From contig CANRPY010000001.1 in the NCBI GenBank assembly GCA_947632595.1, positions 2,457-66,456 of the forward strand: a stretch of 64,000 nt of DNA. The letters are read 5' to 3'. How positions within the stretch are numbered: the first letter of the stretch is position 1; each line of letters opens with the position of its first letter. This DNA comes from an uncultured Bacilli bacterium (GTDB taxonomy: Bacteria; Bacillota_I; Bacilli_A; RF39; UBA660). Of this stretch, positions 1-64,000 are shown one piece after another. Below the pieces are notes generated by a model that saw only the letters and a list, made by a program, of their open reading frames with translations, was not told the origin of the DNA and did not search any database. A program made the position numbers and the translations under genes.

Positions 1-1227
1 AACAGTACTTGCTCTTCTATTCAAAGTTTCATGATTAAGAATATCAGTATATTCTTTCATAAATTTAATTATTTGTTCTTTGCTAGGTATCTTTTTATTT
101 TCTATATAGTATTTATATGAATTATAAAACACTTTATGTTTTAATATGGCCTCTATTAGTTTTTCATTTCTGCTTTTCATATCAAGATTTATAATTGCAA
201 ATCCTAATGGTGTTAAAAGATATTCATTATTTGTTCTATCAATTATTCCAAGATATTTAGCAGCTGCTAAATAATAGTTCCCTTGTCTAACATCAAATTC
301 ATATTCTTCTGCAATAGAATTTGCCGTATTTATTTTTGAATCAATCAAATCAGCAATACCAATTATTCTATTGAAAGAGTCGGCTTGGGGAAAGGGAACT
401 TCTGATTGTGGCAAATCATTTACAGTTTCTGTTCTTTCCATAATCTCTTGTTTTATTTCATCAGAGTTTTTATTATTTATGATGTATCTTTTAATTTCTT
501 TTAATTCCAATGAATTGTAATTATATATATCTGCAAAATTATAAATAAAGAATGTATAAATACCATTATCATATGCAAAGAAAATAGGAATTAATTTTTT
601 TGATAATTTATCAAACCAATGTCTATATGGAAAATATAACTGCCTTATCACAAAATCTTTTGGTAAGTAATTTTTTGCTTCTATTAATATCACCTTTGTT
701 TTTCCTTCATAACCACCATCAATTTCCATTGCTGGCCTATTTACACTAATTCTTGTTTTTCCATTTACACCATTTATTTCAAAACTGAAACCTGTTGCTC
801 TCATTTTTCCTTGAATAGTTTCGGCAACTTCTTCACCAATTGCATCCTCAATCATTCCTGAAAGAAGTGCTACATTCAACGCATTACTTTCTGAATAAAT
901 ATTATCCGGATCTATCGTTTCAATATAAGAAGGAAATTGCATTTTTTTTGGTTCAATATTTTCATATTTTGTTTTTGATATATCTTTAAACAAATCATAT
1001 TTTCCTATAATATATTCTCCATTATCAATTGGAAGTATCCCCAAATTGTTATTTTTAAAAATATTTGGTAACTGACTTGAAAAATCAAATTTTGTCATCA
1101 AACGCGGTTCTTTATAGTATCTAATTTCATCAGCGGTAATCATAAAATATCCATTTTTTTGTATTTCATCTATGATATGATAGTCATTAAATATTTCTTC
1201 CCAAAGTTCAGCAACTGTTTTTTTCAT
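1..1227 (-). CDS. PD-(D/E)XK restriction-endonuclease-like protein with C-terminal helical (wHTH-like) region. The N-terminus is complete; the C-terminus runs off the left window edge.
   Basis: Not in the ORF track because no stop lies in the window. ATG at 1227-1225 is preceded by a GGGGG SD. My own translation stays open to position 1 (409 codons): MKKTVAELWEEIF... It contains EIDGGYEGKTKVILIEAKN (D...ExK nuclease core) and later RQGNYYLAAAKYLGII. It lies 12 nt downstream of the preceding gene on the same strand. Confidence 0.6.
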   Translation of the reverse strand, partial: MKKTVAELWEEIFNDYHIIDEIQKNGYFMITADEIRYYKEPRLMTKFDFSSQLPNIFKNNNLGILPIDNGEYIIGKYDLFKDISKTKYENIEPKKMQFPSYIETIDPDNIYSESNALNVALLSGMIEDAIGEEVAETIQGKMRATGFSFEINGVNGKTRISVNRPAMEIDGGYEGKTKVILIEAKNYLPKDFVIRQLYFPYRHWFDKLSKKLIPIFFAYDNGIYTFFIYNFADIYNYNSLELKEIKRYIINNKNSDEIKQEIMERTETVNDLPQSEVPFPQADSFNRIIGIADLIDSKINTANSIAEEYEFDVRQGNYYLAAAKYLGIIDRTNNEYLLTPLGFAIINLDMKSRNEKLIEAILKHKVFYNSYKYYIENKKIPSKEQIIKFMKEYTDILNHETLNRRASTV

Positions 1228-1239
1228 AGATCCCCCTAC

Positions 1240-2265
1240 CTATTGTTTTTTATTACCTTCAATTTTTGTAAGCATATTTTTTACTAATTTATCTATTTTC
1301 TTTAGTTCAAATTCGATATTATTTATATTTTCATCTTTTAATAATTTATCCGTGTATGAATCTTCTTGGATTCTTTTTCTAAAGTTAGTAATAAATTGAA
1401 AATTGTTATCCATTTTTCCAGAACTAGCCACAATATCATAGCCAGAATAAATATCTTCTTCACCCATAGCTATATCTTTTAATATTTTCCTAGATAACTT
1501 ATCATTTACCTTACTAACATCTCCCAGTTTTCTTATATCGATAGCCATTCTAATATTGTTATTTTTAATATCTGATACAATTTTGTCTTCTAGACCAGGG
1601 ACTTCATCAAATGCTTTTTTTATTCCTCTATTCTTAAGCATTTCTTCATAATAACTCCATTTGCTAGGATGATTATCATCATGTTCAATCATATATTCAT
1701 AAACATCAATCAATTTCTTTATATATGAAGTAGTAATTCCTAATTCAGTTGCTAAGATCTCTATCGGTTTATTACTATCATTAATTGTTCTATATAAATA
1801 ACCCGCTTGTTCATATGGATTCCAGTCTTTACGACCAATAATATGAAATTGCCCTAATAACGTAAACACTGCAGAATCAGGGATATCAGCAGGCAATAGA
1901 GTTACTTTGATCTTTGCCCATCTAATAGGATCTTGTTTATTTAGTAGCCTATAAGCAGCTAATCTACTATTTCCTTCTAAAACAACCATATCGCCATCTC
2001 TTACAAAGATTGGTTCTATTAATCCGCCATTTGATTTAATTGATTCCTTTAATTGCTTTATACGGTCATCTCTGCACATTACTTCTTCAATTTGTTCTTG
2101 GGATGGTTTTTCATCACCAATGTTTAAGACACTATATACTCTAGGGTTTTCTGGAAAGAATTTAAGTTTACTTTGTTCTAACTCACATTTTATAACCTTA
2201 TATTTTTCTTTTCCTATAGTCATCATTTCTTCTACAGTATTTTCCATTCTATTCCTCCTCTTCAA
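1240..2265 (-). CDS. ParB/Srx-fold (ParB N-terminal domain-like) protein, paralog 2
   Basis: GGLIEPIFVRDGDMVVLEGNSRLAAYRLL resembles the ParB-N/Srx (D/E)GxxR box. It is collinear with the 4127-5143 product (HIIGRKDWNPYEQAGYLYR vs HLVGPREWDPYSKAKYLYN). It overlaps the SNF2 gene by 17 nt. Confidence 0.6.
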   Translation of the reverse strand: MKRRNRMENTVEEMMTIGKEKYKVIKCELEQSKLKFFPENPRVYSVLNIGDEKPSQEQIEEVMCRDDRIKQLKESIKSNGGLIEPIFVRDGDMVVLEGNSRLAAYRLLNKQDPIRWAKIKVTLLPADIPDSAVFTLLGQFHIIGRKDWNPYEQAGYLYRTINDSNKPIEILATELGITTSYIKKLIDVYEYMIEHDDNHPSKWSYYEEMLKNRGIKKAFDEVPGLEDKIVSDIKNNNIRMAIDIRKLGDVSKVNDKLSRKILKDIAMGEEDIYSGYDIVASSGKMDNNFQFITNFRKRIQEDSYTDKLLKDENINNIEFELKKIDKLVKNMLTKIEGNKKQ

Positions 2266-3745
2266 GAATTTTCTTTATTAGTTTGTCATATGAATAATCT
2301 GCTTCAACTTCATATTCTTCTTTTGAAATGTCATTTTGAACAAGAGAAGCAGCTTTTTCTTTTGCTTTTAATAATTTATGAATCCATTCATCAATACTTC
2401 CTCTTATCATAATGTTATAGATATTACATTCCTTTGTCTGAGATATACGATGGATTCTATCTTGAGCTTGTAAATAGTCATCTAAACTAAAGCCTCTATC
2501 ATAGAATATAGCATTATTTGCAACAGTCAATGTTAATCCTTCCTTTGCAGATTGTGGAGTGGCAATTAATACCTTTGAATCTCCTTCTTTAAACTTTTTA
2601 ACTGAATCATTTCTTTGTTCAACTGACATGCTACCACTTATTATAACTGCATTGTAATTTTCAAACACCTTTTTAAAATAATTAACATTATAAATATAGT
2701 TGGTCCAAATTATCACTTTTTCATCTCGACCTACTATTTCTTTAACTAGCGATTTAAGTTCTAGTTCTTTTCCTGATTTAAAATTAATAGTATCATCTAA
2801 CATTTTAGGATTTGAAGTTATTTGTTCTAGTCTTAATATTCTTTTCAAAACAGAAGACACATCATCAATTTCTCTTTTATTATTTTGAATTAATTCAATA
2901 TATAATCCTCTTCTTAACTTATCATACATTTTCTTTTGTTCTGGTGAAAACATGGTCCAAACATCATGATATATTTTTTCCGGCAAAGAAAGGTTTGCAC
3001 TTCTTTTAGTTTCTCTAATTGAAAAATCATTTATTCTTTCAAAGATATTAGAAATAAATTCTTCAAATTCTATTCTTTTTTCTGGACTTGAGGCAAGTTT
3101 GTTAGTTAAATCTGATTTAGATTTAAACTCTTTGTAGTCATCGCTCAAACTCTTTCCACAATCTAAAAAATATATTTGTGCCCATATATCGTAAGGTCTA
3201 TTTGCAACAGGAGTTCCAGTCATGATTACTTTTCTTATAAATAAAGGAGACAATTCAAAGAAATCTTGTGTAAGTTTAGACTCTGGATTTTTCAGTTTTG
3301 CAGATTCATCAATTATGATTCCTACATTTCTAGATTTTAAAAATAACTTAAATCTGTTTTTTTCTAAAGATACCGTTTCAAAATTTGTAATTATCAATCT
3401 CGTTGCACTGTTAAAAACATAAAAGTTACTACCTCTATTATTGTTTAATACTTTTGGGTGTAAGAAGGAATGCATTTTTGTTTCTTCTTGCCAATTTTTT
3501 ACAAGTCCTTTTTTAGTTACAATTAAAACTGTATCAATCTCTTTTTCAGATATCCAATACAGAGCAATATCTAAAGCTATTTTTGTTTTTCCTAAACCTT
3601 GCTCATGAAATATTGCAGCGTAGTCAAGATCTTTGGCAAAATCAACAGCTTGTGATTGGTAAATAAAAGATTTCATTTTTGATTCATACTTAGGTTCATT
3701 ATCTAATACTATTTTTTTCATATTCTTTGCAAACCCCCAATTCAT
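2249..3745 (-). CDS. SNF2-family ATPase/helicase (short, about 500 aa)
   Basis: Motif I HEQGLGKTKIA, motif II IIIDESAKLKN, motif III MTGTPVANRPYDIWAQIYFL, motif VI LQAQDRIHRISQ. The annotated start overlaps the upstream gene by 47 nt; internal Met starts at about 3721 or 3676 are possible. Confidence 0.85.
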   Translation of the reverse strand: MNWGFAKNMKKIVLDNEPKYESKMKSFIYQSQAVDFAKDLDYAAIFHEQGLGKTKIALDIALYWISEKEIDTVLIVTKKGLVKNWQEETKMHSFLHPKVLNNNRGSNFYVFNSATRLIITNFETVSLEKNRFKLFLKSRNVGIIIDESAKLKNPESKLTQDFFELSPLFIRKVIMTGTPVANRPYDIWAQIYFLDCGKSLSDDYKEFKSKSDLTNKLASSPEKRIEFEEFISNIFERINDFSIRETKRSANLSLPEKIYHDVWTMFSPEQKKMYDKLRRGLYIELIQNNKREIDDVSSVLKRILRLEQITSNPKMLDDTINFKSGKELELKSLVKEIVGRDEKVIIWTNYIYNVNYFKKVFENYNAVIISGSMSVEQRNDSVKKFKEGDSKVLIATPQSAKEGLTLTVANNAIFYDRGFSLDDYLQAQDRIHRISQTKECNIYNIMIRGSIDEWIHKLLKAKEKAASLVQNDISKEEYEVEADYSYDKLIKKILEEEE

Positions 3746-4127
3746 TTATTATAACTATTTTTACGCTTATATTTTCCGCAAGTTTGTTGCAAAGTCTTAT
3801 TGCAGCTTTTGTTGTTTCCCATGGAACCGCAATTACAAAGATACATTTATAACCCATATTACTTTTTTCTTTTATAAGATTGAAATAAGATTTGTATTGA
3901 AGTAAACTATGTTCTCTTTCAAAATCTTCATCTGTTTTTGCTTCACCTATAATTAAAATTTTGTCATGGCTATAAAATAAATCAGGTATGTATCCTTCTA
4001 GTGTTCTTGTAACATTTCCATTTACTTCAAAAGTATCCGATTCAATTAGCTTATTTTCAATATAACCTAATGTACTAACATATTCATAAATTTTTTTTAC
4101 TAAAGAATGATGTTTATTTGATTCCAT
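3699..4127 (-). CDS. Small (142 aa) PD-(D/E)XK nuclease-fold protein
   Basis: YIPDLFYSHDKILIIGEAKTDEDFE gives PD...(E)AK spacing typical of the restriction-endonuclease fold. ATGA start/stop overlap with the upstream ParB-like gene. Confidence 0.5.
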   Translation of the reverse strand: MESNKHHSLVKKIYEYVSTLGYIENKLIESDTFEVNGNVTRTLEGYIPDLFYSHDKILIIGEAKTDEDFEREHSLLQYKSYFNLIKEKSNMGYKCIFVIAVPWETTKAAIRLCNKLAENISVKIVIINELGVCKEYEKNSIR

Positions 4128-5143
4128 TATTCTTTGTTCATATCTTCAACAAACCAATCAACTGTTGATTTTAAATTTGTTAAAGCTGCTCCCAACTCAT
4201 TATTTCCATCTTTTATATCTTTATAATCTTTTAGTTGCATATTGTAAATTCTATTTGTTAATTCAACACATAGCTGTTCTAAAGAAACTGTCTTTAAATC
4301 TTTATATTCAGGTTTATTAGTAATTGTTTTTTCATATGCTTCTTTTATGTTACTTTTTAATAATATTTTAGTTGCTTCTTCATCTTTTAAAATTTGAGGT
4401 AATTTGCGAACATTGATAGCTGTATCTACGATTCCGTCTATTACCCACTTAGCATAGTTTTCTAAAGTAAACCTAGATAAAACTGCTTCTTTTACTGAGG
4501 CGTTTTGTAATTCAAAAAATTTTGAAAATTCTCTTTGATCAAATTCATCATCAGCTTCTAGCTGTGGTCTATAATACTTTTCCATATCTTGGTATGCATG
4601 AATAAATTTCATAATTTCGCTTGTCTTACCACCGCAAAAATCTATTATTTGATTCATCGGTAAATTTTCAACATAACATAAATTATATAAGTATTTAGCT
4701 TTTGAATAAGGGTCCCATTCTCTTGGCCCAACTAAATGAGATTGCAGCCTAATTGCATGTATTTCTTCCAAAGTTAGTTCTTCATAAACTATGGATGGAA
4801 TGGTATCCCATTCACCATCAACTCCATTTTCTTTAAATTCTTGATATATTTTTAACCTTGTATTTCCTTCTATTACAATATATTTTCCATCTTCTTGATG
4901 ATTAACTAATATTGGATGAATAATTCCTTTATTTGTTCTAATTGAGTTGAATAAACTATTAAAATTAGTTTGACTAGAATCTTCAACTCCACTTCCTAAA
5001 GCTAAAGCTAGAGCTTCGCTGGTTAGACTATCTTTATCATACATCTCAATATACTTTGCAATTCTTGGATTAGACATATCTAATTCAACTTCATTGATTT
5101 TTAAATCCTTGTAAATGCCTTTCATTTTCAATCTCCTTTTCAT
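4127..5143 (-). CDS. ParB/Srx-fold (ParB N-terminal domain-like) protein, paralog 1
   Basis: GIIHPILVNHQEDGKYIVIEGNTRLKIYQEF. ATGA overlap with the methyltransferase gene upstream. Confidence 0.6.
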   Translation of the reverse strand: MKRRLKMKGIYKDLKINEVELDMSNPRIAKYIEMYDKDSLTSEALALALGSGVEDSSQTNFNSLFNSIRTNKGIIHPILVNHQEDGKYIVIEGNTRLKIYQEFKENGVDGEWDTIPSIVYEELTLEEIHAIRLQSHLVGPREWDPYSKAKYLYNLCYVENLPMNQIIDFCGGKTSEIMKFIHAYQDMEKYYRPQLEADDEFDQREFSKFFELQNASVKEAVLSRFTLENYAKWVIDGIVDTAINVRKLPQILKDEEATKILLKSNIKEAYEKTITNKPEYKDLKTVSLEQLCVELTNRIYNMQLKDYKDIKDGNNELGAALTNLKSTVDWFVEDMNKE

Positions 5144-5973
5144 TAATAATTTGTAATTATTACTTCTTCAATTTTTCCTCTTTTTTTACCATTTGCATTT
5201 ATATTTCTTTGAGCTTTTATTACATGAATATTAAATTCATTATAAAGCTCATTAATTAATTTTGTATTATGATTTGATAGCATCACATAACACCCTTTTT
5301 TATCCAATTTTTTAAATACATCAGATAGTCTTTTTTGTTCGTCTTTACCAAAACCATTTTCAGTATAGTCATTAAATGTGGTTGTGTCTGAATCATATGG
5401 TGGATCCAAATATACAAAATCACCTTTTTTTGCTTTTTTTACTGCATCCTCATAATCACATGATAATAATTCAATTTCATTAAAGTTCAAAATACAGTGT
5501 ACTATTCCAAGATTTTGTCCTTCATATGTATTGATTTTACTTTTCTTACCAAAGGGAACATTAAATTCATTTTTACTATTCACTCTATATAACCCATTAA
5601 AACAAGCTTTATTTAAATATATAGTCCTGGCAGCTCTTTTATAGTCGGCAATTTTATTAAAACTTGATTTATCCCTATCTTTATTTCTTAGTTCATAATA
5701 ATATTTTTCTGAGTGATTTGCTTCGTGATGATTTAATTCATTACACATTTTTTCAAATTTCACTTCATCCTTGATGCATTCAAAAACATTCATTAATTCT
5801 TTATTATAGTCATTTAATACTGCTTTTTTAGGTGCTAATTCAAAAAAAACCGCTCCTCCACCGACAAATGGTTCATAATAAACATCGTATTCTTTTGGAA
5901 TATATTTTTTTATTTCTGGCATTACTTGTCTTTTCCCACCTGCCCATTTAACAAACGGCTTTCCCTTCAACAT
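5143..5973 (-). CDS. dam: Dam-family N6-adenine DNA methyltransferase
   Basis: VKWAGGKRQ near the N-terminus, SAM motif EPFVGGGAVFFEL, catalytic motif IV YLDPPY. First gene of the operon. Confidence 0.85.
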   Translation of the reverse strand: MLKGKPFVKWAGGKRQVMPEIKKYIPKEYDVYYEPFVGGGAVFFELAPKKAVLNDYNKELMNVFECIKDEVKFEKMCNELNHHEANHSEKYYYELRNKDRDKSSFNKIADYKRAARTIYLNKACFNGLYRVNSKNEFNVPFGKKSKINTYEGQNLGIVHCILNFNEIELLSCDYEDAVKKAKKGDFVYLDPPYDSDTTTFNDYTENGFGKDEQKRLSDVFKKLDKKGCYVMLSNHNTKLINELYNEFNIHVIKAQRNINANGKKRGKIEEVIITNY

Positions 5974-6281
5974 ATTAACCCTCCTGATAAGATTCTCATT
6001 TACAATTATTATACATTATTTTGCTAAAAAAAGAAATATTAACATATTTCAATAAAAGCACTTTTTCTTGGTTCTCTATTCTACCTATAATAAAACAACC
6101 GCATTTTCCTGAACTCCTTGCGATTCTTTTTTACTTTTCTGATTTACATATTCCTAGTATAATCTATCATCAAAAATATGAAGTATGTTGTATGTAGCGA
6201 ATAAAGACTTTATTTAATTTTTGCATTAAAACAATACCCGTTTCTATGTTTTTATGTTAAAGTATATAATTGTAATTATGT

Positions 6282-7076
6282 ATGGGTGTTTATAAATACT
6301 TAGATGGGGAAATTGATATGACTGGTTCTATGAAAAAACAGGTACAATTGTTTATGACTTTTGATATTTTAGGGGATACTGAGAGAACAGGACCCTTGCT
6401 TTGGCATATTGATCGAAAAAGATTAGAAGATGTTAAAAATCATATTTTAGATTTAATTCTTATTTCTCGTATTGTTAGAAAAGAACTTCCTTCTCGAATT
6501 GATTATGATCGATTAACGGATTATATTATTTGCCATGACCTACCTGAGGCAATTACTGGAGATATTACTAAATTTGAAGGTGTTAGTGATGAGGAGATTA
6601 ATCGTGTAACAGGAATTGCAGTTCAATTCTTACAAAATACTTTTGGTTCTATTATGGATATTCAAAAAAATATTGATGCCTTTGACCATTCTTCTGATTT
6701 AGAAGCTAAGATTGCGAAAATGATTGATAAAATTCATTCTGCTTCTACTTTTATAAAATATCAAAGCGAAGCTAATGTAGATATGGATAATCCTGATATT
6801 ATTCCTATTCTTAGAAATCATCCTGTTGTTGTGGAAAAAATTGCAGAGGGAAAAGATTTAGCAGATATTTTTTATGAATTTCATATGGCTTCTGTTCGCA
6901 TTAGTGATGAAGAGTGTCGTAGATATCATATTACTAGAGAAGAAGCGGATCATATTGTTGCGGTACTTAGAAGTTTTGCAGAAGAGATGTATTCCCAAAA
7001 AAGAGATGGTTCTTTATTTGATGTATATGGAGAGTTTCCAAAAGAAGCAATGAAATATAATAGAAATCGATCTTAA
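6282..7076 (+). CDS. HD-domain hydrolase, YfbR-like 5'-deoxynucleotidase family
   Basis: NHILDL...ICHDLPEAITGDITK matches the H...HDxxExxTGD pattern of YfbR-type HD phosphohydrolases. The true start may be an internal Met. Confidence 0.65.
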   Translation: MGVYKYLDGEIDMTGSMKKQVQLFMTFDILGDTERTGPLLWHIDRKRLEDVKNHILDLILISRIVRKELPSRIDYDRLTDYIICHDLPEAITGDITKFEGVSDEEINRVTGIAVQFLQNTFGSIMDIQKNIDAFDHSSDLEAKIAKMIDKIHSASTFIKYQSEANVDMDNPDIIPILRNHPVVVEKIAEGKDLADIFYEFHMASVRISDEECRRYHITREEADHIVAVLRSFAEEMYSQKRDGSLFDVYGEFPKEAMKYNRNRS

Positions 7077-7144
7077 CTATTATTTTATTGTTTCTTTTCT
7101 TTTAATTATGGTAATATTATAAATAAAGGATAGGAGGGATTTTC

Positions 7145-7489
7145 ATGGTGTGTCCTAGTTGTGGAGAAAAATTTGATCATTCTGTAGATATCTGCCCAAA
7201 GTGTGGTGCCATTTTAGGTACTCCTACTGAAGATGTTGCGGTTCCTTCTGACTTTCATTTTATTGATGATAAAGAAGATGACTCTATTGTACGGGATAGA
7301 TCTAAAAATCAAGAAAAAGAAGACTCTAAACCTTCTTCTCCAGAAGAAAAGTCCAATCATAAAAATGTAAGATCTCCTATGTTTCAAAAAATAGAACTTG
7401 TTGTTGCGATTCTTTTAGTCATTACTTTCTTTGTATTACTTATCAAAGCTTTATATGACTATGGAGTCTTATCTTTTCTTTCTTCATAA
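7145..7489 (+). CDS. Zinc-ribbon protein with C-terminal transmembrane anchor
   Basis: CPSCGEKF...CPKCG zinc ribbon, charged linker, hydrophobic ELVVAILLVITFFVLLI segment. Confidence 0.55.
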   Translation: MVCPSCGEKFDHSVDICPKCGAILGTPTEDVAVPSDFHFIDDKEDDSIVRDRSKNQEKEDSKPSSPEEKSNHKNVRSPMFQKIELVVAILLVITFFVLLIKALYDYGVLSFLSS

Positions 7490-7492
7490 GAA

Positions 7493-7512
7493 AAGCAACC
7501 TTGCGGTTGCTT
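7493..7512. terminator. Intrinsic terminator hairpin between convergent genes
   Basis: AAGCAACC-ttgc-GGTTGCTT followed by a T-run on the + strand, located between the 7489 (+) and 7519 (-) gene ends. Confidence 0.7.
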
Positions 7513-7518
7513 CTTTTT

Positions 7519-7962
7519 TTATTGTTTTTTCTTTTGTGGTTTTCTCTCAAAATGATTTAGGTAGGCAGCTAATTGATCTAAGTTTTCTGCAACAAATGCT
7601 CCGTTTTTAGCAACTAATTTAGCAGTCTTTAAAGCACATTTTAATGTATGTCCTTCAAACTTTTTACCATTTGCTTCTGTTAATAAACAGAATGCTGTTT
7701 GTTCAGGGCGTTTGTTACTATCATCTGTTACTTCTACAAATGAATAGAATCCTTCTCCTTCTGGAGTGATTACATATAGACAAACATCATCTGTTTCTCT
7801 GTGGTAATCTTCAATTGCCTGACATTCTGGTGTCCAATCTGGTACAACAGGATTAAATGTCTCTACTTTTTCTTCATTTAATTTCTTTTGTAATTCTTCT
7901 CTCCAAGTAGAATCTGCACAGGTACCTCCTAAAAATACTTTTACTTTTTCCATTTTCATCAT
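7519..7962 (-). CDS. Nucleoside 2-deoxyribosyltransferase-like protein (tentative)
   Basis: The N-terminal KVFLGGTCADSTWREEL pattern and the size (about 147 aa) resemble the Nuc_deoxyri_tr2-type Rossmann-like family. Recalled similarity only. Confidence 0.4.
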   Translation of the reverse strand: MMKMEKVKVFLGGTCADSTWREELQKKLNEEKVETFNPVVPDWTPECQAIEDYHRETDDVCLYVITPEGEGFYSFVEVTDDSNKRPEQTAFCLLTEANGKKFEGHTLKCALKTAKLVAKNGAFVAENLDQLAAYLNHFERKPQKKKQ

Positions 7963-8122
7963 TCCTTTCTTTTTGAATTAAATAAAGGCCTTGAAAAAAG
8001 TAAAATATAAAAAAGACAAGACCTTTATTGTAAAAGTCTTGTCCGAATTTGCATTCTGAAGATACGGTCACATTTGTGACGAATTGTCGTGCCTTCACAT
8101 CTAAGGACTACTCCCAATTACG
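7963..8122 (-). promoter_or_regulatory. Structured 5' leader with intrinsic terminator (candidate riboswitch/attenuator, class unknown)
   Basis: Read on the minus strand: a consensus promoter, then about 100 nt containing nested helices (ACUC..GAGU; GAAG..[GUCAC-aaau-GUGAC]..CUUC). Next comes the terminator GACAAGAC-N13-GUCUUGUC (8015-8043) followed by UUUUUU, then the RBS and ATG of the 7519-7962 gene. Confidence 0.55.
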
Positions 8123-8129
8123 AGTATTT

Positions 8130-8158
8130 ATTTTACCATACTTTTCCTGTTATGTCAA
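8130..8158 (-). promoter_or_regulatory. Sigma-A-type promoter for the leader and the 7519-7962 gene
   Basis: Minus strand: TTGACA (8158-8153), 17-nt spacer, TAAAAT (8135-8130). Confidence 0.6.
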
Positions 8159-8220
8159 TAATGTTAATAACATTTTATTAATATCTTTTTCTTCTTTGCT
8201 ATCTATGGTATACTTTTCTT

Positions 8221-9246
8221 ATGAAAGATTGTGTTGATTTATTATTAAATTGGTATCGTATTCATCATAGAGAATTACCTTGGAGAAAGGATACGGATCC
8301 TTATCATGTTTGGATTAGTGAGATTATGCTTCAACAAACTCGAATTGAGGCTGTTATTGGATACTATGATAAGTTTATGAAAAGACTGCCTACTATCCAA
8401 GATTTGAGTCTTGTAGAGGAAGGAGAACTTTTAAAATTATGGGAGGGCCTTGGTTATTATAGTCGAGCTCGTAATTTAAAAAAAGCTGCGATTCAAATTA
8501 TGGATCTTTATCATGGAGTATTTCCTCAGACGTTTGAAGAGATTTCTTCTCTACCTGGAATTGGGGAATATACGGCAGGTGCCATTTCTTCTATTTGTTT
8601 CCAATTAAAAGAAGTTGCGATTGATGGAAACGTGATGAGGGTTTATTGTCGTGTTGAAAATGCTGACTTTGACGTGTATGATTTAAAAGTTAAGAAAAAA
8701 ATTGGAGAAGAGATACGTAAAATTCTTCCTAAAGAGTCAGGAGAGTTTAACCAAGCAATTATGGAACTTGGGGAGACGATTTGTATTCCTAATGGAGTTC
8801 CTAAATGTGAACTATGTCCTATCAAAGAAAAATGTAGGGCATACCAAAAAGGTACTTGGAGTGAGATTCCTAGAAAAAGAGTAAAAAAAGAAAAAGAGGT
8901 AGAAGAATACACCTTATTCTTATTAAAGTGTGGAAACTTCTTTGCTCTTCATAAGAGAGAAGTTGGTTTATTAAAAAATATGTGGGAGTTTCCTAATGAG
9001 AGAGGCTTTCTTACTTATGATGAAGTTCGAGAAAAGATTTCTTCTATTACCTCTATTCAACTTAGTATTACCAATACTCATATTTTTACTCATAAAAAAT
9101 GGTATATGAATAGTTACTTGATTGAAGTTTCTCAAATGGATCCTTCTTATGTTTGGGTAAGTTTAGCAGAAATTGAATCTACTTATGCCCTGCCCTCTGC
9201 ATTTCTTCCCTTTTTCCTAGAATTAAAAAACAAATATCCACTATAG
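8221..9246 (+). CDS. mutY: A/G-specific adenine DNA glycosylase MutY
   Basis: HRELPWRK..DPYHVWISEIMLQQT, HhH LPGIGEYTAGAI, Fe-S cluster loop CIPNGVPKCELCPIKEKC, C-terminal NUDIX-like domain length. Confidence 0.9.
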   Translation: MKDCVDLLLNWYRIHHRELPWRKDTDPYHVWISEIMLQQTRIEAVIGYYDKFMKRLPTIQDLSLVEEGELLKLWEGLGYYSRARNLKKAAIQIMDLYHGVFPQTFEEISSLPGIGEYTAGAISSICFQLKEVAIDGNVMRVYCRVENADFDVYDLKVKKKIGEEIRKILPKESGEFNQAIMELGETICIPNGVPKCELCPIKEKCRAYQKGTWSEIPRKRVKKEKEVEEYTLFLLKCGNFFALHKREVGLLKNMWEFPNERGFLTYDEVREKISSITSIQLSITNTHIFTHKKWYMNSYLIEVSQMDPSYVWVSLAEIESTYALPSAFLPFFLELKNKYPL

Positions 9247-9256
9247 GTGTGGATAT

Positions 9257-9745
9257 TTATATTTTCTTTAGGAGTTCATCTAATAATATTTTATGGGATT
9301 CTAACATTTTTCCAGCTTTTGATAATTCTTCTATTTCTTCTACTGTTTTATATTCTACATTTTCTACTTCTTCTTTTTGAAGAGTTAAGTCTTTTGGATC
9401 TACTTCTTTTTCTGTATAGAATAAGAAACGAATTACCGTATCAAATAATACAAATCCTAGACTTTTGATTTCTTCTTTTTGAAGAGAGACTCCTAATTCT
9501 TCTTTTACTTCTCGAATAATGGTTTCTAGTGGAGTTTCTCCTTTTGTAATGTGTCCTCCCGTAGATGCATATTTTCCACCTTTTTTCTCAGATGTTTTTT
9601 GAATCAGGAATTTTCCTTCTTTATTTTTCAAAAAGATTACTGTTACTGCAATATGTTCATTTTCTTCTAGTTTTCTTTTGTCTCCTCTTACCATTGTTTT
9701 TCCTGTTGGATTTCCTAAGTCATCATATAATTCTAATAATTCCAT
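9257..9745 (-). CDS. NUDIX hydrolase
   Basis: Nudix box GGHITKGETPLETIIREVKEELGV. Confidence 0.85.
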   Translation of the reverse strand: MELLELYDDLGNPTGKTMVRGDKRKLEENEHIAVTVIFLKNKEGKFLIQKTSEKKGGKYASTGGHITKGETPLETIIREVKEELGVSLQKEEIKSLGFVLFDTVIRFLFYTEKEVDPKDLTLQKEEVENVEYKTVEEIEELSKAGKMLESHKILLDELLKKI

Positions 9746-9778
9746 AAGCCCTCCTATTTCTAGGAGTAGTATATCATA

Positions 9779-10537
9779 TTATTCGTTTGTTTGATTTCTT
9801 TCTTTATTTAATTTATGCCAGTTGATTAGTCCAATAACTGCCATAATTAAGTAGATTGCTTTTTTGGTTAAATATACAGGGTCAAAGTATACAATATACA
9901 TTATTACCGCAATGACATCTGTGATAATCCACCAAAAGTATTGTTCTTTGTAGCGAAACATTTCTAAGATTACAGCAATGATTCCAATACTTACTGTAAA
10001 AGCATCTAACCAAGCAACATTTCCTCCTAACTTTACAAGTATGATATGGTAGATCATTCCTCCTATTAGTACTAGTGCACCTGTTAATATATTTTGTTTG
10101 ATGGTTAATTTTTTAGATTTTGTTTTTTCACAATATTTCTCATCACGGTGTTTTGCCCATATATACCATGAGATAAAGTTTACTGGCATATAGAAAAGTA
10201 CTTCTAGGGCAAAGGTTCCATAGATTTTATGGTAAAACAAGAAGATTGCATATACAAAGGTATTTATTACTGCGAAAACAAAGTTTGAAATATTTGCTTT
10301 GGCACAAAAGAAGATACACATAATCCCGCAGATGGCACTTATAAAGTTAATGATAGTTAACCATAATGGGTTGGTACTTTCTTCTGGATGAATGATTGCT
10401 GTAAAAACTGATAAGGATGCAATGACTACCATAACAATAATCATAACGATTTCATACCATTTTAACTCCTTAAAACTCTTTATCATATTTTTTATTTTTT
10501 CTTTTTTCGGTATTGGTTTTCTTTTTATACGATCCAT
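9779..10537 (-). CDS. pnuC: Nicotinamide riboside transporter PnuC
   Basis: Polytopic membrane protein with the PnuC-like NFISWYIWAKH motif. Overlaps the upstream NMNAT-like gene by 13 nt. Confidence 0.75.
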   Translation of the reverse strand: MDRIKRKPIPKKEKIKNMIKSFKELKWYEIVMIIVMVVIASLSVFTAIIHPEESTNPLWLTIINFISAICGIMCIFFCAKANISNFVFAVINTFVYAIFLFYHKIYGTFALEVLFYMPVNFISWYIWAKHRDEKYCEKTKSKKLTIKQNILTGALVLIGGMIYHIILVKLGGNVAWLDAFTVSIGIIAVILEMFRYKEQYFWWIITDVIAVIMYIVYFDPVYLTKKAIYLIMAVIGLINWHKLNKERNQTNE

Positions 10538-11019
10538 TTTTTTCTCTCCTTTTCTTGATTCATTTCTCGAATCATGGTTCCACTAATGGGAACATTTTTT
10601 CTTTTCTCATCTACAATTCTATGAATTGCTTCTGGATATGCTCTTTTAAAATATTCTTCATAAGATGGCTCACTACTATAGACAGCATCTAGTCTTTTTC
10701 CTACTACTTCTCGTACAAGTGGTGTTTCGGCATCCCAGTCTTCTTCTCCACTTTCTAAGCGACAAGTACTTACATCGATAAATACCGGTAAAACATTTTC
10801 ATATTTATTAGATAGATTGATAAGATGTTTTTCTCTTGCTTTTACCGATAAGTAATCCTCTTTGTTGTTTTGTAGAATTTCTTCTTCATCCCTCCCACCA
10901 AAGAATAGAATGGCATAGACCAGTTCACATTCTTCTGATGCTTTCTCAATACAATAATTGTGGCCTTTATGAAGAGGCATAAATTTTCCACCATACATTC
11001 CTATCTTAAATTTTGTCAT
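10525..11019 (-). CDS. Nicotinamide-nucleotide adenylyltransferase (NadR-type NMNAT domain only)
   Basis: GGKFMPLHKGHNYCI is the (H/T)xGH nucleotidyltransferase motif. Operonic with pnuC. Confidence 0.7.
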   Translation of the reverse strand: MTKFKIGMYGGKFMPLHKGHNYCIEKASEECELVYAILFFGGRDEEEILQNNKEDYLSVKAREKHLINLSNKYENVLPVFIDVSTCRLESGEEDWDAETPLVREVVGKRLDAVYSSEPSYEEYFKRAYPEAIHRIVDEKRKNVPISGTMIREMNQEKERKKWIV

Positions 11020-11094
11020 AATTCCTCCATCTTAATAACATTTTGTTAATATCAAAGATGATAAATAATGCAGATTGGCCTATCTGTTATTATC

Positions 11095-11123
11095 ATTATA
11101 TTAATAACATAAACTTTTGTCAA
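11095..11123 (-). promoter_or_regulatory. Sigma-A-type promoter of the NMNAT-pnuC operon
   Basis: Minus strand: TTGACA (11123-11118), 17-nt spacer, TATAAT (11100-11095). Confidence 0.6.
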
Positions 11124-11169
11124 TATGTTTTTAACAAAAAAATAATATCAATTGATTTTGATATTATTT

Positions 11170-13254
11170 TTAAAAACTTCCTTCTTGATCTAATTCTTTT
11201 AAATCAAAGTAAAAGCCAAATTCTTTATAGGTTTCTTCTCCTATTTTTGCTTGTCTTGTTTCTTTAATGATTCCTCCTAATTTCTTATAGAATAAAATGG
11301 CATTTTTATTTTCTGCTAAAGTCCACACTATCATATTTTTCTTATTTCTTGATAGTAATTCTTTGGCTGTTTCTAGGAAAAGTGCTTTTCCGATTCCTTT
11401 CTTTTGTTCTTTTTCTTTGATGTATAGACTTACTAATTCTGAATCATATTTAAATGCTGTTTCTTTTTCATCAAAGCAGGAATATCCTAATATTTCTCTT
11501 CCTTTTACTGCTACTAATACTCGGTCTTTATATTCTTCAAAGCTTCTAAAGTACTTTTTGGTTTGCGTATCGATATTTAATTTTTCTAAATAAGCATCTG
11601 CAATTAATCCTTTATAGGTTGATTTCCAGTCTTCTACTTTGATTTTGGCCATTTGCGCTTGATCTTCTATTTTATTCATACGAATAATGTATTCTTCTTT
11701 TTCTGATAATTCTTTCATTGCGTGATTCATTAAAGAGAATGCTCGTATTAGTTCTTCATCTTCTAGGGCAAAGGATACTCTGCCAATTAGTTCTTCTTCG
11801 TATGGCCAGGAGATGGATTGTCCTATTAAGAAACGTACTCTTCCTGTTTTATAGAAAAACTTTAATAAGTCTCTTTCCGTACTGATGAGTCTTCCTCGAT
11901 ATTTTCTTCCCTTCATTGGCGTAAAATCAATGAGTGCGAAGAAGCCAGAATCTGGTTCTAAGTTTTCTGGGAAATGAGCATATGGTAGCCCTTTTAAGAC
12001 TTCTTTGGCATAAGGCCCTAACTCGCTTTCTACTTTTTGTTTGATTTCTTCTTGGTACTCTTTTTCTACTTTTGGAAGTCCTTCTACTAAGGCTTTTAAT
12101 AATTGATACTTTTTCTGATAAGTTTTTCTTAACTCTTTAAAGTATTCTTGGTACTCTTTTTTTCTTTGTTCGGTTGTATTAAAGGCTCCCGCTAGGGCAT
12201 AACCGGTAATGGATGGAGAGGAATCAATTTCTTGGAAGATTCTGTTTACTACTTCTCGAATAATAATTTCATCGGCAACGACAAAGCCTGCGCGAAGGGA
12301 TGCTAAACCATAGGCTTTGGATAGACCAAATAAGGAGATGGTATTTTGAAACATTCCTTTGATGGTTGCGATTGGTTTTGCTAAATTTTCTTCTTGATAC
12401 GTGGTATCTCGATAGACCAAATCATCGATTACAAAGACTCCTCTTTCTAGACATATCTTTCCTATTTCTGTTAAAAGGTCTATTTCTTTTTCTCCCATTA
12501 CTTTACCTGTTGGGTTATTGGGATTTGCATTTACAAAGGCTACTACTCTTGGTACGTATCCTTTTCTTCTATGATAGATTTTTTGAAGACTATCATTAAT
12601 TTCATCAATTTTATCTGCTAATTTTTTAGGGTTTACTAAAAAGTGATCTTCTTTTTCTAGTGGCAAGATATCGACTTCTGCTCCTGCTCGTTCTGCGCGA
12701 ATGGTAAATAATCCATAGTTTGGTCCTGTTACTAAAACAACGTCCCCTGGTCTTGAAATAATATTGATTATAATGTTAAAGATCATGGAAGTGGATGGCA
12801 TAAATGTAATATTGTTTACGGATAGGCCTTTTTCATCGATATCTGAATAAGAATATGGCTCATCATTTTGAAAACCTAATTCTTCCACATAGTCTAATAA
12901 GACTTTTCGAATTCTATCATCTCCTTCTGTATAGGGATACGAATATAGATCTTCTTGTTCTAAGCATTCTTTCATTTTTTCTATACACATAGGAAAAGGT
13001 TTATATTTTAGGGGATTTCCTGTTCCTAAATCGATATCTTTTTCGACTGTTATTTTCTCATCTCTTACTTCATATCCGTAAAAGTTAATTGCATCTGCAA
13101 TCTTTTCTACAGTTGGATTAAATCTTTCATAGTCTAGACGGTTTCCTACTAAAGGAAGACCATATCTTCTTTCTTCTAAATTGGGATTTTCTCTTAAAAA
13201 ACGATCAATTGCATGTGATTTAATAAGCATTTTAACACCTTCTATTTTTCTCAT
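11170..13254 (-). CDS. Class I/II PLP-dependent aminotransferase fused to a C-terminal GNAT acetyltransferase
   Basis: Aminotransferase body with the PLP-lysine context FGLSKAYGLASLRAGF. The C-terminal roughly 150 aa carry GNAT motif A, QKKGIGKALF. Confidence 0.75.
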   Translation of the reverse strand: MRKIEGVKMLIKSHAIDRFLRENPNLEERRYGLPLVGNRLDYERFNPTVEKIADAINFYGYEVRDEKITVEKDIDLGTGNPLKYKPFPMCIEKMKECLEQEDLYSYPYTEGDDRIRKVLLDYVEELGFQNDEPYSYSDIDEKGLSVNNITFMPSTSMIFNIIINIISRPGDVVLVTGPNYGLFTIRAERAGAEVDILPLEKEDHFLVNPKKLADKIDEINDSLQKIYHRRKGYVPRVVAFVNANPNNPTGKVMGEKEIDLLTEIGKICLERGVFVIDDLVYRDTTYQEENLAKPIATIKGMFQNTISLFGLSKAYGLASLRAGFVVADEIIIREVVNRIFQEIDSSPSITGYALAGAFNTTEQRKKEYQEYFKELRKTYQKKYQLLKALVEGLPKVEKEYQEEIKQKVESELGPYAKEVLKGLPYAHFPENLEPDSGFFALIDFTPMKGRKYRGRLISTERDLLKFFYKTGRVRFLIGQSISWPYEEELIGRVSFALEDEELIRAFSLMNHAMKELSEKEEYIIRMNKIEDQAQMAKIKVEDWKSTYKGLIADAYLEKLNIDTQTKKYFRSFEEYKDRVLVAVKGREILGYSCFDEKETAFKYDSELVSLYIKEKEQKKGIGKALFLETAKELLSRNKKNMIVWTLAENKNAILFYKKLGGIIKETRQAKIGEETYKEFGFYFDLKELDQEGSF

Positions 13255-13306
13255 AAGATTTGTTTAGGTTTATTCTATCATAGGTTTTCCAAAAAATAGC
13301 AAAAAA

Positions 13307-13324
13307 ATAGTCTTTCGACTATTT
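13307..13324 (-). terminator. Intrinsic terminator after the lipoprotein gene
   Basis: Minus strand: AATAGTC-gaaa-GACTATT followed by TTTTTTTGC. Confidence 0.6.
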
Positions 13325-13325
13325 C

Positions 13326-13865
13326 TTATTCTTTTACAAATTCCATAGAATTCCATAATTCCTGTATTTCTTTTTCTTCTAATATTGCTGATGCTTTTCT
13401 TCTAGAAGAGGGAGATGAGTTTGTAATGGTTACCAATAAAACTTCTACTTTGGTATCATCTGCTCCTAATAAGATACTTAATTCTAATGTATCTTCTTCT
13501 GTTCCATAAGCATATGCCGTATAGTCACCGAAAGTGTATTGCTTATAATATTTTGCTTGTGAATTGTTTTTTTCTAATGCATCATAATCTGTTAAATTCA
13601 TTGTTGTATAATGGGTTTCAAATTCTGCGGCAATGTCTTCATTTTCAAATGTCATGATGTTTGTATCTTTTTGTTTGGTCTCTATTAATTCACTATACTT
13701 TTCTTCGGCATCATATTCTAAGGTTGTTGTATATCCTAATAAGGAATCGGTTAATTCGATTGTCTTTGTTAATTTCATATCGCTTTCTTCTTGTGTTGTT
13801 CCACATGCTGTCATTGTTAATAACAAAATAGGAATTCCTAAAAACATTAGTAGCTTTTTATGCAT
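13326..13865 (-). CDS. Putative lipoprotein
   Basis: Signal peptide ending LLLTMTAC-GT (lipobox-like Cys). No recognisable enzymatic motif. Confidence 0.55.
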   Translation of the reverse strand: MHKKLLMFLGIPILLLTMTACGTTQEESDMKLTKTIELTDSLLGYTTTLEYDAEEKYSELIETKQKDTNIMTFENEDIAAEFETHYTTMNLTDYDALEKNNSQAKYYKQYTFGDYTAYAYGTEEDTLELSILLGADDTKVEVLLVTITNSSPSSRRKASAILEEKEIQELWNSMEFVKE

Positions 13866-13918
13866 AAATTACTTCCTTCCGATTTCCATTATATCATATT
13901 TTTCTTGTTTGTTACGCT

Positions 13919-16540
13919 TTATAACCATTTTTTGTTCTTCTTTATATAACTTTTCTTCACGAATTGAACAAGGATGGCATAGACAATGATGAGTAATAAT
14001 ACGTATACATAATAAATTGGTGGCAAGATTTCAAAATCAAATGTTGGAATACTGTGTAATATGATTGGGGTTACAATTGTACCTATAATGGTTAAGATGG
14101 TTGCGATTGTCAACTTTGGGTTGGCACGAGATTCGATAAATGGTGTCTTTGCTGTTCTTACAAAATGAATGATTAGAGATTCACTGATTAGGCATTCTAC
14201 AAACCATGCTGTTTGGAAAAAGGTAGGATAATTTTCATTATAACCTAGTACAAACCAGAATACTAAGAAAGCACAGACATCTACTAGAGATGAGGTTAGC
14301 CCCATTACATTCATAAATTTGCTTAAGTCTTTGGTATCCCATCTATGTGGTTTTACAATGAATTCTTCATCGACATCATCATAGGGAATGGTGATTTGTG
14401 AGATTTCAAATAAAAAGTCTTGAATTAATAATTGAATTGGAATTAATGGTAGGAATGGTAAGAAAATACTAGAGATTACAATACTAAAGACATCTCCAAA
14501 GTCAGAACTTAGAGCCATCTTCATATATTTGGTAATATTTCCGTATACAATTCTTCCTTCTCTTACGCCATCATAAACTACTTCTAAGTCCTTTTCTAGA
14601 AGAATTATGTCACTTGCTTCTTTGGCAATATCTGTTGCCGTATCTACACAGATTCCTACATCGGCTAGTTTTAGGGAAGGAGAATCATTAACTCCATCTC
14701 CCATATATCCTACTACATGATCTTTTTCTCTTAAGATACGAATAATTCTTTCTTTTTGAAGAGGATTCATACGAGTATAGATATCTACTTTTTCTACTTG
14801 TTTTTTTAGTTCTTCATCACTTAGTTCATCGATTTCTTTTCCTAATAAGATTTTGTCATTTTCAATTCCTACTAAATTACATATTTTTAGTGTTGTATAT
14901 TGGTTATCTCCGGTAATAATCTTGGTCTTTACTCCTATTTTTTTCAAATTAATTAACATTTCTTTTACATCATCTTTTGGGGGATCTAGGAAAGCAACTA
15001 ATCCGATAAAGACCATATTTTTTTCATGTTCTTTATTAAAGACATCTACTCCTGGATATTCTCTTTTTGACGCTAAAGCAATTACTTGCATACCATCTTC
15101 TTCTAGTTTTTTAACAATTCTTTCTACACGATCTATCATTTTTTTATCCAGATCTATAACTTTTCCTTTGTACTTTACTTTGTTACAGATGGAGATAATT
15201 TCTTCTAAGGCTCCTTTTGTAAACATACGATAGGTCTTTGCTTTATCTTCTTCTACTACAACACTCATTCTTTTTCTTTCATAATCAAAGGGAATTTCAT
15301 CTATTTTACGATATTTCTCTAAGATTGGTTTTAGATTATTTTCTTCTCCATAAGAGATAATTGCTCTGTCTACTATATTTTTGATTCCGGTTGCGAAGTA
15401 ACTATTTAGATAAGCATATTCTAGAATAGATTCATCTTCTTCTCCATCGACATTGATATATTTTTGTAGGACAATTCTATCTTCTGTTAGAGTTCCTGTT
15501 TTATCGGTACATAGAATATCAATAGCTCCTAAATTTTGAATAGAATTCATATTTTTTACTAGTGTTTTTTTCTTCGCAAGAGTTTTGGTTCCTCTTGTTA
15601 AATTGACGTTTACTATCATTGGTAACATACTAGGAGTTATTCCAACTGCTACAGACAAGCTAAATAAAATTCCTTCTATTAGATTACCACGAATAAAACT
15701 ATAGACAACAAAGACAAAGATACAGACAATTACCATGTAACGAATTAATAAATTGGTAATCTTATCGATTCCTACTTCGAAGTCTGTTTTTACTTTTTGT
15801 TTCTCTACTTTTTTACTCATATTACCAAGATAAGTATCAAAACCTGTCTTGATAATGACTCCTGTTCCACTACCACTTACTACATTGCTTCCCATAAAAC
15901 AAATATTAGATAAATTAAATAATTCATCGGTTTCTTGATAAGACGTGGTTTTTTCTACAGGAACATTTTCTCCTGTAAAAGAAGATTGATTTAAGAATAA
16001 ATCTTTTGACTCTAATAGAATCATATCTGCTGGTATCATACTACCGGCATTTAATTTAATCACATCTCCTGGTACTACTTGTTCTGTATTTAACTCTTCC
16101 AACTTTGTACTTCTTAATACATGAGTTGTTGTATGTAATTCTTCTTTTAATTTTTGATTAAACTTATATACACTATAATCTTGGAAATAACGAATTAAGG
16201 CACTAATAATTCCAATTCCTATAATAATGTAACTACCTAGAGCATCACTTAAAAAATAATTAATGATTGCTAGTACAAATAAGATGTAGATAAATTTATC
16301 ATTAAAAGATGCGAGTAAGAAAGATAATCTACTCCTCTTTTCTTTCTTGACAACGATATTTGGTCCAGACTTTTCTAATCTTTTTTTGGCTTCTCGATTG
16401 GTTAGACCTTGTTCAGAAGTTTTATATTGATAGATAATTTCTGTTTTATTTTGTTTTGCTATCTTTTGATATTCTTCTAACGTTTTATTTTCTTTTTGAG
16501 GAAGAGAATTTGTAAGTTTTTCTTTTACTTCTTCTATCAT
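13919..16540 (-). CDS. mgtA: Magnesium-translocating P-type ATPase
   Basis: CTDKTGTLTE phosphorylation motif, TGDN, GDGVNDSPSLK. The size and N-terminal region are typical of the MgtA/MgtB type IIIB family. Confidence 0.85.
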   Translation of the reverse strand: MIEEVKEKLTNSLPQKENKTLEEYQKIAKQNKTEIIYQYKTSEQGLTNREAKKRLEKSGPNIVVKKEKRSRLSFLLASFNDKFIYILFVLAIINYFLSDALGSYIIIGIGIISALIRYFQDYSVYKFNQKLKEELHTTTHVLRSTKLEELNTEQVVPGDVIKLNAGSMIPADMILLESKDLFLNQSSFTGENVPVEKTTSYQETDELFNLSNICFMGSNVVSGSGTGVIIKTGFDTYLGNMSKKVEKQKVKTDFEVGIDKITNLLIRYMVIVCIFVFVVYSFIRGNLIEGILFSLSVAVGITPSMLPMIVNVNLTRGTKTLAKKKTLVKNMNSIQNLGAIDILCTDKTGTLTEDRIVLQKYINVDGEEDESILEYAYLNSYFATGIKNIVDRAIISYGEENNLKPILEKYRKIDEIPFDYERKRMSVVVEEDKAKTYRMFTKGALEEIISICNKVKYKGKVIDLDKKMIDRVERIVKKLEEDGMQVIALASKREYPGVDVFNKEHEKNMVFIGLVAFLDPPKDDVKEMLINLKKIGVKTKIITGDNQYTTLKICNLVGIENDKILLGKEIDELSDEELKKQVEKVDIYTRMNPLQKERIIRILREKDHVVGYMGDGVNDSPSLKLADVGICVDTATDIAKEASDIILLEKDLEVVYDGVREGRIVYGNITKYMKMALSSDFGDVFSIVISSIFLPFLPLIPIQLLIQDFLFEISQITIPYDDVDEEFIVKPHRWDTKDLSKFMNVMGLTSSLVDVCAFLVFWFVLGYNENYPTFFQTAWFVECLISESLIIHFVRTAKTPFIESRANPKLTIATILTIIGTIVTPIILHSIPTFDFEILPPIYYVYVLLLIIVYAILVQFVKKSYIKKNKKWL

Positions 16541-16657
16541 AGGAATTCTCCTTATTCTTTCTTATTCTTATCCATTATATCATAAAAAGAAGAGTTGGAA
16601 AAACTATTATGATTTTCTTTTTAGATTGAGGTTTTTGTGGTATTCTATAGATAGTAG

Positions 16658-17290
16658 GTGAGTATCGTGAAAGAGTTTAGAGCAAAAATGAAAGAAAAAA
16701 TAAAGTTATATTCTAACGAAGAGTATCTTGATGGGTATATTCAAAATGAATTTTTAACGGATGATGGAGATGCCGATATTTTTCTTAATGTTGAAGAAAA
16801 GTATGAATTATTTGATTCTTGGACGGTTGGAAATCAAGTAGATTTAGAAAAAGACATTTATGACTTTATAGAAGAAAAAACGGCTATGCTTGAGAATGAT
16901 GTTCCGATTCACTTACATATTATTGGTTGTTCTTTTACTCCTCATGAACAAGGAATTATTCGTCATATTTTAAAAGAACATTATGCAATTGAACTTTATA
17001 AAGTACAAAAAAAATATACTCATATGAAAAGAAAAATTATTGGATTATGTGTCTTTGGATTGATTACTTTTTTGCTTTATACAATCGTCTTCTTTCAAGA
17101 GAATTTTAATTATACGGGAGAAGTTTTTGGATATTTATTTTCTTTTGCTTTATGGGAAGCTGCTGATTGTATCATTTATTCTTTTAGTGAGATTCAAAAT
17201 GAAAGAGAGGCCATTACTCAGAACTTATTGATTAATGTTGATTTTGATAGAAAAGAGGAAAAAGAAAAAGATCTTACAGATGCCTTGTAA
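16658..17290 (+). CDS. Hypothetical membrane protein
   Basis: Long ORF with GTG start and two hydrophobic segments (IIGLCVFGLITFLLYTIVFF; VFGYLFSFALWEAADCIIY). No known motif. Confidence 0.45.
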   Translation: MSIVKEFRAKMKEKIKLYSNEEYLDGYIQNEFLTDDGDADIFLNVEEKYELFDSWTVGNQVDLEKDIYDFIEEKTAMLENDVPIHLHIIGCSFTPHEQGIIRHILKEHYAIELYKVQKKYTHMKRKIIGLCVFGLITFLLYTIVFFQENFNYTGEVFGYLFSFALWEAADCIIYSFSEIQNEREAITQNLLINVDFDRKEEKEKDLTDAL

Positions 17291-17735
17291 GAGTCTTGAC
17301 TGGGGTTGTTGGGATTGTTTGCTTTCTATTGTGGATTTGATCTAACTGATATTTTAATTCGGTTAGATTTTTTCTTATGCAAGAGATTTCTTCTTCTGTT
17401 ACACTAGGATGATTTTTGGTAAATTTTCGGTAGACAATAGGATTTACTCCCATTACTTTGGTAAATGTTTCTGTGTAATATTCTTGAGAAGTAAAGCCGT
17501 GTGTTAGTGCTACTTTTAAAATATAGTCCTCTGTTTCTTGAAGTTTGGGAAGAGATAAATAAATTCTTTTTTCATTCATATATTGAATAATGGTTTTTCC
17601 AGATTCTTTTTTAAAAAGACGCATGATGTAGTCTTTGTTGAGATAGAATTTTCTTGATAATTCTTCTATTGTTATCTTTGCATAGATATTGTCATCTATA
17701 TAAGATAAGATGTCTTGAATGATATCTCTTTCCAT
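17274..17735 (-). CDS. AraC-family transcriptional regulator (DNA-binding domain only)
   Basis: Double HTH pattern: ITIEELSRKFYLNKDYIMRLFKKESG ... ALTHGFTSQEYYTETFTKVMGVNPIVYRK. Confidence 0.75.
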   Translation of the reverse strand: MERDIIQDILSYIDDNIYAKITIEELSRKFYLNKDYIMRLFKKESGKTIIQYMNEKRIYLSLPKLQETEDYILKVALTHGFTSQEYYTETFTKVMGVNPIVYRKFTKNHPSVTEEEISCIRKNLTELKYQLDQIHNRKQTIPTTPVKTLTRHL

Positions 17736-17797
17736 AAAACCACCCAGTTCTATTTTAGCATAAAAAAGTCGTTATTGTTTAAAAATGCTTTTTAAAA

Positions 17798-19192
17798 GTG
17801 TGTTTTAATGGTATGGAAGGGAGTGAAAAGTTGATGAGTTATGCAAGATGGGCATCTAAGGAAGATGTCATTCAAAAATTAAAAAGAGTTAATTTAGAGA
17901 CTGGTGTTTCTAAATCAGGAGTTCCTATCTGTTATGATGATGAGGCAATCTATATCGATGATAGAGAATCTCATACTCTTATTATGGGAAGTACAGGAAG
18001 TGGAAAGACACAGGCTCTTATTTTACCTATGTTGAAACTTTCTATGCTTGCGGGAGAATCTATGGTGATTCACGATGAGAAAGGAGAAATCTATCATCGC
18101 TGTGCAAAGGCATTAAAAGAAAAAGGATATCAAGTTTTGGTATTAGACTTTGATGATGCGAAATATGGAAATAGTTGGAATCCTCTTAGAATGCCCTATG
18201 AGCTTTATCAAAAAGGGGATAAAGATAGAGCCGTCAAATGTATTGAAGATATTGCTTACTATTTATTCTATGAAAAAGCGGAAGCAGGAGTTGATCCTTT
18301 TTGGATTCACTCTGTGATAGATTATTTTACAGGAATTACGTTATATCTTTTTGAAAATGCAAAAAAAGAAGAAGTACATTTAGAAAGTGTTTGTGAATTT
18401 AGTAACTATCTTAATCAAAAAGAAAACTGTGAAAAATTTATGAAAAAGATAGATATTCGTAGTAAAGTCTATCTAAATGTTGTAGGTACTTTGAAAGCAC
18501 CAACAGAAACAAGAGGCAGTATCCTTGCTGTTTTCAATCAAAAAATGAAAAAGTATCTTTCTAGAGAACAATTATCCAATATGTTATCTAGTTCCGATTT
18601 TGCAATTGATAAGTTATCTCAAAAACCTAGTGCTTTATTTATCATTAGTGGTATTTCTAATTATTGTAATCATTTAATTCCTCTATTGGTCAATCAAATT
18701 GTAGATTCTATTCATTTTCTTGGAGGAAGTAAAAAGTACTTTAATATCTTATTAGATGAATTTGATAGTATGGTACCTATTCGAGATTTTTCAAGAATGA
18801 TAGAGTCTTGTCGATCTTTATCGGTTAGAATTACAGTTACTATTCGTAGTTATGTTCATCTATGTAGTATGTATTCTAAGGAAGAAGCAGAAATTTTGAA
18901 AATGTGTTTTGGAAACTTTGTTTACTTATTAAGTGATGATATTTATACCTTAGAAGAAATTTCTAAATATTGCGGAATGCAGATGGTACAAAATCAATTA
19001 GTTCCTTTGGTTACGATAGAAGACTTAAAAATGATTAATCCCTTTGAAGGAATTGTCATTATGCCAAGAACTATGCCATTTAAAACTAAATTTCTACCAG
19101 ATTATCAAATTGATTGGGGTATGGAATTTTTAGAAGAAGAGCTTCCTAAAAGAAAAAGTATTTCCTTAAAATTTTATGAAGAAAAAGAGTAA
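17798..19192 (+). CDS. TraG/VirD4/TraD-like type IV coupling protein ATPase, soluble, no TM segment
   Basis: HTLIMGSTGSGKTQALILP (Walker A) and ILLDEFDSM (Walker B). The likely true start is the ATG at about 17834 (MSYARW) behind GGAAGGGAG. Confidence 0.6.
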   Translation: MCFNGMEGSEKLMSYARWASKEDVIQKLKRVNLETGVSKSGVPICYDDEAIYIDDRESHTLIMGSTGSGKTQALILPMLKLSMLAGESMVIHDEKGEIYHRCAKALKEKGYQVLVLDFDDAKYGNSWNPLRMPYELYQKGDKDRAVKCIEDIAYYLFYEKAEAGVDPFWIHSVIDYFTGITLYLFENAKKEEVHLESVCEFSNYLNQKENCEKFMKKIDIRSKVYLNVVGTLKAPTETRGSILAVFNQKMKKYLSREQLSNMLSSSDFAIDKLSQKPSALFIISGISNYCNHLIPLLVNQIVDSIHFLGGSKKYFNILLDEFDSMVPIRDFSRMIESCRSLSVRITVTIRSYVHLCSMYSKEEAEILKMCFGNFVYLLSDDIYTLEEISKYCGMQMVQNQLVPLVTIEDLKMINPFEGIVIMPRTMPFKTKFLPDYQIDWGMEFLEEELPKRKSISLKFYEEKE

Positions 19193-19286
19193 TCTTTTTC
19201 TTTTTTTGTTTCTTTATAATTTCTTTTCTTTTTTCACATATTTTTTAGGAATTATGGTATAATCATTATTATATGGAGGGGTCTAT

Positions 19287-21872
19287 ATGAGTGATACTGA
19301 AAAAATGGTTGAGGAGCTTATTGCAAGAGCTAAAATTGCGAAGGAAGAATATATGAATCTTACGCAAGAAGATGTAGATCGTATTGTAAAAGCTATGGCT
19401 ATGGCTGTTCTTGATAAACATATGTATCTTGCAGAACTTGCTGTTCAAGAAACAAAAAGAGGTATTTACGAAGATAAGATTACAAAAAATATTTTTGCTT
19501 CTGAATATATTTATCATAATATTAAAAAACATAAGACTGTTGGTGTTATTGTAGATAATGAAGAAGAAGGGTTTATGGAGATTGCAGAACCTATTGGTAT
19601 TATTGCAGGGGTTACTCCTGTTACAAATCCTACTTCTACTGTTTGTTTTAAGTCTTTGATTGCTGCTAAAACTAGAAATGTTATTGTATTTGGATTTCAT
19701 CCTTCCGCACAAAAATGTAGTGTGGAAACCGCTAAGATTTTATTAGATGCTGCTGTAAAGGCTGGGGCTCCAAAAGATTGTATTTTATGGATTGAGAAAC
19801 CTTCTATTGAAGCTACTAGTCTCTTGATGAAGCATCCTGATGTCGATCTTATTTTAGCAACTGGTGGAAAGGGAATGGTTAAAGCTGCTTATTCTTGTGG
19901 AAAACCTGCATTAGGAGTAGGCCCTGGAAATGTTCCTTGTTATATCCATTCTTCTGCTAAGTTAGATACTAGTGTTAATGATTTGGTTATGTCTAAGTCT
20001 TTTGATAATGGTATGATTTGTGCTAGTGAACAAGCCGTTATTGTCGATCTTGATATTCATGAGGCATTTGAAAAATTAATGAAACAAGCTGGATGCTATT
20101 TTGTAAATCGAAATGAAAAAAGACTCTTGCAAGAATATATGTTTCATGAAAAAGATGGAAAATATGAATTAAATAGTGAAGTTGTTGGACAGTACCCTTA
20201 TGATATTGCAAAAAGAGCTGGATTTGATATTCCTTTTGAGACAAAAGTCATTGTTGTCAATGAAATTGGAATTGGAGAAAAATATCCATTCTCTATGGAA
20301 AAGTTAAGTCCTATTCTTACTTATTATGTTGTCAATAACTATAATACCGCACTTAACGTATGTGAAAAATTAATTGAATTTGGTGGTATGGGGCATTCTG
20401 CTGTAATTCATTCTGAAGACCGAGAGATTATTGATTTATTTTCTGAAGTCGTAAAAGTGGGAAGAATTATTGTAAATTCTCCTTCTACTCATGGAGCTAT
20501 TGGAGATATTTATAATACAAATGTTCCTTCTCTTACTTTAGGTTGTGGAACTTTTGGAGGAAATAGTACAACAGATAATGTTTCTTCTATTAATCTGGTA
20601 AACTTAAAACGAGTTGCGAAAAGACAAGTAAATATGCAATGGTTTAAGATTCCTCCTAAAATCTATTTTGAAGCAGGATCTATTCAGTATCTTTCTAAAA
20701 TGTCTGGAATAACAAAAGCTTTTATTGTTACTGATCCTTCTATGGTAGAGTTAGGATATGTGGATAAAGTTATTTATCAATTAGAAAAAAGGGATAATAT
20801 CGTTCATTTTGAAATATTTAGTGAAGTAGAACCAGATCCTTCTTTTGATACTATTGATCGTGGAGTTGCTGCTATGGGGAATTTTCAACCTGATGTGATT
20901 ATTGCCCTAGGTGGTGGTAGTGCCATTGATGCGGCTAAAGGTATGTGGTTATTCTATGAACATCCTGATGTGGATAAAGAGGGACTTAAATTAAAATTTT
21001 TGGATATTCGTAAACGTACTTATAAGTATCCTAAACTTGGATTAAAGGCAAAATTTGTTGCGATTCCTACTACTTCTGGAACTGGTAGTGAAGTGACTAG
21101 TTTTGCAGTTATTACCGATAAAAATAATCATATTAAATATCCGTTTGCAGATTATGAACTTACTCCTGATGTTGCTATTATCGATCCTAATTTTGTATAT
21201 ACATTACCTAAAGTATTAACGGCTGATACGGGAATGGATGTCTTTACTCATGCAGTTGAAGCATATGTTTCTAATATGGCAAGTGATTTTACAGATGGGC
21301 TTGCCGAAAAAGCAGGAGAACTTGTTAAAAATTATTTAGTAGAAGCTTATCTACATCCTGATCATAAAGTTGCACGTGAGAAAATGCATAATGCTAGTAC
21401 GATTGCGGGTATGGCTTTTACCAATGCTTTTTTAGGAATTAATCACTCTCTTGCTCATAAGTTGGGATCTGAATTCCATATCGCTCATGGTAGATGTAAT
21501 GCTATTTTGCTTCCTTATGTTATTCGTTATAATTCGATGCCACCAACAAAGTTTGTATCTTTCCCAAAATATGAACATTTTATAGCCGATCAAAAATATG
21601 CAATGTTTGCGAAAAAGATTGGATTAGATATTCAAGATACAGAAGATGGTATTAATCAATTAATTGCCTGTGTCGAAGAATTAAATAAAGCACTTGGTAT
21701 TCCTGCCTCTTTCCAAGAATATGGACTTCCAGAAGAAGAATATATTTCTAAAGTAGATGAACTTGCTACTAGAGCGTTTGAAGATCAATGTACTACTTCT
21801 AATCCAAGACTTCCTTTGGTAATTGAATTAAAGAAGATTTTAATTGATGCTTATTACGGAATTAACTTTTAG
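19287..21872 (+). CDS. adhE: Bifunctional acetaldehyde-CoA / alcohol dehydrogenase AdhE
   Basis: 861 aa. N-terminal ALDH domain (catalytic Cys context DNGMICASEQ) plus a C-terminal Fe-ADH domain (GGGSAIDAAK, HxxxH region). Confidence 0.92.
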   Translation: MSDTEKMVEELIARAKIAKEEYMNLTQEDVDRIVKAMAMAVLDKHMYLAELAVQETKRGIYEDKITKNIFASEYIYHNIKKHKTVGVIVDNEEEGFMEIAEPIGIIAGVTPVTNPTSTVCFKSLIAAKTRNVIVFGFHPSAQKCSVETAKILLDAAVKAGAPKDCILWIEKPSIEATSLLMKHPDVDLILATGGKGMVKAAYSCGKPALGVGPGNVPCYIHSSAKLDTSVNDLVMSKSFDNGMICASEQAVIVDLDIHEAFEKLMKQAGCYFVNRNEKRLLQEYMFHEKDGKYELNSEVVGQYPYDIAKRAGFDIPFETKVIVVNEIGIGEKYPFSMEKLSPILTYYVVNNYNTALNVCEKLIEFGGMGHSAVIHSEDREIIDLFSEVVKVGRIIVNSPSTHGAIGDIYNTNVPSLTLGCGTFGGNSTTDNVSSINLVNLKRVAKRQVNMQWFKIPPKIYFEAGSIQYLSKMSGITKAFIVTDPSMVELGYVDKVIYQLEKRDNIVHFEIFSEVEPDPSFDTIDRGVAAMGNFQPDVIIALGGGSAIDAAKGMWLFYEHPDVDKEGLKLKFLDIRKRTYKYPKLGLKAKFVAIPTTSGTGSEVTSFAVITDKNNHIKYPFADYELTPDVAIIDPNFVYTLPKVLTADTGMDVFTHAVEAYVSNMASDFTDGLAEKAGELVKNYLVEAYLHPDHKVAREKMHNASTIAGMAFTNAFLGINHSLAHKLGSEFHIAHGRCNAILLPYVIRYNSMPPTKFVSFPKYEHFIADQKYAMFAKKIGLDIQDTEDGINQLIACVEELNKALGIPASFQEYGLPEEEYISKVDELATRAFEDQCTTSNPRLPLVIELKKILIDAYYGINF

Positions 21873-21905
21873 ATTCTATCCTTATCAAAAAGTATTTTAT
21901 TTGTA

Positions 21906-21929
21906 AAAAGATAACTTTGTTTATCTTTT
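21906..21929 (+). terminator. Intrinsic terminator after adhE
   Basis: AAAAGATAA-loop-TTATCTTTT followed by a T-rich tract. Confidence 0.6.
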
Positions 21930-21978
21930 TTCTTTTTGTTCCTTATGATATAATGAATTTATACTAGGAAGTGGTTGT

Positions 21979-23163
21979 ATGCGTGAAGTCATTAGTAAAG
22001 AAGAACAGAGAGAGGTTCGAAAAAAGCAAATTACTTTGTTGGTACAGTCTTACTATGAAAGACTTCCTTTCTTACAATATGAACCTTTAAATTTATTGAT
22101 TGAAAAAGCATTAGATTTATTTTTAGATAGTGATCTTACGATTGATGAGATTAATGATAAATTATTAGAGGCGATTGCTAGTAGAAAAAAAGATTTAGAT
22201 GATCGTTATGATAGTGAAAAAGTACGAGAAAATCATGAAGTGATTTATGGTCAATTAGAACAACTTGCTAGAGAACTGAATGCTGCTGGGGTTGATTATC
22301 AATTAGCTGGTGCTTTGTGTGGATATCTTTCTTATCAGGAAGAGTCTAGTAGGTGTCATGATGATATTGATCTTTATGTCAATGAAAAAGATCTTGGTAA
22401 ATTTCATCAAGTTTGTGATCGGTTGGGTCTTTCTTTTTCTGATCGAAGATTTGACTCTCCTCGTGTTTTAAAGAATGAAAAACCTAGTGGAGAGCATGAG
22501 GTTGTTGCAAGCAATCCAGAGGATTCATTCCACGTTGGAGTATTTCCTTTTGAAAGGAAGGAAAATGGTGAAGTCGTTACAAAAAACTATTATCATGCAG
22601 AAGATGGATCTCCTTGGGTTCGAGAAGAAGTTTTCTCTTCCGATGCTGCACATGAGATTTTCGGTCATCAAGAAGTTGACTTTAGAGGAACTCCTCTTAC
22701 CATTACTCCACCAGAATATATTTATCATTTAAAAACGTATACTGCAAAACAAAAAGATCAATATGATATGCAATTTCTAGATAGCAGAATGGATGGGAAT
22801 CGGTATGACAAAATTGTAAGACTATGTCATGAGGGAAAATCCGTTCAAAATATTCCAATTTCTTCTAAACCTTTTCAAGAACAAGTGGACTCTGTTCGAG
22901 GAGAAGATGAAGAAAGAGAATTACAACAGATGCTTTCTGATCATGGTATGTTAAATGATGATTCTAAAAATAATTCCAGAGAAAAGGAGGGAGCAAAAGT
23001 GTTTGTTAAAAAGAAAGATGAACCAGTAGAAGCTCATCAAGAACAGCAAGCTACTAGTAATGAAGATGGTTTCATTAGTAATACCATTATTACTACACTT
23101 GCATTAATTACTTTTGTGTTATGTTTTATTGGTATTGCTGTACTTTACCTTATTCAAATGTAG
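21979..23163 (+). CDS. Nucleotidyltransferase-fold protein with charged linker and C-terminal TM anchor
   Basis: LAGALCGYL..x..HDDIDLYV resembles the Gx..DxD minimal NTase / aminoglycoside-2''-adenylyltransferase-like motif. C-terminal ITTLALITFVLCFIGIAVLYLI. Confidence 0.45.
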   Translation: MREVISKEEQREVRKKQITLLVQSYYERLPFLQYEPLNLLIEKALDLFLDSDLTIDEINDKLLEAIASRKKDLDDRYDSEKVRENHEVIYGQLEQLARELNAAGVDYQLAGALCGYLSYQEESSRCHDDIDLYVNEKDLGKFHQVCDRLGLSFSDRRFDSPRVLKNEKPSGEHEVVASNPEDSFHVGVFPFERKENGEVVTKNYYHAEDGSPWVREEVFSSDAAHEIFGHQEVDFRGTPLTITPPEYIYHLKTYTAKQKDQYDMQFLDSRMDGNRYDKIVRLCHEGKSVQNIPISSKPFQEQVDSVRGEDEERELQQMLSDHGMLNDDSKNNSREKEGAKVFVKKKDEPVEAHQEQQATSNEDGFISNTIITTLALITFVLCFIGIAVLYLIQM

Positions 23164-23229
23164 AAAGTTACTCATACATCGTTATGGGTTTTCTTTTTTT
23201 ATGGTAGAATATGTTATGAGGTTGATGTT

Positions 23230-24120
23230 ATGGAACTTTATAAAAATTGTGTGATTTGTCCTAGAAAATGTGGAGTCAATCGTTATGAGAAAGTCGGAGT
23301 ATGTGGAGCTTCTAATAAACTAAAGGTCGCTTACTATAGTCTTCATATGTGGGAGGAACCTGTTTTATCGGGAGAACGTGGAAGTGGGACTGTTTTCTTT
23401 TCTCATTGCAATTTAAAATGTATCTATTGTCAAAATAAAAAAATTAGTCTTGATGGATATGGAAAAGAAATCTCTAATAAAAAATTAGGAGAGATTCTAT
23501 TAGAGTTACAAGAGAGAGGTGCTCATAATATTAATCTAGTAACCCCTACTCATTATGCTCCGAATATTGCTGGAGTATTACGAAAAATTAAAAATAAAGA
23601 GCTTAAAATTCCTGTTGTTTATAATACTAGTAGTTATGAAAATGTTGGTACTTTAATGATGATGAATTCTCTTGTGGATATTTATCTTGCGGATCTACGT
23701 TACTATGATGATTCTTTAGCAGTTACTTATTCACAATGCCCTCACTATTTTGAGACTGCTACTATGGCAATTGATGAGATGTATCGACAAGTTGGAAGTC
23801 CTGTGTTTGATGATAAGGGAATGATGCAGAAGGGTCTTATCGTTAGGGTTCTTATTTTACCAGGACATTTGGAGGATGCTAAAAATATTATTCGTTATTT
23901 GTATCAAACTTATCACGATGATATCTTTATTAGCATTATGAATCAATATACTCCAGTGAATCCTTGTATTTATCAACAACTAAATCGAAAATTAACGCCT
24001 GAAGAGTATGACGAAGTGATTCATTATGCATTAGAGCTTGGAGTTTCCAATGCTTTTATTCAGGAAGAAGGAACGGCAGATGAGAGTTTTATTCCTGATT
24101 TCAATACCAATGTTTTGTGA
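23230..24120 (+). CDS. Radical SAM protein, PflX-type (pyruvate formate-lyase activase-like)
   Basis: CNLKCIYCQN CxxxCxxC cluster motif. The N-terminal Cys pattern CVICPRKCGVNR is typical of the PflX-like family. Confidence 0.75.
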   Translation: MELYKNCVICPRKCGVNRYEKVGVCGASNKLKVAYYSLHMWEEPVLSGERGSGTVFFSHCNLKCIYCQNKKISLDGYGKEISNKKLGEILLELQERGAHNINLVTPTHYAPNIAGVLRKIKNKELKIPVVYNTSSYENVGTLMMMNSLVDIYLADLRYYDDSLAVTYSQCPHYFETATMAIDEMYRQVGSPVFDDKGMMQKGLIVRVLILPGHLEDAKNIIRYLYQTYHDDIFISIMNQYTPVNPCIYQQLNRKLTPEEYDEVIHYALELGVSNAFIQEEGTADESFIPDFNTNVL

Positions 24121-24194
24121 GTAATTTGTGAAAATTGCTCATTTTCTTTGTGTTTTTGTTGATTTGTGTTATTATTATTTTAGGAGGTTATAAA

Positions 24195-24764
24195 ATGAAG
24201 AAATTAAAATATTTATTTTTATTGATTGCTCTTCTTGTTGTTCCTTTCGTTGCTTTTGCTGAAGGAGAAGAGGCAACTTCTGATTCAGGAGAGACAGGTG
24301 AGGTAGATAACCGTGTTGTTGTATACTTCTTCCATGGTGATGGATGTCCTCATTGTGCAGAAGCTGAAGAATGGTTTGATTCTATTCAAGAAGAATATGG
24401 TTCTAAATTCCGTATTGAACCATATGAGACTTGGTCTGATGAAGACAATGCGACTTTAATGCAACAAATTTCTGATGCAAGAGGAGATAATGCTACTGGT
24501 GTTCCTTATATTATTATAGGAGATAAGTCATGGGTAGGATTCAATGCTGATACTATGGGAGACGAAATTAAAGCTCAAATTGATCAAGTATATGAAACAC
24601 CTGTAGAAAGTAGATATGATGTTTTATCTGCTGTTGATGGTACAACTGAAAAGAAAGAAGAAAAATCTAGTACAACTGATGTCATTGTTATTGTTACTAT
24701 TCTTGTAGTTGCAGCTGGTATTGGATTTGGTCTATATGCTGCTAGAAAGCAAGTAGCTGCGTAG
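24195..24764 (+). CDS. Secreted/anchored thioredoxin-fold protein
   Basis: ATG at 24195 behind AGGAGG. Signal peptide MKKLKYLFLLIALLVVPFVAFA, CPHC redox motif, C-terminal TM VIVIVTILVVAAGIGFGLY. Confidence 0.7.
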   Translation: MKKLKYLFLLIALLVVPFVAFAEGEEATSDSGETGEVDNRVVVYFFHGDGCPHCAEAEEWFDSIQEEYGSKFRIEPYETWSDEDNATLMQQISDARGDNATGVPYIIIGDKSWVGFNADTMGDEIKAQIDQVYETPVESRYDVLSAVDGTTEKKEEKSSTTDVIVIVTILVVAAGIGFGLYAARKQVAA

Positions 24765-24821
24765 GAAATCAAAAAGTTCACATAACAAGTACCTAGATGG
24801 GTATTTGCATGTGAACTTTTC

Positions 24822-25824
24822 TTATGCAACAATTAATTTTTGACCAACGGATAGAAGGTTGTTTTCAAGTCCATTTAGTCTTTTTAATTCTTCTACTGTT
24901 AGATTAAATTTTTTAGAAACAGACCATAAGGTGTCACCTGGTTCTACTATGTAGATGTTTGATGACTCTTCTGGTGGAATATTCTTTTTCGGTACTAATA
25001 GTTTTTGACCGATCTGTAGAGTTAGATTGGTTAAGTTATTTAGTTCAATTAAATCTGGAACGGTTATATTGTATTTTTGGGAGATTAGCCACAAGCTATC
25101 TCCTTTTTGTACGACGTATACATCATAGTCGGATGGAGATGGTTCTGGGGTTGTTGGAGGAGAAATGGTTTCCCCTACTCCTGGAATATAGAGTTGTTGT
25201 CCTATGGATAAGGTGTTTGTTGTTAGAGAATTTGCTTCTATAATATCTTCAATCGATGTATTAAACTTTCTAGAAATAGAGTATAGGGTATCACCTTTTT
25301 CTACTGTATAGTAAGTTCCAGGTATTGGCCCTGGAAGAGGAGTTTCTTCCTCTTCTTTATCCTTTAGATATAAGACTTGTCCTATTGTTAAGGTGTCTGT
25401 TTCTAAGTTATTGATTCGTTTTAAGTCTGGTATTGAGATTTGAAATCTCTTGCTTATAGAATATAGAGTATCTCCTTTTTGTACGATGTAGGTTTCTTGA
25501 GATGTTTGTTCTGTATTGGCAGAGTATGGATATCCTAGGTATTCGCAGATGGCTTCTACTACTCCTTCTGCGTATAGCAAGGCATCCCTTTTTAGTTTTG
25601 CCGCGTCTTTTGCATTATCAATAAATCCATATTCTACAAGGACTGGTTCTGTTACATCGGTCTCTCTTAGGATGTAGTAGTAATCTTTATTAGGGTTTTC
25701 TGGTAATCTTCGTTGGTATACTTTTCTTTTTATTTGCCCTTTAGAACCGATTTTATCTAGTATTAGGTTAGCGAAGGTAGAGTCATTCTTAAGAGAGAAT
25801 ACGACTTCGGCGCCTGCGCCACCT
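24822..25824 (-). pseudogene. C-terminal fragment of a split N-acetylmuramoyl-L-alanine amidase (Amidase_3) with four LysM repeats
   Basis: My translation of 25824-25581 reads GGAGAEVVFSLKNDSTFANLILDKIG...DYYYILRETDVTEPVLVEYGFIDNAKDA, the C-terminal half of Amidase_3. It runs in frame into the tracked ORF 24822-25580, which has four repeats of the YxVxKGDTLxxIS LysM motif. Confidence 0.85.
25820..25824. repeat. Left copy of the 5-bp CACCT junction core (att)
   Basis: Host ...gcgcctgcgcCACCTgaaattgaccc... element. The same pentamer occurs at 35283-35287. Confidence 0.65.
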
Positions 25825-25834
25825 GAAATTGACC

Positions 25835-26044
25835 CTAGTGGTTATTATTATCAATTAGTTTTTTTATTGCTTCTTCATATTGATATTTATTTATAATTGT
25901 ACTTTTATTATACTCATGTTTTAATTCTGTAACCAATTTCATTAAATCTTTTGTAAAGTCATCGAAATTATTGTTTTCATCTATGACTTTATTTACTAAT
26001 TCTTTCCAATTATTATCAATTTTTATAGCTTGTTCTACTGTCAT
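25835..26044 (-). CDS. Small helical hypothetical protein (possible recombination directionality factor)
   Basis: 69-aa ORF immediately downstream of the recombinase gene, at the element end. No motif recognised; the function is inferred from position only. Confidence 0.3.
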   Translation of the reverse strand: MTVEQAIKIDNNWKELVNKVIDENNNFDDFTKDLMKLVTELKHEYNKSTIINKYQYEEAIKKLIDNNNH

Positions 26045-26063
26045 ATTTTTTCTCCTTTCTTTT

Positions 26064-27722
26064 TCATTTTATTTTACCATACCTTCCGTAAGGATTTCTT
26101 ACTAAATTCTTATCAGTGTATTTAAAGGTATAGTCATCAAGAATTTGATATTTGAACTTAATTGTTATATTTCGATTTTCATCTGCTTCTATTCTATCTA
26201 TTATGGTAAATAACAAGTCTCTATTTGGTTTTTCTAAATTTAATAATTCTTTTATCTTCTTTGTATAATTTGGTATCTTATTAGCATTATTTTTCCTTTT
26301 CATAATTTCTAATTCTACTTCTTCTAGTTTATCTTTAAGTTTTTTCATTTTTTGCTCATAAGGAGATACTATCATTTTATAAGAGTCTAAAGAAATGTTA
26401 CCATCAATTCGATCTTGATAAACTGTTTGAATATTAGAAGATAATTTTAAAATGTCTTTTTCAATATCTTTTTTTATTTCATCTAGTGATTTAGTACCAG
26501 AATTGGTTCTATTTATAATTTCGTTATTTAATTCTTTAATACTTAATCCTTTAAATAAATCGGATAATAATTTATTTAATTCTTCTAATACTTCTTCTTC
26601 AAAATATTCATAAGGGAAAAAATGCGTTTTGCATCTTCCTCTAATGGGATCTCTAGCATATCTATTACAATTAATAGTCCAGTAGTTATGATTCTTTCTA
26701 TAAATTACTCCTAACCGATTCCCACATTCTTTACAGAAGATTAATCCCTCTAGCAATCTTGTTGGTCTTTTTGTTTTTTTTTCAACTTTTCGATTATGAT
26801 TATCTCTTTTTTTATTAATAATCCTAAATGTCTCTTTATCTACTAATGGTTCATGAGTATTTTCTACTATTACCCATAAACTTTGGTCAAGAGTTATTTT
26901 CTTTTTAGATTTATAACTAATATTGGTCTGAGTATGTTGTACCATATCACCAGTATACATTCTGTTACTCAATATTTTTTTTACTGAATGTATTGTCCAC
27001 TCATTTTTTTCTTTTACTCTAGAAGATATTGGTAAATTCTTATAAGCACTTGGTGTTGGTGCACCTAATTTAGTAAGTCGAGTAGCTATTTCTGATATTC
27101 CTATATCATTTGCTCTCCATTCAAACATTTGCTTAACATAGTGAGCTGTATTAGGATCTATTATTAAATGCCCTTTATCTTCTGGGTCTCTCATATAACC
27201 ATAACACGGTTTGCTCCCAATAAATTTACCATCTTTTCTTTTAGAATCTAATACATTCCTTATTTTTAATGAATTTTGTTTACTATAATAATCATTACAA
27301 GCAATAATAAATGTTGACGAATCATTACTTGCTTGATTTTTCATACTATCATAGTTTTCAACAATAGATATAAATCTTACTTTGTTTTCTGGAAAATATG
27401 TTTCAATATAGTAACCCGTCATTACATGATCTCTACCTAGCCTTGATAAATCTTTTACTACTACAAGATTAATCTTTTTATTTTTTATATCTTCCATCAT
27501 TCTTATAAATCCAGGTCTATCAAAATTTGTTCCTGAATAGCCATCATCTACATACTCATCTATTAAATTAAATCCATTTTTTAAACAATAGTCTCTTAAT
27601 ATTTCTTTTTGATTAGTAACACTTTCGCTATCTGACTCATATTTTTTATCTTTATCTTCTTGAGAAAGTCTAATATAAATACCAGCATTATAATTCATAT
27701 TTGTTAAGTAACTATAATTCAT
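26064..27722 (-). CDS. Large serine recombinase (resolvase N-terminal + recombinase + zinc-ribbon domains)
   Basis: GIYIRLSQEDKD (catalytic Ser), VVVKDLSRLGRD, recombinase-domain body, CKECGNRL...CNRY zinc ribbon, C-terminal coiled coil. Confidence 0.9.
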   Translation of the reverse strand: MNYSYLTNMNYNAGIYIRLSQEDKDKKYESDSESVTNQKEILRDYCLKNGFNLIDEYVDDGYSGTNFDRPGFIRMMEDIKNKKINLVVVKDLSRLGRDHVMTGYYIETYFPENKVRFISIVENYDSMKNQASNDSSTFIIACNDYYSKQNSLKIRNVLDSKRKDGKFIGSKPCYGYMRDPEDKGHLIIDPNTAHYVKQMFEWRANDIGISEIATRLTKLGAPTPSAYKNLPISSRVKEKNEWTIHSVKKILSNRMYTGDMVQHTQTNISYKSKKKITLDQSLWVIVENTHEPLVDKETFRIINKKRDNHNRKVEKKTKRPTRLLEGLIFCKECGNRLGVIYRKNHNYWTINCNRYARDPIRGRCKTHFFPYEYFEEEVLEELNKLLSDLFKGLSIKELNNEIINRTNSGTKSLDEIKKDIEKDILKLSSNIQTVYQDRIDGNISLDSYKMIVSPYEQKMKKLKDKLEEVELEIMKRKNNANKIPNYTKKIKELLNLEKPNRDLLFTIIDRIEADENRNITIKFKYQILDDYTFKYTDKNLVRNPYGRYGKIK

Positions 27723-27795
27723 TTTCTACCTCCTCATTCTATAGCACTTAACTTTCTTCGAGACAAGTGCATCTTACCATGATAAATAAAAATAA

Positions 27796-27831
27796 GCAAA
27801 TCACTAGAACTGTTTTTCTTCTAGAATTTGC
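27796..27831 (-). terminator. Intrinsic terminator downstream of the SSB-like gene
   Basis: Minus strand: GCAAATTCTAGAAG-loop-TTCTAGTGATTTGC followed by TTATTTTTATTT. Confidence 0.55.
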
Positions 27832-27915
27832 TTTAATAAATAATTTAATATTAATTCTTTAAAAATTTCTTTTTTATCTTCTTCCATACTTAAATCTATG
27901 TCCACAATAAAAGGT

Positions 27916-28365
27916 TTATTCACTAGAATCACCATCCTTAAATTGACCAAGTAATTCTTCTAGTTCAGCAAGTTCTTCTTCAGTTGGTGGAATAGATTCG
28001 CATCTTTTACCATTCCAAGTTTCAACTCCATCATAATCAATTCCAATAATAGGACCATTTGCACTAATGAAATCATATTCTTCTATCTTTGTAACAGTAA
28101 CATAATTATGTATCTTTTTATTTTTATCTTGATATGAATTTAAATATCCTTTCAAATAAACATTTTTACCCAATAAAAAAAGACCTTTATTATTCTCATA
28201 AAGATCCTTATAAACTTTTAAACTAGCATATACTAAATTATCTTTTTCTTTTGGTGAATACTTTTTACAAGTAAGTCCCAAAATAATGTATTTATTGTTA
28301 ATTAAAATATTGTTTATATTTCCTGATAATAACACCTCATTATATGTCATAAACAAAACCTCCAT
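27916..28365 (-). CDS. OB-fold single-stranded DNA-binding-like protein
   Basis: NEVLLSGNI...LKVYKDLYENN...GKNVYLKGYLNSYQDKNKK follows the SSB OB-fold pattern. The C-terminus is acidic but lacks the canonical DDDxPF tip. Confidence 0.4.
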   Translation of the reverse strand: MEVLFMTYNEVLLSGNINNILINNKYIILGLTCKKYSPKEKDNLVYASLKVYKDLYENNKGLFLLGKNVYLKGYLNSYQDKNKKIHNYVTVTKIEEYDFISANGPIIGIDYDGVETWNGKRCESIPPTEEELAELEELLGQFKDGDSSE

Positions 28366-28461
28366 TGAATTATATATATAATTTTTTATTTATTATTTTT
28401 CTTTTAATTAATATATTATACATGCACAATAATTCATTTATTTTATGCATATCGTTGCATA

Positions 28462-28797
28462 CTAACTTGAATCATCTTGCACATCTATATCTTGATTTAT
28501 ATATATCCTTCGTTGAATTAAATCGTTATTTCTAACTCTTTTTATATCAATATATCCTCTTTCTTTTAATCTATTTAAAGAGTAATTAATTGTTCTTACT
28601 TTAACAAAAGATAAATTTGATAATACTTTATTAGTTGCAAAACAATAACCATTTAATCTACTAAGATTATAAATATTGCCAAATAAAAAGCAGTCTGATT
28701 TAGTCAAACTGCTATCTTTCATTAGTTCTCTAGGAATAAGTATAAAATCTTTTTTCAAATACAATTTTCTCCTTTCTAAATGTCCCAAAAATATCAT
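28462..28797 (-). CDS. Winged-helix DNA-binding protein (replication-organiser/regulator-like)
   Basis: ATNKVLSNLSFVKVRTINYSLNRLKERGYIDIKR is a wHTH pattern. The gene has a palindrome-rich upstream region. Confidence 0.5.
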   Translation of the reverse strand: MIFLGHLERRKLYLKKDFILIPRELMKDSSLTKSDCFLFGNIYNLSRLNGYCFATNKVLSNLSFVKVRTINYSLNRLKERGYIDIKRVRNNDLIQRRIYINQDIDVQDDSS

Positions 28798-28831
28798 TTT
28801 TTAATTGATATTTTTGTATCAGGATAAGACG

Positions 28832-28909
28832 ATGGTACCACAACATATATTTCACCTATGTAAAATCTATGTTTCTAATGGTACCAAACCTATTTTGCAC
28901 TTGCAAAAT
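28832..28909. promoter_or_regulatory. Cluster of palindromic operator-like sites upstream of the wHTH gene
   Basis: ATGGTACCA occurs at 28832-28840 and 28878-28886 (TGGTACCA is a palindrome). A perfect inverted repeat ATTTTGCA-ct-TGCAAAAT lies at 28892-28909. Confidence 0.4.
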
Positions 28910-29203
28910 TTATCCCAAATAAGTGATTGAATCTTAATTAATCCTTTATATATAAGCAAAATAAAAATCCCAATATTTATAATATTGAGATTTCAATGGG
29001 ATATAAAGCATTCTTTTTATATACCTCATTATATATAATTTTCACCTATTATAGAAACTTTAACATAAAAAATTGTAATTGTCCATTCGATTTAAAAGTG
29101 ATTTTAAATGTTATTTATACTTCGCAAAACATATATTTTATCCTTTATTTTCAAGGATTTTTTTAAATTAAATTTATGTATATTTTAAAAAAATAATTAA
29201 AAA

Positions 29204-29599
29204 TTATTTATATTTTAAGTTTTTAATATCTATATTCCATAATCCTAATTTACCATTTATCTCTTTATCATAATCAATCTTTTTCACATTTTTTAATTTC
29301 CAAGCATAACCACTTCTATATTTTGCACCATATGCTATATTATTTTCATTCATTATTTTACTATTTAATTTTTCATTAAATTCTAGGCAATCTTCTATTT
29401 CGGCTTCAGCAATAATTCTTTTTGATGGATAATCTAAATTTAAAAATTTAAATTTTTCCATTTCTTTTTTATCGACACCGGCTCCAGCATGGATTAATAC
29501 TTTACCTCTATAATTAGTTTTCCAAGACCTAAATTCATATTTTTTTATTCCTTCTGCAACTAGGGTAGCCCATGGTTGTTTTAATGTTAATATTTTCAT
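29204..29599 (-). CDS. ASCH-domain protein
   Basis: MKILTLKQPWATLVAEGIKKYEFRSW...GKVLIHAG is a typical ASCH (PUA-like) N-terminus. Confidence 0.7.
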   Translation of the reverse strand: MKILTLKQPWATLVAEGIKKYEFRSWKTNYRGKVLIHAGAGVDKKEMEKFKFLNLDYPSKRIIAEAEIEDCLEFNEKLNSKIMNENNIAYGAKYRSGYAWKLKNVKKIDYDKEINGKLGLWNIDIKNLKYK

Positions 29600-29689
29600 A
29601 AATAATCACCATTATTATTTTATCACAATCATTCTCATAATTCTTATGAATTTATACTCAGTATGTTATAATGTATATGGAGGGATAAT

Positions 29690-30685
29690 ATGGTATTAGA
29701 TAAAGTAATGTTTGATAAACTGCACTCATTTTCAGAAAATATTTGCCATGACTTTAATATAAAAGAACCTACAGATAGAGATTCACTTATTAAATATCTT
29801 AGTACTTTGCAGAAAGGCATCGATATTGGGGAAATTAATTCTTCATTTATAGGATTGATGTTATATGATTTTGTATCATCTAAAGAAACACGTGATAGAC
29901 ATACAACTGCGAGAATTTTTGAAGATATTTTTGGAGAATTAGTAGGGGCAAAAGCTACCGATACTTCATCTAGAGTTAATCCTATTGCTCCAAATTATAT
30001 TAAAGTATATGATAATTTATGTAGTAATGTTGATTGGTCAGTTAGTCATGATTTAGCAGGTAATAAACGAGAAAAGGCAGATCATAGAATAGACCAATAT
30101 GAATTATCTATTAAAACATTAAAAGGAAAGCTTTATAATAAAGAAGGTAGAATTGTTAATAATGATTTTAATGATGAAATTAATATAGGTTCTCTATCAC
30201 ACAGAGCATTATTTATTGGATTAACAGATAAAGCTCTTAGCGATAGAAAAGGAGGATTAGGATCTCCAAGACAAACAATTCCACTACTCAAATCCATAAA
30301 AGAAAATAATAAATTTGATGAATTTAAAAGCAGAATAAATGACTATGTAAAATACGTATATAGCGATGATTTATTAATTGTATATAAATCAGGGTATAAA
30401 ATGAAAATAACTTTAATTCCATCAGAATCTTTTGTAACCGCTATTACGGAATCTTTAAATGATGAAAATGGTGGCATAAATTCATTTACAAAAATATGGT
30501 ATAGATGGGAAAATAATAATTTAAGAATAAGATATACAGCATTAATGGACATGATTAAAAAACTAAACTTAAAATATTTTGATACAATTTTTAACTTAGA
30601 AAAAGTATTTGAAAACAAAGAATTTATAGATAATATAATTATTCTAGAAAAATTAATAGATCAAAAAATAGAAGATTTAATTTAA
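29690..30685 (+). CDS. Candidate type II restriction endonuclease (partner of the adjacent C5-MTase)
   Basis: Convergent with, and overlapping by 9 nt, the 3' end of the C5-methyltransferase gene. Possible nuclease core KADHRIDQYELSIKT. No family recognised. Confidence 0.45.
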   Translation: MVLDKVMFDKLHSFSENICHDFNIKEPTDRDSLIKYLSTLQKGIDIGEINSSFIGLMLYDFVSSKETRDRHTTARIFEDIFGELVGAKATDTSSRVNPIAPNYIKVYDNLCSNVDWSVSHDLAGNKREKADHRIDQYELSIKTLKGKLYNKEGRIVNNDFNDEINIGSLSHRALFIGLTDKALSDRKGGLGSPRQTIPLLKSIKENNKFDEFKSRINDYVKYVYSDDLLIVYKSGYKMKITLIPSESFVTAITESLNDENGGINSFTKIWYRWENNNLRIRYTALMDMIKKLNLKYFDTIFNLEKVFENKEFIDNIIILEKLIDQKIEDLI

Positions 30686-31810
30686 AAAATCTTCTATTTT
30701 TATTGGAAAAATTTTGGCAATGTTATATGCCATTAAAACTGGAACAGCATTTCCTATTTGTCTATAACAAGCAGACGTGCTTCCTAAAAATAAAAATGTA
30801 TCAGGAAAAGATTGTATTCTAGCAACTTCTCGAACGCTCATTCTTCTATTATATTCAGGATGAGGAATAATTAATGGGCCTCCTGTACCACTACCTCTTC
30901 CCATTATCGTTGGAGAATATTTATCCCAATATGTTGGTCTATTTCCAACCATATGTGCTTTTTTTTGATTCAATTTACATTTAGATGATGTGTGATTCAG
31001 TACTTCACTATTATCAATATTTGTTTCTTCGGGTAGTCCAAAAATTGTATCTCTTAATGTTTGATACTGATATTTTATATTTTGATCAAAATAATCATTA
31101 ATATTTATTTTTTTATTATTACACAATTTATTAAACATATCTGTAACGACTAAGTATGTATTTTTAGGTTGCTTAATATTACTATTCTTTGAATGAGTCT
31201 CTTTTACTAATAACCTCTTTTTTTTCTTTTTTGAATCAGCAGGTTTGTCTGTAATGGGCATTTTAATTTTTGATGCATAATCATTCCTTACTCCAAAAAT
31301 TATGACCCTTTCACGATTTTGTGGAACACCATAATTTAATGCATTTAAAACATTATAATATACTGTATATCCATCACCAATTGATTCAATATCTTTAATA
31401 ATCATTTCTAAAATTTTTCCCTTTTCCATATTTTCTAAGCCTTTAACATTTTCTAATAATATAAATTTAGGATTTTTTATTTTGATCATTTTTAAAACTT
31501 GCAAATACAAATAATTTCTTTCATCTTCCATACTTCTGTTAATATTGGCTATAGAAAAACCTTGACAAGGAAATCCTCCAATAACTATATCTGCATCAGG
31601 TATTTCTTTTTTTAATTTTTCTTCATCTTGATTTAAGTATTCTAATATATCACCTCTAACAACTTTATGCTTATTAAATCTATTAAAGTTTTCTTCATAT
31701 GTATCCACTGCATAGTCATCAAAATCATTTGCCCATACTATTTTATGACCAGCTAAAGAAAAGCCTAAGTCTAATCCACCAGCTCCTGAGAACATTGATA
31801 TAACCTTCAT
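30677..31810 (-). CDS. DNA (cytosine-5)-methyltransferase
   Basis: Motif I FSGAGGLDLGF, motif IV GGFPCQGFS, motif VI LLENVKGL, motif VIII QNRERV, motif X RQIGNAVPV. Confidence 0.92.
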   Translation of the reverse strand: MKVISMFSGAGGLDLGFSLAGHKIVWANDFDDYAVDTYEENFNRFNKHKVVRGDILEYLNQDEEKLKKEIPDADIVIGGFPCQGFSIANINRSMEDERNYLYLQVLKMIKIKNPKFILLENVKGLENMEKGKILEMIIKDIESIGDGYTVYYNVLNALNYGVPQNRERVIIFGVRNDYASKIKMPITDKPADSKKKKKRLLVKETHSKNSNIKQPKNTYLVVTDMFNKLCNNKKININDYFDQNIKYQYQTLRDTIFGLPEETNIDNSEVLNHTSSKCKLNQKKAHMVGNRPTYWDKYSPTIMGRGSGTGGPLIIPHPEYNRRMSVREVARIQSFPDTFLFLGSTSACYRQIGNAVPVLMAYNIAKIFPIKIEDFLN

Positions 31811-31842
31811 TTTTTTATCACTCCTAACTGACTTTTATTTAG

Positions 31843-34065
31843 TTATTTTAAATCTATTTCTTCTTCAGCCTTATTGTATAATTCAATTTTATTTTCAACA
31901 TCAACTTTTGTAACGAGCCATTTTCTTAAAGAACAAAGTCTTATAAAATCATCAATTCTATTTATTCCATTTATTTCTTTTAATGTAATTACAATTCCAA
32001 ATTTTATTCCCTCTCCATCTCTTTTTTCCAATCGCTCTTTAGTTTTAATACTTATGCCCCATAATTCATTTGAATACCTTTTTTTAGGCTTAGAACCATC
32101 TTTTAATATTTCAATTATGTGTTTTACATTATCCCACTTTCTATAATTTTTTCGTGCATTACCTTCATACATATAGTGACCTTTTTCAGTTTGATAGTTA
32201 TTATTTATTGTTTTTATATGACCCTTGTCATCAATTCTGCCAAATGATAAATCTAGTTCTGTATTAGTGTAATCTACACCTTGATTTCTTGAACAATTGG
32301 GAAAATAACATAATGTGGCCCTTGAAATAAATGGATATTTATTATTATGTAATGGAACTGGAATATCATATGTATATGTATCATATTTTTCTGAAATTCC
32401 TTCAATAACAAATTTTATTTCATCATCTTTAGAATTTATGATATCCTCTATTCTTTTTGGAACAACACCATATCCTAATAATGGAGCCTCTTCTTGATTA
32501 ATTATTTCTTTCCAATTTGTTGCAGAATCAATTATTAGGGCTTTAGCTACTTCTCTACTTAATCCTAAAATGTCAATTAAATAAGACATTTTTCTAGAAA
32601 TCCATGGAGCTGCAAATGATGTCCCAGCTAATAAACATTCCCCACAAGAATTACAAGCTTTAATATAATCATTTTTATCTCCACCATAGTAACATATATC
32701 TGGCTTATTAAAAAAGGATAATACTAAGCCCTTCCTAGAGTATGATGCTGGAGTACCCTTTGAGTTAACAGAATTAACAACCAATGCATTTATTGAATCA
32801 GCAGGTGCACCAATCATTTCTACATTTTCTTTTTGTTTATTAGTTCCAGCAATTACAAATATAACATTATTTTCATATTGAATTTTATCCAATATGGCTG
32901 CCTCAGGTGATATAAAATTAGGATTAATCTCAAGAGCTGAACCAAGCGATAAATTCCAAACTTTAATATCTCTATTAGTTTTTACTATCTCCTTAATGTG
33001 TCTTAATATAGCAAATGAACTCATTTGCTTAGAAAGGGCAACACCAAAATGTCTAACTTTAAATCTGCCACATCCATCATCCAGTTCTGGATTTATATTT
33101 GGGCCATCTACTATAATAGATGATACCGCTGTGCCATGATCCATATCTTCTGAAGATGTTTCTATATCATCAGAAATCACTTTATGATATTCAACCCAAT
33201 TTGAAAAATAACTTCTGGTATCAAATAATGTATCAATTACTCCAATTGTTGGTTCATTGCTAGGATTTGGTAATTTAGGAATAGTGTCATTATCTAAAGT
33301 AACAAAATCATCTTTTGACAATTCTGAAATATCACTTAAAGTCATTGCAATTAAATATGGTGCTTTCATTTTTAATAAATCTAATTGATCTGGCGTTAGT
33401 AATACCGTTGAATCTTCTTCAATAATTCTCTGAGACAAAATATCTATACCTAATTTATTCATTATTTCTTTTATATTATCATCAGTTTTATACAAAGTAA
33501 CTAATGCATTATCACTTATAATATCGCTATTGTCGGGTAAATCAAACTTTTCTACATAATACGCATCTACAATTATTTGATTAAAGGCTGACTTAGAAAG
33601 ACCTACTTTTTTTAAATAATTAGATAAATCATCTAGATTGTCTAACTTTTGTTGAGAAACTACACCAGACATTTTTTCTTTGACACATTTAATAACTAAA
33701 TCTAATTTATTAATAGAAGTATTTAATGAAGATAGATGTAGATAATGTGTAATGATATGCTTTGGAGCTTCTTTATTAGTAAATTTTGCACCAACTATTG
33801 TGTTGTTTGTTGTTTTACCAGGCTCACGAATAATTGCAGATATCCTATTACTTTTTGCTATTATATCAATGTAATACACACTAATTAATGCACCATTAAC
33901 TACATTTTGCGTATTCCAAAAACTATATAATTTCTTTAATTGAAATAATAAAGTCTCTAAATGTTCAACCAAAACTATTGAACTACCAGGAAGTACAGCA
34001 GGTCCTGGAGTTGAATTATTTGTTCTCTGATGAAATTGTCCTTTTAATTGAAGTAAGCTATTCAT
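31843..34065 (-). CDS. ietS: S8 (subtilase) serine peptidase with unknown N-terminal domain of about 270 aa; IetS-like
   Basis: Catalytic triad contexts IGVIDTLFD (Asp), DHGTAVSSII (His), GTSFAAPWIS (Ser). It lies 3 nt downstream of the AAA+ ATPase gene. Confidence 0.7.
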   Translation of the reverse strand: MNSLLQLKGQFHQRTNNSTPGPAVLPGSSIVLVEHLETLLFQLKKLYSFWNTQNVVNGALISVYYIDIIAKSNRISAIIREPGKTTNNTIVGAKFTNKEAPKHIITHYLHLSSLNTSINKLDLVIKCVKEKMSGVVSQQKLDNLDDLSNYLKKVGLSKSAFNQIIVDAYYVEKFDLPDNSDIISDNALVTLYKTDDNIKEIMNKLGIDILSQRIIEEDSTVLLTPDQLDLLKMKAPYLIAMTLSDISELSKDDFVTLDNDTIPKLPNPSNEPTIGVIDTLFDTRSYFSNWVEYHKVISDDIETSSEDMDHGTAVSSIIVDGPNINPELDDGCGRFKVRHFGVALSKQMSSFAILRHIKEIVKTNRDIKVWNLSLGSALEINPNFISPEAAILDKIQYENNVIFVIAGTNKQKENVEMIGAPADSINALVVNSVNSKGTPASYSRKGLVLSFFNKPDICYYGGDKNDYIKACNSCGECLLAGTSFAAPWISRKMSYLIDILGLSREVAKALIIDSATNWKEIINQEEAPLLGYGVVPKRIEDIINSKDDEIKFVIEGISEKYDTYTYDIPVPLHNNKYPFISRATLCYFPNCSRNQGVDYTNTELDLSFGRIDDKGHIKTINNNYQTEKGHYMYEGNARKNYRKWDNVKHIIEILKDGSKPKKRYSNELWGISIKTKERLEKRDGEGIKFGIVITLKEINGINRIDDFIRLCSLRKWLVTKVDVENKIELYNKAEEEIDLK

Positions 34066-34068
34066 ATT

Positions 34069-35199
34069 CTAATCTCTCCATTCTCTAGAAACCTGACTTT
34101 TAGAAATTCCCGTAATTATTTCAATTTCTCTAACTGTAAATCCTAGTTTTTGTAAATCCTTTAATTGTAATTTTCTATCTTTGTTTATTTTCTTATACAA
34201 TGTTTTTAAATAGTCTAATTCACGGTCAGGATCACTAAAAGCAATAGATGTCTTTATTAAATTTCTTAAATCTCCAGGATATGGAATTGGATTCATTAAA
34301 TTAATTATCTTTTTAAATAATTTTATATTTCTTCCAGCCTTTTTAAATTTTAAAAGCATTTCATTTAAAATATACTCAGCAACCTCCAACAAATCATCTC
34401 TTGAATAATTATTAAAATTAATTATAGAATCAAATCTTCTTATTAGCGCCTTATCAAATGAAGAAAATAAATTAGTAGTTGCAATAAATAAAATATTGTT
34501 ATTTAATTGATCTAATTCTTTCAGAATTGTAGAAGTTGCTCTTCCCATTTCCCTTATATCATTATCATTCATTCTATCTAATGCTATGGCATCTATCTCA
34601 TCAAAAAGTATTATTACTTTTTCTGGATGAGGCATTTTTTTAATTTCATAAAACAATTCCGTAATGTTTTTAGCGGTTTGACCAAGTTTACTATCAATAA
34701 CTATACTGAAATCCACAGAAAAAATATCTCTTTCTAAGATCCTTGATAATTGCCTAACCGTTTCAGTTTTACCTGTTCCAGGAGCTCCTTCAAATAAAAA
34801 TTTATTGACACCAACATTATGTTTAACAGCATGTATTAATCCAACAATATCATCTTTTATGCTTTCTGGTAAAGGAAATGGTTCTTTACTTGGAGATATT
34901 TTTTTAAAAAAAACCAAATCCGATTTATCAATTTGTGGTACAAAAGTATTTACATCAGAAAGAAGAGCAAGTATATATTCTGATAATTCAACATCACCAG
35001 TTTTATCAAAATATTTTGCAATTTCATATGCCTCATTTCTAAAATATTCATCATTATTTTCTGTATGATATTTAATTAAATTTAATATATTCTTCTTCTT
35101 CATATTATCACCTATATACATTATATATCTTCTGGGACATTTTTGCAATATTTGGGACATATTTTTATCGTTTGTTTTTTGTAATTTCTGTAAAATCAT
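34069..35199 (-). CDS. ietA: AAA+ ATPase with C-terminal HTH; IetA-like
   Basis: Walker A FEGAPGTGKTE, Walker B VIILFDEIDAI, arginine-finger region ALIRRFD, C-terminal LGFTVREIEIITGISKSQVSREW. The true start is probably MKKKNILNL at about 35103. Confidence 0.7.
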   Translation of the reverse strand: MILQKLQKTNDKNMSQILQKCPRRYIMYIGDNMKKKNILNLIKYHTENNDEYFRNEAYEIAKYFDKTGDVELSEYILALLSDVNTFVPQIDKSDLVFFKKISPSKEPFPLPESIKDDIVGLIHAVKHNVGVNKFLFEGAPGTGKTETVRQLSRILERDIFSVDFSIVIDSKLGQTAKNITELFYEIKKMPHPEKVIILFDEIDAIALDRMNDNDIREMGRATSTILKELDQLNNNILFIATTNLFSSFDKALIRRFDSIINFNNYSRDDLLEVAEYILNEMLLKFKKAGRNIKLFKKIINLMNPIPYPGDLRNLIKTSIAFSDPDRELDYLKTLYKKINKDRKLQLKDLQKLGFTVREIEIITGISKSQVSREWRD

Positions 35200-35282
35200 A
35201 AAAAAGATAACTTATTTTTAATAAATTATCTTTAAAATCAAAATTTTCTCGAAGAAAGTTATTTTACTACAAGAGCCTTTTT

Positions 35283-35287
35283 CACCT
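35283..35287. repeat. Right copy of the 5-bp CACCT junction core (att)
   Basis: Element ...agagccttttTCACCTcctgcattta... host. Confidence 0.65.
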
Positions 35288-35559
35288 CCTGCATTTATGT
35301 GATTAGATACTAGTAATGTGTTTTGATATCCTCTTTTTAACTCTTTTATTCGATCAATTCTTTTATCTTTTGGTAAGTATTCATCTTGATCTCTTGTAAT
35401 TACTACGGGTACTCCTAATTCTTTTAATCGATTATACATATATGTCGATATCTCTAGTGTTAAATCTTTCTCTTCTAATCCATTCCCTACTGCACCGCTA
35501 TCGATACCCCCGTGACCGGCATCAATTATTACCAATTCATTCTTCATAAATAAAATCAC
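35283..35559 (-). pseudogene. N-terminal fragment of the split Amidase_3 cell-wall amidase
   Basis: LVIIDAGHGGIDSGAVGNGLEEKDLTL...LLVSNHINAGG is the Amidase_3 N-terminal half. The tracked ORF (35218-35559) then reads through into element DNA (EKGSCSKITFF...). Confidence 0.85.
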
Positions 35560-35727
35560 CTAAAATAATTTATGCTTATTTCAGGTGATTGCTAACGAAA
35601 GAAGGTATTAATATTTATATTCTTAAGTCTTCATTGCTTAATACTTTTTATTTCGTAATCTATTTTTAAAAAAACTATTAATGTTAAATCCATACTGATT
35701 AAATATTTTTGAAAAAATTATGTAATA

Positions 35728-36855
35728 TTATTTATTATCTTTTTTATCTTTAGGTTTAAAATTAATTATTTTAGTTTTTCCACTATCATTAGGTTTTTTA
35801 TCTTCATCAACATTAATTATTGAATATAAGTCTGCTGGTTTTGAAGAGAACAATTGATTCATCATAATTTTTCTTACATTCAAGTAAACTATTCTTTCTT
35901 TTAAATTATTCTCTATTTCATACTGAATCATATCTTCTATTACTTCTTCATCAAAATCGAAACTAAATTCTTCTTCGGATGAATATGGATTGTCATAATG
36001 TTCCACTTTATCTTTTACACCTAGTTCTTTGGCTACAAAGTATAATAATTCGGTTTCAGACATACTACTTTCCGATATACTCATATATTCATGGATCATA
36101 TTAAGCATACTATTATATCTCTTTGCTTCATCAGCCATTTTATATTTGTTCCAGTTTGATTGGATATTTCTTATTTCATTTCTAATATTACTAATTAAAT
36201 CAAGATGGGTACTTATATATGAACTTAGCATTGAATCATAATATCCAATAAAATTAATTATATAATTGTTTATTCCTTTTTCCTCTATTTTTAGAGGTGA
36301 TTTAAATTGATTATGGAGCATTGTTTCAAAATTAATGTCATTATCTTTTATAATCTCATCAATCATTTTTTTGGCATAATATTTTAATATAATATCACTA
36401 CCATTATAAGAATCAAAGATGAGTAAAAATCCCTTTCCTATCTTTGCTTCTAAATTAGGATCTTCTGCTTTTGCAATTTCTATGGCTACTCTTTTTGCAC
36501 AATACGCGGTTTCACTTGATACTTTATATTTATTAGATAAATCATTAGGTAACAATTCAGACATCAAAATATTTAATTCTATTCTTTCTATTTCTGAATC
36601 CACGTTGTTCAAATAATAATCTGCTACTTTTTTTATGAATTCAGCATCATACCAAAATTTTAATACTAAAAACTTAACAAAATTATAATCTTTCTTTAAT
36701 CGTTCAGAACACGAAAAATAAATGTTTGGATTATTAGTATTATTTATAACTTCCATTATAAAATCTTTATCATTCTCTAATTGTTCTCTAGAATAGTTTC
36801 CTAACTCTTCACCATTAATGTATTTTCTAACTAAAGAAATATCTATTTTTATCAT
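35728..36855 (-). CDS. Hypothetical protein with DUF4116-like repeat at the N-terminus
   Basis: LENDKDFIMEVINN..NIYFSCSERLKKDYNFVKFLV resembles the DUF4116 repeat pattern (recalled). ATGA overlap with the sigma-like gene. Confidence 0.35.
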   Translation of the reverse strand: MIKIDISLVRKYINGEELGNYSREQLENDKDFIMEVINNTNNPNIYFSCSERLKKDYNFVKFLVLKFWYDAEFIKKVADYYLNNVDSEIERIELNILMSELLPNDLSNKYKVSSETAYCAKRVAIEIAKAEDPNLEAKIGKGFLLIFDSYNGSDIILKYYAKKMIDEIIKDNDINFETMLHNQFKSPLKIEEKGINNYIINFIGYYDSMLSSYISTHLDLISNIRNEIRNIQSNWNKYKMADEAKRYNSMLNMIHEYMSISESSMSETELLYFVAKELGVKDKVEHYDNPYSSEEEFSFDFDEEVIEDMIQYEIENNLKERIVYLNVRKIMMNQLFSSKPADLYSIINVDEDKKPNDSGKTKIINFKPKDKKDNK

Positions 36856-37784
36856 TAAAATTCCTCCTTATATTTCTGAATATTCCTACTTCTTCTAAGT
36901 TTTCTTAATGCCTTGTTTTCTACTTGTCTAAGTCCTGTTCTTGTAATCCCATGTATATGACAAACATCATCTATATGCATTGGATCGTTGTTATCTAATC
37001 CAAATCTTTCATGTATTATTTTCTTCATTCTTTCATTTGTAAGTACTTGATCTACTTCTTCAATAAATTTTTCTAACATAATCTCTCTTATTATATTGTC
37101 TTCTATATTTGAATTATCTGAAGTTTCAGTTGGAAAAGTTTCTACTAATCCTAGATTAATTATTAGTCTTATGTAGTTACTTATTTTCGTTTTTCCTAAT
37201 CGTATATCTTCTTTATCTGTTCTTATGTTGTTGTATGCTGCTTCCAATAAGGGAATTAAATGGATAGCATAATCATATGTAAAAAATGACCATTTGTTGG
37301 TATCATAATATTTTTCTTTGATAACATTTTGAAAATTTATATTTGGCGCGCTATTTTTAAGTTCTACATACAATATGAAAAGTTCCACAAAAAGGTCTGC
37401 AGAAATACCAAACTGTTCATTTACTACTATTTCATCACCACATAAAATATTGCAAACAGTATTAAGAAATGTTGAGGTAAATATGAGTGAATATTTATTT
37501 ACTTTTAATAAATCACCACTATATATTTTTTTGATCCAAACTTCATTAAATGCACTAATTATGTCATTCATATCATAAGAGGTGGAGGTAAGTAGCTCTA
37601 AGTTACTTCTTTTTATATATTCATAGACAACATAAAGTGTTCCTAATACAAGTCTATCCATATATAATTTTTTTTGTTTTTCATCAGGGGTATTTATTGC
37701 TTTTCTATATAGTTCTTGAGCATCTACTATTTTTAATCTTTCAAATGAAGATATTTGATCATACCATTGTTTTAATTCTTCCAT
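36855..37784 (-). CDS. Divergent sigma-70-family factor
   Basis: Region 4.2 HTH MHIDDVCHIHGITRTGLRQVENKALRKLRRS. A weak region-2-like segment YMDRLVLGTLYVVYEYIKR...DIISAFNEVWIKKI. Confidence 0.55.
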   Translation of the reverse strand: MEELKQWYDQISSFERLKIVDAQELYRKAINTPDEKQKKLYMDRLVLGTLYVVYEYIKRSNLELLTSTSYDMNDIISAFNEVWIKKIYSGDLLKVNKYSLIFTSTFLNTVCNILCGDEIVVNEQFGISADLFVELFILYVELKNSAPNINFQNVIKEKYYDTNKWSFFTYDYAIHLIPLLEAAYNNIRTDKEDIRLGKTKISNYIRLIINLGLVETFPTETSDNSNIEDNIIREIMLEKFIEEVDQVLTNERMKKIIHERFGLDNNDPMHIDDVCHIHGITRTGLRQVENKALRKLRRSRNIQKYKEEF

Positions 37785-37887
37785 ATTAATCCATGTTTAT
37801 AGTTCATCTTTATTAAAAATATTACTCATGTCTTCTAATGAACTTTTTACCTTTAATAAATTTTCTTTCATTACAAATTACCCCTTT

Positions 37888-38496
37888 TTATTTGTTTAAA
37901 ATCTTTCTTTTAATAGTTCTTTTGCTATTCAATGAACAAAAATAATTTCCGTCTTCTGTATCTAAATCAAATGTAAAATCTTCGTTCATTTGCTTGGATA
38001 TGTTTTCTAATACCTTAATCTTTCTTTCTGAATCTTCATCTGTTAATTTCCCAAACATTCCAATACTAATATTATTTTCTCCTCTATTGTGAATCAAATT
38101 CCAGTTTAAAATATCACTTTCAAAATAAGGATTATATGTCATTAAAATATGTTCCATAGGAATTATAATTCCATTTTGATGTAGAATTAAAGGAATCTCC
38201 CTATCAATATATAACGTAGAATTTCTTTTTCCCATTGTTTCTGCAAAAGGGGATATTACACGAATCCCTTGCTGTGATAATGAATCATATTGTCCCTTAC
38301 CAATTTCCAAAATATCATCCACCGAATTATCAAATCCTAAAAACTTTAGATAGGATTCATAGATATTTAATAAAGATTTCTGTCTCATAATCCAATCGGC
38401 GAAATCGTTAGAATATATCTTGTTAATATTCGTTATCTCTATACCATTTGCTTCACAAAACTGTTTAAATAAACACCATATATATTTTTTAAACAT
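37888..38496 (-). CDS. Hypothetical protein
   Basis: 202-aa ORF, first gene of the apparent three-gene unit. No motif recognised. Confidence 0.35.
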   Translation of the reverse strand: MFKKYIWCLFKQFCEANGIEITNINKIYSNDFADWIMRQKSLLNIYESYLKFLGFDNSVDDILEIGKGQYDSLSQQGIRVISPFAETMGKRNSTLYIDREIPLILHQNGIIIPMEHILMTYNPYFESDILNWNLIHNRGENNISIGMFGKLTDEDSERKIKVLENISKQMNEDFTFDLDTEDGNYFCSLNSKRTIKRKILNK

Positions 38497-38610
38497 ATCT
38501 TTCTCCTGCCCTTTCTTCCAAAAGCACTAGTATTATACTTCAAAAGATGGTATAATTAAATTACTAATTTTTCATATTAGATATAACTACTGGTTATATG
38601 AGGTGTTATT

Positions 38611-39504
38611 ATGAATATCAATTTAGAATTATATAAAACTTTTTATTATGTTGCAAAAAATGAAAATATTTCTAGGGCTTCAAACGAATTGTTAATTAGT
38701 CAGCCTGCTATCAGTAAAGCAATTAAATCTTTAGAGGAACAACTTGGTACAAAACTATTTATAAGAAAAAGAGATGGTATGGAATTAACAGAAGTAGGAG
38801 AAGTATTTTACAAAAAAATAAAGGATGCTATGGAAATCATCTTATCTGCTGAAAATGATTTAGAGGTTTTAACAAGTATGGAATCTGGTATAATTAATAT
38901 AGGTGCTAGTAAAACAATTCTTCATGAATTTCTAATGCCATATATTATAGATTTTCATAAAAAATATCCTAAAATTAATATTAGGATATTTTCTGATAAA
39001 ATAACTGATTTAATTACAAAGTCAAAAATGGGAATCATAGATGTTATATTTACAAATATGCCAATCAATTTGCCAAGTAATTTTGATTCAGCAAAAATAA
39101 TGACATTACATGATTGTCTTGTCGCTAATAATTCATATCTCTATTTAAAAGATAAAAAAATGGATAAAAAAGACATATCAAAATTACCTCTTTTAATTTT
39201 GGCAAAAGGGGCAACTACAAGAATTAGACTCGATGATTATTGTATTGAAAATAATATTGAGATTCATCCACAAATGGAATTCGGAAGTAATACTTTGATA
39301 AAGGAGTTTACTGAGGCTGGTTTTGGAATTGGATTGTTAACGGAAGAACATATAAAAGAAGAATTAGATAGTGGAGAACTTTTTAAACTGGATCTTGAAT
39401 TACCATTAAAAGAAAAGTATTTGGGAATGATTTGGAATACAGATAATAAAAGTCTTGTTACAAAGAATTTTATTCAATATATAAAAGATAACATTAATCA
39501 ATAA
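38611..39504 (+). CDS. LysR-family transcriptional regulator
   Basis: N-terminal HTH NISRASNELLISQPAISKAIKSLEEQLGTKLFIR plus a substrate-binding domain length of about 200 aa. Confidence 0.88.
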   Translation: MNINLELYKTFYYVAKNENISRASNELLISQPAISKAIKSLEEQLGTKLFIRKRDGMELTEVGEVFYKKIKDAMEIILSAENDLEVLTSMESGIINIGASKTILHEFLMPYIIDFHKKYPKINIRIFSDKITDLITKSKMGIIDVIFTNMPINLPSNFDSAKIMTLHDCLVANNSYLYLKDKKMDKKDISKLPLLILAKGATTRIRLDDYCIENNIEIHPQMEFGSNTLIKEFTEAGFGIGLLTEEHIKEELDSGELFKLDLELPLKEKYLGMIWNTDNKSLVTKNFIQYIKDNINQ

Positions 39505-39506
39505 TG

Positions 39507-41198
39507 TTATCTTCTTTTTGATGGACCTTGTGCAAATATTTCTTTCAAGCCAAAATTTAATTCTTTGTTTAATAATTCTTCTAATTCTTTATATGCTCCA
39601 CTTGATGCTTGATAGCCGCCATTTAAAGTAGATGAAATAGCTAAATTGCATAGTTCTTTTTCAATTGGTGAAAAAATTCTTTTGCCTTTTTCATTTTCAA
39701 TACTTTTAACTATTGATCCTTCATTCCCTTGTAATGCCTTCCTAAATCTATTTAATGTTTCTATTCTTTCTCCATTATTTGTAACTATGCTCTCCGATTT
39801 TCCAGTGTATATGGAATTGGGCACATATATTCCTTTATCATTTTTATAATAATTTTCAACAAACGTTCTAAATATGAAGTCTTTCTTTTGCTTTCTTATA
39901 TTGATTAAATCTCTTAGTATCATTCTTACATCAAAACTGCTGTCTACCACATTATCATTGTATCTAGTTGGGAATATAGATACATATTTTTCGTTTTCAG
40001 AATTAATTCCATGATCTAATTGAACTAAACAAAAACAGGTTTTAAAAAAATCTCCTCTTATTAATGAGCTTGTTTTTAATATTATTTTTTCCCAAGGAAA
40101 TAATTGATATAGTTTTCCATTTTCTTCCACTAATCCACCATCTGCTATTATTCTTTCTTTATTATCTAATATTGCTTTTAATATAGCAAATGCAGAAGAG
40201 TTTTCATTAATTGGATAATATACTGAACCATCTGCTCTTACTCTTGAAAAGTATCTTTTTGTAGTTTCAGATAATATTTCTCCTTTTTGTATTCCTAGTA
40301 AATGTGGCAAATTATTTCTATTAATTTCGTAATAAAAGTCAAATTCAGAATCATCTTCTAATACCACTTTATTCATAACCGAATTACTTTTTTCTATTGG
40401 GGCATTCGGATTTTTTGTATAGAAAAATTTGTAAGTATCCACACATAATTCTAGATTATCGAATAAGTTTTTCATGACCTGCTTCATAATCTCATACGTA
40501 GATTGTGACCAAAGTATATCTTCTGCTCCAGGATAAGAAGATAAAATAATATTGTGACTTTCATCAGTAGTGGTTTTGGTCATTCCTTTTCCATCATCTC
40601 TAACATAGGTTATTGTTGGAATTCTCCTGCCACTTGTGTAAGTATCAAGTCCCTTTGCCTCTGTAACTTCGGCCAAATAATATGTTCCATCCTTTTTTTG
40701 TCTTAAAATTTGTCTTTTATCTTTTGGTGACCATCTTTCGAATTCCTCCTCTAATTGAATATTTGAAGCTTTTGAAGCTTCAATTAAATGTATTAAGGAT
40801 GCTTCATCAAATGTAAATCTTTTATTTAATTCATTTGCAATTTTATCTAAGTCTGAATCAATTATTTCCTGAAGCCCATTATCAAATCCCATTTTTTCTG
40901 CGATATTTAAGAATAATGATTTTATTTCATCTTGTTTTTTTGTTGCTATAGCGGCTTCTATTGGCATATTAAAATGAATTTCAGATAGTCGATCAATAAT
41001 TAGTCGGCTTAATTTCTTATATATGTTTTCAATGGCGTCTATTACTTCTGTTTCTTCTTCATCAAGAATTCTATAAGATTCAAGTTCTGATATTAAATAA
41101 CTAGAATTTTTTTTAATTATTTGCGTTAAAAAATCTATATTCATTACTTCCTGTCCAAAAATGGCTTTTAAAACCTCTAAATTCATCTCTGTTTTCAT
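39507..41198 (-). CDS. Large hypothetical protein (563 aa)
   Basis: Long ORF with normal codon texture. The segment NLPHLLGIQKGE...FAILKAILDNKERII...FPWEKIILKT faintly recalls phage/polyvalent-protein nuclease-like (PBECR-type) modules; not verifiable here. Confidence 0.4.
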   Translation of the reverse strand: MKTEMNLEVLKAIFGQEVMNIDFLTQIIKKNSSYLISELESYRILDEEETEVIDAIENIYKKLSRLIIDRLSEIHFNMPIEAAIATKKQDEIKSLFLNIAEKMGFDNGLQEIIDSDLDKIANELNKRFTFDEASLIHLIEASKASNIQLEEEFERWSPKDKRQILRQKKDGTYYLAEVTEAKGLDTYTSGRRIPTITYVRDDGKGMTKTTTDESHNIILSSYPGAEDILWSQSTYEIMKQVMKNLFDNLELCVDTYKFFYTKNPNAPIEKSNSVMNKVVLEDDSEFDFYYEINRNNLPHLLGIQKGEILSETTKRYFSRVRADGSVYYPINENSSAFAILKAILDNKERIIADGGLVEENGKLYQLFPWEKIILKTSSLIRGDFFKTCFCLVQLDHGINSENEKYVSIFPTRYNDNVVDSSFDVRMILRDLINIRKQKKDFIFRTFVENYYKNDKGIYVPNSIYTGKSESIVTNNGERIETLNRFRKALQGNEGSIVKSIENEKGKRIFSPIEKELCNLAISSTLNGGYQASSGAYKELEELLNKELNFGLKEIFAQGPSKRR

Positions 41199-41366
41199 AA
41201 TATCACATCCTTGGTACTTACTATCTATATATCATTATATCATATAATTATTAATCTTTTTCGATACTTATTTCCTTATTTAATTTGTACTAAGATATTG
41301 ACACTTATTAAAATCATTACACTTTCTATTTCTTTCCTCAAAAAACACACCTTTTGGTGTGTTCTC

Positions 41367-42752
41367 TTATATACTAAATGTATTGTTTTGATCCATTGTT
41401 CTTAACTCTGGTGTTTGTTTTGTATCTTTTTTCTCTACTTGATTCGCTTCTTCTAGATCAACTGCTTTTACTCTCATGATATAGACATCTTCATTATTTT
41501 TAATATAGAAATAACATTTTTGATGTTTAGCAATATTGTAATACATGATTGGTAATTTTAAATTGTCTCTTACATCTAATAATTCTTCAAATTTACCAAT
41601 TTCCATTACATTGTATTTTTCTAGATCTAATCCTGTTTCTGTCTCTACAATTAATCTATCATATGTTTTTAAGATATCATCGATATATTTATCATAGATA
41701 CTCTTTGGACTATAAGATACTGCAATTAAACGGATAATCTTTACTAATAAGAATACGGATAATACAAAAGTAATAATCTCAAATGTAATTATTTTTGGAG
41801 TAAAGATTAATGCTCTTTCCATTGTAATTTCATTTGATTTACTTAAGTCATCGGAATCAAACTTTATTTGTACAGAGTTTTCTGATAATGGAATTGTAAT
41901 TCCACTTTCACTTTCATTGGCAAGATCTACATTGTATTTCTTACCATCTTTCATAACTTGTAAATATACTTTTAAGTAACTATCAGAGTTTACTCCATAA
42001 CTTGTTCTAAAAGAATTCGCAAGGTCATTAAAATGACCATAATCTATCTCTACATTTTGATTAATTGCGTATTCTTTATTATCTTTCATTGTTTCTTGTT
42101 CTGCTTCATATAAAGTATATTCTTTTTCAAAGTAATTTACTTTGGTTTGTGAGTTTGCAATGATTAAGTCTCCAATTACTTTATAATTAAAGTCTACTGT
42201 AGACTTCTTTTCAATATTGAATTTATAATTAAAATCAATACTTATTTTATCTATTAAGTTTGCAACATACATCATATCTTCTTCTAAGTAATCTTGTTCA
42301 TAGAAGTTATTTTGTTTTAAATAGACACGATAATTGGTTTCTTGTGTATCGGTATATTTTATGGCTTCTGGTTTCTTTAATGCGAATGATTCTAGTGTTA
42401 AACTAAAGAAACAGAATAGTACGGCAACAAATAGAATCAATAGTAATACTAATCGTTGAACATAACTTAAATATATTTTCTTTGCGAATGGTATTTTTTC
42501 TTCCGGATCTTTGCTTTTATGTATTTGTATTGGGCTCTGTGGTGTGATACTTGATGCTTGTACTTCAATGTGATCAGACATCTCAACATTTTTATCCACT
42601 AATCTATCACTTTCGATTGGGGCTACTTGTTGATTCGGTATTGGTCTATTCTGATTTATCGGCTCATTTATTTTCTCCACAGGCTCCGTGGATTTTACTT
42701 CTTGTTCATCGTCGAATTCTAGTTGTTCTATTTCGTCTTGCTTATTATCCAC
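41367..42752 (-). CDS. Single-pass membrane protein with disordered N-terminus and large extracellular domain (DUF5305-like context)
   Basis: TM LVLLLILFVAVLFCFFSLTL and a second TM near the C-terminal third. Sits directly upstream of SipW-like peptidase and TasA-like genes on the same strand. Confidence 0.45.
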   Translation of the reverse strand: MDNKQDEIEQLEFDDEQEVKSTEPVEKINEPINQNRPIPNQQVAPIESDRLVDKNVEMSDHIEVQASSITPQSPIQIHKSKDPEEKIPFAKKIYLSYVQRLVLLLILFVAVLFCFFSLTLESFALKKPEAIKYTDTQETNYRVYLKQNNFYEQDYLEEDMMYVANLIDKISIDFNYKFNIEKKSTVDFNYKVIGDLIIANSQTKVNYFEKEYTLYEAEQETMKDNKEYAINQNVEIDYGHFNDLANSFRTSYGVNSDSYLKVYLQVMKDGKKYNVDLANESESGITIPLSENSVQIKFDSDDLSKSNEITMERALIFTPKIITFEIITFVLSVFLLVKIIRLIAVSYSPKSIYDKYIDDILKTYDRLIVETETGLDLEKYNVMEIGKFEELLDVRDNLKLPIMYYNIAKHQKCYFYIKNNEDVYIMRVKAVDLEEANQVEKKDTKQTPELRTMDQNNTFSI

Positions 42753-42775
42753 AACATATCACCTCTAATCATCCC

Positions 42776-43900
42776 TTATTTTCCATTTAACCATACTGTT
42801 GGCAATCCAATATATGGTATTCTTAGATTTACAACTCCTATAATCATATCACTTGTTACAGGGTAACTATCTTCATCTTTATTAGCATCCCCTTTTGTGT
42901 AAAAATAAACCTTATTTTCATCTTTTATTTTTCTTTCAAGTCGATGCACTACGATAACATTTTCATACTTGTAAGCTATAACTTTCCCTACTTCTATGTC
43001 TTCATAATCTTTTTGTTTTTCAATGATTACGATATCTCCTTTTTTGATTTCTGGCGACATAGAACCACTTGCGATTGCTAGTGCAAAGTATTTGAAATAT
43101 CCACAAGTTATATAAATTAACATTATTGTAACTAATGAAGGTATTATAAGTGTTTTGAAATTCTTTTTATAATCTCTTTTTGTAATGTCTTCATCTTGAT
43201 ATTTTTGATAGAACTTATCGATTCTATTCATTAATAGAAGAGGAACAAATAACCATACAATTGAATAGATATACTGATTCGGATTTGGAATAAAAGGTAA
43301 TAGATACATGTATAATCCTGTAACTAATCGGTAAACCATCGAAGGTTTATATCCTGTTTTCATACTTAAATAACTGCACAATATGTTTATTGTGATTGTT
43401 GGTAGTATTGTGATTGCTAGGAAAATAAACTTCTCATATATTCCACTTGTTAAGTTGATATAGATTGCACTGGATATATCTAGGAAAACAAATAAGATGG
43501 TTGTTAAAATGATTAGTGTTTTATTTCCCTCTGATTTTTGTAACATTTCATACCTTAAGTATTCTTTTAGTAAGATTATTATGATAATAGGAAGTATAAT
43601 TTTTATCATACTTTCTATCGTATAATAATTATCTACTTTTGCAAATCCTAGTAGTATTCCTGATAAATAGTAAATTAGGAAGAATATAATTAGGAATATG
43701 ATTTCTTCCAATATAATATCTTTGGTATATCTATGCCGATCTCTTTCCAGTCCGAAAAAGATCTTCATTATGGCTAGAACAGCAAATAGAAATATAATCA
43801 TTATTGTATTATTTAATACACTAAATATAAAACTATTTACAATTAGGGCAAAAAATATTATTATCTCAAAAATGAATAAATTCCTATAGCCTCTTTTCAT
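42776..43900 (-). CDS. Polytopic membrane domain fused to SipW-type signal peptidase I (S26)
   Basis: About 260 aa with multiple TM helices, followed by ASGSMSPEIKKGDIVII (catalytic Ser context) and VVHRL. Confidence 0.65.
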   Translation of the reverse strand: MKRGYRNLFIFEIIIFFALIVNSFIFSVLNNTIMIIFLFAVLAIMKIFFGLERDRHRYTKDIILEEIIFLIIFFLIYYLSGILLGFAKVDNYYTIESMIKIILPIIIIILLKEYLRYEMLQKSEGNKTLIILTTILFVFLDISSAIYINLTSGIYEKFIFLAITILPTITINILCSYLSMKTGYKPSMVYRLVTGLYMYLLPFIPNPNQYIYSIVWLFVPLLLMNRIDKFYQKYQDEDITKRDYKKNFKTLIIPSLVTIMLIYITCGYFKYFALAIASGSMSPEIKKGDIVIIEKQKDYEDIEVGKVIAYKYENVIVVHRLERKIKDENKVYFYTKGDANKDEDSYPVTSDMIIGVVNLRIPYIGLPTVWLNGK

Positions 43901-43955
43901 CTTTTTCCTCCAAAATAGTTCTGAAAACTATATTAAGGTTTTATATAGTCTTCGT

Positions 43956-44636
43956 CTAATTACCATTAGATGAACTATAGTTCAATGTGATGTTTCCAAA
44001 ATCGACTTTAAAGTCTCCATCTACTGGTGTTGTATTGGTGTATGATAAATCGACTTTTACCTTAACAGCTTTCTTTACTTTTAATTCCATATCAGTAATT
44101 GGGTTAGCTGTATTTGTGGCATTGTATTCGTGGTCACCTATAGTAATTTTAATTGAAATATTTTCGCAGGCTGCTTGAACTAAATCGTCTCTTGCTACAT
44201 TACCATCTGGTACAGATGCACAGGTTGGTTTTTGTTTAGAGAAAGTTACTTTCTTTAAATAAGCATCTAGACTACCTTTATTGTATACATAGAATTCATA
44301 TGAAACGTTTTGCGCTTCTACTAAGTCATTGGTAAACGTTGCATTTAAATTACTTACCGTTGTATTGATAAGGGTAGCATTCTCTCCTGTTGCTCCTCCT
44401 GTTCCTGATGCGGTTACAGAACCTGGTAAAATATCGCTATCGTTTGTTGAAAATCCAACTACGAAGTTACCTTCTACTCCTTTTACTGTTGCGTTTTGTG
44501 TAATTGTCATATTTTGTGCGTAGGTTGCGAAACCTAGTGATACACCTAGAACTGCAATTACTAAAGCTATAATAGCTATAATTCTAGAACTTCTATCTTT
44601 TTCCATTTCTTTTTCCTCCATAAATGGTGACTCCAC
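43956..44636 (-). CDS. Secreted protein with SipW-cognate-like signal peptide (TasA/camelysin-like context)
   Basis: N-terminal IIAIIALVIAVLGVSLGFATYAQN resembles the ...GGGT(F/W/Y)A SipW-dependent signal. The mature part is a T/N/V-rich beta-type sequence. Confidence 0.5.
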   Translation of the reverse strand: MESPFMEEKEMEKDRSSRIIAIIALVIAVLGVSLGFATYAQNMTITQNATVKGVEGNFVVGFSTNDSDILPGSVTASGTGGATGENATLINTTVSNLNATFTNDLVEAQNVSYEFYVYNKGSLDAYLKKVTFSKQKPTCASVPDGNVARDDLVQAACENISIKITIGDHEYNATNTANPITDMELKVKKAVKVKVDLSYTNTTPVDGDFKVDFGNITLNYSSSNGN

Positions 44637-44755
44637 GATTTGTGCTATTCACACACTTTATAGTCTCCTATATATATTTTTACTACAATTTGCAAAAAAA
44701 GTCAAAATATTCCATCATATTATCCCGTAATTTGTCGTTTTTTTGTGAATGGGAA

Positions 44756-46492
44756 CTATTTTTGAACTCCTTTTTCGTTTATTTGGTCTTTTGAATCTTT
44801 TTTATCTAGAAAATCTAATATATATTTTACATTTTCCTCACTTGTTAATTGATTAAACTGTTCTGCTGTTACGCTACATTCAAATACTTTTTTCTCATCA
44901 TAAATATCTTGAAAAGTCATCAGAGCATCTTCTATTGTGTACTTTCCTTGAAATATATCTAGATCGACTTTTCCATGAGCAATACTATTTCTTAGATGTT
45001 CAATGATAGAGCGATTTCGTCTATATTTTTCATATCTTGTTTTCATAAACTCTTCACAAAGCAAAATCAACTCTTCTAATTGTTTATATTCTTCTTCTAG
45101 TGTTTTTAATAGACTTTGTAATTCTTGATAGGGCCTTCTTTTTTCTTCTATTCCTTCCTCTATTTGTTTTTTGATCTCCGTTAGGCTTCTTTTTATATTT
45201 TCTATTCTAAATTGAAGATAGTCTTTTTCCTTTTGCATTTTTCTGATTTGTTCTTGAAACTCAGGATAGTCTTTTTCTTCTAGGAAATTGACTCCTTTTA
45301 TTTCCTCTAAATTGAGTCTTGAAAAGTCTAATGCTTCTCCATTTATAATATCTCTTATATCTTCTTTATTCTCTATTTTTAGAATGGAATCCAGTCCATA
45401 GATATAAGTAAAGTAAAAGCTAGCTAGATATGCGGATAATATTGTTTTTTCATTGGTTAAGGCAAGGGGGATGGCATACTCACTTTCTCCTACTAGTTCT
45501 ACTACACTTTTTTTTCTTTTTTCTGATAGGTCTTTTAAAAAGACTTGGTTTGCTAAAAGCCCATGACAGATGCTTTTCTTTCCTCTATCATGGGTTGTTG
45601 CTTCATGAATCCAATGAGCTAAATATTTTTGTTGAAAGTATGGATCTAAGTCTTTTAAGAATGGTAGTTTTTGCAAATACATCTTTTTTACTTTTTCTAT
45701 TTGTTCTAATTCTGTAGCCGGTTTTTCTGTAATGGTTACCTTCATTCCTGTTGCATCTAATAATCTTTTGGCATGTTCTGTCTTTGGAATCTCTACTACT
45801 GAGTGTCCTCTTTCAATTTCCTTCATTACTTTGTCTTTTAGAAAATAAGCCATTTGTAAATAAGCTAGGTTTCTTTCTCTTAAAAGTTGTGGTTTATCTG
45901 TAATTTCTATATAAGAAATTCTTCTAATTGCGTCTTCTAAGTCTTCTTTGGTTCCTATTCTATTGTTTGTAAGAACATTTAAATTTCTTAAAATATCGGT
46001 TGTGTTTTCCCCATATTTCTTCATAAGAGTCCAATCATTTCCTAGATGTACGGCAAAGGCAACTAAGTCTGTTATGGGAATAGAGCCTGTCTTGCCTTCT
46101 ACTTCTATTGTGATATCTGATGAATCCATAGAAAAGTCCCCATGTGCTAGTTTGTTTCGTAAGGTATCTACTACTGATAAATTAGAAGAAAATGTGATAT
46201 CTCCTATCTTCCAGGTATCTCCTTCTTTTTTGGCAATCGTTCCAATATATCCTTCTAATAGTTTATCCACAAGAATTGTGGATAAATTTTTTGCTTGATC
46301 TTTTTTAATGTATTCTTCTTTCCACAACAAAAGAGCAAAAGTTGCATATCCAACTTTTAGCGCATCTAAATCAGAGTCTTCTTGCACGGGACTATCTCCA
46401 AAGGTTTCTAAATAGTTGATATAGTCTTTTGATGAGGAGATTAGTTTTTTGTAATACTCTATTTTCTTTTGCTTTCTCTCGCTCTTTTGCAT
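44756..46492 (-). CDS. Double-HEPN protein (two RNxxAH motifs) with central coiled coil
   Basis: LRNKLAHG (residues 111-118, nt 46142-46162) and LRNSIAHG (residues 500-507, nt about 44975-44995). A coiled-coil stretch EFQEQIRKMQKEKDYLQFRIENIKRSLTEIKKQIEE lies between them. GGAGG SD, 9 nt after the htrA-like stop. Confidence 0.6.
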   Translation of the reverse strand: MQKSERKQKKIEYYKKLISSSKDYINYLETFGDSPVQEDSDLDALKVGYATFALLLWKEEYIKKDQAKNLSTILVDKLLEGYIGTIAKKEGDTWKIGDITFSSNLSVVDTLRNKLAHGDFSMDSSDITIEVEGKTGSIPITDLVAFAVHLGNDWTLMKKYGENTTDILRNLNVLTNNRIGTKEDLEDAIRRISYIEITDKPQLLRERNLAYLQMAYFLKDKVMKEIERGHSVVEIPKTEHAKRLLDATGMKVTITEKPATELEQIEKVKKMYLQKLPFLKDLDPYFQQKYLAHWIHEATTHDRGKKSICHGLLANQVFLKDLSEKRKKSVVELVGESEYAIPLALTNEKTILSAYLASFYFTYIYGLDSILKIENKEDIRDIINGEALDFSRLNLEEIKGVNFLEEKDYPEFQEQIRKMQKEKDYLQFRIENIKRSLTEIKKQIEEGIEEKRRPYQELQSLLKTLEEEYKQLEELILLCEEFMKTRYEKYRRNRSIIEHLRNSIAHGKVDLDIFQGKYTIEDALMTFQDIYDEKKVFECSVTAEQFNQLTSEENVKYILDFLDKKDSKDQINEKGVQK

Positions 46493-46501
46493 ATTCCTCC
46501 A

Positions 46502-47566
46502 TTAACTTGCTTTCTTTAAGGTTATTGTTATATTCTTTTCTTTTTGATTTCTTATCACTTTTACTTTTATTTTGTCTCCTACTGAGTGTTGGTATAGTAC
46601 ATATTTTACATATGGGGTCTCTGTTATCTTAATTCCATCCATTTCTAGTAGAATGTCTCCTTTTTTTAATTTGTTGTCAGCACTACTCTTTTTTTTCGTA
46701 CTTAGTACTACCACTCCTTCTGTAATCTCACTTGGTATTTCAATGTCTTCTTCTAATAGTTTTGCGGTTGCGTTTACATCAACCATACTAATTCCTAATT
46801 CTGGCCATTCCACTTCTTTTCCTTTTTCTAGATTCTCTAGATATTTTTTTGCGGTCTCTATTGGAATTGCGAAGGACATTCCTTCTATTTCTTCTTTGAT
46901 TAGTTTCATAGTACAAATTCCTATTACTTCTCCTTTGGCATTTACAACAGGCCCTCCACTGTTTCCAGGGTTTACTGCTGCATCCAATTGAAGAACTTTC
47001 ATAAGCCATTCTGTGTTTTCTTCTTCTCCTCCAAGTGTTTGTACAATCCTATCTCTTCCTGACAAGATTCCAGAGGAAACGCTTCCTTGATATCTCTTAC
47101 TAATAGGAGATCCCACTACCATAATGGTATCCCCTATTTTTGTCTTGGTACTATCTCCTAGTGTTGCTACTTTTTTGGCATACTTCTTATCAATCTCAAT
47201 GACTGCTAAATCCAAATTAGAATCTTTGCCAAGAACTTTTGCTTTAGCTTCTTCCATATCCTGATTGGTTACTGTGATGTCTTCTCCAGATAATACATGT
47301 TCATTGGTTAAGATATAAGCTTTGCTACCTTTCTTTTTGTAGACAAAACCAGATCCTGTTGATAAAACTGCTGTTCCATTATAGCTTTCTATCGTTACAG
47401 TTGCTTCTTGAATTTTCTTTGTAGCACTTGCTAAAGAACTGGTGTTATTTCTTTCTACTTCTTTCATTCCTATGAAACAAATAAATAACGTTAATAGTAC
47501 TCCAACAAAAAAAGAAGAGAGAATTTCTATCCAATTGATTTCTACCTTTTTATTCCTCTTCTTCAT
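46502..47566 (-). CDS. htrA: HtrA/DegP-family membrane-anchored serine protease with PDZ domain
   Basis: N-terminal TM; His context ILTNEHV, Asp context DLAVIEI, Ser context NPGNSGGPVVN; C-terminal PDZ (LKKGDILLEMDG). Confidence 0.85.
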   Translation of the reverse strand: MKKRNKKVEINWIEILSSFFVGVLLTLFICFIGMKEVERNNTSSLASATKKIQEATVTIESYNGTAVLSTGSGFVYKKKGSKAYILTNEHVLSGEDITVTNQDMEEAKAKVLGKDSNLDLAVIEIDKKYAKKVATLGDSTKTKIGDTIMVVGSPISKRYQGSVSSGILSGRDRIVQTLGGEEENTEWLMKVLQLDAAVNPGNSGGPVVNAKGEVIGICTMKLIKEEIEGMSFAIPIETAKKYLENLEKGKEVEWPELGISMVDVNATAKLLEEDIEIPSEITEGVVVLSTKKKSSADNKLKKGDILLEMDGIKITETPYVKYVLYQHSVGDKIKVKVIRNQKEKNITITLKKAS

Positions 47567-48509
47567 TTGTAAAACTCCTCTCTATATTGGCAATATCTTT
47601 CCAATTCACAGGGAATCCCATTCTATTTAGTACCTCTGTTATTTGTATGGTATGTAGATTATAATCTAGTGTTTCTATTACATGATCTAATTCTAATACC
47701 ATGTTTTTAAAGTCTTCTTGTAGTAGTAATTGCTTCATAATAATAATAAGGGCAAATAAGTCATTCTTTCCTTGTACGTATTCTTCGTCTACTTTTTTAA
47801 TTCTTAATAATTGATGATAGACTGTGTCATCAATTGCTTTTTGGGTTTTATTTTCATATAAGATATCTTCATGAGCACATAAATTTCTATAGTTTGCTAA
47901 AATCGGTAAATAAGTAATCATCGTACTTGGTGTTACTTCATAAATATTCGCAATTTCTTTTTGATCTTCTGGTTTTAAAACTTGATATAGTTCACTTACA
48001 ATTCCAAAAGATAATACTTTTACTAAGATCCAAAGTGGTATATATCCATAATTTGATGCATAGTGTACTGTAGCAGTATGTTGTGCTCCATTTACTCGAA
48101 TTTGTCTTTTCATCTTTTTTAATAAGTCATTTAATTGTGCTTGTCTAGATGGTTCACTTGTAAAGTTTTTTGCTTTTAAATAATCTCTTTCTCGATATCC
48201 ATATTTTTTAGATAATTGATAAGACATAATAGACTTTAAGTTATTTTCTATTACTAATAGGTATTTAAATAAGATGTTTCTAAAGGAACGATCAAATAAG
48301 AAGAGACTATATAATTCTTCAAAGGTTGCTCCTTCTTTAAATCTTTTGTCTTCTTCTGATAGAACGAATAAATGACGATATCCATTTAAGAAGAAATAGT
48401 TTTCTCTTAACAACACTTTTTTAGCATATTTTTCATCACTTACGGTTAGTCCTTTGTATTTAAAGATTTCTATTTGTTCATCTAAGTTTTTAAAGTTTTT
48501 CTCTATCAT
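47550..48509 (-). CDS. Abi_2 (AbiD/AbiF-like) HEPN abortive-infection family protein
   Basis: N-terminus ...QIEIFKYKGLTVSDEKYAKKVLLRENYFFLNGY and the HEPN motif YRNLCAHED. The stop overlaps the htrA-like start by 17 nt. Confidence 0.7.
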   Translation of the reverse strand: MIEKNFKNLDEQIEIFKYKGLTVSDEKYAKKVLLRENYFFLNGYRHLFVLSEEDKRFKEGATFEELYSLFLFDRSFRNILFKYLLVIENNLKSIMSYQLSKKYGYRERDYLKAKNFTSEPSRQAQLNDLLKKMKRQIRVNGAQHTATVHYASNYGYIPLWILVKVLSFGIVSELYQVLKPEDQKEIANIYEVTPSTMITYLPILANYRNLCAHEDILYENKTQKAIDDTVYHQLLRIKKVDEEYVQGKNDLFALIIIMKQLLLQEDFKNMVLELDHVIETLDYNLHTIQITEVLNRMGFPVNWKDIANIERSFTNEEEE

Positions 48510-48608
48510 AGTCTCACCTATTATAGATTATAGCATATTATTTTCCAAAAGTACTTAAATTTTCTAGATTTTGTATGCTATAATAATGATAAGTAGGTTT
48601 TAGGGGGA

Positions 48609-49583
48609 ATGGTTATGCCGTCAACAGCAACGCATGCTTTTTTCGTGAAGGATGTTTATGATATTTTACCAGAAAAAATTGGAAAGAATTTGAATCTATC
48701 CAAATGTAGAATGTATGGTCAAAGTATTGATAGTTTAAAATTTTATCGTTTATTTTCTTTTTTACCGGGTAAGAAGATTCGTGATTTTCAGAAGTATTTT
48801 CATGAAAATCAATCTCAAGAATTTTTTTGTAATTTGCTTCACTATATGAAGGATAATGATATTCATGATGAAGATACCTATTCCTATTTATTTGGTAGTA
48901 TTTGCCATTATGCATTAGATTCTACGATTCATCCTTATATTGTTTATCGTAGTGGAATTTTTGATTCTAAAAATCCATCTACTTATCATTATAATAATGT
49001 TCATACGTTTATGGAGAATTTTATTGATAATGATATGATTCAAAGAAGAACGAAAACCAATCCTTATTACTTTGACTTTTCTCAATTCTGCTTTTCGATT
49101 TCTCCTTTTTCTACGGAGTTAGCGAATACCATTGATTTTGCTTATTATAATACTTTTGGGATTTCTAATATGAGTCAGATTTATTATGATTCTCTAAAAC
49201 AGATGAAGATGGCTATTACTCTTTTTCGAAGAGATCCTAGGGGGATTAAAAAGTTCTTTTATCAGTTACTAGATTCCTTTACAAGTAGACGTTGTTTTCG
49301 ATTTGAAGCAGTTAGTTACCATGGAGAATTAGAGGATAAGCATGATTATTTAAATAGTCAACATCGACTATGGAGAAATCCTGCCATTTATGATAAAACT
49401 AGTACAGAGTCTTTTGTTGATTTATATCTTAAAGCTATTAAGTTTGCAAAAGTGTTAATGTGTGCCAGTTGTGATTACTTAAGTGGGAAGAATATTGATT
49501 TAGAAAAGATTTTTGATAATACAAGTTATGTTACTGGTCTTAATTGTAATGACAAAAGAGAATTAAAATATTTTGATTTTTAA
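48609..49583 (+). CDS. Zinc-dependent phospholipase C-family protein (tentative)
   Basis: The N-terminal MPSTATHAFF pattern and His-rich segments (CHYALDSTIHPY) recall the PF00882-type family. Confidence 0.4.
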   Translation: MVMPSTATHAFFVKDVYDILPEKIGKNLNLSKCRMYGQSIDSLKFYRLFSFLPGKKIRDFQKYFHENQSQEFFCNLLHYMKDNDIHDEDTYSYLFGSICHYALDSTIHPYIVYRSGIFDSKNPSTYHYNNVHTFMENFIDNDMIQRRTKTNPYYFDFSQFCFSISPFSTELANTIDFAYYNTFGISNMSQIYYDSLKQMKMAITLFRRDPRGIKKFFYQLLDSFTSRRCFRFEAVSYHGELEDKHDYLNSQHRLWRNPAIYDKTSTESFVDLYLKAIKFAKVLMCASCDYLSGKNIDLEKIFDNTSYVTGLNCNDKRELKYFDF

Positions 49584-49591
49584 TTCTTTTT

Positions 49592-50650
49592 TTGTATAAT
49601 TTTTTTCTTTTCTTCCATTTTATTAATGGTGATAGTATGATTTCTAGTTATGAAGTTCGTCAAGAAAATGGAGAAGAAGTTTTATATTTTCATCTTTCTT
49701 ATCAATATGAGTTTGCAGAGGAGTTTTCTACCTATGCAGAAAGAGATTTAAGGATTTTATCGAATCAGTTTTTAAATACCAATCAAATTCCTTTTCATGG
49801 AAATCAGGTTTATTTTTTATTAGATGGGAAAATTGTTCGTAAGATTTCTCTTAAAAAGGAATCTTTCTTTTATGGACCTGATCAATTTGTTTTATCGATT
49901 CAGATTGATGAGAAAGCTTATAGTGAAATCTTTTTAAGAGAGTATTTGTTAAGTATTTTGTTTTCTTATTATTCTCCTCAGTATGGAGATGAAGTTTTTA
50001 AATGTATTTGTGTTTTATTTCAAACGTATGCTTATAAAATGATGAGAGATTTTTCTTGTCTTCCTCATCATTCTCTTTTTGGTGAGTATGTTGCTTCTAT
50101 AGAGTATCAAGATACTTATCAAAATTATAAGGCTATGGTGGATCGATTTAATGGAATTATTGATTCTGTTTCTTGTATTTTTCTTGGGTATCAAAAAGAG
50201 TATATTCTTCCTTTTATTCATCTTTCTAATAGTGGGAAGACGTTATCGAATATTAAATATCCTTATTTAAGTAGTGTTAAGAGTTTGTGGGATATTACTT
50301 CTCCTAATTATTTATCTTTTGTGGATTATGATTTTTCTACTCTTAGTCGTCTTTTTCATGTAAAAATTACTTCACAGTCTAAGATTCAAATCTTACATCA
50401 AGGGGAACTTGTACAGTTTGGATATAAGAATTTTTCTCTTTTAGAAATTAAGAATCTTTTAAAATTAAAGTCTGTTGATATTCTTATTCTTGTTTATCGA
50501 GATCGTGTCCGTTTTGTTACGAGAGGGGTTGGGAATGCTCTTGGACTTAGTCTTTTTGGAGCTTGTACGATTGAAGAAAATGGTGGAAAGTATGATCAAA
50601 TCTTACGCTATTATTTTCCAAAGTGTATGCTTTATCAAAATGTAAAATAA
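49592..50650 (+). CDS. SpoIID/LytB-domain protein with degenerate catalytic region
   Basis: CVLFQTYAYKM (cf. AVAARTYA), HLSNSGKT (cf. SxSGGxT), RGVGNALGLSLFGA (cf. RGxGHGVGMSQxGA), ILRYYFP. The probable true start is MISSYEV at about 49637. Confidence 0.6.
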   Translation: MYNFFLFFHFINGDSMISSYEVRQENGEEVLYFHLSYQYEFAEEFSTYAERDLRILSNQFLNTNQIPFHGNQVYFLLDGKIVRKISLKKESFFYGPDQFVLSIQIDEKAYSEIFLREYLLSILFSYYSPQYGDEVFKCICVLFQTYAYKMMRDFSCLPHHSLFGEYVASIEYQDTYQNYKAMVDRFNGIIDSVSCIFLGYQKEYILPFIHLSNSGKTLSNIKYPYLSSVKSLWDITSPNYLSFVDYDFSTLSRLFHVKITSQSKIQILHQGELVQFGYKNFSLLEIKNLLKLKSVDILILVYRDRVRFVTRGVGNALGLSLFGACTIEENGGKYDQILRYYFPKCMLYQNVK

Positions 50651-50652
50651 AA

Positions 50653-50673
50653 AAGAACAACAATTTTGTTCTT
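50653..50673. terminator. Bidirectional intrinsic terminator
   Basis: AAGAACAA-caatt-TTGTTCTT flanked by an A-run and a T-run, between convergent gene ends at 50650 and 50678. Confidence 0.7.
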
Positions 50674-50677
50674 TTTA

Positions 50678-50890
50678 TTATTTTCCTGTTAAATCACTGA
50701 TTGCTTTATCGGCATCTTTATTTAACTCTACAATATTTTCTAAGAATTTTGCATAGGCTTCTACCGTATCGGTAAAATCTACTAAGTCTTCTATTTCTCT
50801 TCCTCTTGCCATCACTTCTACGGCTTCGGCTTCTGTTCTTAGTTCTTTTGCGAAAGCTAGAACTTGTTCATAGGTTAGTTTCCCTATCAT
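50678..50890 (-). CDS. Small helical protein, last gene of the T7SS-like operon
   Basis: 70 aa with predicted helix-turn-helix-hairpin character and no WXG. 4-nt overlap with the upstream gene. Confidence 0.4.
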   Translation of the reverse strand: MIGKLTYEQVLAFAKELRTEAEAVEVMARGREIEDLVDFTDTVEAYAKFLENIVELNKDADKAISDLTGK

Positions 50891-51369
50891 TCTCCTAACA
50901 CCTCCAAACCTCCTGGCGCTGCCGGTATTGTTGGAACTTCTGGGATGCTTACAACTTCTTGTTGTGGGGCTTGTTGTACTGGTGCTGTCTCAGGAATTGT
51001 CTCCATTTGTTGTGGCATAGCTTCTGTTGGAAGAGAAGCCATATCGCTTGTTGGCTGTTCTAAGGATTGTGGTTGTGTCTCTGGAGCTAGGCTTTCTACC
51101 GGTTGAGTTGTAGGAGAATCCAAGTTTTCTTCCGGTTGAGTTGTGGAAGTTGACTCTTCTGTTGTTGAGGAATCCGTAATATCACTCATATCTACTTTTA
51201 CAGTTGGTGGTTGTTTTATTAATTCTGCTTTTGATGTTACAACACTTTTAAATTCATCAATTGACTCAATATAATTCTTATTATCTATGTTGTTCCAACC
51301 TACCTTTAATTTTTCTAAGTAATCGAATATCTTGTTTACGGCTGTTACATATCGATTATAATCATCCAT
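50887..51369 (-). CDS. WXG100-like (degenerate) N-terminal helical domain with a P/T/Q/E-rich tail; candidate T7SS substrate
   Basis: N-terminal roughly 80 aa are helical, with LKVGWNNID in place of WxG. The C-terminal low-complexity TTQPEENLDSPTTQPVESLAPETQPQ repeats. Position is directly after the YukD-like gene. Confidence 0.4.
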   Translation of the reverse strand: MDDYNRYVTAVNKIFDYLEKLKVGWNNIDNKNYIESIDEFKSVVTSKAELIKQPPTVKVDMSDITDSSTTEESTSTTQPEENLDSPTTQPVESLAPETQPQSLEQPTSDMASLPTEAMPQQMETIPETAPVQQAPQQEVVSIPEVPTIPAAPGGLEVLGE

Positions 51370-51382
51370 GTTACCCCTCCTA

Positions 51383-51640
51383 CTATATTAATATAATTCT
51401 AGAACCGTTCTTTAAATCTGTATCTCGAATTGTTTTATTAACATCGTAAATTTCTCCTGTTTCTTTACTATATAAATTGGTATCTTGTCTTGGAATATAG
51501 GCTTTGTCTGTTAATTCAATTAAAGAATTTTCTATTAGACTTTTGATGGTTCCTACTTTTTTATTAATTGGAATAAACATATCGTATTTTACTTCAATAA
51601 GAGGGATTTCTAATTCTATTAATATTTTATTATTTTCCAT
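51383..51640 (-). CDS. esaB: EsaB/YukD-like ubiquitin-fold protein
   Basis: 85 aa. The pattern IELEIP..KYDMFIP..KVGTIKSLI...LKNGSRIILI is typical of YukD. Immediately downstream of essC. Confidence 0.6.
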   Translation of the reverse strand: MENNKILIELEIPLIEVKYDMFIPINKKVGTIKSLIENSLIELTDKAYIPRQDTNLYSKETGEIYDVNKTIRDTDLKNGSRIILI

Positions 51641-51648
51641 ATTTCCTC

Positions 51649-54600
51649 CTATTCATCTGCCATTAACTTCATTAACTCAGCTTTTCCTTTTTTGATTACA
51701 TAACCAAATCCTGGATCGATTTCTGCTCTTAGAATACGAGAATTGGTTGTTACTTTTAGAGTAAATTGGTTACCAATTCCATTACCCATCCAAATACCTT
51801 CAGCCATATCACAGTTTCCTTTGTACCAAGCTTCGAAGTTGATTGCTTTAATGGCATCAATGGTATCTACTATGATAAAGCGGATGTTTCCTTTTTGTTT
51901 CGAATCGGTAATCATTCCTGTTAGAGAGGCTTTGGTTGTAGCATCCATCTTGGATAACATGGAGTTAATATTCATTAAGAAAGTAAATACTGTTTTTGTT
52001 GGATCGTTTTGTTCTACTGATTGTTTTAATTTTTCAATCGATGCACTACAATCATCGGTACTATATGTTGCATTTGGAAGACTTAAGTCACTTAGGATAC
52101 TATTCGGATCTAGGACAATAACTTCCACATTTTGAACGGATAATAAGTTCTTGATGAATCCTCTGATAAATCCTGGTTCTGCAGTAATATCATCACCAGT
52201 CATGTTATACATAAACTTGTTGTTGAAGTCGACAGTAGCTGTCTCCAATGTTTCTTTGGTAACACCAACTGGAATCGTCTTTAAGTTTCCTAGGTACTCT
52301 GATACATACTCTTGAGATACTACTTCTGGTAGTACTGGAATCTTTGTTGCTTTGTAGTCACAAATCATATTTAATTTTTCACAAACTACTTTGATATAGT
52401 CTGCCATTTTTTCTTCTTTATATGGGTATGCTGTTTGGAATTCAAAGATGGCATCTAATAGAATCATACCACGACCATATGCTTTTGATGGTTCCTTCTT
52501 ACGTACTCCTGGAATAACGGATGAATAATCTCCAGGGTCGTTAAATTGTAATACGACATTTTGTCTGAAGTTTTGTCTTAGACGATAGCGAACGGTATTT
52601 GGACCATTGGTACTGAAGACAAATACAACACCATATTTTAAGCAATCTCTTGTCATTTGTCCTATCATTTCTTCATAATCTGCATAGGTCTCGATAAAGG
52701 CCTCTACATTATTAATAATGATGACAATTAATGGGATTTGTTTTCCACCATGGTTGATATAGAAGTCGAAAGATCCATTATAATCTGTAAATAATTTCTT
52801 TCTCTCTTCTAGGACATTATCAATATACTTAAATAAGTTGGCTATTTTTTCAGCATCGTTTCCTAAGATAACTTCTCCAACATGTGGAGCATTTCTAAAC
52901 ATCGTTAATGTTTCTGCTCCAAAGTCTAAGATGTAGAAGTTAACTTCATTGGAATTATGTCCAGTAATACATGAATAGATAATTCCTGTAAGCATTAATT
53001 CCTTACCATTTCCAGCAGAACCGAATACTATGGTATTTCCTAATTCGGATAGTGGTAATGTTAAAAGGTTTTGTGCTTGGTTATCTGGATCATCGTATTC
53101 TCCAATGATTGGATTAATCACATTCTTTACTGGTTTATACTGATACTTTTCTTTTAAGGCATCTGTATAAATAACGTCTGGAATTCTTGGTAACCATAAT
53201 TGTTCAATTTGAATATTTTCACTTTTAGCTTCTTCTACGATGTATTTAATAATATTGGTGATTTCTTCTCCTTTAGACTGAACAATAATATCATCTTTTT
53301 TGGTATCTAATGATTTAATTGGAGATCCAACATTATCTACAATGGTGATAGATTGATCTACTTTTTTCTTTCTTTTTTCTGTTGGATAATATTGTGCTCC
53401 TGCCCATGCTGCTTGTCCCATTGCGAATAGTTCGTTGTAACCTACTTGTAAGTAGAAACGTCCGGTATTTTTTAACTCTGCTGCATCTGGACATTTAATC
53501 ATATCCATACTATCTGATTTATCTTGTACTCTTAAACATACACGGAATTTAGAGTTGGACCAGATTTGGTCATTAACAACACCACTTGGTTTCTGGGTTG
53601 CTAGAATAAGGTGAACTCCTAGGGAACGTCCGATACGAGCAGTTGAAATTAATTGTTCCATGAACTCTGGTCTTTGATCTTTTAATTCGGCGAACTCGTC
53701 GGAAACAATAAATAAGTGAGAAATTGGTGTATCTACTAATCCTCTACGATATAGGTTTTGATATTTATAAATATCGATGGTACTTTCATTTAATTTATCT
53801 CTTGCTTCATTAAATTGTCTTTGACGTTTTCTTAACTCTGATTGAATGGATGCTAAGGAACGGTTCATTTCTACGGTATCTAGGTTGGTAATCGTTCCTG
53901 CTAAGTGTGGTAGTTTTACTCCAGTTTCTCTGTTTTCAAAAGCTCCAGTTAAACCTCCACCTTTATAGTCGATTAGAATGAAAGAGACTTCATATGGGTG
54001 ATAGTTAATTGCCATTGATAAGATATAGGTAATGATAAATTCTGATTTACCAGAACCGGTCATACCAGCAATTAATCCATGTGGTCCATGTGCTTTTTCA
54101 TGTAAGTCTAGTTTAAATAATTCTCTTGCTTTATCAAAGCCAACGGGTGCCTGTAGAGACTTCGTTGGGTCATTTACTTTCCAACGGTTTAAAATATTTA
54201 ATTGTTCTACCATACCAACATTACACATTTCAAGGAAAGATACACTGGTTGGTAAGGCTTGTGCTTCTTTGGCAATATCAATTGGAATATTACTAATGAT
54301 TTTACAACATTCATAGATATTTAATGTTGGATCAAAGTCTGCAACAAACTCTTTTTGTTTGTTGGCAACTAATTCGTTTTCAAATACTCCTGATTTTTTA
54401 TCCCCGATACTAATAAATGCTTTACATTCATTCGGGATATTTACAAGTCTTGGACTTACGACAACTAAACTAAATCCATAATTGACTGGCATACTAGTAA
54501 CATCTTTTAATAATTCAATATCTCTTACCGATTTATAGTCATCTGTTAGGATTAAGTAATATGGTTTATAACTATGATAGTCTGCTCCATTTACATCCAT

Positions 54601-56220
54601 TTTTCCATTATTATCTGTAAATTTTCTACTTTGCATTTCTTTTTCTAGTTCTAGAGATATTTGTTTTGCTTCATCTAGATTGGTTGCGAAATAACGGAAT
54701 GTTTTTTCATTATTCCAACAATGTGGTGCTATTTTTAAGTATTCCCAATTACTCTCATTTTGACTATTGGTAAATAACACTATCTTTAAATCTTCATAAC
54801 TATGATAAGTAATCATTTGTAGAATTAGTCCATCTACAAATTGTTTTTTATTGGTTGCTGTACCAATGATTGCTACTATATTACGATTAATAAAGTTAAG
54901 AGAGATTGGTACATTTTCTAGTGTTCTAGATACAGCACCTACTTTGTATACTTCTTTTAGTAAGTCATCTGTTTTTAAAGCAAAGTGTTCTTCTGGAATA
55001 CTAACGACTCCTCGTAGTTCTGAGGAACCTACTCCTAATCTTAAGTCTAAGAAATCTACTTGACCGATTTCTCTTTCCCATAGATTTCTTTTCTTTTGAT
55101 AGATAATTTCTTTGGTTTGATCTAGTGGTAGATAATTATCAATCAAGATTTGTCTTTGCATTTTCATTTCTGCTTGAATATTTTCTTTTTTGGTATCTAG
55201 ATATTTTAAGTATTTTACGTTTCTTTCTTTTTCTGCTTTTTTCATTTGTTTCTTTTGGAAACGTTTTTGTAGGCTTGGCCATACTAACATAGAAGACATC
55301 ATGGCTCCCATCATAACAAGAGTTGGAGCTGCTGATTCCCAGTCTGTTGTTCCATTGATGACTCCTTGTAGAGCAGAGATTCCTGTTGACATAGAAGACA
55401 TAGCCATAGTCATCATTGGTCCTAAGGTATAAATTAATGGTGTATTATCTTCTTGCATTTGGGTACCTGGAGGTGGATCAATTACGATATTGGCATCTAC
55501 AATTCCGGTTTTAAAACGAGGTGCTCTATAGAAGTAATCATCTTCTTTATAAAATTCTATGGTTTCTTCATCTGGATTATCAAATTCTGTTTGTTTTTGT
55601 ACAAAGGATGAAATAGACTCTAAGTAATTATTATCTATACTTAAATTTGGTCCAATATTATTAATAATAAGGGTATCTTTTAAGACAATGATTTTTAATC
55701 CCATGATAAAAATAATATCACCATATTGTAATTGTCTTGAAGTGATAGCAATTCCATTTACATAGGTTCCGTACTTACTATTTAAGTCTTGTACTACCCA
55801 TACACCATTGTTATAAATTAATTTTGCATGTTCTCTTGATACTAACGGAAAGTTAAAACAGATTGGGGCTTTTCCATAATTACCAATTAAAAGTTCATTT
55901 TTATCTCGTAAACGAAGTCGATAACTTTCTTTATCTACTGTTGGGGAACAGTATAGAATTACATATTCGTTATCGGTATTAATTTTCAAAAAATATAAGC
56001 TGTAATCTTTTAAGTAAGCAGATTCTACTTCCATCTCTCCAGACATGATTTTTGTTTCAAAGTCTGACTTTATTTTCCATTTTCCATCTTCTTCTTCAAC
56101 GTTAATTAAGTTTCTTACGTTTCCTAAATAATCGTTATCTGTAATCCAATAGTTTCCAGAAATTTTATTTGGCAGAGTGAAGTTATATATTTTCTTTTTC
56201 TTGATTAACCTTACAATCAT
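51649..56220 (-). CDS. essC: Type VII secretion FtsK/SpoIIIE-family ATPase EssC (N-terminal FHA domains, 2 TM, three ATPase modules)
   Basis: FHA-like REHAKLIYNNGVWVVQDLNSKYGTYVNG. TM pair LGPMMTMAMSSMSTGI / LVMMGAMMSSMLVW. Walker A GLIAGMTGSGKSE, Walker B LFIVSDEFAEL, plus further degenerate P-loops (FGSAGNGKE). Confidence 0.88.
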   Translation of the reverse strand: MIVRLIKKKKIYNFTLPNKISGNYWITDNDYLGNVRNLINVEEEDGKWKIKSDFETKIMSGEMEVESAYLKDYSLYFLKINTDNEYVILYCSPTVDKESYRLRLRDKNELLIGNYGKAPICFNFPLVSREHAKLIYNNGVWVVQDLNSKYGTYVNGIAITSRQLQYGDIIFIMGLKIIVLKDTLIINNIGPNLSIDNNYLESISSFVQKQTEFDNPDEETIEFYKEDDYFYRAPRFKTGIVDANIVIDPPPGTQMQEDNTPLIYTLGPMMTMAMSSMSTGISALQGVINGTTDWESAAPTLVMMGAMMSSMLVWPSLQKRFQKKQMKKAEKERNVKYLKYLDTKKENIQAEMKMQRQILIDNYLPLDQTKEIIYQKKRNLWEREIGQVDFLDLRLGVGSSELRGVVSIPEEHFALKTDDLLKEVYKVGAVSRTLENVPISLNFINRNIVAIIGTATNKKQFVDGLILQMITYHSYEDLKIVLFTNSQNESNWEYLKIAPHCWNNEKTFRYFATNLDEAKQISLELEKEMQSRKFTDNNGKMDVNGADYHSYKPYYLILTDDYKSVRDIELLKDVTSMPVNYGFSLVVVSPRLVNIPNECKAFISIGDKKSGVFENELVANKQKEFVADFDPTLNIYECCKIISNIPIDIAKEAQALPTSVSFLEMCNVGMVEQLNILNRWKVNDPTKSLQAPVGFDKARELFKLDLHEKAHGPHGLIAGMTGSGKSEFIITYILSMAINYHPYEVSFILIDYKGGGLTGAFENRETGVKLPHLAGTITNLDTVEMNRSLASIQSELRKRQRQFNEARDKLNESTIDIYKYQNLYRRGLVDTPISHLFIVSDEFAELKDQRPEFMEQLISTARIGRSLGVHLILATQKPSGVVNDQIWSNSKFRVCLRVQDKSDSMDMIKCPDAAELKNTGRFYLQVGYNELFAMGQAAWAGAQYYPTEKRKKKVDQSITIVDNVGSPIKSLDTKKDDIIVQSKGEEITNIIKYIVEEAKSENIQIEQLWLPRIPDVIYTDALKEKYQYKPVKNVINPIIGEYDDPDNQAQNLLTLPLSELGNTIVFGSAGNGKELMLTGIIYSCITGHNSNEVNFYILDFGAETLTMFRNAPHVGEVILGNDAEKIANLFKYIDNVLEERKKLFTDYNGSFDFYINHGGKQIPLIVIIINNVEAFIETYADYEEMIGQMTRDCLKYGVVFVFSTNGPNTVRYRLRQNFRQNVVLQFNDPGDYSSVIPGVRKKEPSKAYGRGMILLDAIFEFQTAYPYKEEKMADYIKVVCEKLNMICDYKATKIPVLPEVVSQEYVSEYLGNLKTIPVGVTKETLETATVDFNNKFMYNMTGDDITAEPGFIRGFIKNLLSVQNVEVIVLDPNSILSDLSLPNATYSTDDCSASIEKLKQSVEQNDPTKTVFTFLMNINSMLSKMDATTKASLTGMITDSKQKGNIRFIIVDTIDAIKAINFEAWYKGNCDMAEGIWMGNGIGNQFTLKVTTNSRILRAEIDPGFGYVIKKGKAELMKLMADE

Positions 56221-56353
56221 TGGTAATCACCCCGTATTATTCTGATTATATATTTTATTATATAATTTATTTCTTTTTTTTACAATAAGATTTCCTTGGA
56301 TTCTCTATTTTTAACAAGATTTTTCTTTTTACATATTTTATATTGGTGATATT

Positions 56354-57139
56354 ATGTTTCAAACAATTTCTACATTTTCTCCTACTGTTTTAGCTCTTAT
56401 TGGGGGAGTTTTTGCTTTTTGCTTTACGACTGGTGGGGCTGCCATTGTATTTTTCTTTCGAAAAGTCAATAAAAATGTGATGGACTCTATGCTTTCTTGT
56501 TCGGCTGGCATTATGCTTTCGGCTGCTTTCTTTTCGCTTTTGAATCCTGCGATTGAACTATCGCAAAAGATTCATCAAAGTTTCTTTCTTTCTATTTTTC
56601 TAGGGTTTCTAGTTGGTGGCTTCTTTATTTTTTTGTGCAATCGCTTTATTGAACACTCTCCGATTGAACTTACGAAGCATTTTAGTATTCGGCGTTGTAT
56701 TTTACTGATTACTTCTATTACTCTTCACAATATTCCAGAGGGTCTTGCGATTGGAGTTGCCTTTGGTACTATGCGATATGGGGGAAGTCTTATTTCTGCA
56801 GCGGTTTTAACTCTTGGAATTGCAATCCAAAACTTTCCAGAGGGTAGTGCTATTAGTCTTCCTTTGCGAAGAGAAAATGTCTCTAGGTTTCGATCTTTTC
56901 TTTTTGGGGTTGCGACTGGTCTTGTAGAACCTATTTCTGCGGTTATTGGAGCATTCTTAGTCTTAAAGATTCAAACAATTTTACCTTTTGTTTTATCTTT
57001 CGCAGCAGGTGCTATGTTATTTGTCACAGCATTGGAACTTATTCCAGAGAGTCAAACGAATAAAAATAAAGACCTCATGGCCTTTATCTTATTACTTGGT
57101 TTTTCTGTTATGATGTTTTTAGAAATCTATTTAGGATAA
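56354..57139 (+). CDS. ZIP-family divalent metal transporter (ZupT-like)
   Basis: Polytopic protein with LHNIPEGLAIG and QNFPEGSAIS signature helices. Confidence 0.8.
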   Translation: MFQTISTFSPTVLALIGGVFAFCFTTGGAAIVFFFRKVNKNVMDSMLSCSAGIMLSAAFFSLLNPAIELSQKIHQSFFLSIFLGFLVGGFFIFLCNRFIEHSPIELTKHFSIRRCILLITSITLHNIPEGLAIGVAFGTMRYGGSLISAAVLTLGIAIQNFPEGSAISLPLRRENVSRFRSFLFGVATGLVEPISAVIGAFLVLKIQTILPFVLSFAAGAMLFVTALELIPESQTNKNKDLMAFILLLGFSVMMFLEIYLG

Positions 57140-57787
57140 TTCTTTGATTACTAGTTGTTGATTTTCTTTTAGATAGACTCCATATAAATCTGTTTTTGGT
57201 GCGGTAAAGATTTTCTCTTTGTCGTTTGTTTTATCCACAGTTTCTGTGGATTCTTTTTGTTCTTGTTGTTCTTCTTTTTCTATTTTTTTAAAGGAATATC
57301 CATAATTATCGAGTATTTCAATATCATCCTCTATCCATAAGCATTCTTCTGGTTTTTTTCCATTGTTGATGCTCCAATATCCACTATTATTTTTATGCCA
57401 ACCAGGTTCTTCCATTCTGCCTCTTGCACATTCGATATGACAATGATTCCCTGTAGCATTTCCTTTCGTTCCTTCTTTGTAGAAGGGCTCATTTTGAGTA
57501 ATTTCCTTACCAACAAATAGATTACTGATATCATTTGCATGAACAAATAAAATTGTCATGTAATCTATGGTGCCATCTGGGTATTCTACGGGTTCTTTGC
57601 TTTCTAACCATACTTCGTTTGCATCATTTGGATAAATCTTTTTTACAATTCCTGTGAAGGGTGCATATACTTCTTCGATATTGTAGTCTTTTCCTGCATT
57701 ATCAATTGCATAACTATCTTTATGTGTTCCTTCTTGATAGCCTTGTGTAATTCTCATATGCTTGGATGGAAATATCGGTTTTTCCAT
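57131..57787 (-). CDS. M23-family peptidoglycan metallo-endopeptidase-like protein (no signal peptide)
   Basis: HKDSYAID (HxxxD-like) and GNATGNHCHIE (cf. TGPHLHFE). ATGA overlap with the upstream holin-like gene. Confidence 0.5.
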   Translation of the reverse strand: MEKPIFPSKHMRITQGYQEGTHKDSYAIDNAGKDYNIEEVYAPFTGIVKKIYPNDANEVWLESKEPVEYPDGTIDYMTILFVHANDISNLFVGKEITQNEPFYKEGTKGNATGNHCHIECARGRMEEPGWHKNNSGYWSINNGKKPEECLWIEDDIEILDNYGYSFKKIEKEEQQEQKESTETVDKTNDKEKIFTAPKTDLYGVYLKENQQLVIKELS

Positions 57788-58125
57788 TACTGATCCTCCT
57801 CATTTATAATATTTTCTTTCTTGATAGAGACTGTTTTCTTATTCATAATATCGGTGTAGGTTGTTAATTTTCCTTCTAATGTTTTATAAATGGAGTCTGC
57901 TCCTAAGAAAGAGAATAGTCCAATCCATAAACTATTGGGTAAATCCATATCGGTAAATGTTTTACAAAAGAAAATACTAATAATGATATTGACTAGGAAA
58001 GAATAGATTGTAATGTGTTCTTTCTTTTTTATAAGGCCTTTTGTTTTTTGGACAAATGTACAGGTAATAGAACTTAGAGCAATGGATATGATTAATGCTA
58101 ACTTTAAAAAATCAAAATTTAACAT
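57787..58125 (-). CDS. Holin-like small membrane protein
   Basis: 112 aa with three hydrophobic segments and a charged C-terminal tail. Coupled to the peptidase gene. Confidence 0.45.
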   Translation of the reverse strand: MLNFDFLKLALIISIALSSITCTFVQKTKGLIKKKEHITIYSFLVNIIISIFFCKTFTDMDLPNSLWIGLFSFLGADSIYKTLEGKLTTYTDIMNKKTVSIKKENIINEEDQ

Positions 58126-58182
58126 ATGTACCTCCCGTACTAGTTTATGTTTTCTTTTTGTTTTGGGTACAAAAAAAGAGAA

Positions 58183-59463
58183 TTACTTCTCTTTGATTTC
58201 TTGAAACCCATTTCTACTCCATAGCCATAGGGCTGTATGAATATCAATTGGTTTGATTTCTTCCTCTTTTAACAATTCGTTCCAACGTTCAATTACAATT
58301 TTTTGAACGTCGCTTCTTTCTAGTTCTTGTTTGGTAATGAGTCCTAGACGGTAAGTTGATTTTATCACATGAGTATCTGGCGCTACGGTTAGGTTTTCAG
58401 GATTTTTATATTTTTGATTGGTATATTGCATGATTACATATAACCAGTAATTGCAAATCTTTGTCCCTGAGAGATAAGGAAATCTTTTCTTTTCCTCAAT
58501 TTGTATAAAGTCTCTTATGGTATCGACATTTTCTTCTTTTTCTAGAAATAATTTACGAATATCTCCTTCATAAAGATCTTCTATTGTCTTACATAGGGTT
58601 AGCCATATCTCGGTTTGTTTTTGCTTTTGAAGTGCTACTTTATATTTCGTAAGTGCTTGTTGTACTTCTTCGAAACTTCTTTTTAAACATTCTTTTGGAG
58701 AGAAGACGAATCTTGTTTCTTCATCTTGATATGTTTTATTGGCTACTTCCCATAGAGTATAGGAGTTTCTTTGGTAATTGAGTGCCATTGGTAAAGTGAA
58801 ATATAAATAGTTCTCTAGGCTGTCTTTTGGAAGATGTGGGTTTTCATCTTCTGGCATGACTTCTCCTCCTAGTTCTTTCTCTTTCCACATACGATATAGA
58901 TTTTTTACATTTTTTAAGACCACTTCTTTATTTAACAAGCGATACCTTTTTATTTGTTTATTTGTCTCTGTTGATAAAACACTATTGGTGTAGGTTGCCC
59001 CTAATTTTTGAAAGATTTTTGGAGAGATTTTATTGTCTTCATAGTGACATAAAATGACTTCGGAAATTCCTAATTTTTTCGTTTCTTCTATTAAGACTTT
59101 TGCCAGAGAAGTTCCATATCCTTTTTTTCTTTCTGTTGGTCGAATTCCATAGGCAATATTTCCCCAAATCTCGTATCCTAATTCTGTTAAATGGTTTCTA
59201 ATGCATCCTACTCCTACTAGTCGATTCTTATCATATGCTAAATAATAGTAGGCATCTTGATACCAATCTCTATCTATGTGATTTCCTTCTTTTCTTTTTT
59301 GTACTTCTTCTTGAATATTTTGATATTCTTCTTCATTTCTACAGGGAAGTTCTAAAATATCGGGAGTTAAGTTACTTTGATAGTCTATAAATTCTTGTAG
59401 CATCTCTATATAATCTTTTCCGGATGAAGTTTTCCAATCTTTTAGTTGAAGCAAAAAAATCAC
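58183..59463 (-). CDS. GNAT acetyltransferase fused to an HhH-GPD/EndoIII-like C-terminal domain
   Basis: GNAT motif A RPTERKKGYGTSLA. C-terminal FPYLSGTKICNYWLYVI...VAPDTHVIKSTYRLGLI resembles the HhH-GPD helix-hairpin region. Confidence 0.5.
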   Translation of the reverse strand: MIFLLQLKDWKTSSGKDYIEMLQEFIDYQSNLTPDILELPCRNEEEYQNIQEEVQKRKEGNHIDRDWYQDAYYYLAYDKNRLVGVGCIRNHLTELGYEIWGNIAYGIRPTERKKGYGTSLAKVLIEETKKLGISEVILCHYEDNKISPKIFQKLGATYTNSVLSTETNKQIKRYRLLNKEVVLKNVKNLYRMWKEKELGGEVMPEDENPHLPKDSLENYLYFTLPMALNYQRNSYTLWEVANKTYQDEETRFVFSPKECLKRSFEEVQQALTKYKVALQKQKQTEIWLTLCKTIEDLYEGDIRKLFLEKEENVDTIRDFIQIEEKKRFPYLSGTKICNYWLYVIMQYTNQKYKNPENLTVAPDTHVIKSTYRLGLITKQELERSDVQKIVIERWNELLKEEEIKPIDIHTALWLWSRNGFQEIKEK

Positions 59464-59464
59464 C

Positions 59465-61144
59465 TTACTTTTCTATTCTTTGTTTTAGACCATCTTCCAT
59501 ATTCACTCTTGTTGGAATAATATATTTTGCATCTATTCTATGGGAGATAAAATTGGTTATGGCTTTCATAGCTCTTGAGCCATCAAACCATACTGGGTTA
59601 TCACTTCTTGCACGAATCTTATCTAGGGATGTTTGGTATGCGTCTTCATCATAAGAATCGCTTTGTTCTCTTGTAATCATATATGGTTGGTTTTCTTCTT
59701 CATATAAAGTGTTTTTTTCTAATGGATATTCTGCATTTTCATACCAATATAGATGATCTCCTCCTGCTAAAATGAGAATTTCTGCTTTCCAATCTAGGTC
59801 TTTCATTAAATCTTCTACATATTCGTATACTTCTTTAAAAGAACATGTTGGAACATCTTCTTTTAAACTACTAAATTTTTTGGTTAAGTCTACTACTCCA
59901 AAATTGTAATATTTTCTATCTATAATTTTTCCATTCTTGGCTAAGGCTAGTTCTGTAGAACCGCCTCCTCCAATAAAGACGCATATCTTTTTCGATGTTT
60001 TTAAATTTCCAATACATCCTAATGCGGTTAATTCTGCTTCTTCCTCTTGTGTTACAACTTCAATTGGTTGCTGGATTTCATTTTCTACTTCTTTTTTCTC
60101 TTCTTCTGTTATTTTTCTAAAGATACTGCATCCATAAACATAGATTTCTTCTGTTAATTTTTTGGCTTTCTCCATTACTTTTTTTAACTTCGTAATATCT
60201 TCTTTTGCAATTTTATTTTCTTGAGCATAATTCTTTTTAAATTCTATCGTATCTGTCTTTTCATAAATTGTTTTTCCGTTCTCATAAACATGAGTCTTGG
60301 TATTATTACTTCCTATTTCAATAATTGCGAATGTTCTTTTTTTCATTTTTTTCTCCTCCTTACTTTTCCCCTTTTTCTCGATGTAGCGATTCATTCTTTT
60401 ACGAATATCTTCCATCTCTTCTTTTGTTTTCTCATTTTGATACTCAAAGCGATCAATTAAGGCATCGATATCTTTCTTTTGTTTAATGATTTTGTATGAT
60501 ATTTGAAAGGATAAGTCATAGATGAACGCTAAAACACATACCCAATAATCTAATGGAGTTTGGCGGTCGTGAATATCTACACATTGTTCTTTTTTTACGG
60601 CATCATATACTTTCTTACTGAGAGATGAAGATTCCATCTCTTCTTTTTCTTTTACGATATTTGGAAAAATGGCTTCTATTTTTTCTTCTCTTTTTACTCT
60701 AAAGTTATCTAGTTTATCCGCATCTCTTATTATTTTTGCATGAAGTAGTTCTCTTTCTGATAAATCCTTTTCTATTTTTAATGTGTTGTGATTTAGGATT
60801 GCTTTTTGAATGATGGTATCATAGGATTCATCTTCTATAAAATCTCTGATACGATTATTGGTCCACAATACTTCCACTCCTCTTGCGGCATGATTATATG
60901 TAGCACTGGAAAACTGCTTGTTTTCTTTTAATTCTTCAAATCTTCCAATGTCATGTAAAACGGCAATGGCTTGTGCTAGAGCAATATCTTCTTTCGAACA
61001 GTTTAGAGACTCTGCAATCTTTTTTGCATTTTCTACCACGTGTTCTGTGTGAGTTACTTTCAGTTGAAAACCTAGTTGGTCTTGATCTTGATAACTCGCA
61101 ATCCACTTCTTAAAGGCTTGTTTTGTTTTTGTTATCTCTATCAT
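59465..61144 (-). CDS. HD-domain protein fused to a C-terminal Ppx/GppA-type (ASKHA) phosphatase domain
   Basis: N-terminal HTEHVVENAKKIA...AVLHDIGRFE...RDADKLDN (HD). C-terminal FAIIEIGSNNTK...FIGGGGSTE (ASKHA phosphate motifs). Confidence 0.6.
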   Translation of the reverse strand: MIEITKTKQAFKKWIASYQDQDQLGFQLKVTHTEHVVENAKKIAESLNCSKEDIALAQAIAVLHDIGRFEELKENKQFSSATYNHAARGVEVLWTNNRIRDFIEDESYDTIIQKAILNHNTLKIEKDLSERELLHAKIIRDADKLDNFRVKREEKIEAIFPNIVKEKEEMESSSLSKKVYDAVKKEQCVDIHDRQTPLDYWVCVLAFIYDLSFQISYKIIKQKKDIDALIDRFEYQNEKTKEEMEDIRKRMNRYIEKKGKSKEEKKMKKRTFAIIEIGSNNTKTHVYENGKTIYEKTDTIEFKKNYAQENKIAKEDITKLKKVMEKAKKLTEEIYVYGCSIFRKITEEEKKEVENEIQQPIEVVTQEEEAELTALGCIGNLKTSKKICVFIGGGGSTELALAKNGKIIDRKYYNFGVVDLTKKFSSLKEDVPTCSFKEVYEYVEDLMKDLDWKAEILILAGGDHLYWYENAEYPLEKNTLYEEENQPYMITREQSDSYDEDAYQTSLDKIRARSDNPVWFDGSRAMKAITNFISHRIDAKYIIPTRVNMEDGLKQRIEK

Positions 61145-61202
61145 GTTTTTCCTCCCCTTTTTTTATTATAACAAAAAAAGAAAAAGTTTTTTTCTTTTTC
61201 TT

Positions 61203-61904
61203 TTAAAAGCCTAATCGTTTCATATCTTCTTCTATTTCTTGACATATGGCATCATAATTAATTTTCTTTTTAAAAAGAGCAATCTCTCTTTGTAGGTATT
61301 CGATTCCCATCTTACTATAGGTTTCTAGAGGTCTTCCATATGTTCTTTCAATATTTGGTAAAATGAGTGGCATAGCATATTTGTCTCTTTCTATATCTTC
61401 TGGATGGTAGAAGGAGTCAATTCTTTCCATTTCTTGAATGACTTTTTTATCATTTATTTTTCTTACTTTTGGTCTTTCTATTAACCAGTATAGATGTTTA
61501 TCATACATAATTCCTGTTGAAGTATCTATGATAAAGGTCTCTTTTTCTTTTGTTGTTACTTGTACAAAGCAATGATCTGCATAGAGAGGGTCATCTTTTT
61601 GATCTAGGTATTTGGGATTTAGTCGAATACTATCGATACCTGCATAGATAAGTTTTACATCGTAATCTTCATCTAAAAATGCTTTTGCCATTAAGAATGC
61701 TCTATCATAACAATGACCATTCGACATCCCATTTGATAATAATAGGATGGATGCAGGAATTCCTCCATCATAGATTGTTCTTAGTTTTTGTATTAATGCT
61801 TTTGGGTATAATGCAGCATGTCTTGTCTTTAGTCCCCATAGAAGTAATTTTTTCTCTTTTGTTCTATGAAGTTTCCATTTCATTTCTTCTATTTTCGTTG
61901 TCAT
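61203..61904 (-). CDS. Hypothetical protein
   Basis: 233-aa ORF with no recognised motif. Confidence 0.4.
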   Translation of the reverse strand: MTTKIEEMKWKLHRTKEKKLLLWGLKTRHAALYPKALIQKLRTIYDGGIPASILLLSNGMSNGHCYDRAFLMAKAFLDEDYDVKLIYAGIDSIRLNPKYLDQKDDPLYADHCFVQVTTKEKETFIIDTSTGIMYDKHLYWLIERPKVRKINDKKVIQEMERIDSFYHPEDIERDKYAMPLILPNIERTYGRPLETYSKMGIEYLQREIALFKKKINYDAICQEIEEDMKRLGF

Positions 61905-61973
61905 AGAATCCCCCTTTTTGAATGCTTATTATTTTACCATAATTCTTACTAAATGGCAATTTTAAGTGCAAAA

Positions 61974-61994
61974 AAAGCTCGAATATCGAGCTTT
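61974..61994 (-). terminator. Intrinsic terminator after rpsI
   Basis: Minus strand: AAAGCTCG-atatt-CGAGCTTT followed by TTTTTTGC. Confidence 0.75.
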
Positions 61995-62009
61995 GAATGA
62001 AACTGAATA

Positions 62010-62435
62010 TTAACGTTTTGAGAATTGTGGAGCACGACGTGCTTTCTTCAATCCTGGTTTCTTACGTTCTTTCTTACGAGAATCTCTTGTAATAAATCCT
62101 GCAACTTTAAGAGTTTTTCTAAAACTATTTTCTGAGTCAGCTGGAGTTGTTTTGTCATAATCTAATAATGCTCTTGTGATTCCTAAACGGATTGCTCCTG
62201 TTTGTCCTTGGAATCCTCCACCACTAACTTGTGCATCTACATCAAACATTTCTTTTGTATTTGTTAAATCAAGTGGTTGTGTTAAATCCATAACACAAAT
62301 TTCTGATGGGAAGTATTCTCTTACATCTCTACCATTAACGGTAATTTTTCCTTTTCCAGGAGTAAGTGTAACTCTTGCAACACTAGTCTTTCTGTGACCA
62401 GTTCCTGTGTATACGTTTTTCTTTTCTTTTGCCAT
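62010..62435 (-). CDS. rpsI: 30S ribosomal protein S9
   Basis: [14 protein letters not shown]...[19 protein letters not shown]...[10 protein letters not shown]-terminus. Confidence 0.95.
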
Positions 62436-62447
62436 ACTTTAACCCTC

Positions 62448-62879
62448 CTACTTAACTTCCAATGTCTCTGGTTTTTGTGCTTGTTGATTGTGTTCTGCAC
62501 CAGCATATACATGTAGTTTTCTATACATATCTCTTCCTAAACGGTTGTGAGGTAACATACCTTTTACTGCTCTTTCAACCATTTCTTCAGGATATTGCTC
62601 TCTCATTGTTCTTGCAGTTCTTTCTCTTAATCCACCTGTGTATTGAGAGTGATTGTAATACATTTTCTTATCTAATTTATCTCCTGTTAAATTTACTTTT
62701 GCAGCATTGATAATGATAATGTTATCTCCACAATCAATATGTGGTGTGTAAGTTGGTTTGTGTTTTCCACGTAAGTATGTTGCTGCTAAAGAAGCAACTC
62801 TACCTAATGATTTTCCTTCTGCGTCAATTACGTACCATTTACGTTCAACAGTTTCTTTCTTTTGCATATAACTTGTCAT
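62448..62879 (-). CDS. rplM: 50S ribosomal protein L13
   Basis: [46 protein letters not shown]. Confidence 0.95.
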
Positions 62880-62899
62880 ATTTTTTCTCCTTTTACTTC

Positions 62900-62983
62900 A
62901 ATTCGTTTTTCCCAGGAACGAATTAAGGTGGGATATTTGAATGTACCGATTAAGATTATACTAAAAAAAGTATTAAAAATCAA
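62900..62983 (-). promoter_or_regulatory. rplM promoter and short 5' leader hairpin (possible L13-type autoregulatory leader)
   Basis: Minus strand: TTGATT (62983-62978), 17 nt, TATAAT (62960-62955). Then the hairpin AATTCGTT-N9-AACGAATT (62924-62900) just upstream of the RBS. Confidence 0.4.
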
Positions 62984-62998
62984 TACTTTTTCCTATTT

Positions 62999-63304
62999 TT
63001 ATACTGTTTTTACGTCTGTATTTTCTGGTTGTTCTGCCATCAATAAATCCATTTGTACTAAGGCTTGTTCTAATTCTTCATCTGACATAGATTCTACGTA
63101 TGCTGATGAATATTTTTCATGAATTTGTTCTCTAGTTTCATGATTCAAAGTAGCTCCTGCCATAGCTGTTCCTGTTACGGATACTCCTGCATAAATGGTT
63201 GATTTTAGATTATCTGTTTTTAACTTTTTTTGTTTTCTATCATATAGACTTGCTACTGCTACCGCTGTTGCTCCTACTCCCGTAATGGTTGATCCTATAC
63301 CCAT
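62999..63304 (-). CDS. Small Gly/Ala-rich membrane protein
   Basis: GIGSTITGVGATAVAVASL and GVSVTGTAMAGA glycine-zipper-like segments. Confidence 0.4.
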   Translation of the reverse strand: MGIGSTITGVGATAVAVASLYDRKQKKLKTDNLKSTIYAGVSVTGTAMAGATLNHETREQIHEKYSSAYVESMSDEELEQALVQMDLLMAEQPENTDVKTV

Positions 63305-63305
63305 A

Positions 63306-63941
63306 TTAAATTCCCCCTAACTTTTTTTCTTTGGCTCTTTCTTCTTGAGCATGTTGAAACATCGCTTTCATTTGTTCTAATTGTTCTTTGTTTTCAATAT
63401 TATCTAAGATTTCTTGGAAGGTTGGAAGTTTTTCACTTTGCTCAATACTTTTATGAATGACCTCTGCTGCACTTCCGTATTCTTCAATACTTCTTTGTAT
63501 GATTCTTTCTTCTTTCTTTTGTAAATTTGGTTTTAAGTGTTCTAGACGACACAAGTTATAATTTTGAATATTGATACATTCGAAGTCTACTGCGGCGTTT
63601 ATGATTTCATAGATTAGTAATGGTGCTGCCAGTGGAATCTGTAGGATGGTTCCGATTAAGAAGATTAGGATACAGATAGCATCTTTTGTTAATCCTCTTT
63701 TATGAACTTGTTTATTCCAATTTAAATATTCAAATATTTCTGTTGGTCGTTTCGGATTGATATGATAGTTTCTATTTTTCTCTTGGTTCATTTCTTTTCG
63801 CATTGCCATCTTCGCAAGTTTTATTTTCTGTCTGATTTCTTTTCGTTCTTCTTCTGTCTTTGCATGTTTGATGGCTCTTTTTTGTTTCCAATCACAGTAG
63901 GTATCAAAGTAAGCTATAAAATTTGGACATAATTTTTTCAA
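63306..63941 (-). CDS. Hypothetical membrane protein
   Basis: 211 aa with a central TM pair (AICILIFLIGTILQIPLAAPLLIYEII). 1-nt spacing from the downstream small gene. Confidence 0.4.
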   Translation of the reverse strand: MKKLCPNFIAYFDTYCDWKQKRAIKHAKTEEERKEIRQKIKLAKMAMRKEMNQEKNRNYHINPKRPTEIFEYLNWNKQVHKRGLTKDAICILIFLIGTILQIPLAAPLLIYEIINAAVDFECINIQNYNLCRLEHLKPNLQKKEERIIQRSIEEYGSAAEVIHKSIEQSEKLPTFQEILDNIENKEQLEQMKAMFQHAQEERAKEKKLGGI

Positions 63942-64000
63942 TAGATAAAATTTTATTTCTTCTACTTTGAAAACTACTTTTTGAAATTTTACAGCACCTA

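Follow-up and report, generated by a model that had tools for sequence, protein, structure and literature searches.

The six genes (g1 to g6) that fill positions 1-5973 of the window, the whole 64-kb stretch (64,000 nucleotides) analyzed here from an uncultured Bacilli bacterium, comprise an ordinary type II restriction-modification (R-M) pair, g1 and g6, with a four-gene cassette lodged between its two members. This inner set is a unit in its own right, far more widespread and found mostly without Dam and this restriction endonuclease (REase). We would describe the block as a composite of the R-M pair and a self-contained, co-transcribed cassette of restriction type. Judging from sequence comparison, the cassette probably represents a novel type of immunity tied to DNA modification, because it is undescribed, multi-phylum and nearly always beside an enzyme of DNA-modifying type. 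A preliminary description of this DNA had proposed one new six-gene architecture with Dam marking self for two nucleases. This is not supported, since g1 and g6 are a separate pair and the cassette is independent of them; the broader claim of a methylation-linked defence locus is supported, a defence function being suggested by the defence-island context.

Operon layout and the outer restriction-modification pair

The six co-directional minus-strand genes (Table 1) are real and packed as one operon, with spacers or overlaps of 1-47 nt, much as the preliminary description had it. Its 47-nt overlap (g3/g4, counted on the longest ORF) and its 12-nt gap ahead of g6 were correct. However, the ATGA overlaps it placed at 5143 and 4127 are both TAATG junctions with a 1-nt overlap, and its 17-nt g4/g5 overlap hinges on a TTG at 2265, the called start being the ATG at 2247, preceded by GAGGAGG and leaving a 1-nt spacer to g4. 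For g2, translation probably begins at the ATG at 5125, which is preceded by a AAAGGAGA ribosome-binding site, leaves a 17-nt spacer and agrees with homologue N-termini and gene calls. As had been seen, the last gene leaves the window; the C-terminal 12 aa of g6 were recovered from the identical contigs L002/L003. No sense-strand terminator-like hairpin was found within the block, and one lies exactly at the g6 end (in L002). The leader promoter is a candidate read from the sequence; a promoter scan is uninformative in such AT-rich DNA, with 44 sites against 42.7 expected. The AT-richness noticed by eye is there (27.5% GC against 31.4% in the next 20 kb), but it is modest and not unique (26.3% elsewhere in the window).

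Table 1. Features of the operon and its leader
Feature	Positions	Strand	Assignment	Remarks
g1	5143..5973	-	Dam/DpnM-type N6-adenine DNA methyltransferase, 276 aa	PF02086, TIGR00571, MTase_II
g2 (ParB1)	4127..5125	-	ParB/Noc/KorB-like, 332 aa	ParB_N, fold; longest ORF from 5143
g3	3699..4127	-	Minimal stand-alone PD-(D/E)XK nuclease, 142 aa	Conserved residues, fold; 3' end overlaps g4
g4	2249..3745	-	Minimal SNF2-family ATPase/translocase, 498 aa	Alternative start 3721; no accessory domains
g5 (ParB2)	1240..2247	-	Second ParB-like, 335 aa	Longest ORF from TTG 2265
g6	1..1227	-	Type II restriction endonuclease, DUF6996-DUF6997-DUF7226 family	409/421 aa in window
Operon leader	5974..6052	-		Possible extended -10 TGTATAAT 6015-6008; TTGAAA 6052-6047
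Shine-Dalgarno AGGAGG	5985-5980	-		Ahead of g1 ATG at 5973; read from sequence

The Dam motifs reported in g1 were confirmed by PF02086 (1.3e-65) and TIGR00571 (1.2e-86), with PADLOC MTase_II matching at 4e-98; the best solved homologue is M.DpnII (PDB 2dpm, 6.4e-82), followed by E. coli Dam. The enzyme is probably GATC-specific, and no other 4-bp palindrome is as strongly depleted in the window as GATC (O/E 0.58). The other outer gene, g6, had been labelled PD-(D/E)XK/wHTH. Its EID...EAK motif is indeed present, with E168, D170, E183 and K185 invariant, but the assignment can be made more specific, to a type II REase family catalogued in PADLOC (REase_II PDLC03513, 3.5e-90, 403/426 profile positions covered). 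Its domains are DUF6997 (1.2e-58), DUF7226 (3.7e-31) and DUF6996 (7.5e-29), and a sequence search for a relative of solved structure gave none. We regard the two as a conventional R-M pair; their homologues stand alone, without the cassette, as adjacent and overlapping genes in locus L092 (73%/71% identity) and on plasmids. In this pair g1 is the M gene, and it is also the candidate 'writer' for the cassette.

The four-gene cassette

Nested between g1 and g6 is the order ParB-like, 142-aa nuclease, SNF2, ParB-like. The first protein, g2, has an N-terminal domain of the ParB/Srx NTP-binding type (ParB_N, 1.1e-5), an HTH and a helical C-terminal region. Its AF2 model (pLDDT 84) matches CDP/CTP-bound ParB, Noc and KorB over ~250 columns with E to 3.9e-7, and the motifs LDxxNPRI, EGNTR and IRLQ.H.VGPR.WD are invariant, those resembling ParB boxes I-III (NPR, GxxR, LQ) being conserved. 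Relatives of g2 number 2311 at 90% clustering and occur in 171 GTDB species genomes. Its paralogue g5 is about 28-30% identical, with reciprocal tblastn cross-matches in every locus, and matches TIGR00180 parB_part (1.4e-7) and ParB_N (0.021). The EGN[ST]R box pointed out before in both proteins is kept in 80/80 and 79/80 orthologues, in g5 together with NPR (best 80 of 171 loci). From motifs and modelled fold we infer that g2 and g5 bind NTP.

The small nuclease g3 had no match in Pfam, NCBIfam or PADLOC. Its PD...EAK motif, already recognized, is strictly kept, D49, E62 and K64 being 100% conserved in 75 sequences, in which E2, H6, D31, P48-D49, G61-E62-A63-K64 and Q77 reach ~93-100%. The top Foldseek matches of its AF2 model (pLDDT 88.8) include XisH, the R2 restriction-like endonuclease, bunyaviral cap-snatching endonucleases, the R.BspD6I small subunit and YaeQ, with weak scores (best E 8.6e-3); we take all of these to be PD-(D/E)XK folds. 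At 50% identity the family forms 537 clusters among 1.84e9 representatives. As to g4, the SNF2 motifs described earlier are borne out by SNF2-rel_dom (PF00176, 1e-25) and Helicase_C (2.7e-18), and its orthologues (best 80 of 171 loci) keep GxGKT in 73/78, DExx in 76/78 and QxxxRxxR in 75/78.

The 80 loci that we compared are the best-scoring 80 of 171 and are not phylogenetically independent. Among them, SNF2 and ParB2 are colinear and on the same strand downstream of ParB1 in 70 of the 72 with enough sequence, and the cassette appears across many bacterial phyla. The six-gene order was seen only among the close relatives of the window, in L001-L003, where the proteins are identical, and in L089 at 76-83% identity. 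Some loci are on plasmids or next to integrases and recombinases, with 7 matches only in 72,556 plasmids and no match in 50,697 phage records. The gene after ParB2 codes for a wHTH protein in 17 loci (best 80 of 171) and is fused to an S24 LexA/CI-type peptidase in 4 of the 7 longer forms scanned, which suggests a dedicated regulator for the cassette. In 17 other loci a small protein encoded after ParB2 shares homology with the DUF7226 domain of g6 (hhalign 92.9%, E 3.8e-7).

Partners of the cassette

In 61 of the 80 loci (best 80 of 171) the neighbour is a previously unannotated radical-SAM protein, often joined by a DGQHR/DndB-like protein (TIGR03187 1.7e-34, DpdB 1.2e-19) and a GHKL ATPase. 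CxxxCx[FWY]C is found in 60/60 members of the partner cluster, the family profile gives weak matches to MiaB/RimO radical-SAM cores, and one member is labelled 'radical SAM protein' at NCBI. Another 10 loci, in two separate cassette clades (Bacilli L007-L014 and Saccharibacteria L018/L025), have a Dam neighbour without any radical-SAM gene; so has the window, where no radical-SAM, GHKL or DGQHR gene was found in the 64 kb. The two partners are near-exclusive alternatives in 71/80 loci (best 80 of 171), and the remaining 9 are 6 truncated contigs, 2 disrupted cassettes and 1 cassette between two transposases. One locus (L064) has a radical-SAM gene and a nearby Dam. The two Saccharibacteria loci show no recognisable REase near cassette and Dam, and one of unrecognised type could hide among their no-match proteins.

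In Bacilli the cassette and GATC R-M genes remain together although components have been exchanged at least three times. Sister lineages have the order DpnM-DpnA-cassette-DpnII or Dam-REase-cassette. Specifically, L008-L012 carry DpnM-like, DpnA-like (PF01555, 1.6e-64) and DpnII (PF04556, 5e-108) genes around the same cassette, and g1 is 76-79% identical to the Dam genes beside DpnA and DpnII in L008/L009. The flanking REase belongs to the DUF6997 family or to the unrelated DpnII, downstream or upstream of the cassette, and Dam comes in three subtypes (79%, 45% and 39% identity). A complete REase is kept in every Bacilli locus, so Dam may be there only for the REase and the cassette may be an operon passenger.

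The reading that we favour, at about even odds, is that the cassette is a restriction module dependent on a 'writer' that uses SAM to mark DNA, and that in this lineage the dependence has shifted to GATC methylation. We counted for it the cassette unit, the partner alternation, the persistence in Bacilli, the operon coupling, the defence island, the Dnd/Dpd parallel (see below) and the GATC depletion in host DNA. Counted against it were the REase in every Bacilli locus, L064 with both partners, a possible hidden REase in Saccharibacteria, the selection of best-scoring and not phylogenetically independent loci, the weak fold scores of g3, and a radical-SAM DNA substrate that is only putative, as the substrate could instead be protein or RNA, or the product a small molecule.

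A possible but rather doubtful alternative is that a single transcript carries two systems working independently, the GATC R-M pair and a cassette reading no modification. The cassette might sense topology, ends or specific sites of plasmid or phage DNA, like Wadjet or a Type IV-like system, the spot between M and R being merely tolerated and expressed. The self-sufficient M-R pair elsewhere, the REase retained in Bacilli, the regulator-like wHTH and S24 forms, and L043, where the cassette is alone between two Mutator transposases, would all fit this. However, the radical-SAM/Dam alternation is hard to obtain by chance adjacency, and both the persistence through component swaps and the Saccharibacteria loci with Dam but no recognisable REase speak against it.

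The one obligate six-component machine of the preliminary description, with Dam marking self, DNA recognition by both ParB-like proteins, SNF2 as the translocase and g3 and g6 as the executing nucleases, seems improbable. The single tightly packed operon, the six-gene order kept in the different genomic context of L089 and the DUF7226 homology favour it. On the other hand, the g1 and g6 orthologues are adjacent without the cassette in L092 and plasmids, sister loci swap g6 for the unrelated DpnII or put the REase upstream, at least 61 cassette loci (best 80 of 171) have neither g1 nor g6, and in contig L001 g6 is broken into two ORFs with the rest intact.

Known systems and the proposed role of the cassette

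Comparison with PADLOC-2023, Pfam, NCBIfam and the searchable literature gave no described system that matches. As the preliminary description held, no named system fits; PADLOC gave domain-level matches only, ZorD/DpdE for the SNF2 core and PD-Lambda-5_A/PDC-M38A for ~80-170 aa of the ParB-like proteins. DpnII-type R-M (DpnM/DpnA/R.DpnII, GATC) shares a close DpnM homologue in g1, but the REase of the window is from the unrelated DUF6996/6997/7226 family, and in both layouts four extra genes lie between methylase gene(s) and REase gene, an arrangement that, to our knowledge, described DpnII cassettes do not show. The layout also resembles Dnd (DndABCDE-FGH) and Dpd (DpdABC plus DpdD-K), with a modification module beside a restriction module. 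The shared logic is a DGQHR ParB/Srx-fold protein in the former, here among the frequent neighbours with writer and ATPase, and an SF2/SNF2-type helicase plus nuclease; g4 matches DpdE models across the SNF2 motor (4e-31). In contrast, DndA/C/D/E, DpdA (TGT) and DpdC are absent here, the role of writer would fall to a radical-SAM enzyme or, in the window, to Dam, and the two canonical ParB+HTH-type proteins and the 142-aa nuclease have no counterparts in DndFGH or DpdD-K.

HsdR, Res (type I/III R-M) and ZorD also combine an SF2/SNF2 ATPase with a PD-(D/E)XK nuclease, and ZorD is the best PADLOC match of g4 (6e-46, motor only), but here the nuclease is a separate small polypeptide and there is no HsdM/HsdS, Mod or ZorABC. 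Class 1 DISARM has an SNF2-family helicase and an N6-adenine methylase too; however, DrmA, DrmB (DUF1998) and DrmC (PLD) are missing here, the block has a small Dam instead of DrmMI, and the match of DrmD models to g4 is weak (4e-13; 25 bits in NCBIfam, where the cut-off is 610 bits). PD-lambda-5 is an experimentally validated defence pair, in which one protein has a ParB-like N-terminus and the other is a D12-class methylase; it has been termed a compacted RM+Abi system (Vassallo et al. 2022, PMC9519451). Its A component is matched by g2 and g5 and its B component by g1, weakly (E 1e-4 to 1e-3) and over ~80 N-terminal residues only, and with two genes it lacks SNF2 and a separate nuclease.

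ParB, Noc and KorB are partition or silencing clamps. The predicted g2 fold shares with these CTP-dependent proteins the N-terminal NTP-binding domain and HTH, but a ParA or KorA partner is absent and each locus has two divergent paralogues, always with nuclease and SNF2 motor. A non-immune DNA-maintenance or regulatory module of mobile islands, with KorB/Noc-like clamps and a remodeller serving to silence, partition or stabilise the element, or else acting on the flanking R-M (control or restriction alleviation), is unlikely: the closest folds of g2 and the loci on plasmids or near integrases and recombinases suit it, but no ParA adjoins the cassette, one of its obligate members is a nuclease whose active site is fully conserved, phage and plasmid matches are nil and 7, and the chromosomal settings are defence islands. 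The block itself sits in a defence island, with AbiLi/AbiLii and a PDC-M66-like pair downstream; the conjugative leading region that had been considered is not the setting.

If the writer-dependent reading is right, g2 and g5 would be an NTP-gated DNA-binding or clamp sensor, g4 a translocase and g3 its separate PD-(D/E)XK nuclease subunit, a predicted complex that would make g3 and g4 a split analogue of the HsdR or ZorD motor-nuclease. Self would be spared through a SAM-dependent DNA 'writer' that the cassette would need and whose gene lies beside it; in most bacteria this would be the radical-SAM enzyme, often with the DGQHR/DndB-like protein and the GHKL ATPase. In the lineage of the window this writer may have been replaced by Dam; the cassette would therefore take GATC methylation as 'self', and unmethylated incoming DNA would be attacked by it alongside the type II enzyme.

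Organization of the six-gene block and its setting

The region between window positions 1 and 5973 was read as six co-directional ORFs, all on the minus strand, that the preliminary description took for one single defence system. Our analysis indicates instead a nested composite, in which a type II restriction-modification (R-M) pair, formed by the first and last genes (g1 and g6), surrounds a cassette of four genes (g2 to g5). Pairs of this type are found by themselves in plasmids and in a metagenomic locus, and the order ParB1, small nuclease, SNF2 and ParB2 is kept, together with the strand, in 70 of the 72 cassette loci with enough sequence.

Features of the window discussed in the text
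Feature	Positions	Strand	Assignment or remark
g1	5973-5143	-	Dam-family methylase
g2	5125 (or 5143)-4127	-	ParB-like, ParB1
g3	4127-3699	-	small nuclease
g4	3745-2249	-	SNF2 motor
g5	2247 (or 2265)-1240	-	ParB-like, ParB2
g6	from 1227 past window edge	-	type II restriction endonuclease (REase)
HD_3 phosphohydrolase	6282-7076		nucleotide metabolism, directly upstream of the operon
Nucleoside 2-deoxyribosyltransferase-like	7519-7962		nucleotide metabolism, directly upstream of the operon
Second low-GC island	26064-35199		23-29% GC
Large serine recombinase	26064-27722		second low-GC island
Unannotated ORF, 331 aa	29690-30685		possible REase, convergent to the C5 methylase
C5 cytosine methylase	30677-31810		end overlaps the convergent ORF
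S8 subtilase and AAA ATPase pair	31843-35199		second low-GC island
1523-aa protein	51649-56220		FHA and FtsK/SpoIIIE ATPase domains

The genes are tightly packed, although some junctions differ from those first described. The supposed ATGA overlaps at g1/g2 and g2/g3 are actually TAATG, and the likely start of g2 is the ATG at 5125, preceded by AAAGGAGA. The 47 nt overlap of g3 and g4 was found again (23 nt if the alternative start is taken), as was the 12 nt gap between g5 and g6, whereas g4 and g5 are 1 nt apart if the called ATG at 2247 is taken. The missing 3' end of g6 could be recovered from three contigs that encode identical proteins (L001 to L003), giving 421 aa in full. No terminator-like hairpin was detected on the sense strand within the block (1-5973), and one is located exactly at the end of g6, as seen in L002. 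The promoter scan does not discriminate in the AT-rich DNA of the window. As for the AT-richness noted by eye, the block is indeed slightly lower in GC than its immediate flank (27.5% vs. 31.4%), but GC falls lower still elsewhere in the window. In L001, g6 was called as two ORFs (9908-11172) of 104 aa (DUF6996) and 326 aa (DUF6997 and DUF7226) over an otherwise identical contig, and the split reflects either a frameshift in the assembly or a REase naturally knocked out while the cassette and Dam remain intact.

The assignment of g1 is clear (PF02086, 1.3e-65; TIGR00571, 1.2e-86, 291 bits over a cut-off of 115), with the FxGxG and DPPY motifs legible in its translation, and its closest solved relative is M.DpnII/DpnM (2dpm, 6.4e-82, full length), followed by the Dam of E. 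coli. The product of g6 contains the domains DUF6996, DUF6997 and DUF7226, matches the PADLOC profile REase_II PDLC03513 over almost its full length (3.5e-90) and has E168, D170, E183 and K185 invariant across 17 diverse homologues. In Macrococcoides, Megamonas and Stanieria plasmids a g6 homologue directly adjoins a Dam gene with no gene between, and in the metagenomic locus L092 the Dam and REase genes share one base, with 73% identity of the Dam to g1 and 71% of the REase to g6. Since the homologues adjoin there without the cassette, and a methyltransferase with its motifs recurs, in unrelated genomes, next to a separate REase with an intact catalytic motif, we consider g1 and g6 a conventional type II R-M pair. 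Beside the pair of L092 (1248-7947) we found a 1061-aa PLD and SNF2 helicase protein and a 1167-aa Eco57I/N6_Mtase/TaqI_C protein, another helicase-nuclease and methylase set in the same island. GATC is the most depleted of the 16 palindromes of 4 bp in the window (130 observed vs. 225 expected, O/E 0.58), which, as indirect evidence, agrees with a long history of restriction at GATC in the lineage. The depletion of CATG is nearly equal (O/E 0.61 vs. 0.58, maximal-order Markov over the whole 64 kb) and hints at a second restriction pressure, specific for CATG.

On the downstream side of g6, beyond window coordinate 1, L002 (7644-12658) carries a HipA_2 and DUF3037 pair (PADLOC PDC-M66A/B, 1.6e-13 and 2e-08), AbiLi/AbiLii (AAA_21 and RloB; 3.5e-95 and 1.5e-22) and a gene for a SocA_Panacea antitoxin-domain protein, followed by one for a low-molecular-weight phosphatase. 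Upstream of the operon there are HD_3, MutY, NUDIX and PnuC genes, the last three being housekeeping. With housekeeping genes at one flank and AbiL and PDC-M66-like genes at the other, the conjugative leading region with anti-restriction behaviour that had been named as a refuting case can be rejected, and the block lies in a chromosomal defence island. Elsewhere in the window there is a second low-GC island, and the domain combination of the 1523-aa protein recalls an EssC-like type VII secretion ATPase.

The cassette proteins, their family and its neighbours

In Pfam, PADLOC and NCBIfam searches g4 is a SNF2 motor without additional domains. The products of g2 and g5 are mutually paralogous ParB-like proteins, with the ParB-box-like motifs NPR, EGN[TS]R and LQ invariant in both, and EGNTR invariant among the relatives of g2. 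An AF2 model of g2 (pLDDT 84) aligns in its N-domain and HTH to CDP/CTP-bound ParB, Noc and KorB (Foldseek E-values from 3.9e-7 to 1e-4), so that g2 is predicted to have the ParB N-domain and HTH fold with the GxxR nucleotide-binding box. No family in Pfam, NCBIfam or PADLOC matched g3. Its signature E...D...PD...GEAK...Q is 93-100% conserved (n=75 sequences), and the top Foldseek matches of its model (pLDDT 88.8), all with weak E-values, include XisH, the R2 restriction-like endonuclease, cap-snatching endonucleases, the R.BspD6I small subunit and YaeQ, all of which we take to be PD-(D/E)XK folds.

We scanned an alignment of g2 relatives against one genome per GTDB species and found relatives encoded in 171 genomes; the best 80 of the 171 loci, from many phyla, were fetched. 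Their layouts were established by tblastn with the six window proteins, and their partners by clustering of flanking ORFs and HMM searches. The genes g2 to g5 of the window stand in the family order on one strand, and homologues of g1 and g6 appeared by tblastn only in the closest relatives (Bacilli) and a few others of the fetched loci. The most frequent partner, found in 61 of these best 80 loci and frequently only a few bases away, is a protein of 373-692 aa without matches to single-sequence searches in Pfam, NCBIfam, PADLOC or PDB. We read it as a radical-SAM protein, and the whole basis for this is the motif CxxxCx[FWY]C, carried by 60/60 members of the cluster, a weak match (E ~0.04) of the family profile to the radical-SAM cores of MiaB, RimO and 9ccb, and the NCBI annotation of a Rhizobium member as 'radical SAM protein'. 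Within the same best 80 of 171, a GHKL/HSP90-like ATPase accompanies the radical-SAM protein in 33 loci and a DGQHR/DndB/DpdB-like protein in nine. The idea that the long radical-SAM proteins end in a copy of the small wHTH protein was considered and dropped (marginal hhalign match of 84% over 40 columns in one subgroup, nothing in the others).

Besides, ten of the best 80 loci, from two cassette clades, have Dam adjacent and the radical-SAM gene absent: L007-L014, Bacilli MAGs of the window's clade, and L018 and L025, Saccharibacteria of a separate clade in which no REase was recognisable. The remaining nine are six truncated contigs, two disrupted cassettes and one cassette between two Mutator transposases. 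This last one (L043 8458-15474, a Parasphingorhabdus MAG), with the four genes, no writer and a Mutator-family transposase gene at each flank, looks like a composite transposon carrying the cassette alone. No radical-SAM, GHKL or DGQHR genes occur in the 64-kb window, and an adjacent CxxxCxxC radical-SAM gene is also absent from L001, L002 and the related Bacilli locus L089. In the window, L089 and L007-L014 the cassette is flanked upstream by Dam. An origin of the cassette from phages or plasmids was rejected, with no match among 50,697 phage records and seven among 72,556 plasmids, mostly rhizobial megaplasmids. Several Dehalococcoidia cassettes (L039, L045, L053, L060, L065 and L066) are adjoined by a recurrent separate pair, a GHKL-type ATPase of 620-645 aa and a ~330-aa protein of the PP_RS20740 family (NF047698, 1e-10), which may be another uncharacterised defence pair.

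Within the Bacilli clade the arrangement varies. The window and L089 have Dam, cassette and DUF6997 REase; L007, L013 and L014 have Dam, DUF6997 REase and cassette; and L008-L012 have a DpnM-like Dam, a DpnA-like methylase (PF01555), the cassette and DpnII (PF04556, 5e-108). L089 keeps the window's gene order at 76-83% identity in another genomic context, by an integrase and a Mrr-like gene; L091, considered as its cassette-less counterpart, turned out to be the same locus on a truncated contig. The Dam genes fall in three classes of identity to g1 (~79%, ~45% and ~39%). From these layouts and Dam classes, the cassette has kept the company of GATC-type R-M genes through several swaps. Two different REases accompany the same cassette, and in Saccharibacteria there seems to be no REase at all.

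Comparison with known systems

Searches of all six proteins in Pfam, PADLOC and NCBIfam gave domain-level matches only, bearing out the earlier view that no named system is present, and DISARM, Dpd, Dnd/Ssp, Zorya, BREX and PD-lambda-5 were all rejected as assignments. Among the six proteins these searches detected neither the DrmA, DrmB (DUF1998) and DrmC (PLD) set of class 1 DISARM nor the sulfur-insertion genes of Dnd/Ssp (DndACDE or SspABCD). The DpdA transglycosylase, DpdB and DpdC set of Dpd was likewise not found, the window having neither a DGQHR nor a TGT gene, and the resemblance to DpdE is limited to the SNF2 core of g4 (NCBIfam, 16.9 bits vs. a cut-off of 500). ZorABC are absent among the six proteins, and g4 resembles ZorD in the motor region only (59 bits vs. 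the NCBIfam cut-off of 1500). PD-lambda-5 is a two-gene unit with a ~460-aa A protein next to a D12 methylase, whereas the matches of g2 and g5 are confined to ~80 positions at the N-terminus of profiles with 440-502 positions (E from 9e-5 to 5e-3). No description of the cassette, either alone or together with the radical-SAM module, was found in PADLOC-DB 2.0 (2023), Pfam, NCBIfam or searches of the open-access full-text literature, nor in the comparative papers on Dnd and BREX that were examined. The components are all from known superfamilies, and the logic of writer plus motor-nuclease is shared with R-M, Dnd and Dpd.

Possible function of the cassette

We see about an even chance that g2 to g5 are a restriction-type module dependent on an adjacent SAM-using writer, Dam here and in most cases a radical-SAM enzyme. 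The ParB-like proteins g2 and g5 would act as a sensor or clamp pair, working with a split SNF2 motor-nuclease (g4 and g3), and the writer would mark self DNA. In most bacteria this role would fall to the radical-SAM enzyme, in an arrangement of modules that recalls Dnd or Dpd, and in the window's lineage to Dam, which would also serve a classical GATC REase. The main argument is that Dam and radical-SAM partners alternate near-exclusively. Against this reading stands above all the complete REase retained in every Bacilli locus, which would itself explain the Dam gene; this speaks for two autonomous systems in one transcript, an R-M pair and an independent cassette, a possibility that the alternation of partners makes rather unlikely.

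The obligate six-part machine of the preliminary description finds an argument in a wHTH protein of ~225 aa encoded after ParB2 in 17 loci (best 80 of 171), with homology to the DUF7226 of g6 in its C-terminal half (hhalign 92.9%, E 3.8e-7, 152 columns). The recurrence of this type of domain at this position falls short of proof that g6 acts with the cassette. We read the protein as a putative regulator or DNA-binding accessory; of the seven longer forms scanned, four also contain an S24 LexA/CI-type peptidase. With g1 and g6-type pairs standing without the cassette in L092 and plasmids, we consider the six-part machine improbable. A ParABS partition system does not fit the recurrent neighbours of the cassette, which are radical-SAM, GHKL, DGQHR and Dam genes, with no ParA next to it in the window or the best 80 of the 171 loci, and to a non-immune maintenance or regulatory module we would likewise give little credence.

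Returning to the writer-dependent module, a broader proposal can be put forward only tentatively, as possible: the cassette would serve for restriction in an undescribed family of immune systems, spread across phyla and linked to modification, with a heteromeric ParB-type NTP-gated clamp as sensor and the self-mark mostly set by a new radical-SAM DNA-modifying enzyme with DGQHR and GHKL proteins, the window being a natural writer swap to Dam. To our knowledge, ParB-type nucleotide-gated clamps serve in silencing and in the partition of chromosomes and plasmids, and have no known part in immunity. The case also carries a lesson for curation, as what looks like a six-gene system can turn out to be two units, one nested in the other. 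Should the cassette prove to be a restriction module that depends on a writer, it would be a widespread new system with such a clamp as sensor. The radical-SAM partner family may install a so far undescribed DNA modification. The Dam-linked version would be the easiest to study, as the G6mATC mark is easily added, removed and read, and a true swap of the writer to Dam would make the family testable through ordinary GATC methylation.

Follow-up and report, generated by a model that had tools for sequence, protein, structure and literature searches.

The 64,000-nt stretch of DNA that we analysed (the window) contains an Amidase_3-LysM gene interrupted at positions 35283-35287 / 25820-25824 by a 9,458-bp element (Table 1). 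The initial annotation had reported the two amidase halves, the pentamer CACCT at both junctions and an in-frame join, and all of these are present in the sequence. The split of the coding region was also confirmed for the N-terminal half, except that its start is the ATG at 35547, position 35559 being merely an upstream GTG. Past the junction, the frame of this half continues for 24 further codons inside the element to a stop at 35218, and the C-terminal half lacks a start codon at its junction end. Joining the halves with a single copy of AGGTG (CACCT on the plus strand) gave a 420-aa ORF, in which an Amidase_3 match spans the junction (Pfam; residues 6-180, profile 1-173/174, E 7e-32) and four LysM domains are found (Pfam, E 2e-64). 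When the rebuilt SNHINAGGGAGAEV was aligned with SNHINAGGGEGAEV of 15 homologs, no gaps were required. Residue 90 would be Ala in the restored window protein and is Glu or Asp in 99 of 102 related sequences. Ala90 (GCA codon, 25816-25814) is unique to the window lineage (E90A) and lies two codons off the crossover; as a result, either the restored enzyme or the attR half-site could be less functional. The amidase is leaderless, i.e. devoid of a signal peptide. The mother-cell lysin CwlC and phage endolysins also lack one.

Table 1. Features of the interrupted amidase locus (window coordinates)
Feature	Position	Strand	Description
Amidase N-terminal part	35283..35547	-	Codons 1-88, MKNEL...HINAGG; own Shine-Dalgarno sequence retained
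Amidase C-terminal part	24822..25824	-	GGAGAEVVFSL..., remainder of Amidase_3 and four LysM repeats
Inserted element between core copies	25825..35282	-	9,458 bp; GC 25.8% vs about 30% in flanks
N-side core AGGTG	35283..35287	-	Predicted crossover GG at 35286-35285
C-side core AGGTG	25820..25824	-	GG at 25823-25822
Element end, N-side junction	35240..35282	-	AAAAAGGCTCTTGTAGTAAAATAACTTTCTTCGAG...; one putative attP arm; conserved in L059, L069, L098
Element end, C-side junction	25825..25850	-	TAACCACTAGGGTCAATTTC; second putative attP arm
Putative attP			Contains …CAATTTCAGGTGAAAAAGG…
Putative attB			Contains …AATGCAGGAGGTGGCGCAGG…
IetA	34069..35199	-	AAA+ ATPase of IetAS defence system; PADLOC IetA E 9e-35; Pfam AAA E 2e-26
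IetS	31843..34065	-	Subtilase (S8), IetA partner; PADLOC IetS E 5e-66, nearly whole profile; Pfam Peptidase_S8
C-5 cytosine DNA methyltransferase, type II (m5C)	30677..31810	-	Pfam DNA_methylase E 8e-84; PADLOC MTase_II E 9e-94
331-aa ORF	29690..30685	+	Convergent with methyltransferase, 9-nt overlap
ASCH-domain protein	29204..29599	-	Cargo; Pfam ASCH E 4e-9; phrog_3193 E 5e-32
HTH_36 protein	28462..28797	-	First backbone gene; resembles N-terminal DNA-binding part of DnaD-like replication initiators
144-aa protein	27916..28350	-	Restricted to element family; tentative SSB-like OB fold, acidic tail
27-aa micro-ORF	27804..27887	-	MEEDKKEIFKELILNYLLKQILEEKQF; just 5' of recombinase
Recombinase leader	27744..27799	-	Promoter-like TTGCTT-17-TAAGAT (27799-27771), then 7-bp hairpin (27770-27744)
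Large serine recombinase (LSR)	26064..27722	-	552 aa; Pfam Resolvase, Recombinase, Zn_ribbon_recom, each full length
69-aa ORF	25835..26044	-	Between recombinase and C-side junction; variable cargo

The shared pentamer stands at both junctions, but the crossover is probably narrower and comprises only its inner GG dinucleotide. Around this GG, the putative attP is an imperfect inverted repeat (14/23 positions in the window, 15/23 in L059), the next-best centre of symmetry reaching 9/23 positions. The motif TAACCACTAGRGYC-N6-AGGTG is kept in L059, L069, L079 and 22 metagenome contigs; the pairing of this recombinase and att site, which the initial annotation had suggested looking for, recurs in other genomes. 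AGGTG/CACCT by itself occurs 58 times across the window, but of 26 independent metagenome contigs with the end motif, 22 have an amidase C-half directly behind it, joined at the identical codon, an arrangement far beyond what chance would give. The attP inverted repeat, the recombinase and both element ends are intact. The insertion is a precise one by an LSR, neither scrambled nor dead, and the initial annotation had likewise leaned away from a dead insertion.

The LSR has full-length domains. The initial annotation placed it at the left end; the 69-aa ORF separates it from the junction. No DUF4368 was found in it with Pfam. Ser20 of its RLS motif aligned with the equivalent serine of TnpX, the catalytic domain of which (2mhc) is the nearest solved structure (E 3e-27), and its relatives form >90 clusters at 83-93% identity. 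The HTH_36 protein matched Pfam HTH_36 as well as DnaD-like and replication-initiation families of PHROG, and its homologs adjoin the recombinase in both insertion-site families. No Pfam domain was found in the family of the 144-aa protein (98 clusters, each at least 61% identical). An AlphaFold2 model of this protein (pLDDT 54) had the order b1-b2-b3-a-b4-b5, SSB or PriB made up 50/50 top matches in the PDB with Foldseek, and we tentatively assign it an SSB-like OB fold with an acidic tail. The micro-ORF, a candidate regulator or directionality factor, is retained even where the element is minimal, and also in the clade at 74% identity, with 9, 2 and 14 variable sites at codon positions 1, 2 and 3, respectively. 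Compensatory changes occurred in 4/7 pairs of the leader hairpin, which is weak support as only seven sequences were compared. The backbone segment 29069-26042 showed 86-90% DNA identity in many contigs. A search of the element revealed no relaxase, no recognisable oriT and none of the known types of recombination directionality factor.

The presence of defence cargo was borne out, as the element encodes IetA/IetS, an m5C methyltransferase and, convergent with the latter, a candidate endonuclease. The frame of the truncated amidase ends 19 nt before the start of IetA, which has the same orientation. The 331-aa ORF had no match in Pfam, PADLOC or PHROGs and is inherited together with the methyltransferase in all copies of this element; judged by position only, it is a candidate for the cognate restriction endonuclease. 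The 69-aa ORF, which likewise had no family match, is limited to copies of the window element and to L088 and L108, which marks it as variable cargo instead of a conserved partner. Elsewhere in the family, the cargo includes type I, II and IIG restriction-modification systems, AbiE and PDC-S01/S11, and some copies carry an AMP-binding enzyme and a hybrid histidine kinase, i.e. non-defence cargo. Cargo is interchangeable between copies and the backbone is conserved.

The window element is one member of an abundant and apparently not yet described family. LSRs 74-94% identical to that of the window, and others at about 48-50%, occupy the same GG of the same codon in numerous uncultured gut Bacilli. 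The position in the amidase is shared by enzymes with identities of 74%, 88% and about 48-50%. In the metagenome contigs, the LSRs are 88-94% identical and their host amidases only 47-75%. A second LSR clade (about 30% identity) occupies another site, DAG|HGG, within the same amidase gene, and one clade uses the same dinucleotide in reverse orientation. Recognisable family insertions lay within the amidase gene in 22/22 cases, with one secondary site seen, and about a fifth of related species have an interrupted copy. In a second strain of the window species (97.7% identical flank), the insertion site of the window element holds another element, pointing to turnover. The split C-halves are still open reading frames in nearly all evaluable cases; that of L096 is shorter than identical copies. 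Downstream synteny of the amidase is kept in about 40 loci, marking it as a core target gene.

Near-identical copies of the window element (99.87-100% identity) were found in other contigs. In L118 and its relatives, the element (99.93% identical, 7 mismatches/9,458 bp) is intergenic, downstream of rny, and the junctions of this non-amidase site have only GG in common. In L121, the element (99.87% identical) lies inside the amidase of a different host, the catalytic part of which shares 44/98 residues with that of the window, and a second, unrelated element interrupts this amidase at another site. That such similar copies occur in other sites and hosts shows a very recent move of the window element.

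We consider it about 80% probable that the 9.46-kb insert represents a selfish integrative islet that is active, being moved by its own TnpX-like LSR through site-specific recombination, with a preferred attB in the amidase. This attB would be the DNA for the conserved NAGG|G(E/D)GAE motif in a leaderless Amidase_3-LysM autolysin gene, which is a core gene of an uncultured, small-genome gut/rumen Bacilli clade. Strand exchange would take place at the GG of the second Gly codon, so that integration splits and inactivates the amidase; excision would rejoin it scarlessly, because LSR chemistry is conservative. The proposed islet has two parts: a backbone of two attP arms, DnaD-like HTH, SSB-like protein, 27-aa micro-ORF, structured leader and recombinase, and cargo slots that vary by copy, here filled by IetAS, type II restriction-modification and the ASCH protein. 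The element is predicted to excise and yield a circle, its cargo may protect against phage, and the micro-ORF or leader may control the recombinase. No attP (circle) junction was found in metagenome or viral collections. Site-specific serine-recombinase elements usually sit within dispensable genes, and Tn4451-family recombinases carry out excision and integration without a directionality factor (PMC5704250); distant LSRs often converge on a single conserved target gene (PMC10083194).

The initial annotation had raised the possibility of excision timed by development or stress, as in skin. In such a switch, which would also resemble active lysogeny and would let the host exploit the element to its own benefit, the interruption would keep a dangerous lysin off and timed excision would restore the leaderless autolysin in a subpopulation, either during sporulation (mother cell), at stationary phase, or under phage or DNA-damage stress. 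The exact reconstruction and the lack of a signal peptide are consistent with this, and the conserved micro-ORF and structured leader 5' of the recombinase hint at controlled expression; the nearly always open C-halves fit as well, but are explained equally well by recent insertion. The host clade is a mixture of predicted spore-formers and non-spore-formers, some of its families belonging to the former (PMC10868615), and developmentally excised intervening elements other than phages are known, e.g. gin in gerE (PMC5595907). However, the element is horizontally mobile between hosts and not vertically fixed, with an inter-host similarity above that of host genes, it also occupies the non-amidase site of L118, and the doubly broken amidase of L121 would require two coordinated excisions. 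About a fifth of related species are interrupted, the element contains no directionality factor of a known type, the window lineage carries E90A, and no clear sporulation gene was found in the 64-kb window. We found no evidence in support of timed excision and regard it as unlikely.

Alternatively, the window lineage could have lost excision, leaving a fixed defence islet and an amidase pseudogene. The site is occupied in every sampled contig of the species, none of which showed an empty site, and no intact allele above 72% identity was present among 5.8 billion protein clusters; the unique E-to-A change within the attR half-site, beside the junction, and the C-half without a start codon would also suit an immobilised remnant. 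This is nevertheless quite improbable, as recombinase, both ends and backbone are all intact, 99.9%-identical copies reside in two other contexts, and the different element at the same site in the second strain implies turnover. A chimeric join made by the metagenome assembler is hardly credible, since, although family members are repeats common within samples at which contigs often break (L062 and L063 begin at the junction, L120 and L129 break inside the element), identical junctions, always with the same dinucleotide, occur in dozens of independent assemblies from differing projects and assemblers, and both halves are on single contigs in the window, L059, L098 and L114-L117.

Like the in-gene serine-recombinase integrative (mobilizable) elements of Firmicutes, e.g. 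those of streptococci in rumA (PMC5704250), the selfish islet proposed here has a single LSR, very short direct repeats, small size and adaptive cargo, and disrupts a coding sequence. It differs from them in lacking a relaxase or recognisable mobilisation module, in its Amidase_3-LysM target in uncultured RFN20/RF39-like Bacilli, and in a backbone with DnaD-like HTH, SSB-like protein and micro-ORF. With Tn4451/Tn4453 of Clostridium it shares a catalytic domain nearest to TnpX among solved structures, a 2-bp crossover and the lack of an obvious directionality factor, TnpX-type enzymes performing excision and insertion alike (PMC5704250). Unlike those transposons, it has neither DUF4368 nor a TnpZ/RS_A mobilisation module, its family is much stricter in target (22/22 in one gene, one secondary site), and it carries defence genes instead of chloramphenicol resistance. 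In skin (sigK), SPbeta (spsM) and gin (gerE), an LSR element also splits a gene that is reconstituted by precise excision, and gin illustrates that such elements need not be prophages (PMC4191935, PMC5499854, PMC5025042, PMC5595907); their excision, however, is developmentally timed by a mother-cell directionality factor and targets sporulation genes, whereas the window element is horizontally mobile and cargo-promiscuous. That diverse LSRs converge on a single conserved gene has been described by Durrant et al. 2022 (PMC10083194), with an Mg-chelatase/ATP-dependent protease gene as their example. Likewise, several LSR clusters of the present family, down to about 48% identity, share one attB in a conserved gene and have the site-specific architecture devoid of DUF4368; the main text of that paper does not mention the amidase gene, and in our case two clades use two sites in one gene and one clade is reversed at the same dinucleotide. 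Finally, as in defence systems on integrated mobile elements and hotspots (PMC10201445, PMC10121019), different strains and species have variable defence cargo at a single chromosomal position, in the present family IetAS, restriction-modification systems, AbiE and PDC candidates. Here, however, some copies carry non-defence cargo, and the hotspot is an in-gene serine-recombinase attB and not a tRNA or intergenic site.

The initial annotation had described an Amidase_3-LysM gene cut in two by an insert, with the pentamer CACCT at both junctions and exact repair of the reading frame on excision. The results bore this out. Residues 1–88 of the amidase (MKNEL...SNHINAGG) and the rest of Amidase_3 (GGAGAEVVFSL...) with four LysM repeats are encoded on the minus strand on the two sides of the 9,458-bp insert, and AGGTG, the pentamer as read on that strand, was found at each junction. 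Joining the flanks with one copy of AGGTG gave a 420-aa ORF, which Pfam Amidase_3 matched at profile positions 1–173 of 174, across the junction, with four LysM domains following. In an alignment with 15 homologs the rebuilt junction SNHINAGGGAGAEV fitted SNHINAGGGEGAEV without a gap; removal of the insert thus leaves an uninterrupted attB, as in conservative insertion.

Since the downstream neighbours of the amidase gene are kept in about 40 loci, it is a core gene rather than a prophage lysin; an intact ortholog, approximately 70% identical, sits in the same conserved downstream synteny. A 15-bp hairpin (AATCACCT...AGGTGATT) would sequester the Shine-Dalgarno (SD) sequence of the amidase, and could be the terminator of the upstream gene or a translational control element. 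Similar anti-SD/SD pairing is present in the loci L003 and L008 and absent from L004, L005, L016, L025, and L059.

Features of the element, its target gene, and other regions of the window (window positions)
Feature	Position	Orientation	Remarks
Amidase, residues 1–88	35547–35283	minus strand	N-side part
Amidase, remainder	25824–24822	minus strand	C-side part with four LysM repeats
Hairpin	35554–35590	minus strand	15 bp
IetA	34069–35199	as amidase	PADLOC IetA, E 9e-35
IetS	31843–34065	as amidase	PADLOC IetS, E 5e-66
m5C methyltransferase	30677–31810	as amidase
331-aa ORF	29690–30685	convergent	candidate endonuclease, by position only
ASCH protein	29204–29599	as amidase
Conserved backbone	29069–26042
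HTH_36 protein	28462–28797		like N-terminal part of DnaD-like replication initiators
144-aa protein	27916–28350		confined to this element family; low-confidence model
Micro-ORF	27804–27887		27 aa
Large serine recombinase	26064–27722		552 aa
69-aa ORF	25835–26044
ParB-like protein, SNF2-family helicase, 338-aa ORF, Dam methyltransferase	1240–5973		in a row; mobile-element or defence-like
VirD4-like coupling protein	17798–19192		CD1115 family
Region upstream of amidase	35728–44000		GC 25–28%
SpoIID/LytB-domain protein	49592–50650		73 bits vs cutoff of 235 for the SpoIID equivalog

Exact-protein look-ups with IetS and the recombinase of the window led to near-identical copies of the element on other contigs. 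Three of these (L120, L126, and L129; 99.9–100% identical) share the context of the window. In six contigs from four samples (L118, L119, L122, L124, L127, and L128) the element, 99.93% identical (7 mismatches in 9,458 bp) and with the same ends as in the window, is intergenic, between rny and a Fic/MazG-like/helicase cluster. The remaining three (L121, L123, and L125; 99.87%) carry it in the amidase of another host, of which the catalytic part is identical to that of the window in 44 of 98 residues. These last contigs begin with the end of an element at a second position in the gene (site 1), so the amidase there is broken twice. For a serine-recombinase element to move, it must first excise and then integrate as a circle. 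Taken with this chemistry, the copies at 99.87–99.93% identity in three contexts indirectly imply that the element of the window excises. On all the evidence we put the probability that it is an active, selfish, site-specific, defence-carrying islet at roughly 0.8.

In L118 the element spans 6606–16073, between rny (RNase Y) and genes for a 110-aa protein, a 200-aa protein, Fic, a MazG-like protein, and an SLFN-type helicase; the rny site is a natural secondary, non-amidase attB. In L121, L123, and L125 (positions 1–40 and 270–9740) the site-1 end is identical to that of L010, a locus from another genome, and 230 nt further on the IetAS element of the window lies at site 2, its GG junction.

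Both element ends are common to elements with approximately 93%-identical recombinases in other genomes: the C-side end reads TAACCACTAGRGYC-N6-AGGTG and the N-side end AGGTG-N8-CTYKTRGTAAAWTARCTTTCTTCGAG. The attB sequence reads ...CACATAAATGCAGGAGGTGGCGCAGGCGCC... and the attP sequence ...AACCACTAGGGTCAATTTCAGGTGAAAAAGGCTCTTGTAG.... Joining the ends gives the inferred attP, which forms an imperfect inverted repeat; in two diverged elements its best centre falls on the GG of AGGTG (14/23 and 15/23 complementary positions, vs 9/23 at the next-best centre). At the rny site only GG is common to both junctions, and in a clade with 74%-identical recombinases strand exchange likewise takes place in the same Gly codon, at its GG. 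Because of this symmetry centre, the sharing of GG only at the rny site, and the exchange point of the 74% clade, the crossover read from these sequences is the GG dinucleotide; a central dinucleotide is expected as the crossover for this enzyme class (PMC3783163). The inferred secondary attB, CCTTCTGGA-GG-AGGAGATAG, and the amidase attB, AATGCAGGA-GG-TGGCGCAGG, have GGA-GG-xGG in common. Scanned against the metagenome and viral collections, the end motif had 26 matches in the former and none in the latter; an attP junction of the circle was not among them. Four of the contigs (L091, L092, L100, and L102), which carry neither recombinase nor amidase, were set aside as unrelated.

The target is fixed across a large family. 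GG(E/D)GAEV at the same codon directly follows the end motif in 22 of the 26 metagenome contigs. Those contigs that include the recombinase have it at 88–94% identity to that of the window, with the host amidase at only 47–75%; the same recombinase/att pairing, which the initial annotation had proposed to look for, does recur in other genomes. More than 90 clusters of the recombinase family fall at 83–93% identity, with a second tier at 71–77%; members sampled from either tier interrupt the amidase at the same position. In a conspecific strain, 97.7% identical in the flank, a different element takes up the site, with a 48%-identical recombinase and a cargo of type I restriction-modification, PDC-S11, PDC-S01, and DUF4238. 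Foreign DNA occupied the amidase position in 6 of 80 species-representative loci, all from MAGs of uncultured Bacilli of the gut or rumen, with the labels Bacilli, Tenericutes, Erysipelotrichaceae, or Onthousia, and two further contigs start exactly there.

Elements of the 74% tier are integrated in reverse orientation. In the loci L110–L113 of this tier the recombinase, antisense, adjoins the N-side junction, with the crossover at the same GG (in L110, recombinase at 9001–10656 and amidase N-fragment at 11045–11353), which implies a central dinucleotide flipped in attP relative to the recombinase gene. Only the backbone is conserved between copies of the element (86–90% DNA identity), and all else varies: other copies carry AbiE, type II or IIG restriction-modification, or an AMP-binding enzyme with a hybrid histidine kinase. 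The last of these, a non-defence cargo, was seen in two species (L059, 3389–7238; L069, 230–4156), where an adenylate-forming AMP-binding enzyme is followed by a hybrid histidine kinase/response regulator and the recombinase is approximately 93% identical. A limited literature search found no description of this element family or its target.

The same gene is entered at another point in approximately 10 of the 80 species, where a recombinase of about 30% identity lies directly upstream of an amidase with its first 11 codons replaced. The junction is at DAG|HGG (codon 11–12) with a conserved element end, making the amidase gene a landing pad for two recombinase clades. These loci are L010, L014, L022, L026, L031, L034, L035, L037, L040, and L049; the junction lies just upstream of the amidase match (about 9960–10001 in L035), and the element end reads ...TTTGGAYTTT...CCTG/CAC. 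In Onthousia-type loci this end gives an in-frame TTG start, and thereby a new 16-residue N-terminus (MNFNIIFNIWDFLLPS-HGG...). Since this start overlaps the stop of the recombinase, gene callers report a full-length 'LysM protein' (such as the protein P0084).

The insert has a GC content of 25.8%, vs about 30% in the flanks, and nearly all of its genes share the orientation of the amidase. IetA and IetS are adjacent, 3 nt apart, with nearly full-length PADLOC matches, and are assumed here to protect against phage. The start of IetA lies 19 nt beyond the point where the truncated amidase frame stops, and the amidase promoter may therefore drive transcription of the cargo. Of a type II restriction-modification system the methyltransferase is clear, and the endonuclease is a positional candidate, the 331-aa ORF, which had no family match in four libraries. 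The model of the 144-aa protein has an SSB-like strand order, and its top Foldseek matches were all SSB/PriB; we tentatively regard it as SSB-like. No ORF of the element matched a relaxase/Mob family in Pfam or PHROGs.

The large serine recombinase gene already noticed at the left end encodes all three domains at essentially full length (Resolvase 3–144 of 145, Recombinase 1–100 of 102, and Zn_ribbon_recom 1–58 of 58). With these domains, an attL and attR that share a core, and conservative insertion, the element has, to judge from its sequence, the characters of a large serine recombinase integrative element. The closest solved relative is the catalytic domain of TnpX (E 3e-27), with Ser20 aligned to the RLS nucleophile serine. 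DUF4368, a mark of multi-targeting recombinases (PMC10083194), is absent. No phage or plasmid record was more than 34% identical to the recombinase, and an origin from either was rejected. The 27-aa micro-ORF is the only universally conserved small partner, retained even in minimal elements; its variable sites at codon positions 1, 2, and 3 number 9, 2, and 14, so that third positions predominate. A short hairpin in the recombinase leader showed some compensatory changes among seven sequences only. The element contained no homolog of a known directionality factor, and the 69-aa ORF was rejected for this role, being absent from most family members.

The initial annotation also suggested a skin-like excision timed by development or stress. 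Of its interpretation, the precise insertion by a large serine recombinase with defence cargo stands, whereas for developmental excision we found no positive evidence. That timed excision reconstitutes the amidase would agree with the exact repair of the ORF, with the conserved micro-ORF and leader, and with the lack of a signal peptide in the amidase, since lysins set free by lysis likewise have none. However, the element is not bound to one dedicated target with reconstitution as the point of excision: the same element also lies downstream of rny in L118, and in L121 two elements interrupt the amidase, each at its own site. Moreover, two codons past the crossover the window has Ala (codon GCA, 25816–25814, minus strand) at a position taken by Glu (76) or Asp (23) in 99 of 102 related sequences; Ala90 is found in the window, L126, and L129 only. 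The restored enzyme or the attR half-site may thus already be impaired, and the change could reflect early decay of the split gene or an altered attR half-site. The host clade is predicted to mix sporulating and non-sporulating families (PMC10868615), and the target is a leaderless Amidase_3-LysM gene. In the scanned parts of the window the sole sporulation hit, the SpoIID/LytB-domain protein, was below threshold and none was convincing. A same-species empty site and an attP junction were likewise not found; the protein clusters contained no intact allele above 72% identity, and among 109 loci no occupied/empty pair exceeded 88% DNA identity. A developmental switch is therefore improbable.

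Nearly all evaluable C-halves are still open frames, as expected if the insertions are recent and given that the elements are more alike than the genes of their hosts. In L096 the C-half (about 3286 downward) stops after 257 codons, and in L086 and L093, which are identical to L096 over the 601 nt compared, it runs to 311; either variation in the LysM repeats or a frameshift could account for the difference. The pN/pS between occupied alleles was 0.15–0.6, which we rejected as evidence of selection on the halves, since the L059 and L069 elements (94%) are more alike than their host genes (85%), meaning that the insertions are independent or recent; the value for L069/L106 was discarded as a frame artefact. 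The contigs L062 and L063 start exactly at the junction, and their reading as mixed occupied/empty populations was rejected, the element backbone being a shared repeat that breaks assemblies anyway.

Slightly less probable still is that the autolysin landing site is itself functional. Excision controlled by the micro-ORF and leader would then restore the lysin in a subpopulation, causing lysis, e.g. of the mother cell in members that sporulate or altruistically under phage attack, and releasing the relaxase-less circle, which neighbours would take up. This would explain the SSB-like and DnaD-like backbone, and if true, a single coupled programme would link excision, lysis of the host, and the horizontal spread of defence cargo.

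Elsewhere in the window, the stretch upstream of the amidase lacks synteny with orthologous loci and may be another island; it encodes a DUF4116 protein, a 309-aa protein, a LysR regulator, DUF5305, and an S24/S26-like peptidase. The C-terminus of the 309-aa protein is sigma-70 region 4, and its best match, below threshold, is MzaA of the MZA anti-phage system. The VirD4-like coupling protein stands alone, at the same place in L001, L126, and L129.

On present evidence the finding does not extend developmental gene reconstitution past the known cases, and its main value lies in a recombinase/att set that is well defined and in a hotspot for cargo, both from uncultured gut Bacilli. The set offers a natural recombinase/attP/attB system in many variants, with its crossover dinucleotide mapped; a secondary site occurs naturally, and one clade has reversed polarity. 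The hosts have no genetic tools, and such sets are raw material for integrase engineering. The cargo slots, with several genes without family assignment, are a place to look for new defence genes. In MAG annotation of this clade, a seemingly truncated or missing Amidase_3-LysM gene is often just occupied by an element.

The likeness to skin, SPbeta, and gin lies only in gene splitting (PMC4191935, PMC5499854, PMC5025042, PMC5595907). As with Tn4451, its recombinase may work without a directionality factor (PMC5704250), but the lack of a mobilisation module of its own places the element outside the Tn4451 family. A TnpX/TndX-type recombinase is a possible assignment: among solved structures the catalytic domain is closest to TnpX, but DUF4368 is absent and identity to any plasmid or phage record is 34% or less. 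That diverged recombinases converge on one conserved gene has been described before (PMC10083194), and the amidase target is absent from the main text of that study. The element works in the same way as serine-recombinase integrative elements that disrupt dispensable genes (PMC5704250), and it is a new member of the site-specific, gene-disrupting elements of this kind.

Follow-up and report, generated by a model that had tools for sequence, protein, structure and literature searches.

Three tightly packed genes lie on the minus strand, from 48509 to 44756, of the window (the 64-kb stretch of DNA that was analysed). The first, abi_2 (47550-48509), codes for a 319 aa HEPN protein of the AbiD/AbiF family recognised by Pfam, PADLOC and PDB matches; the second, htrA (46502-47566), codes for a serine protease of the S1C type (354 aa) anchored in the membrane, identified by Trypsin_2, PDZ_2 and NCBIfam matches together with a transmembrane (TM) segment and a catalytic triad; and the third (44756-46492) codes for an accessory protein of 578 aa, here called H578, which carries two Rx4H motifs. 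The operon-like layout proposed in the first-pass annotation was found as described: the end of abi_2 overlaps the start of htrA by 17 nt (47550-47566), and the htrA stop codon (TAA, 46502-46504) is separated from the H578 ATG (46492) by a 9-nt gap, TGGAGGAAT, that includes a GGAGG motif. No terminator-like site was seen between the three ORFs, and all three genes are probably co-transcribed. The window contains no spaced repeat family at 38-56 kb, in agreement with the earlier statement that no CRISPR array is nearby, and one weak tandem repeat in its whole 64 kb.

The putative operon promoter (48519-48548, minus strand) was located by a consensus scan and by alignment of upstream regions. 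It is composed of an extended -10 element, TGCTATAAT, at 48535-48527, a second TATAAT at 48525-48520 and a possible -35 element, TTGGAA, at 48548-48543 (the consensus scan gives TTGGAA-17-TATAAT), followed by the abi_2 Shine-Dalgarno sequence (GGTGA, 48518-48514) and the ATG at 48509. The elements TGnTATAAT, nTATAATA, GGTGA and ATG are found at fixed spacing in most related loci (68 distinct upstream regions were aligned, and the first 45 inspected). The gaps upstream of abi_2 in these loci are mostly of 60-120 nt, with the promoter abutting the Shine-Dalgarno sequence, and the resulting leader of about 12 nt leaves no room for an upstream non-coding RNA before abi_2.

The identification of the first gene as an Abi_2 HEPN protein was confirmed by matches to Pfam Abi_2 (E=1.6e-41), PADLOC AbiD (E=1.3e-61) and PHROG 2158 (E=9e-71), and by a sequence match to the solved AbiF structure 8VZ6 (E=5.8e-15) that includes the motif YRNLCAHED (residues 207-215, nt 47865-47891). 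Full-length profile matches and the R-x4-H site in the 8VZ6 match place the abi_2 product with AbiD, AbiD1 and AbiF (Pfam Abi_2, PF07751). The catalytic motif, N[YF]RNLCAHE[DE], is unchanged in 81 of 81 orthologues. No TM segment was predicted in the protein, which is probably cytoplasmic. Like PbAbiF (PDB 8VZ6), the toxin of an AbiF-AbiFr type III toxin-antitoxin system, the abi_2 product presumably works as an HEPN RNase in the form of a homodimer, its activity being suggested by analogy with that family, to which the AbiF-RCd22 system of C. difficile also belongs (PMC12373285). It differs from these systems in that the abiF RNA motif (RF03085) and the upstream space for a non-coding RNA are both missing: an Rfam search of positions 43000-51000 gave nothing at E<=1, the entire window had no Rfam match at gathering score, and four diverse Abi_2 loci had no abiF RNA match at E<=0.1. 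Another difference from AbiD and AbiF is its location, which is not a plasmid, prophage or defence island but the core genome, in an operon with htrA, and it is also unusually well conserved, with 56-86% identity across related loci and an invariant motif.

The assignment of the second gene to the HtrA-type proteases was also sustained. The protein contains Trypsin_2 (5e-29) and PDZ_2 (8e-15) Pfam domains, the latter as a single C-terminal PDZ, a catalytic triad formed by H90, D119 and S203, and one N-terminal hydrophobic TM segment (residues 10-37) preceded by the basic tail MKKRNKK, suggesting that the catalytic and PDZ domains are extracytoplasmic. This TM anchor, trypsin-like domain, triad and single PDZ are those of Gram-positive HtrA/DegP-family (S1C) proteases. 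Its top NCBIfam matches are HtrA/Do-family models (about 1e-68), although its score (230 bits against an equivalog cut-off of 650) marks it as a divergent HtrA. Origin-proximal htrA genes are common in Bacillota, and in some lineages htrA lies here, too, beside ychF-rpsF-ssb. In contrast to other Gram-positive genes of the family, this one lacks a separate promoter region; its start codon lies within or just after abi_2 (63 of 64 loci).

Related loci were retrieved through Abi_2 alone, and 64 of them, with at least 1.2 kb downstream of abi_2, were informative. In 63, htrA directly follows abi_2 (gaps of -47 to +11 nt), the two ORFs always overlapping or abutting where paired, while both flanks are variable; in the more distant lineages the neighbours of the pair are rpsI, a gene for a CwlD-type amidase, ychF-rpsF-ssb and a RimO-like gene. 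The exception, L112, carries an Abi_2 orthologue (56% identity) without an adjoining htrA. A near-universal overlap amid changing flanks is a pattern usually read as functional coupling, although all the loci come from one clade and, therefore, the conservation partly reflects shared ancestry. Abi_2-htrA is thus a two-gene operon of long standing that has become fixed in one group of gut Bacilli known only from uncultured members.

A possible, if unlikely, explanation of this linkage is that Abi_2 and HtrA form a true two-component system, in which the sensing of envelope damage or stress by HtrA (phage adsorption, injection or lysis-from-within, for example) would be coupled to the cytoplasmic Abi_2, with H578 as an optional add-on; in a variant, Abi_2 would be a domesticated RNase tuning htrA and envelope-stress mRNAs. 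The Abi_2 to htrA order, kept despite changing neighbours, and the conserved promoter and leader are consistent with it, as is the fact that Abi_2 is the slowest-evolving gene locally and has an invariant motif, a pattern not typical of defence toxins and in keeping with a fixed role in the cell. The absence of the known AbiF antitoxin RNA would, in addition, imply that some other control of Abi_2 must exist. However, no mechanism is known that would link the domain of HtrA outside the cytoplasm with an RNase dissolved inside it, the cytoplasmic tail of HtrA has only about 9 residues, and a literature search on Abi_2 and HtrA gave only unrelated, mostly eukaryotic work among the matches listed. 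The linkage may also be simply inherited within the clade, or locked in by a dependence of htrA on the promoter of abi_2, and L112 keeps its Abi_2 with no htrA beside it.

H578 contains the motifs LRNKLAHG (residues 111-118, 46139-46162, minus strand; supported by homologue alignments and hhalign) and LRNSIAHG (residues 500-507, 44972-44995, minus strand; supported by homologue alignments and by PF18736 matches in relatives). The first-pass annotation had described them as two Rx4H HEPN motifs; their positions and conservation stood, but the HEPN label was overstated, because H578 itself does not match any Pfam HEPN family even at an E-value limit of 10. Both motifs are unchanged in 14 homologues at 39-58% identity, and among 79 family members (18-57% identity) R112, K114, H117 and G118 of the first and R501, N502, H506 and G507 of the second are at least 90% conserved, with N493 invariant. 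Conservation of the R and H residues at both sites to this degree indicates that the motifs are not due to chance. In the AF2 model (pLDDT 84.5, pTM 0.81) the first motif sits where helix 104-116 ends, ahead of a three-stranded sheet, and the second is preceded by a long helical hairpin (H411-445, H449-485). No TM segment was predicted, and H578 is predicted to be a cytoplasmic protein made of N-terminal and C-terminal HEPN-like units with a helical, coiled-coil middle. The two HEPN folds proposed for it are not confirmed: hhalign relates the N-terminal (1-165) to the C-terminal (400-578) region with a probability of 90% (E=1.5e-6), but Foldseek searches of the model against solved structures (PDB) and predicted viral ones (BFVD) gave nothing significant, and neither the full model nor the N-terminal domain model had a match at E<0.001. 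H578 had no match in PADLOC, NCBIfam or PHROG, and a search of PDB sequences with the family profile found no HEPN protein.

Since the window protein has no Pfam HEPN match, its HEPN assignment is made at the level of the family, whose members match the HEPN families pEK499_p136, Swt1 and RiboL-PSP. PF18736 (HEPN pEK499_p136) is matched by 10 of the 79 members through the C-terminal unit, and only the best, P0006 (28.8 bits), exceeds the gathering score (26.6). The pEK499_p136 family is considered active, with a conserved Rx4-6H motif, and has been associated with systems of the R-M, ART/Macro and Pgl kinds (Anantharaman et al. 2013, PMC3710099). H578 differs from it in falling below the model, in having mostly housekeeping neighbourhoods, and in two additional parts, an HEPN-like unit at the N-terminus and some 390 aa of helical/coiled-coil sequence. 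Two Rx4H motifs near opposite ends of one chain, with helical domains between them, are also found in Cas13 (type VI), making a composite RNase site in H578 a natural inference, although there is no CRISPR array here, H578 has only 578 aa with a small beta-sheet after each motif, and no sequence or fold similarity to Cas13 or AbiF structures was detected by Foldseek or the PDB profile search. The most likely role of H578 is that of an HEPN-type RNase working by itself, as a toxin or in defence.

The H578 family, undescribed and uncharacterised, comprises 213 clusters, found at E<=1e-3 in a set of 1.84 billion representatives; most of its proteins have 540-610 aa, and it is limited to uncultured Bacilli/Mollicutes-type MAGs. 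Its occupancy was counted in the 48 Abi_2-htrA loci whose sequence continues for at least 2 kb beyond htrA: 3 carry H578 and 45 do not, and the +1 position holds 20 gene families, including a HerA/DUF87 ATPase with Mob_Pre, CorA followed by SpaA, MazG and an SLFN-type helicase, YchF, and a RimO-like enzyme. The order Abi_2-htrA-H578 is nevertheless kept in at least 12 loci of other species, where H578 is 39-58% identical, whereas in several lineages a CorA gene lies between htrA and H578. In syntenic loci with H578, HtrA shows 38-53% and H578 29-55% identity, and the identity of H578 falls alongside that of Abi_2 (47, 46, 39 and 29% at Abi_2 identities of 86, 80, 78 and 76%, respectively), a trend consistent with vertical inheritance in which the gene diverged rapidly and was lost several times. 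As to whether H578 co-occurs with Abi_2 or HtrA elsewhere, a check named in the first-pass annotation, neither was found in the sequence, up to 10 kb on each side, around 15 distant homologues (15 other species, 21-28% identity). These are mostly beside housekeeping genes (ClpP, PBPs, aminoacyl-tRNA synthetases, GatA/B, EzrA, ThyA), and only one of the loci examined, L012, places the homologue after a type I R-M operon, so the context does not show the defence role that we infer for H578. None of 50,697 phage and 72,556 plasmid records gave a tblastn match, and H578 does not appear to be a mobile-element gene.

It is improbable, although compatible with several of these results, that H578 is neither a defence protein nor a toxin but a protein peculiar to this lineage of small-genome Bacilli, with a part in RNA processing or a structural one, whose motifs would be cellular or non-catalytic. 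Its restriction to uncultured Bacilli/Mollicutes-type MAGs, its single copy per locus examined, usually amid housekeeping genes, the lack of matches in the phage and plasmid collections and that of a structural match to any HEPN nuclease would all agree with such a role. Against it, H578 is dispensable within one clade, diverges at two to three times the rate of the adjoining genes and has another location in nearly every species, its relatives match HEPN families of conflict systems, and one homologue follows an R-M operon.

The first-pass annotation had proposed that the three genes could form one RNase/protease defence system, with the protease sensing or activating HEPN RNases; in the form weighed here, it would sense infection and activate, or partner, both kinds of HEPN RNase. 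Serine protease genes do adjoin nuclease-type effectors in type III-E Craspase, RT-protease UG/Abi class XI, Lamassu LmuA and Avs1 systems, and the HtrA catalytic domain matches two of these in PADLOC (RT-Protease_XI, 2e-22; LmuA, 9e-16). The proteases of those systems are, however, cytoplasmic and often fused to a sensor or effector, whereas this HtrA is TM-anchored, PDZ-bearing and outward-facing. Despite the tight packing and the conserved order in some species, such a module is very improbable and is disfavoured by the phyletic pattern, because H578 is usually absent from the locus, can be separated from htrA by CorA and occurs elsewhere without both partners, because the PADLOC matches reflect a shared trypsin fold (the best full-length matches being housekeeping HtrA/Do proteins with TM and PDZ), and because activation by a protease domain predicted to lie outside the membrane is topologically awkward for two proteins without TM segments. 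Of the tight linkage claimed for the three genes, that of Abi_2 and htrA held, but H578 is not part of the unit.

We moderately favour the view that the locus holds two independent things, a fixed abi_2-htrA operon and an optional H578 passenger. It leaves the abi_2/htrA overlap as co-expression without a stated reason, and does not account for the expression of an HEPN RNase, for which no antitoxin is seen, from a promoter that looks strong. The earlier alternative, an ordinary htrA beside which HEPN genes had inserted, fits H578, but would fit Abi_2 only as a very old insertion, since fixed. According to the two-part view, abi_2-htrA would be an ancient bicistronic operon that one clade of uncultured Bacilli from gut and rumen carries, fixed, in its core genome, and it would start at the conserved promoter with the extended -10, some 12 nt ahead of the abi_2 start codon. 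HtrA would be an ordinary membrane-anchored protease in charge of the quality control of proteins outside the membrane, probably not acting on the HEPN proteins, and Abi_2 a cytoplasmic AbiD/F-type HEPN RNase, with its active site across a homodimer (by homology with AbiF, 8VZ6), which would be under strong purifying selection and would lack the upstream RNA antitoxin known to control AbiF toxins. H578 would be a dispensable, fast-evolving passenger at a variable position downstream of htrA, whose two HEPN-like units may form a composite RNase site, within the chain or across a dimer, gated by the central helical/coiled-coil region, and it would act alone as a toxin or abortive-infection-type effector.

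Three genes on the minus strand of the window, proposed in the first-pass annotation to form one RNase/protease defence system, are called as abi_2 (48509..47550, 319 aa), htrA (47566..46502, 354 aa) and a gene for a 578-aa protein, H578 (46492..44756). Their junctions were described correctly there: on reading the DNA, abi_2 and htrA overlap by 17 nt, and the spacer between htrA and H578 measures 9 nt and contains GGAGG. A site scan of the coding strand found no terminator-like sites within or between the three genes, and a consensus scan placed a near-consensus promoter immediately 5' of the abi_2 start codon, composed of an extended -10 (TGnTATAAT), a second TATAAT, the SD GGTGA and the ATG, with constant spacing in most of the loci inspected and a leader of about 12 nt. 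This promoter (TGnTATAAT, nTATAATA, GGTGA, ATG; window 48519-48548) is kept nearly base for base in the equivalent region of the related loci L034-L117, whose proteins have diverged to 56-86% identity, suggesting that expression of the operon is under strong constraint.

Close packing and synteny in near relatives are no proof of a three-gene system, and it was sampling through each gene separately that told the conserved pair from the passenger. H578 homologues of 39-58% identity are all found in the arrangement of the window, that is, EssC-YukD-WXG genes of a type VII secretion system (T7SS), a divergent Zn-phospholipase-C-like gene and then Abi_2-HtrA-H578, with CorA inserted between htrA and H578 in one lineage. 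Taken alone, this shared order could suggest a unit, but in these relatives the synteny extends over the whole neighbourhood. The expected co-occurrence of H578 with Abi_2 or HtrA elsewhere was not found: neither is encoded in the up to 10 kb examined on either side of H578 in any of 15 distant loci (15/15) from other species with homologues of 21-28% identity, and H578 there lies mostly among housekeeping genes (ClpP, PBPs, tRNA synthetases, GatA/B, EzrA, ThyA and ABC transporters). From the side of the other two genes, H578 is present in three of the 48 Abi_2-htrA loci with at least 2 kb beyond htrA, and the +1 position after htrA is taken in these 48 loci by 20 different gene families, among them CorA, YchF, a RimO-like enzyme, thioredoxin-like proteins and a HerA/DUF87 ATPase with a Mob_Pre relaxase behind it. 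With H578 optional and its distant homologues lacking both partners, the three-gene RNase/protease system is not supported; the Abi_2-htrA pair is conserved, H578 fills a variable position in some loci and not in others, and the trio is no conserved unit. Identity of H578 drops in step with that of Abi_2 (Abi_2/H578 pairs of 86/47, 85/55, 80/46, 78/39 and 76/29%), a pattern consistent with vertical descent, fast divergence and frequent loss rather than with repeated acquisition.

The region behind htrA carries varied cargo in other related loci. In L035 (8037-11072) htrA is followed by a HerA/DUF87-type ATPase and a Mob_Pre relaxase, as in some relatives, and in L037 (9093-12954) by CorA and then, after an oppositely oriented SpaA-domain gene, by a MazG-like gene and a Schlafen-group-3-type helicase, so that this region behaves as an insertion hotspot for accessory and mobile genes.

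Conservation of the pair was assessed with a metagenome locus scan independent of H578 (80 loci, with Abi_2 at 56-86% identity), used instead of an Abi_2 protein search in which orthologues of 77% identity or more filled the results and no outgroups appeared. Among the 64 loci with at least 1.2 kb downstream, htrA directly follows Abi_2 in 63, never with a gap outside the range -47 to +11 nt. The possibility raised in the first-pass annotation, that relatives have htrA at this locus without the HEPN genes, holds for H578, which is missing from 45 of the 48 loci. Upstream of the pair there is a phospholipase-C-like gene in most loci and elsewhere rpsI, a CwlD-type amidase gene or small unknown genes, and downstream some lineages have ychF-rpsF-ssb. 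The persistence of the pair while both flanks change, with rpsI or ychF-rpsF-ssb beside it, points to the core genome and not to an island. AbiD/AbiF systems are patchy and typically found on plasmids, prophages or defence islands (PMC12373285), whereas the abi_2 gene of the window lacks this mobile, patchy context and its locus is fixed, being conserved in 84/84 related loci. Literature matches listed for Abi_2 and HtrA jointly were unrelated papers only.

The first gene was annotated as an Abi_2-like HEPN protein, and this identity is borne out by matches to Pfam PF07751 (E=1.6e-41, residues 32-218), PADLOC AbiD (E=1.3e-61, residues 3-308) and PHROG 2158, 'abortive infection resistance protein' (E=9e-71). 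It also aligns directly with the solved AbiF structure (PDB 8VZ6, E=5.8e-15), including the R-x4-H site, with its YRNLCAHED opposite the TRNSCCHH region of 8VZ6_A. The motif N[YF]RNLCAHE[DE] is invariant in 81/81 orthologues, and Abi_2 is the best conserved protein in its neighbourhood. By these matches gene 1 is a solid member of the AbiD/AbiF family. The AbiF toxins that have been characterised are neutralised by an RNA with abiF motifs, encoded in cis upstream of the toxin gene (PMC12373285, PMC12737573). Near the operon (window 43000-51000) there is no Rfam match at E<=1, the whole window contains no Rfam family at gathering score, and four related loci gave no abiF (RF03085) match at E<=0.1. 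Most gaps upstream of abi_2 measure 60-120 nt and the divergent gene shares this space, and since the promoter abuts the SD there is no room for an upstream antitoxin RNA, although a divergent RNA without an existing model may be encoded elsewhere than at the operon. Gene 1 thus differs from the AbiF-AbiFr type III toxin-antitoxin in being without the cis RNA antitoxin that defines it.

The HtrA-type protease assigned to gene 2 is likewise recognised, by a Trypsin_2 domain and one C-terminal PDZ domain (PDZ_2) in Pfam, the triad H90, D119 and S203 within TNEHV, DLAVI and GNSGG, and a membrane anchor. This anchor is a single hydrophobic segment (residues 10-37) after the basic N-terminus MKKRNKK, and 68 of 70 orthologues have an N-terminal hydrophobic segment; the positive-inside rule predicts that the protease and PDZ domains face outward. 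The top NCBIfam matches are HtrA/Do-family models, yet they fall below the equivalog cut-offs, and gene 2 can be classed on these features as a typical Gram-positive-type member of the HtrA family. Its identity is only 38-53% across the syntenic loci bearing H578. No hydrophobic segments were found in Abi_2 or in H578.

H578 has no match in Pfam (E<0.001), PADLOC, NCBIfam or PHROGs, and no tblastn match in phage and plasmid collections. A scan of 1.84 billion cluster representatives gave a family of 213 clusters at E<=1e-3, whose members are mostly 540-610 aa long, align end to end and come from gut and rumen MAGs labelled Bacilli, Bacillales, Mollicutes or Tenericutes bacterium. Both of its Rx4H motifs (LRNKLAHG, residues 111-118, and LRNSIAHG, residues 500-507) are present as reported: the two RNxxAHG are invariant in 14 homologues of 39-58% identity, and their R and H are at least 90% conserved in 79 members down to 18% identity. 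The C-terminal unit (residues 400-578) matches the HEPN family PF18736 (pEK499_p136, a term used in the literature in a single paper) in 10 of the 79 members, one of them above the gathering score; the window protein itself has no PF18736 match in the Pfam search, and a few members match HEPN_Swt1 or RiboL-PSP-HEPN. The C-terminus thus resembles the pEK499_p136 HEPN family, making a HEPN assignment likely for this unit, as judged from sequence. It aligns by hhalign with the N-terminal unit (residues 1-165; probability 90%, E=1.5e-6, 81 columns), the columns following the order helix, motif, beta-sheet, helix, so that H578 seems to have arisen by an old duplication of a HEPN-like unit within the protein, and the same assignment is plausible for the N-terminal unit. 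Against Abi_2 this N-terminal unit gave only weak matches in homologues (E=0.018-0.18), and hhalign of H578 parts with an Abi_2 alignment too shallow to decide aligned the motif alone (E=0.035).

The AlphaFold2 model of H578 is confident (pLDDT 84.5, pTM 0.81) and places each motif at a helix end next to a small sheet, with a long helical hairpin before the second motif. Foldseek returned nothing at E<0.001 for the full model in PDB and BFVD, and nothing at this threshold in PDB, hence no HEPN structure, for the N-terminal domain model (pLDDT 81.6); the HEPN toxin RnlA, the top PDB match, was rejected as not significant (E=0.24). A 79-member profile searched against PDB sequences gave coiled-coil noise only, with no HEPN protein and no Cas13. 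The sole likeness to Cas13 is the presence of two HEPN-type motifs in one chain: no homology was detected among the PDB profile and Foldseek matches and, as already observed, there is no CRISPR-like array, a repeat search finding none within the 64-kb window. The family is a compact protein with two HEPN-like units and without a detectable relative of known structure. Its only clear defence-island context was seen in one distant species (locus L012, 2112-11719), where the H578 homologue comes after a type I R-M operon, of which the methylase and the specificity subunit were identified and which is itself preceded by an unannotated 999-aa ORF, and is also preceded by a 306-aa protein with its own RHQVNH (Rx4H) motif.

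The surrounding window contains several other gene clusters. A type VIIb-like secretion cluster (50678-56220, minus strand) codes for EssC (1523 aa, FHA and FtsK_SpoIIIE domains), a YukD-like protein of 85 aa, a Pro/Thr/Gln-rich protein of 160 aa and a WXG100-like protein of 70 aa. It is syntenic with Abi_2-htrA in close relatives, and a link to the operon was rejected because more distant Abi_2-htrA loci have no T7SS genes upstream. On the other side, what looks like a TasA/SipW-like fibre or secretion cassette (41367-44636, minus strand) codes for a secreted 226-aa protein with one TM or signal segment, a DUF5305 protein and a SipW-type signal peptidase (374 aa) fused to a multi-TM N-terminal region. 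Relatives also have this cassette near the locus, in one orientation or the other, and its genes were rejected as part of the unit, as their distance and orientation vary or they are absent. Next to it, a 563-aa ORF (39507-41198, minus strand) has no TM segment and no match in Pfam, PADLOC, NCBIfam or PHROGs. GC falls to 0.23-0.27 in a stretch at 26-38 kb that contains a large serine recombinase (26064-27722), an unannotated 331-aa ORF (29690-30685), a C5 cytosine DNA methylase facing it (30677-31810), and an AAA ATPase (34069-35199) directly upstream of the gene for a 740-aa subtilase S8 protease (31843-34065). Positions 26064-35199 resemble an integrated island that carries an R-M system together with an ATPase/protease pair, and this pair could be a defence candidate itself.

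In the proposed mechanism, the conserved promoter would drive transcription through abi_2 and htrA and, in the window genome, probably on through H578, as the overlaps, spacing and lack of terminators indicate. HtrA would do its ordinary job outside the membrane. Abi_2 would be a cytoplasmic HEPN RNase, long retained under purifying selection and presumably controlled in a way other than the AbiFr type, and H578 a separate cytoplasmic protein whose two HEPN-like units most likely make one RNase site, gated by the helical and coiled-coil middle, and which may work alone as a toxin or abortive-infection-type effector.

The main rival to this separation of roles is that Abi_2 and HtrA are indirectly coupled, either by envelope stress leading to RNA cleavage or by Abi_2 regulating the htrA message; the conserved overlap speaks in its favour, but the loci were sampled from a single clade and htrA could be just locked to the abi_2 promoter, making it rather unlikely. 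Lower odds are given to a broader, joint reading, quite improbable as a whole, in which an AbiD/F RNase, domesticated after losing its RNA antitoxin, would sit in the htrA operon across a gut Bacilli clade and couple RNA cleavage to stress on the envelope or on secretion, or to phages attacking at the envelope, and H578 would be a guide-independent RNase defence effector built like Cas13 in a compact single chain. The predicted topology puts the HtrA catalytic domain on one side of the membrane and the HEPN proteins on the other, which makes direct activation of the RNases by the protease unlikely.

The locus is no categorically new system. What is rated as new is an Abi_2 that is fixed, has no antitoxin and shares an operon with htrA, together with an undescribed dual-HEPN family. 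If H578 is an RNase, this little-studied gut lineage would supply a candidate for a new defence or toxin protein that acts on its own. If the coupling of Abi_2 and htrA is functional, this would be the first AbiD/F-type toxin RNase to be fixed in the core genome without an antitoxin and linked to envelope proteostasis, and it would bear on the domestication of abortive-infection toxins and on the AbiF-to-Cas13 story, to which the RNA partner is central.
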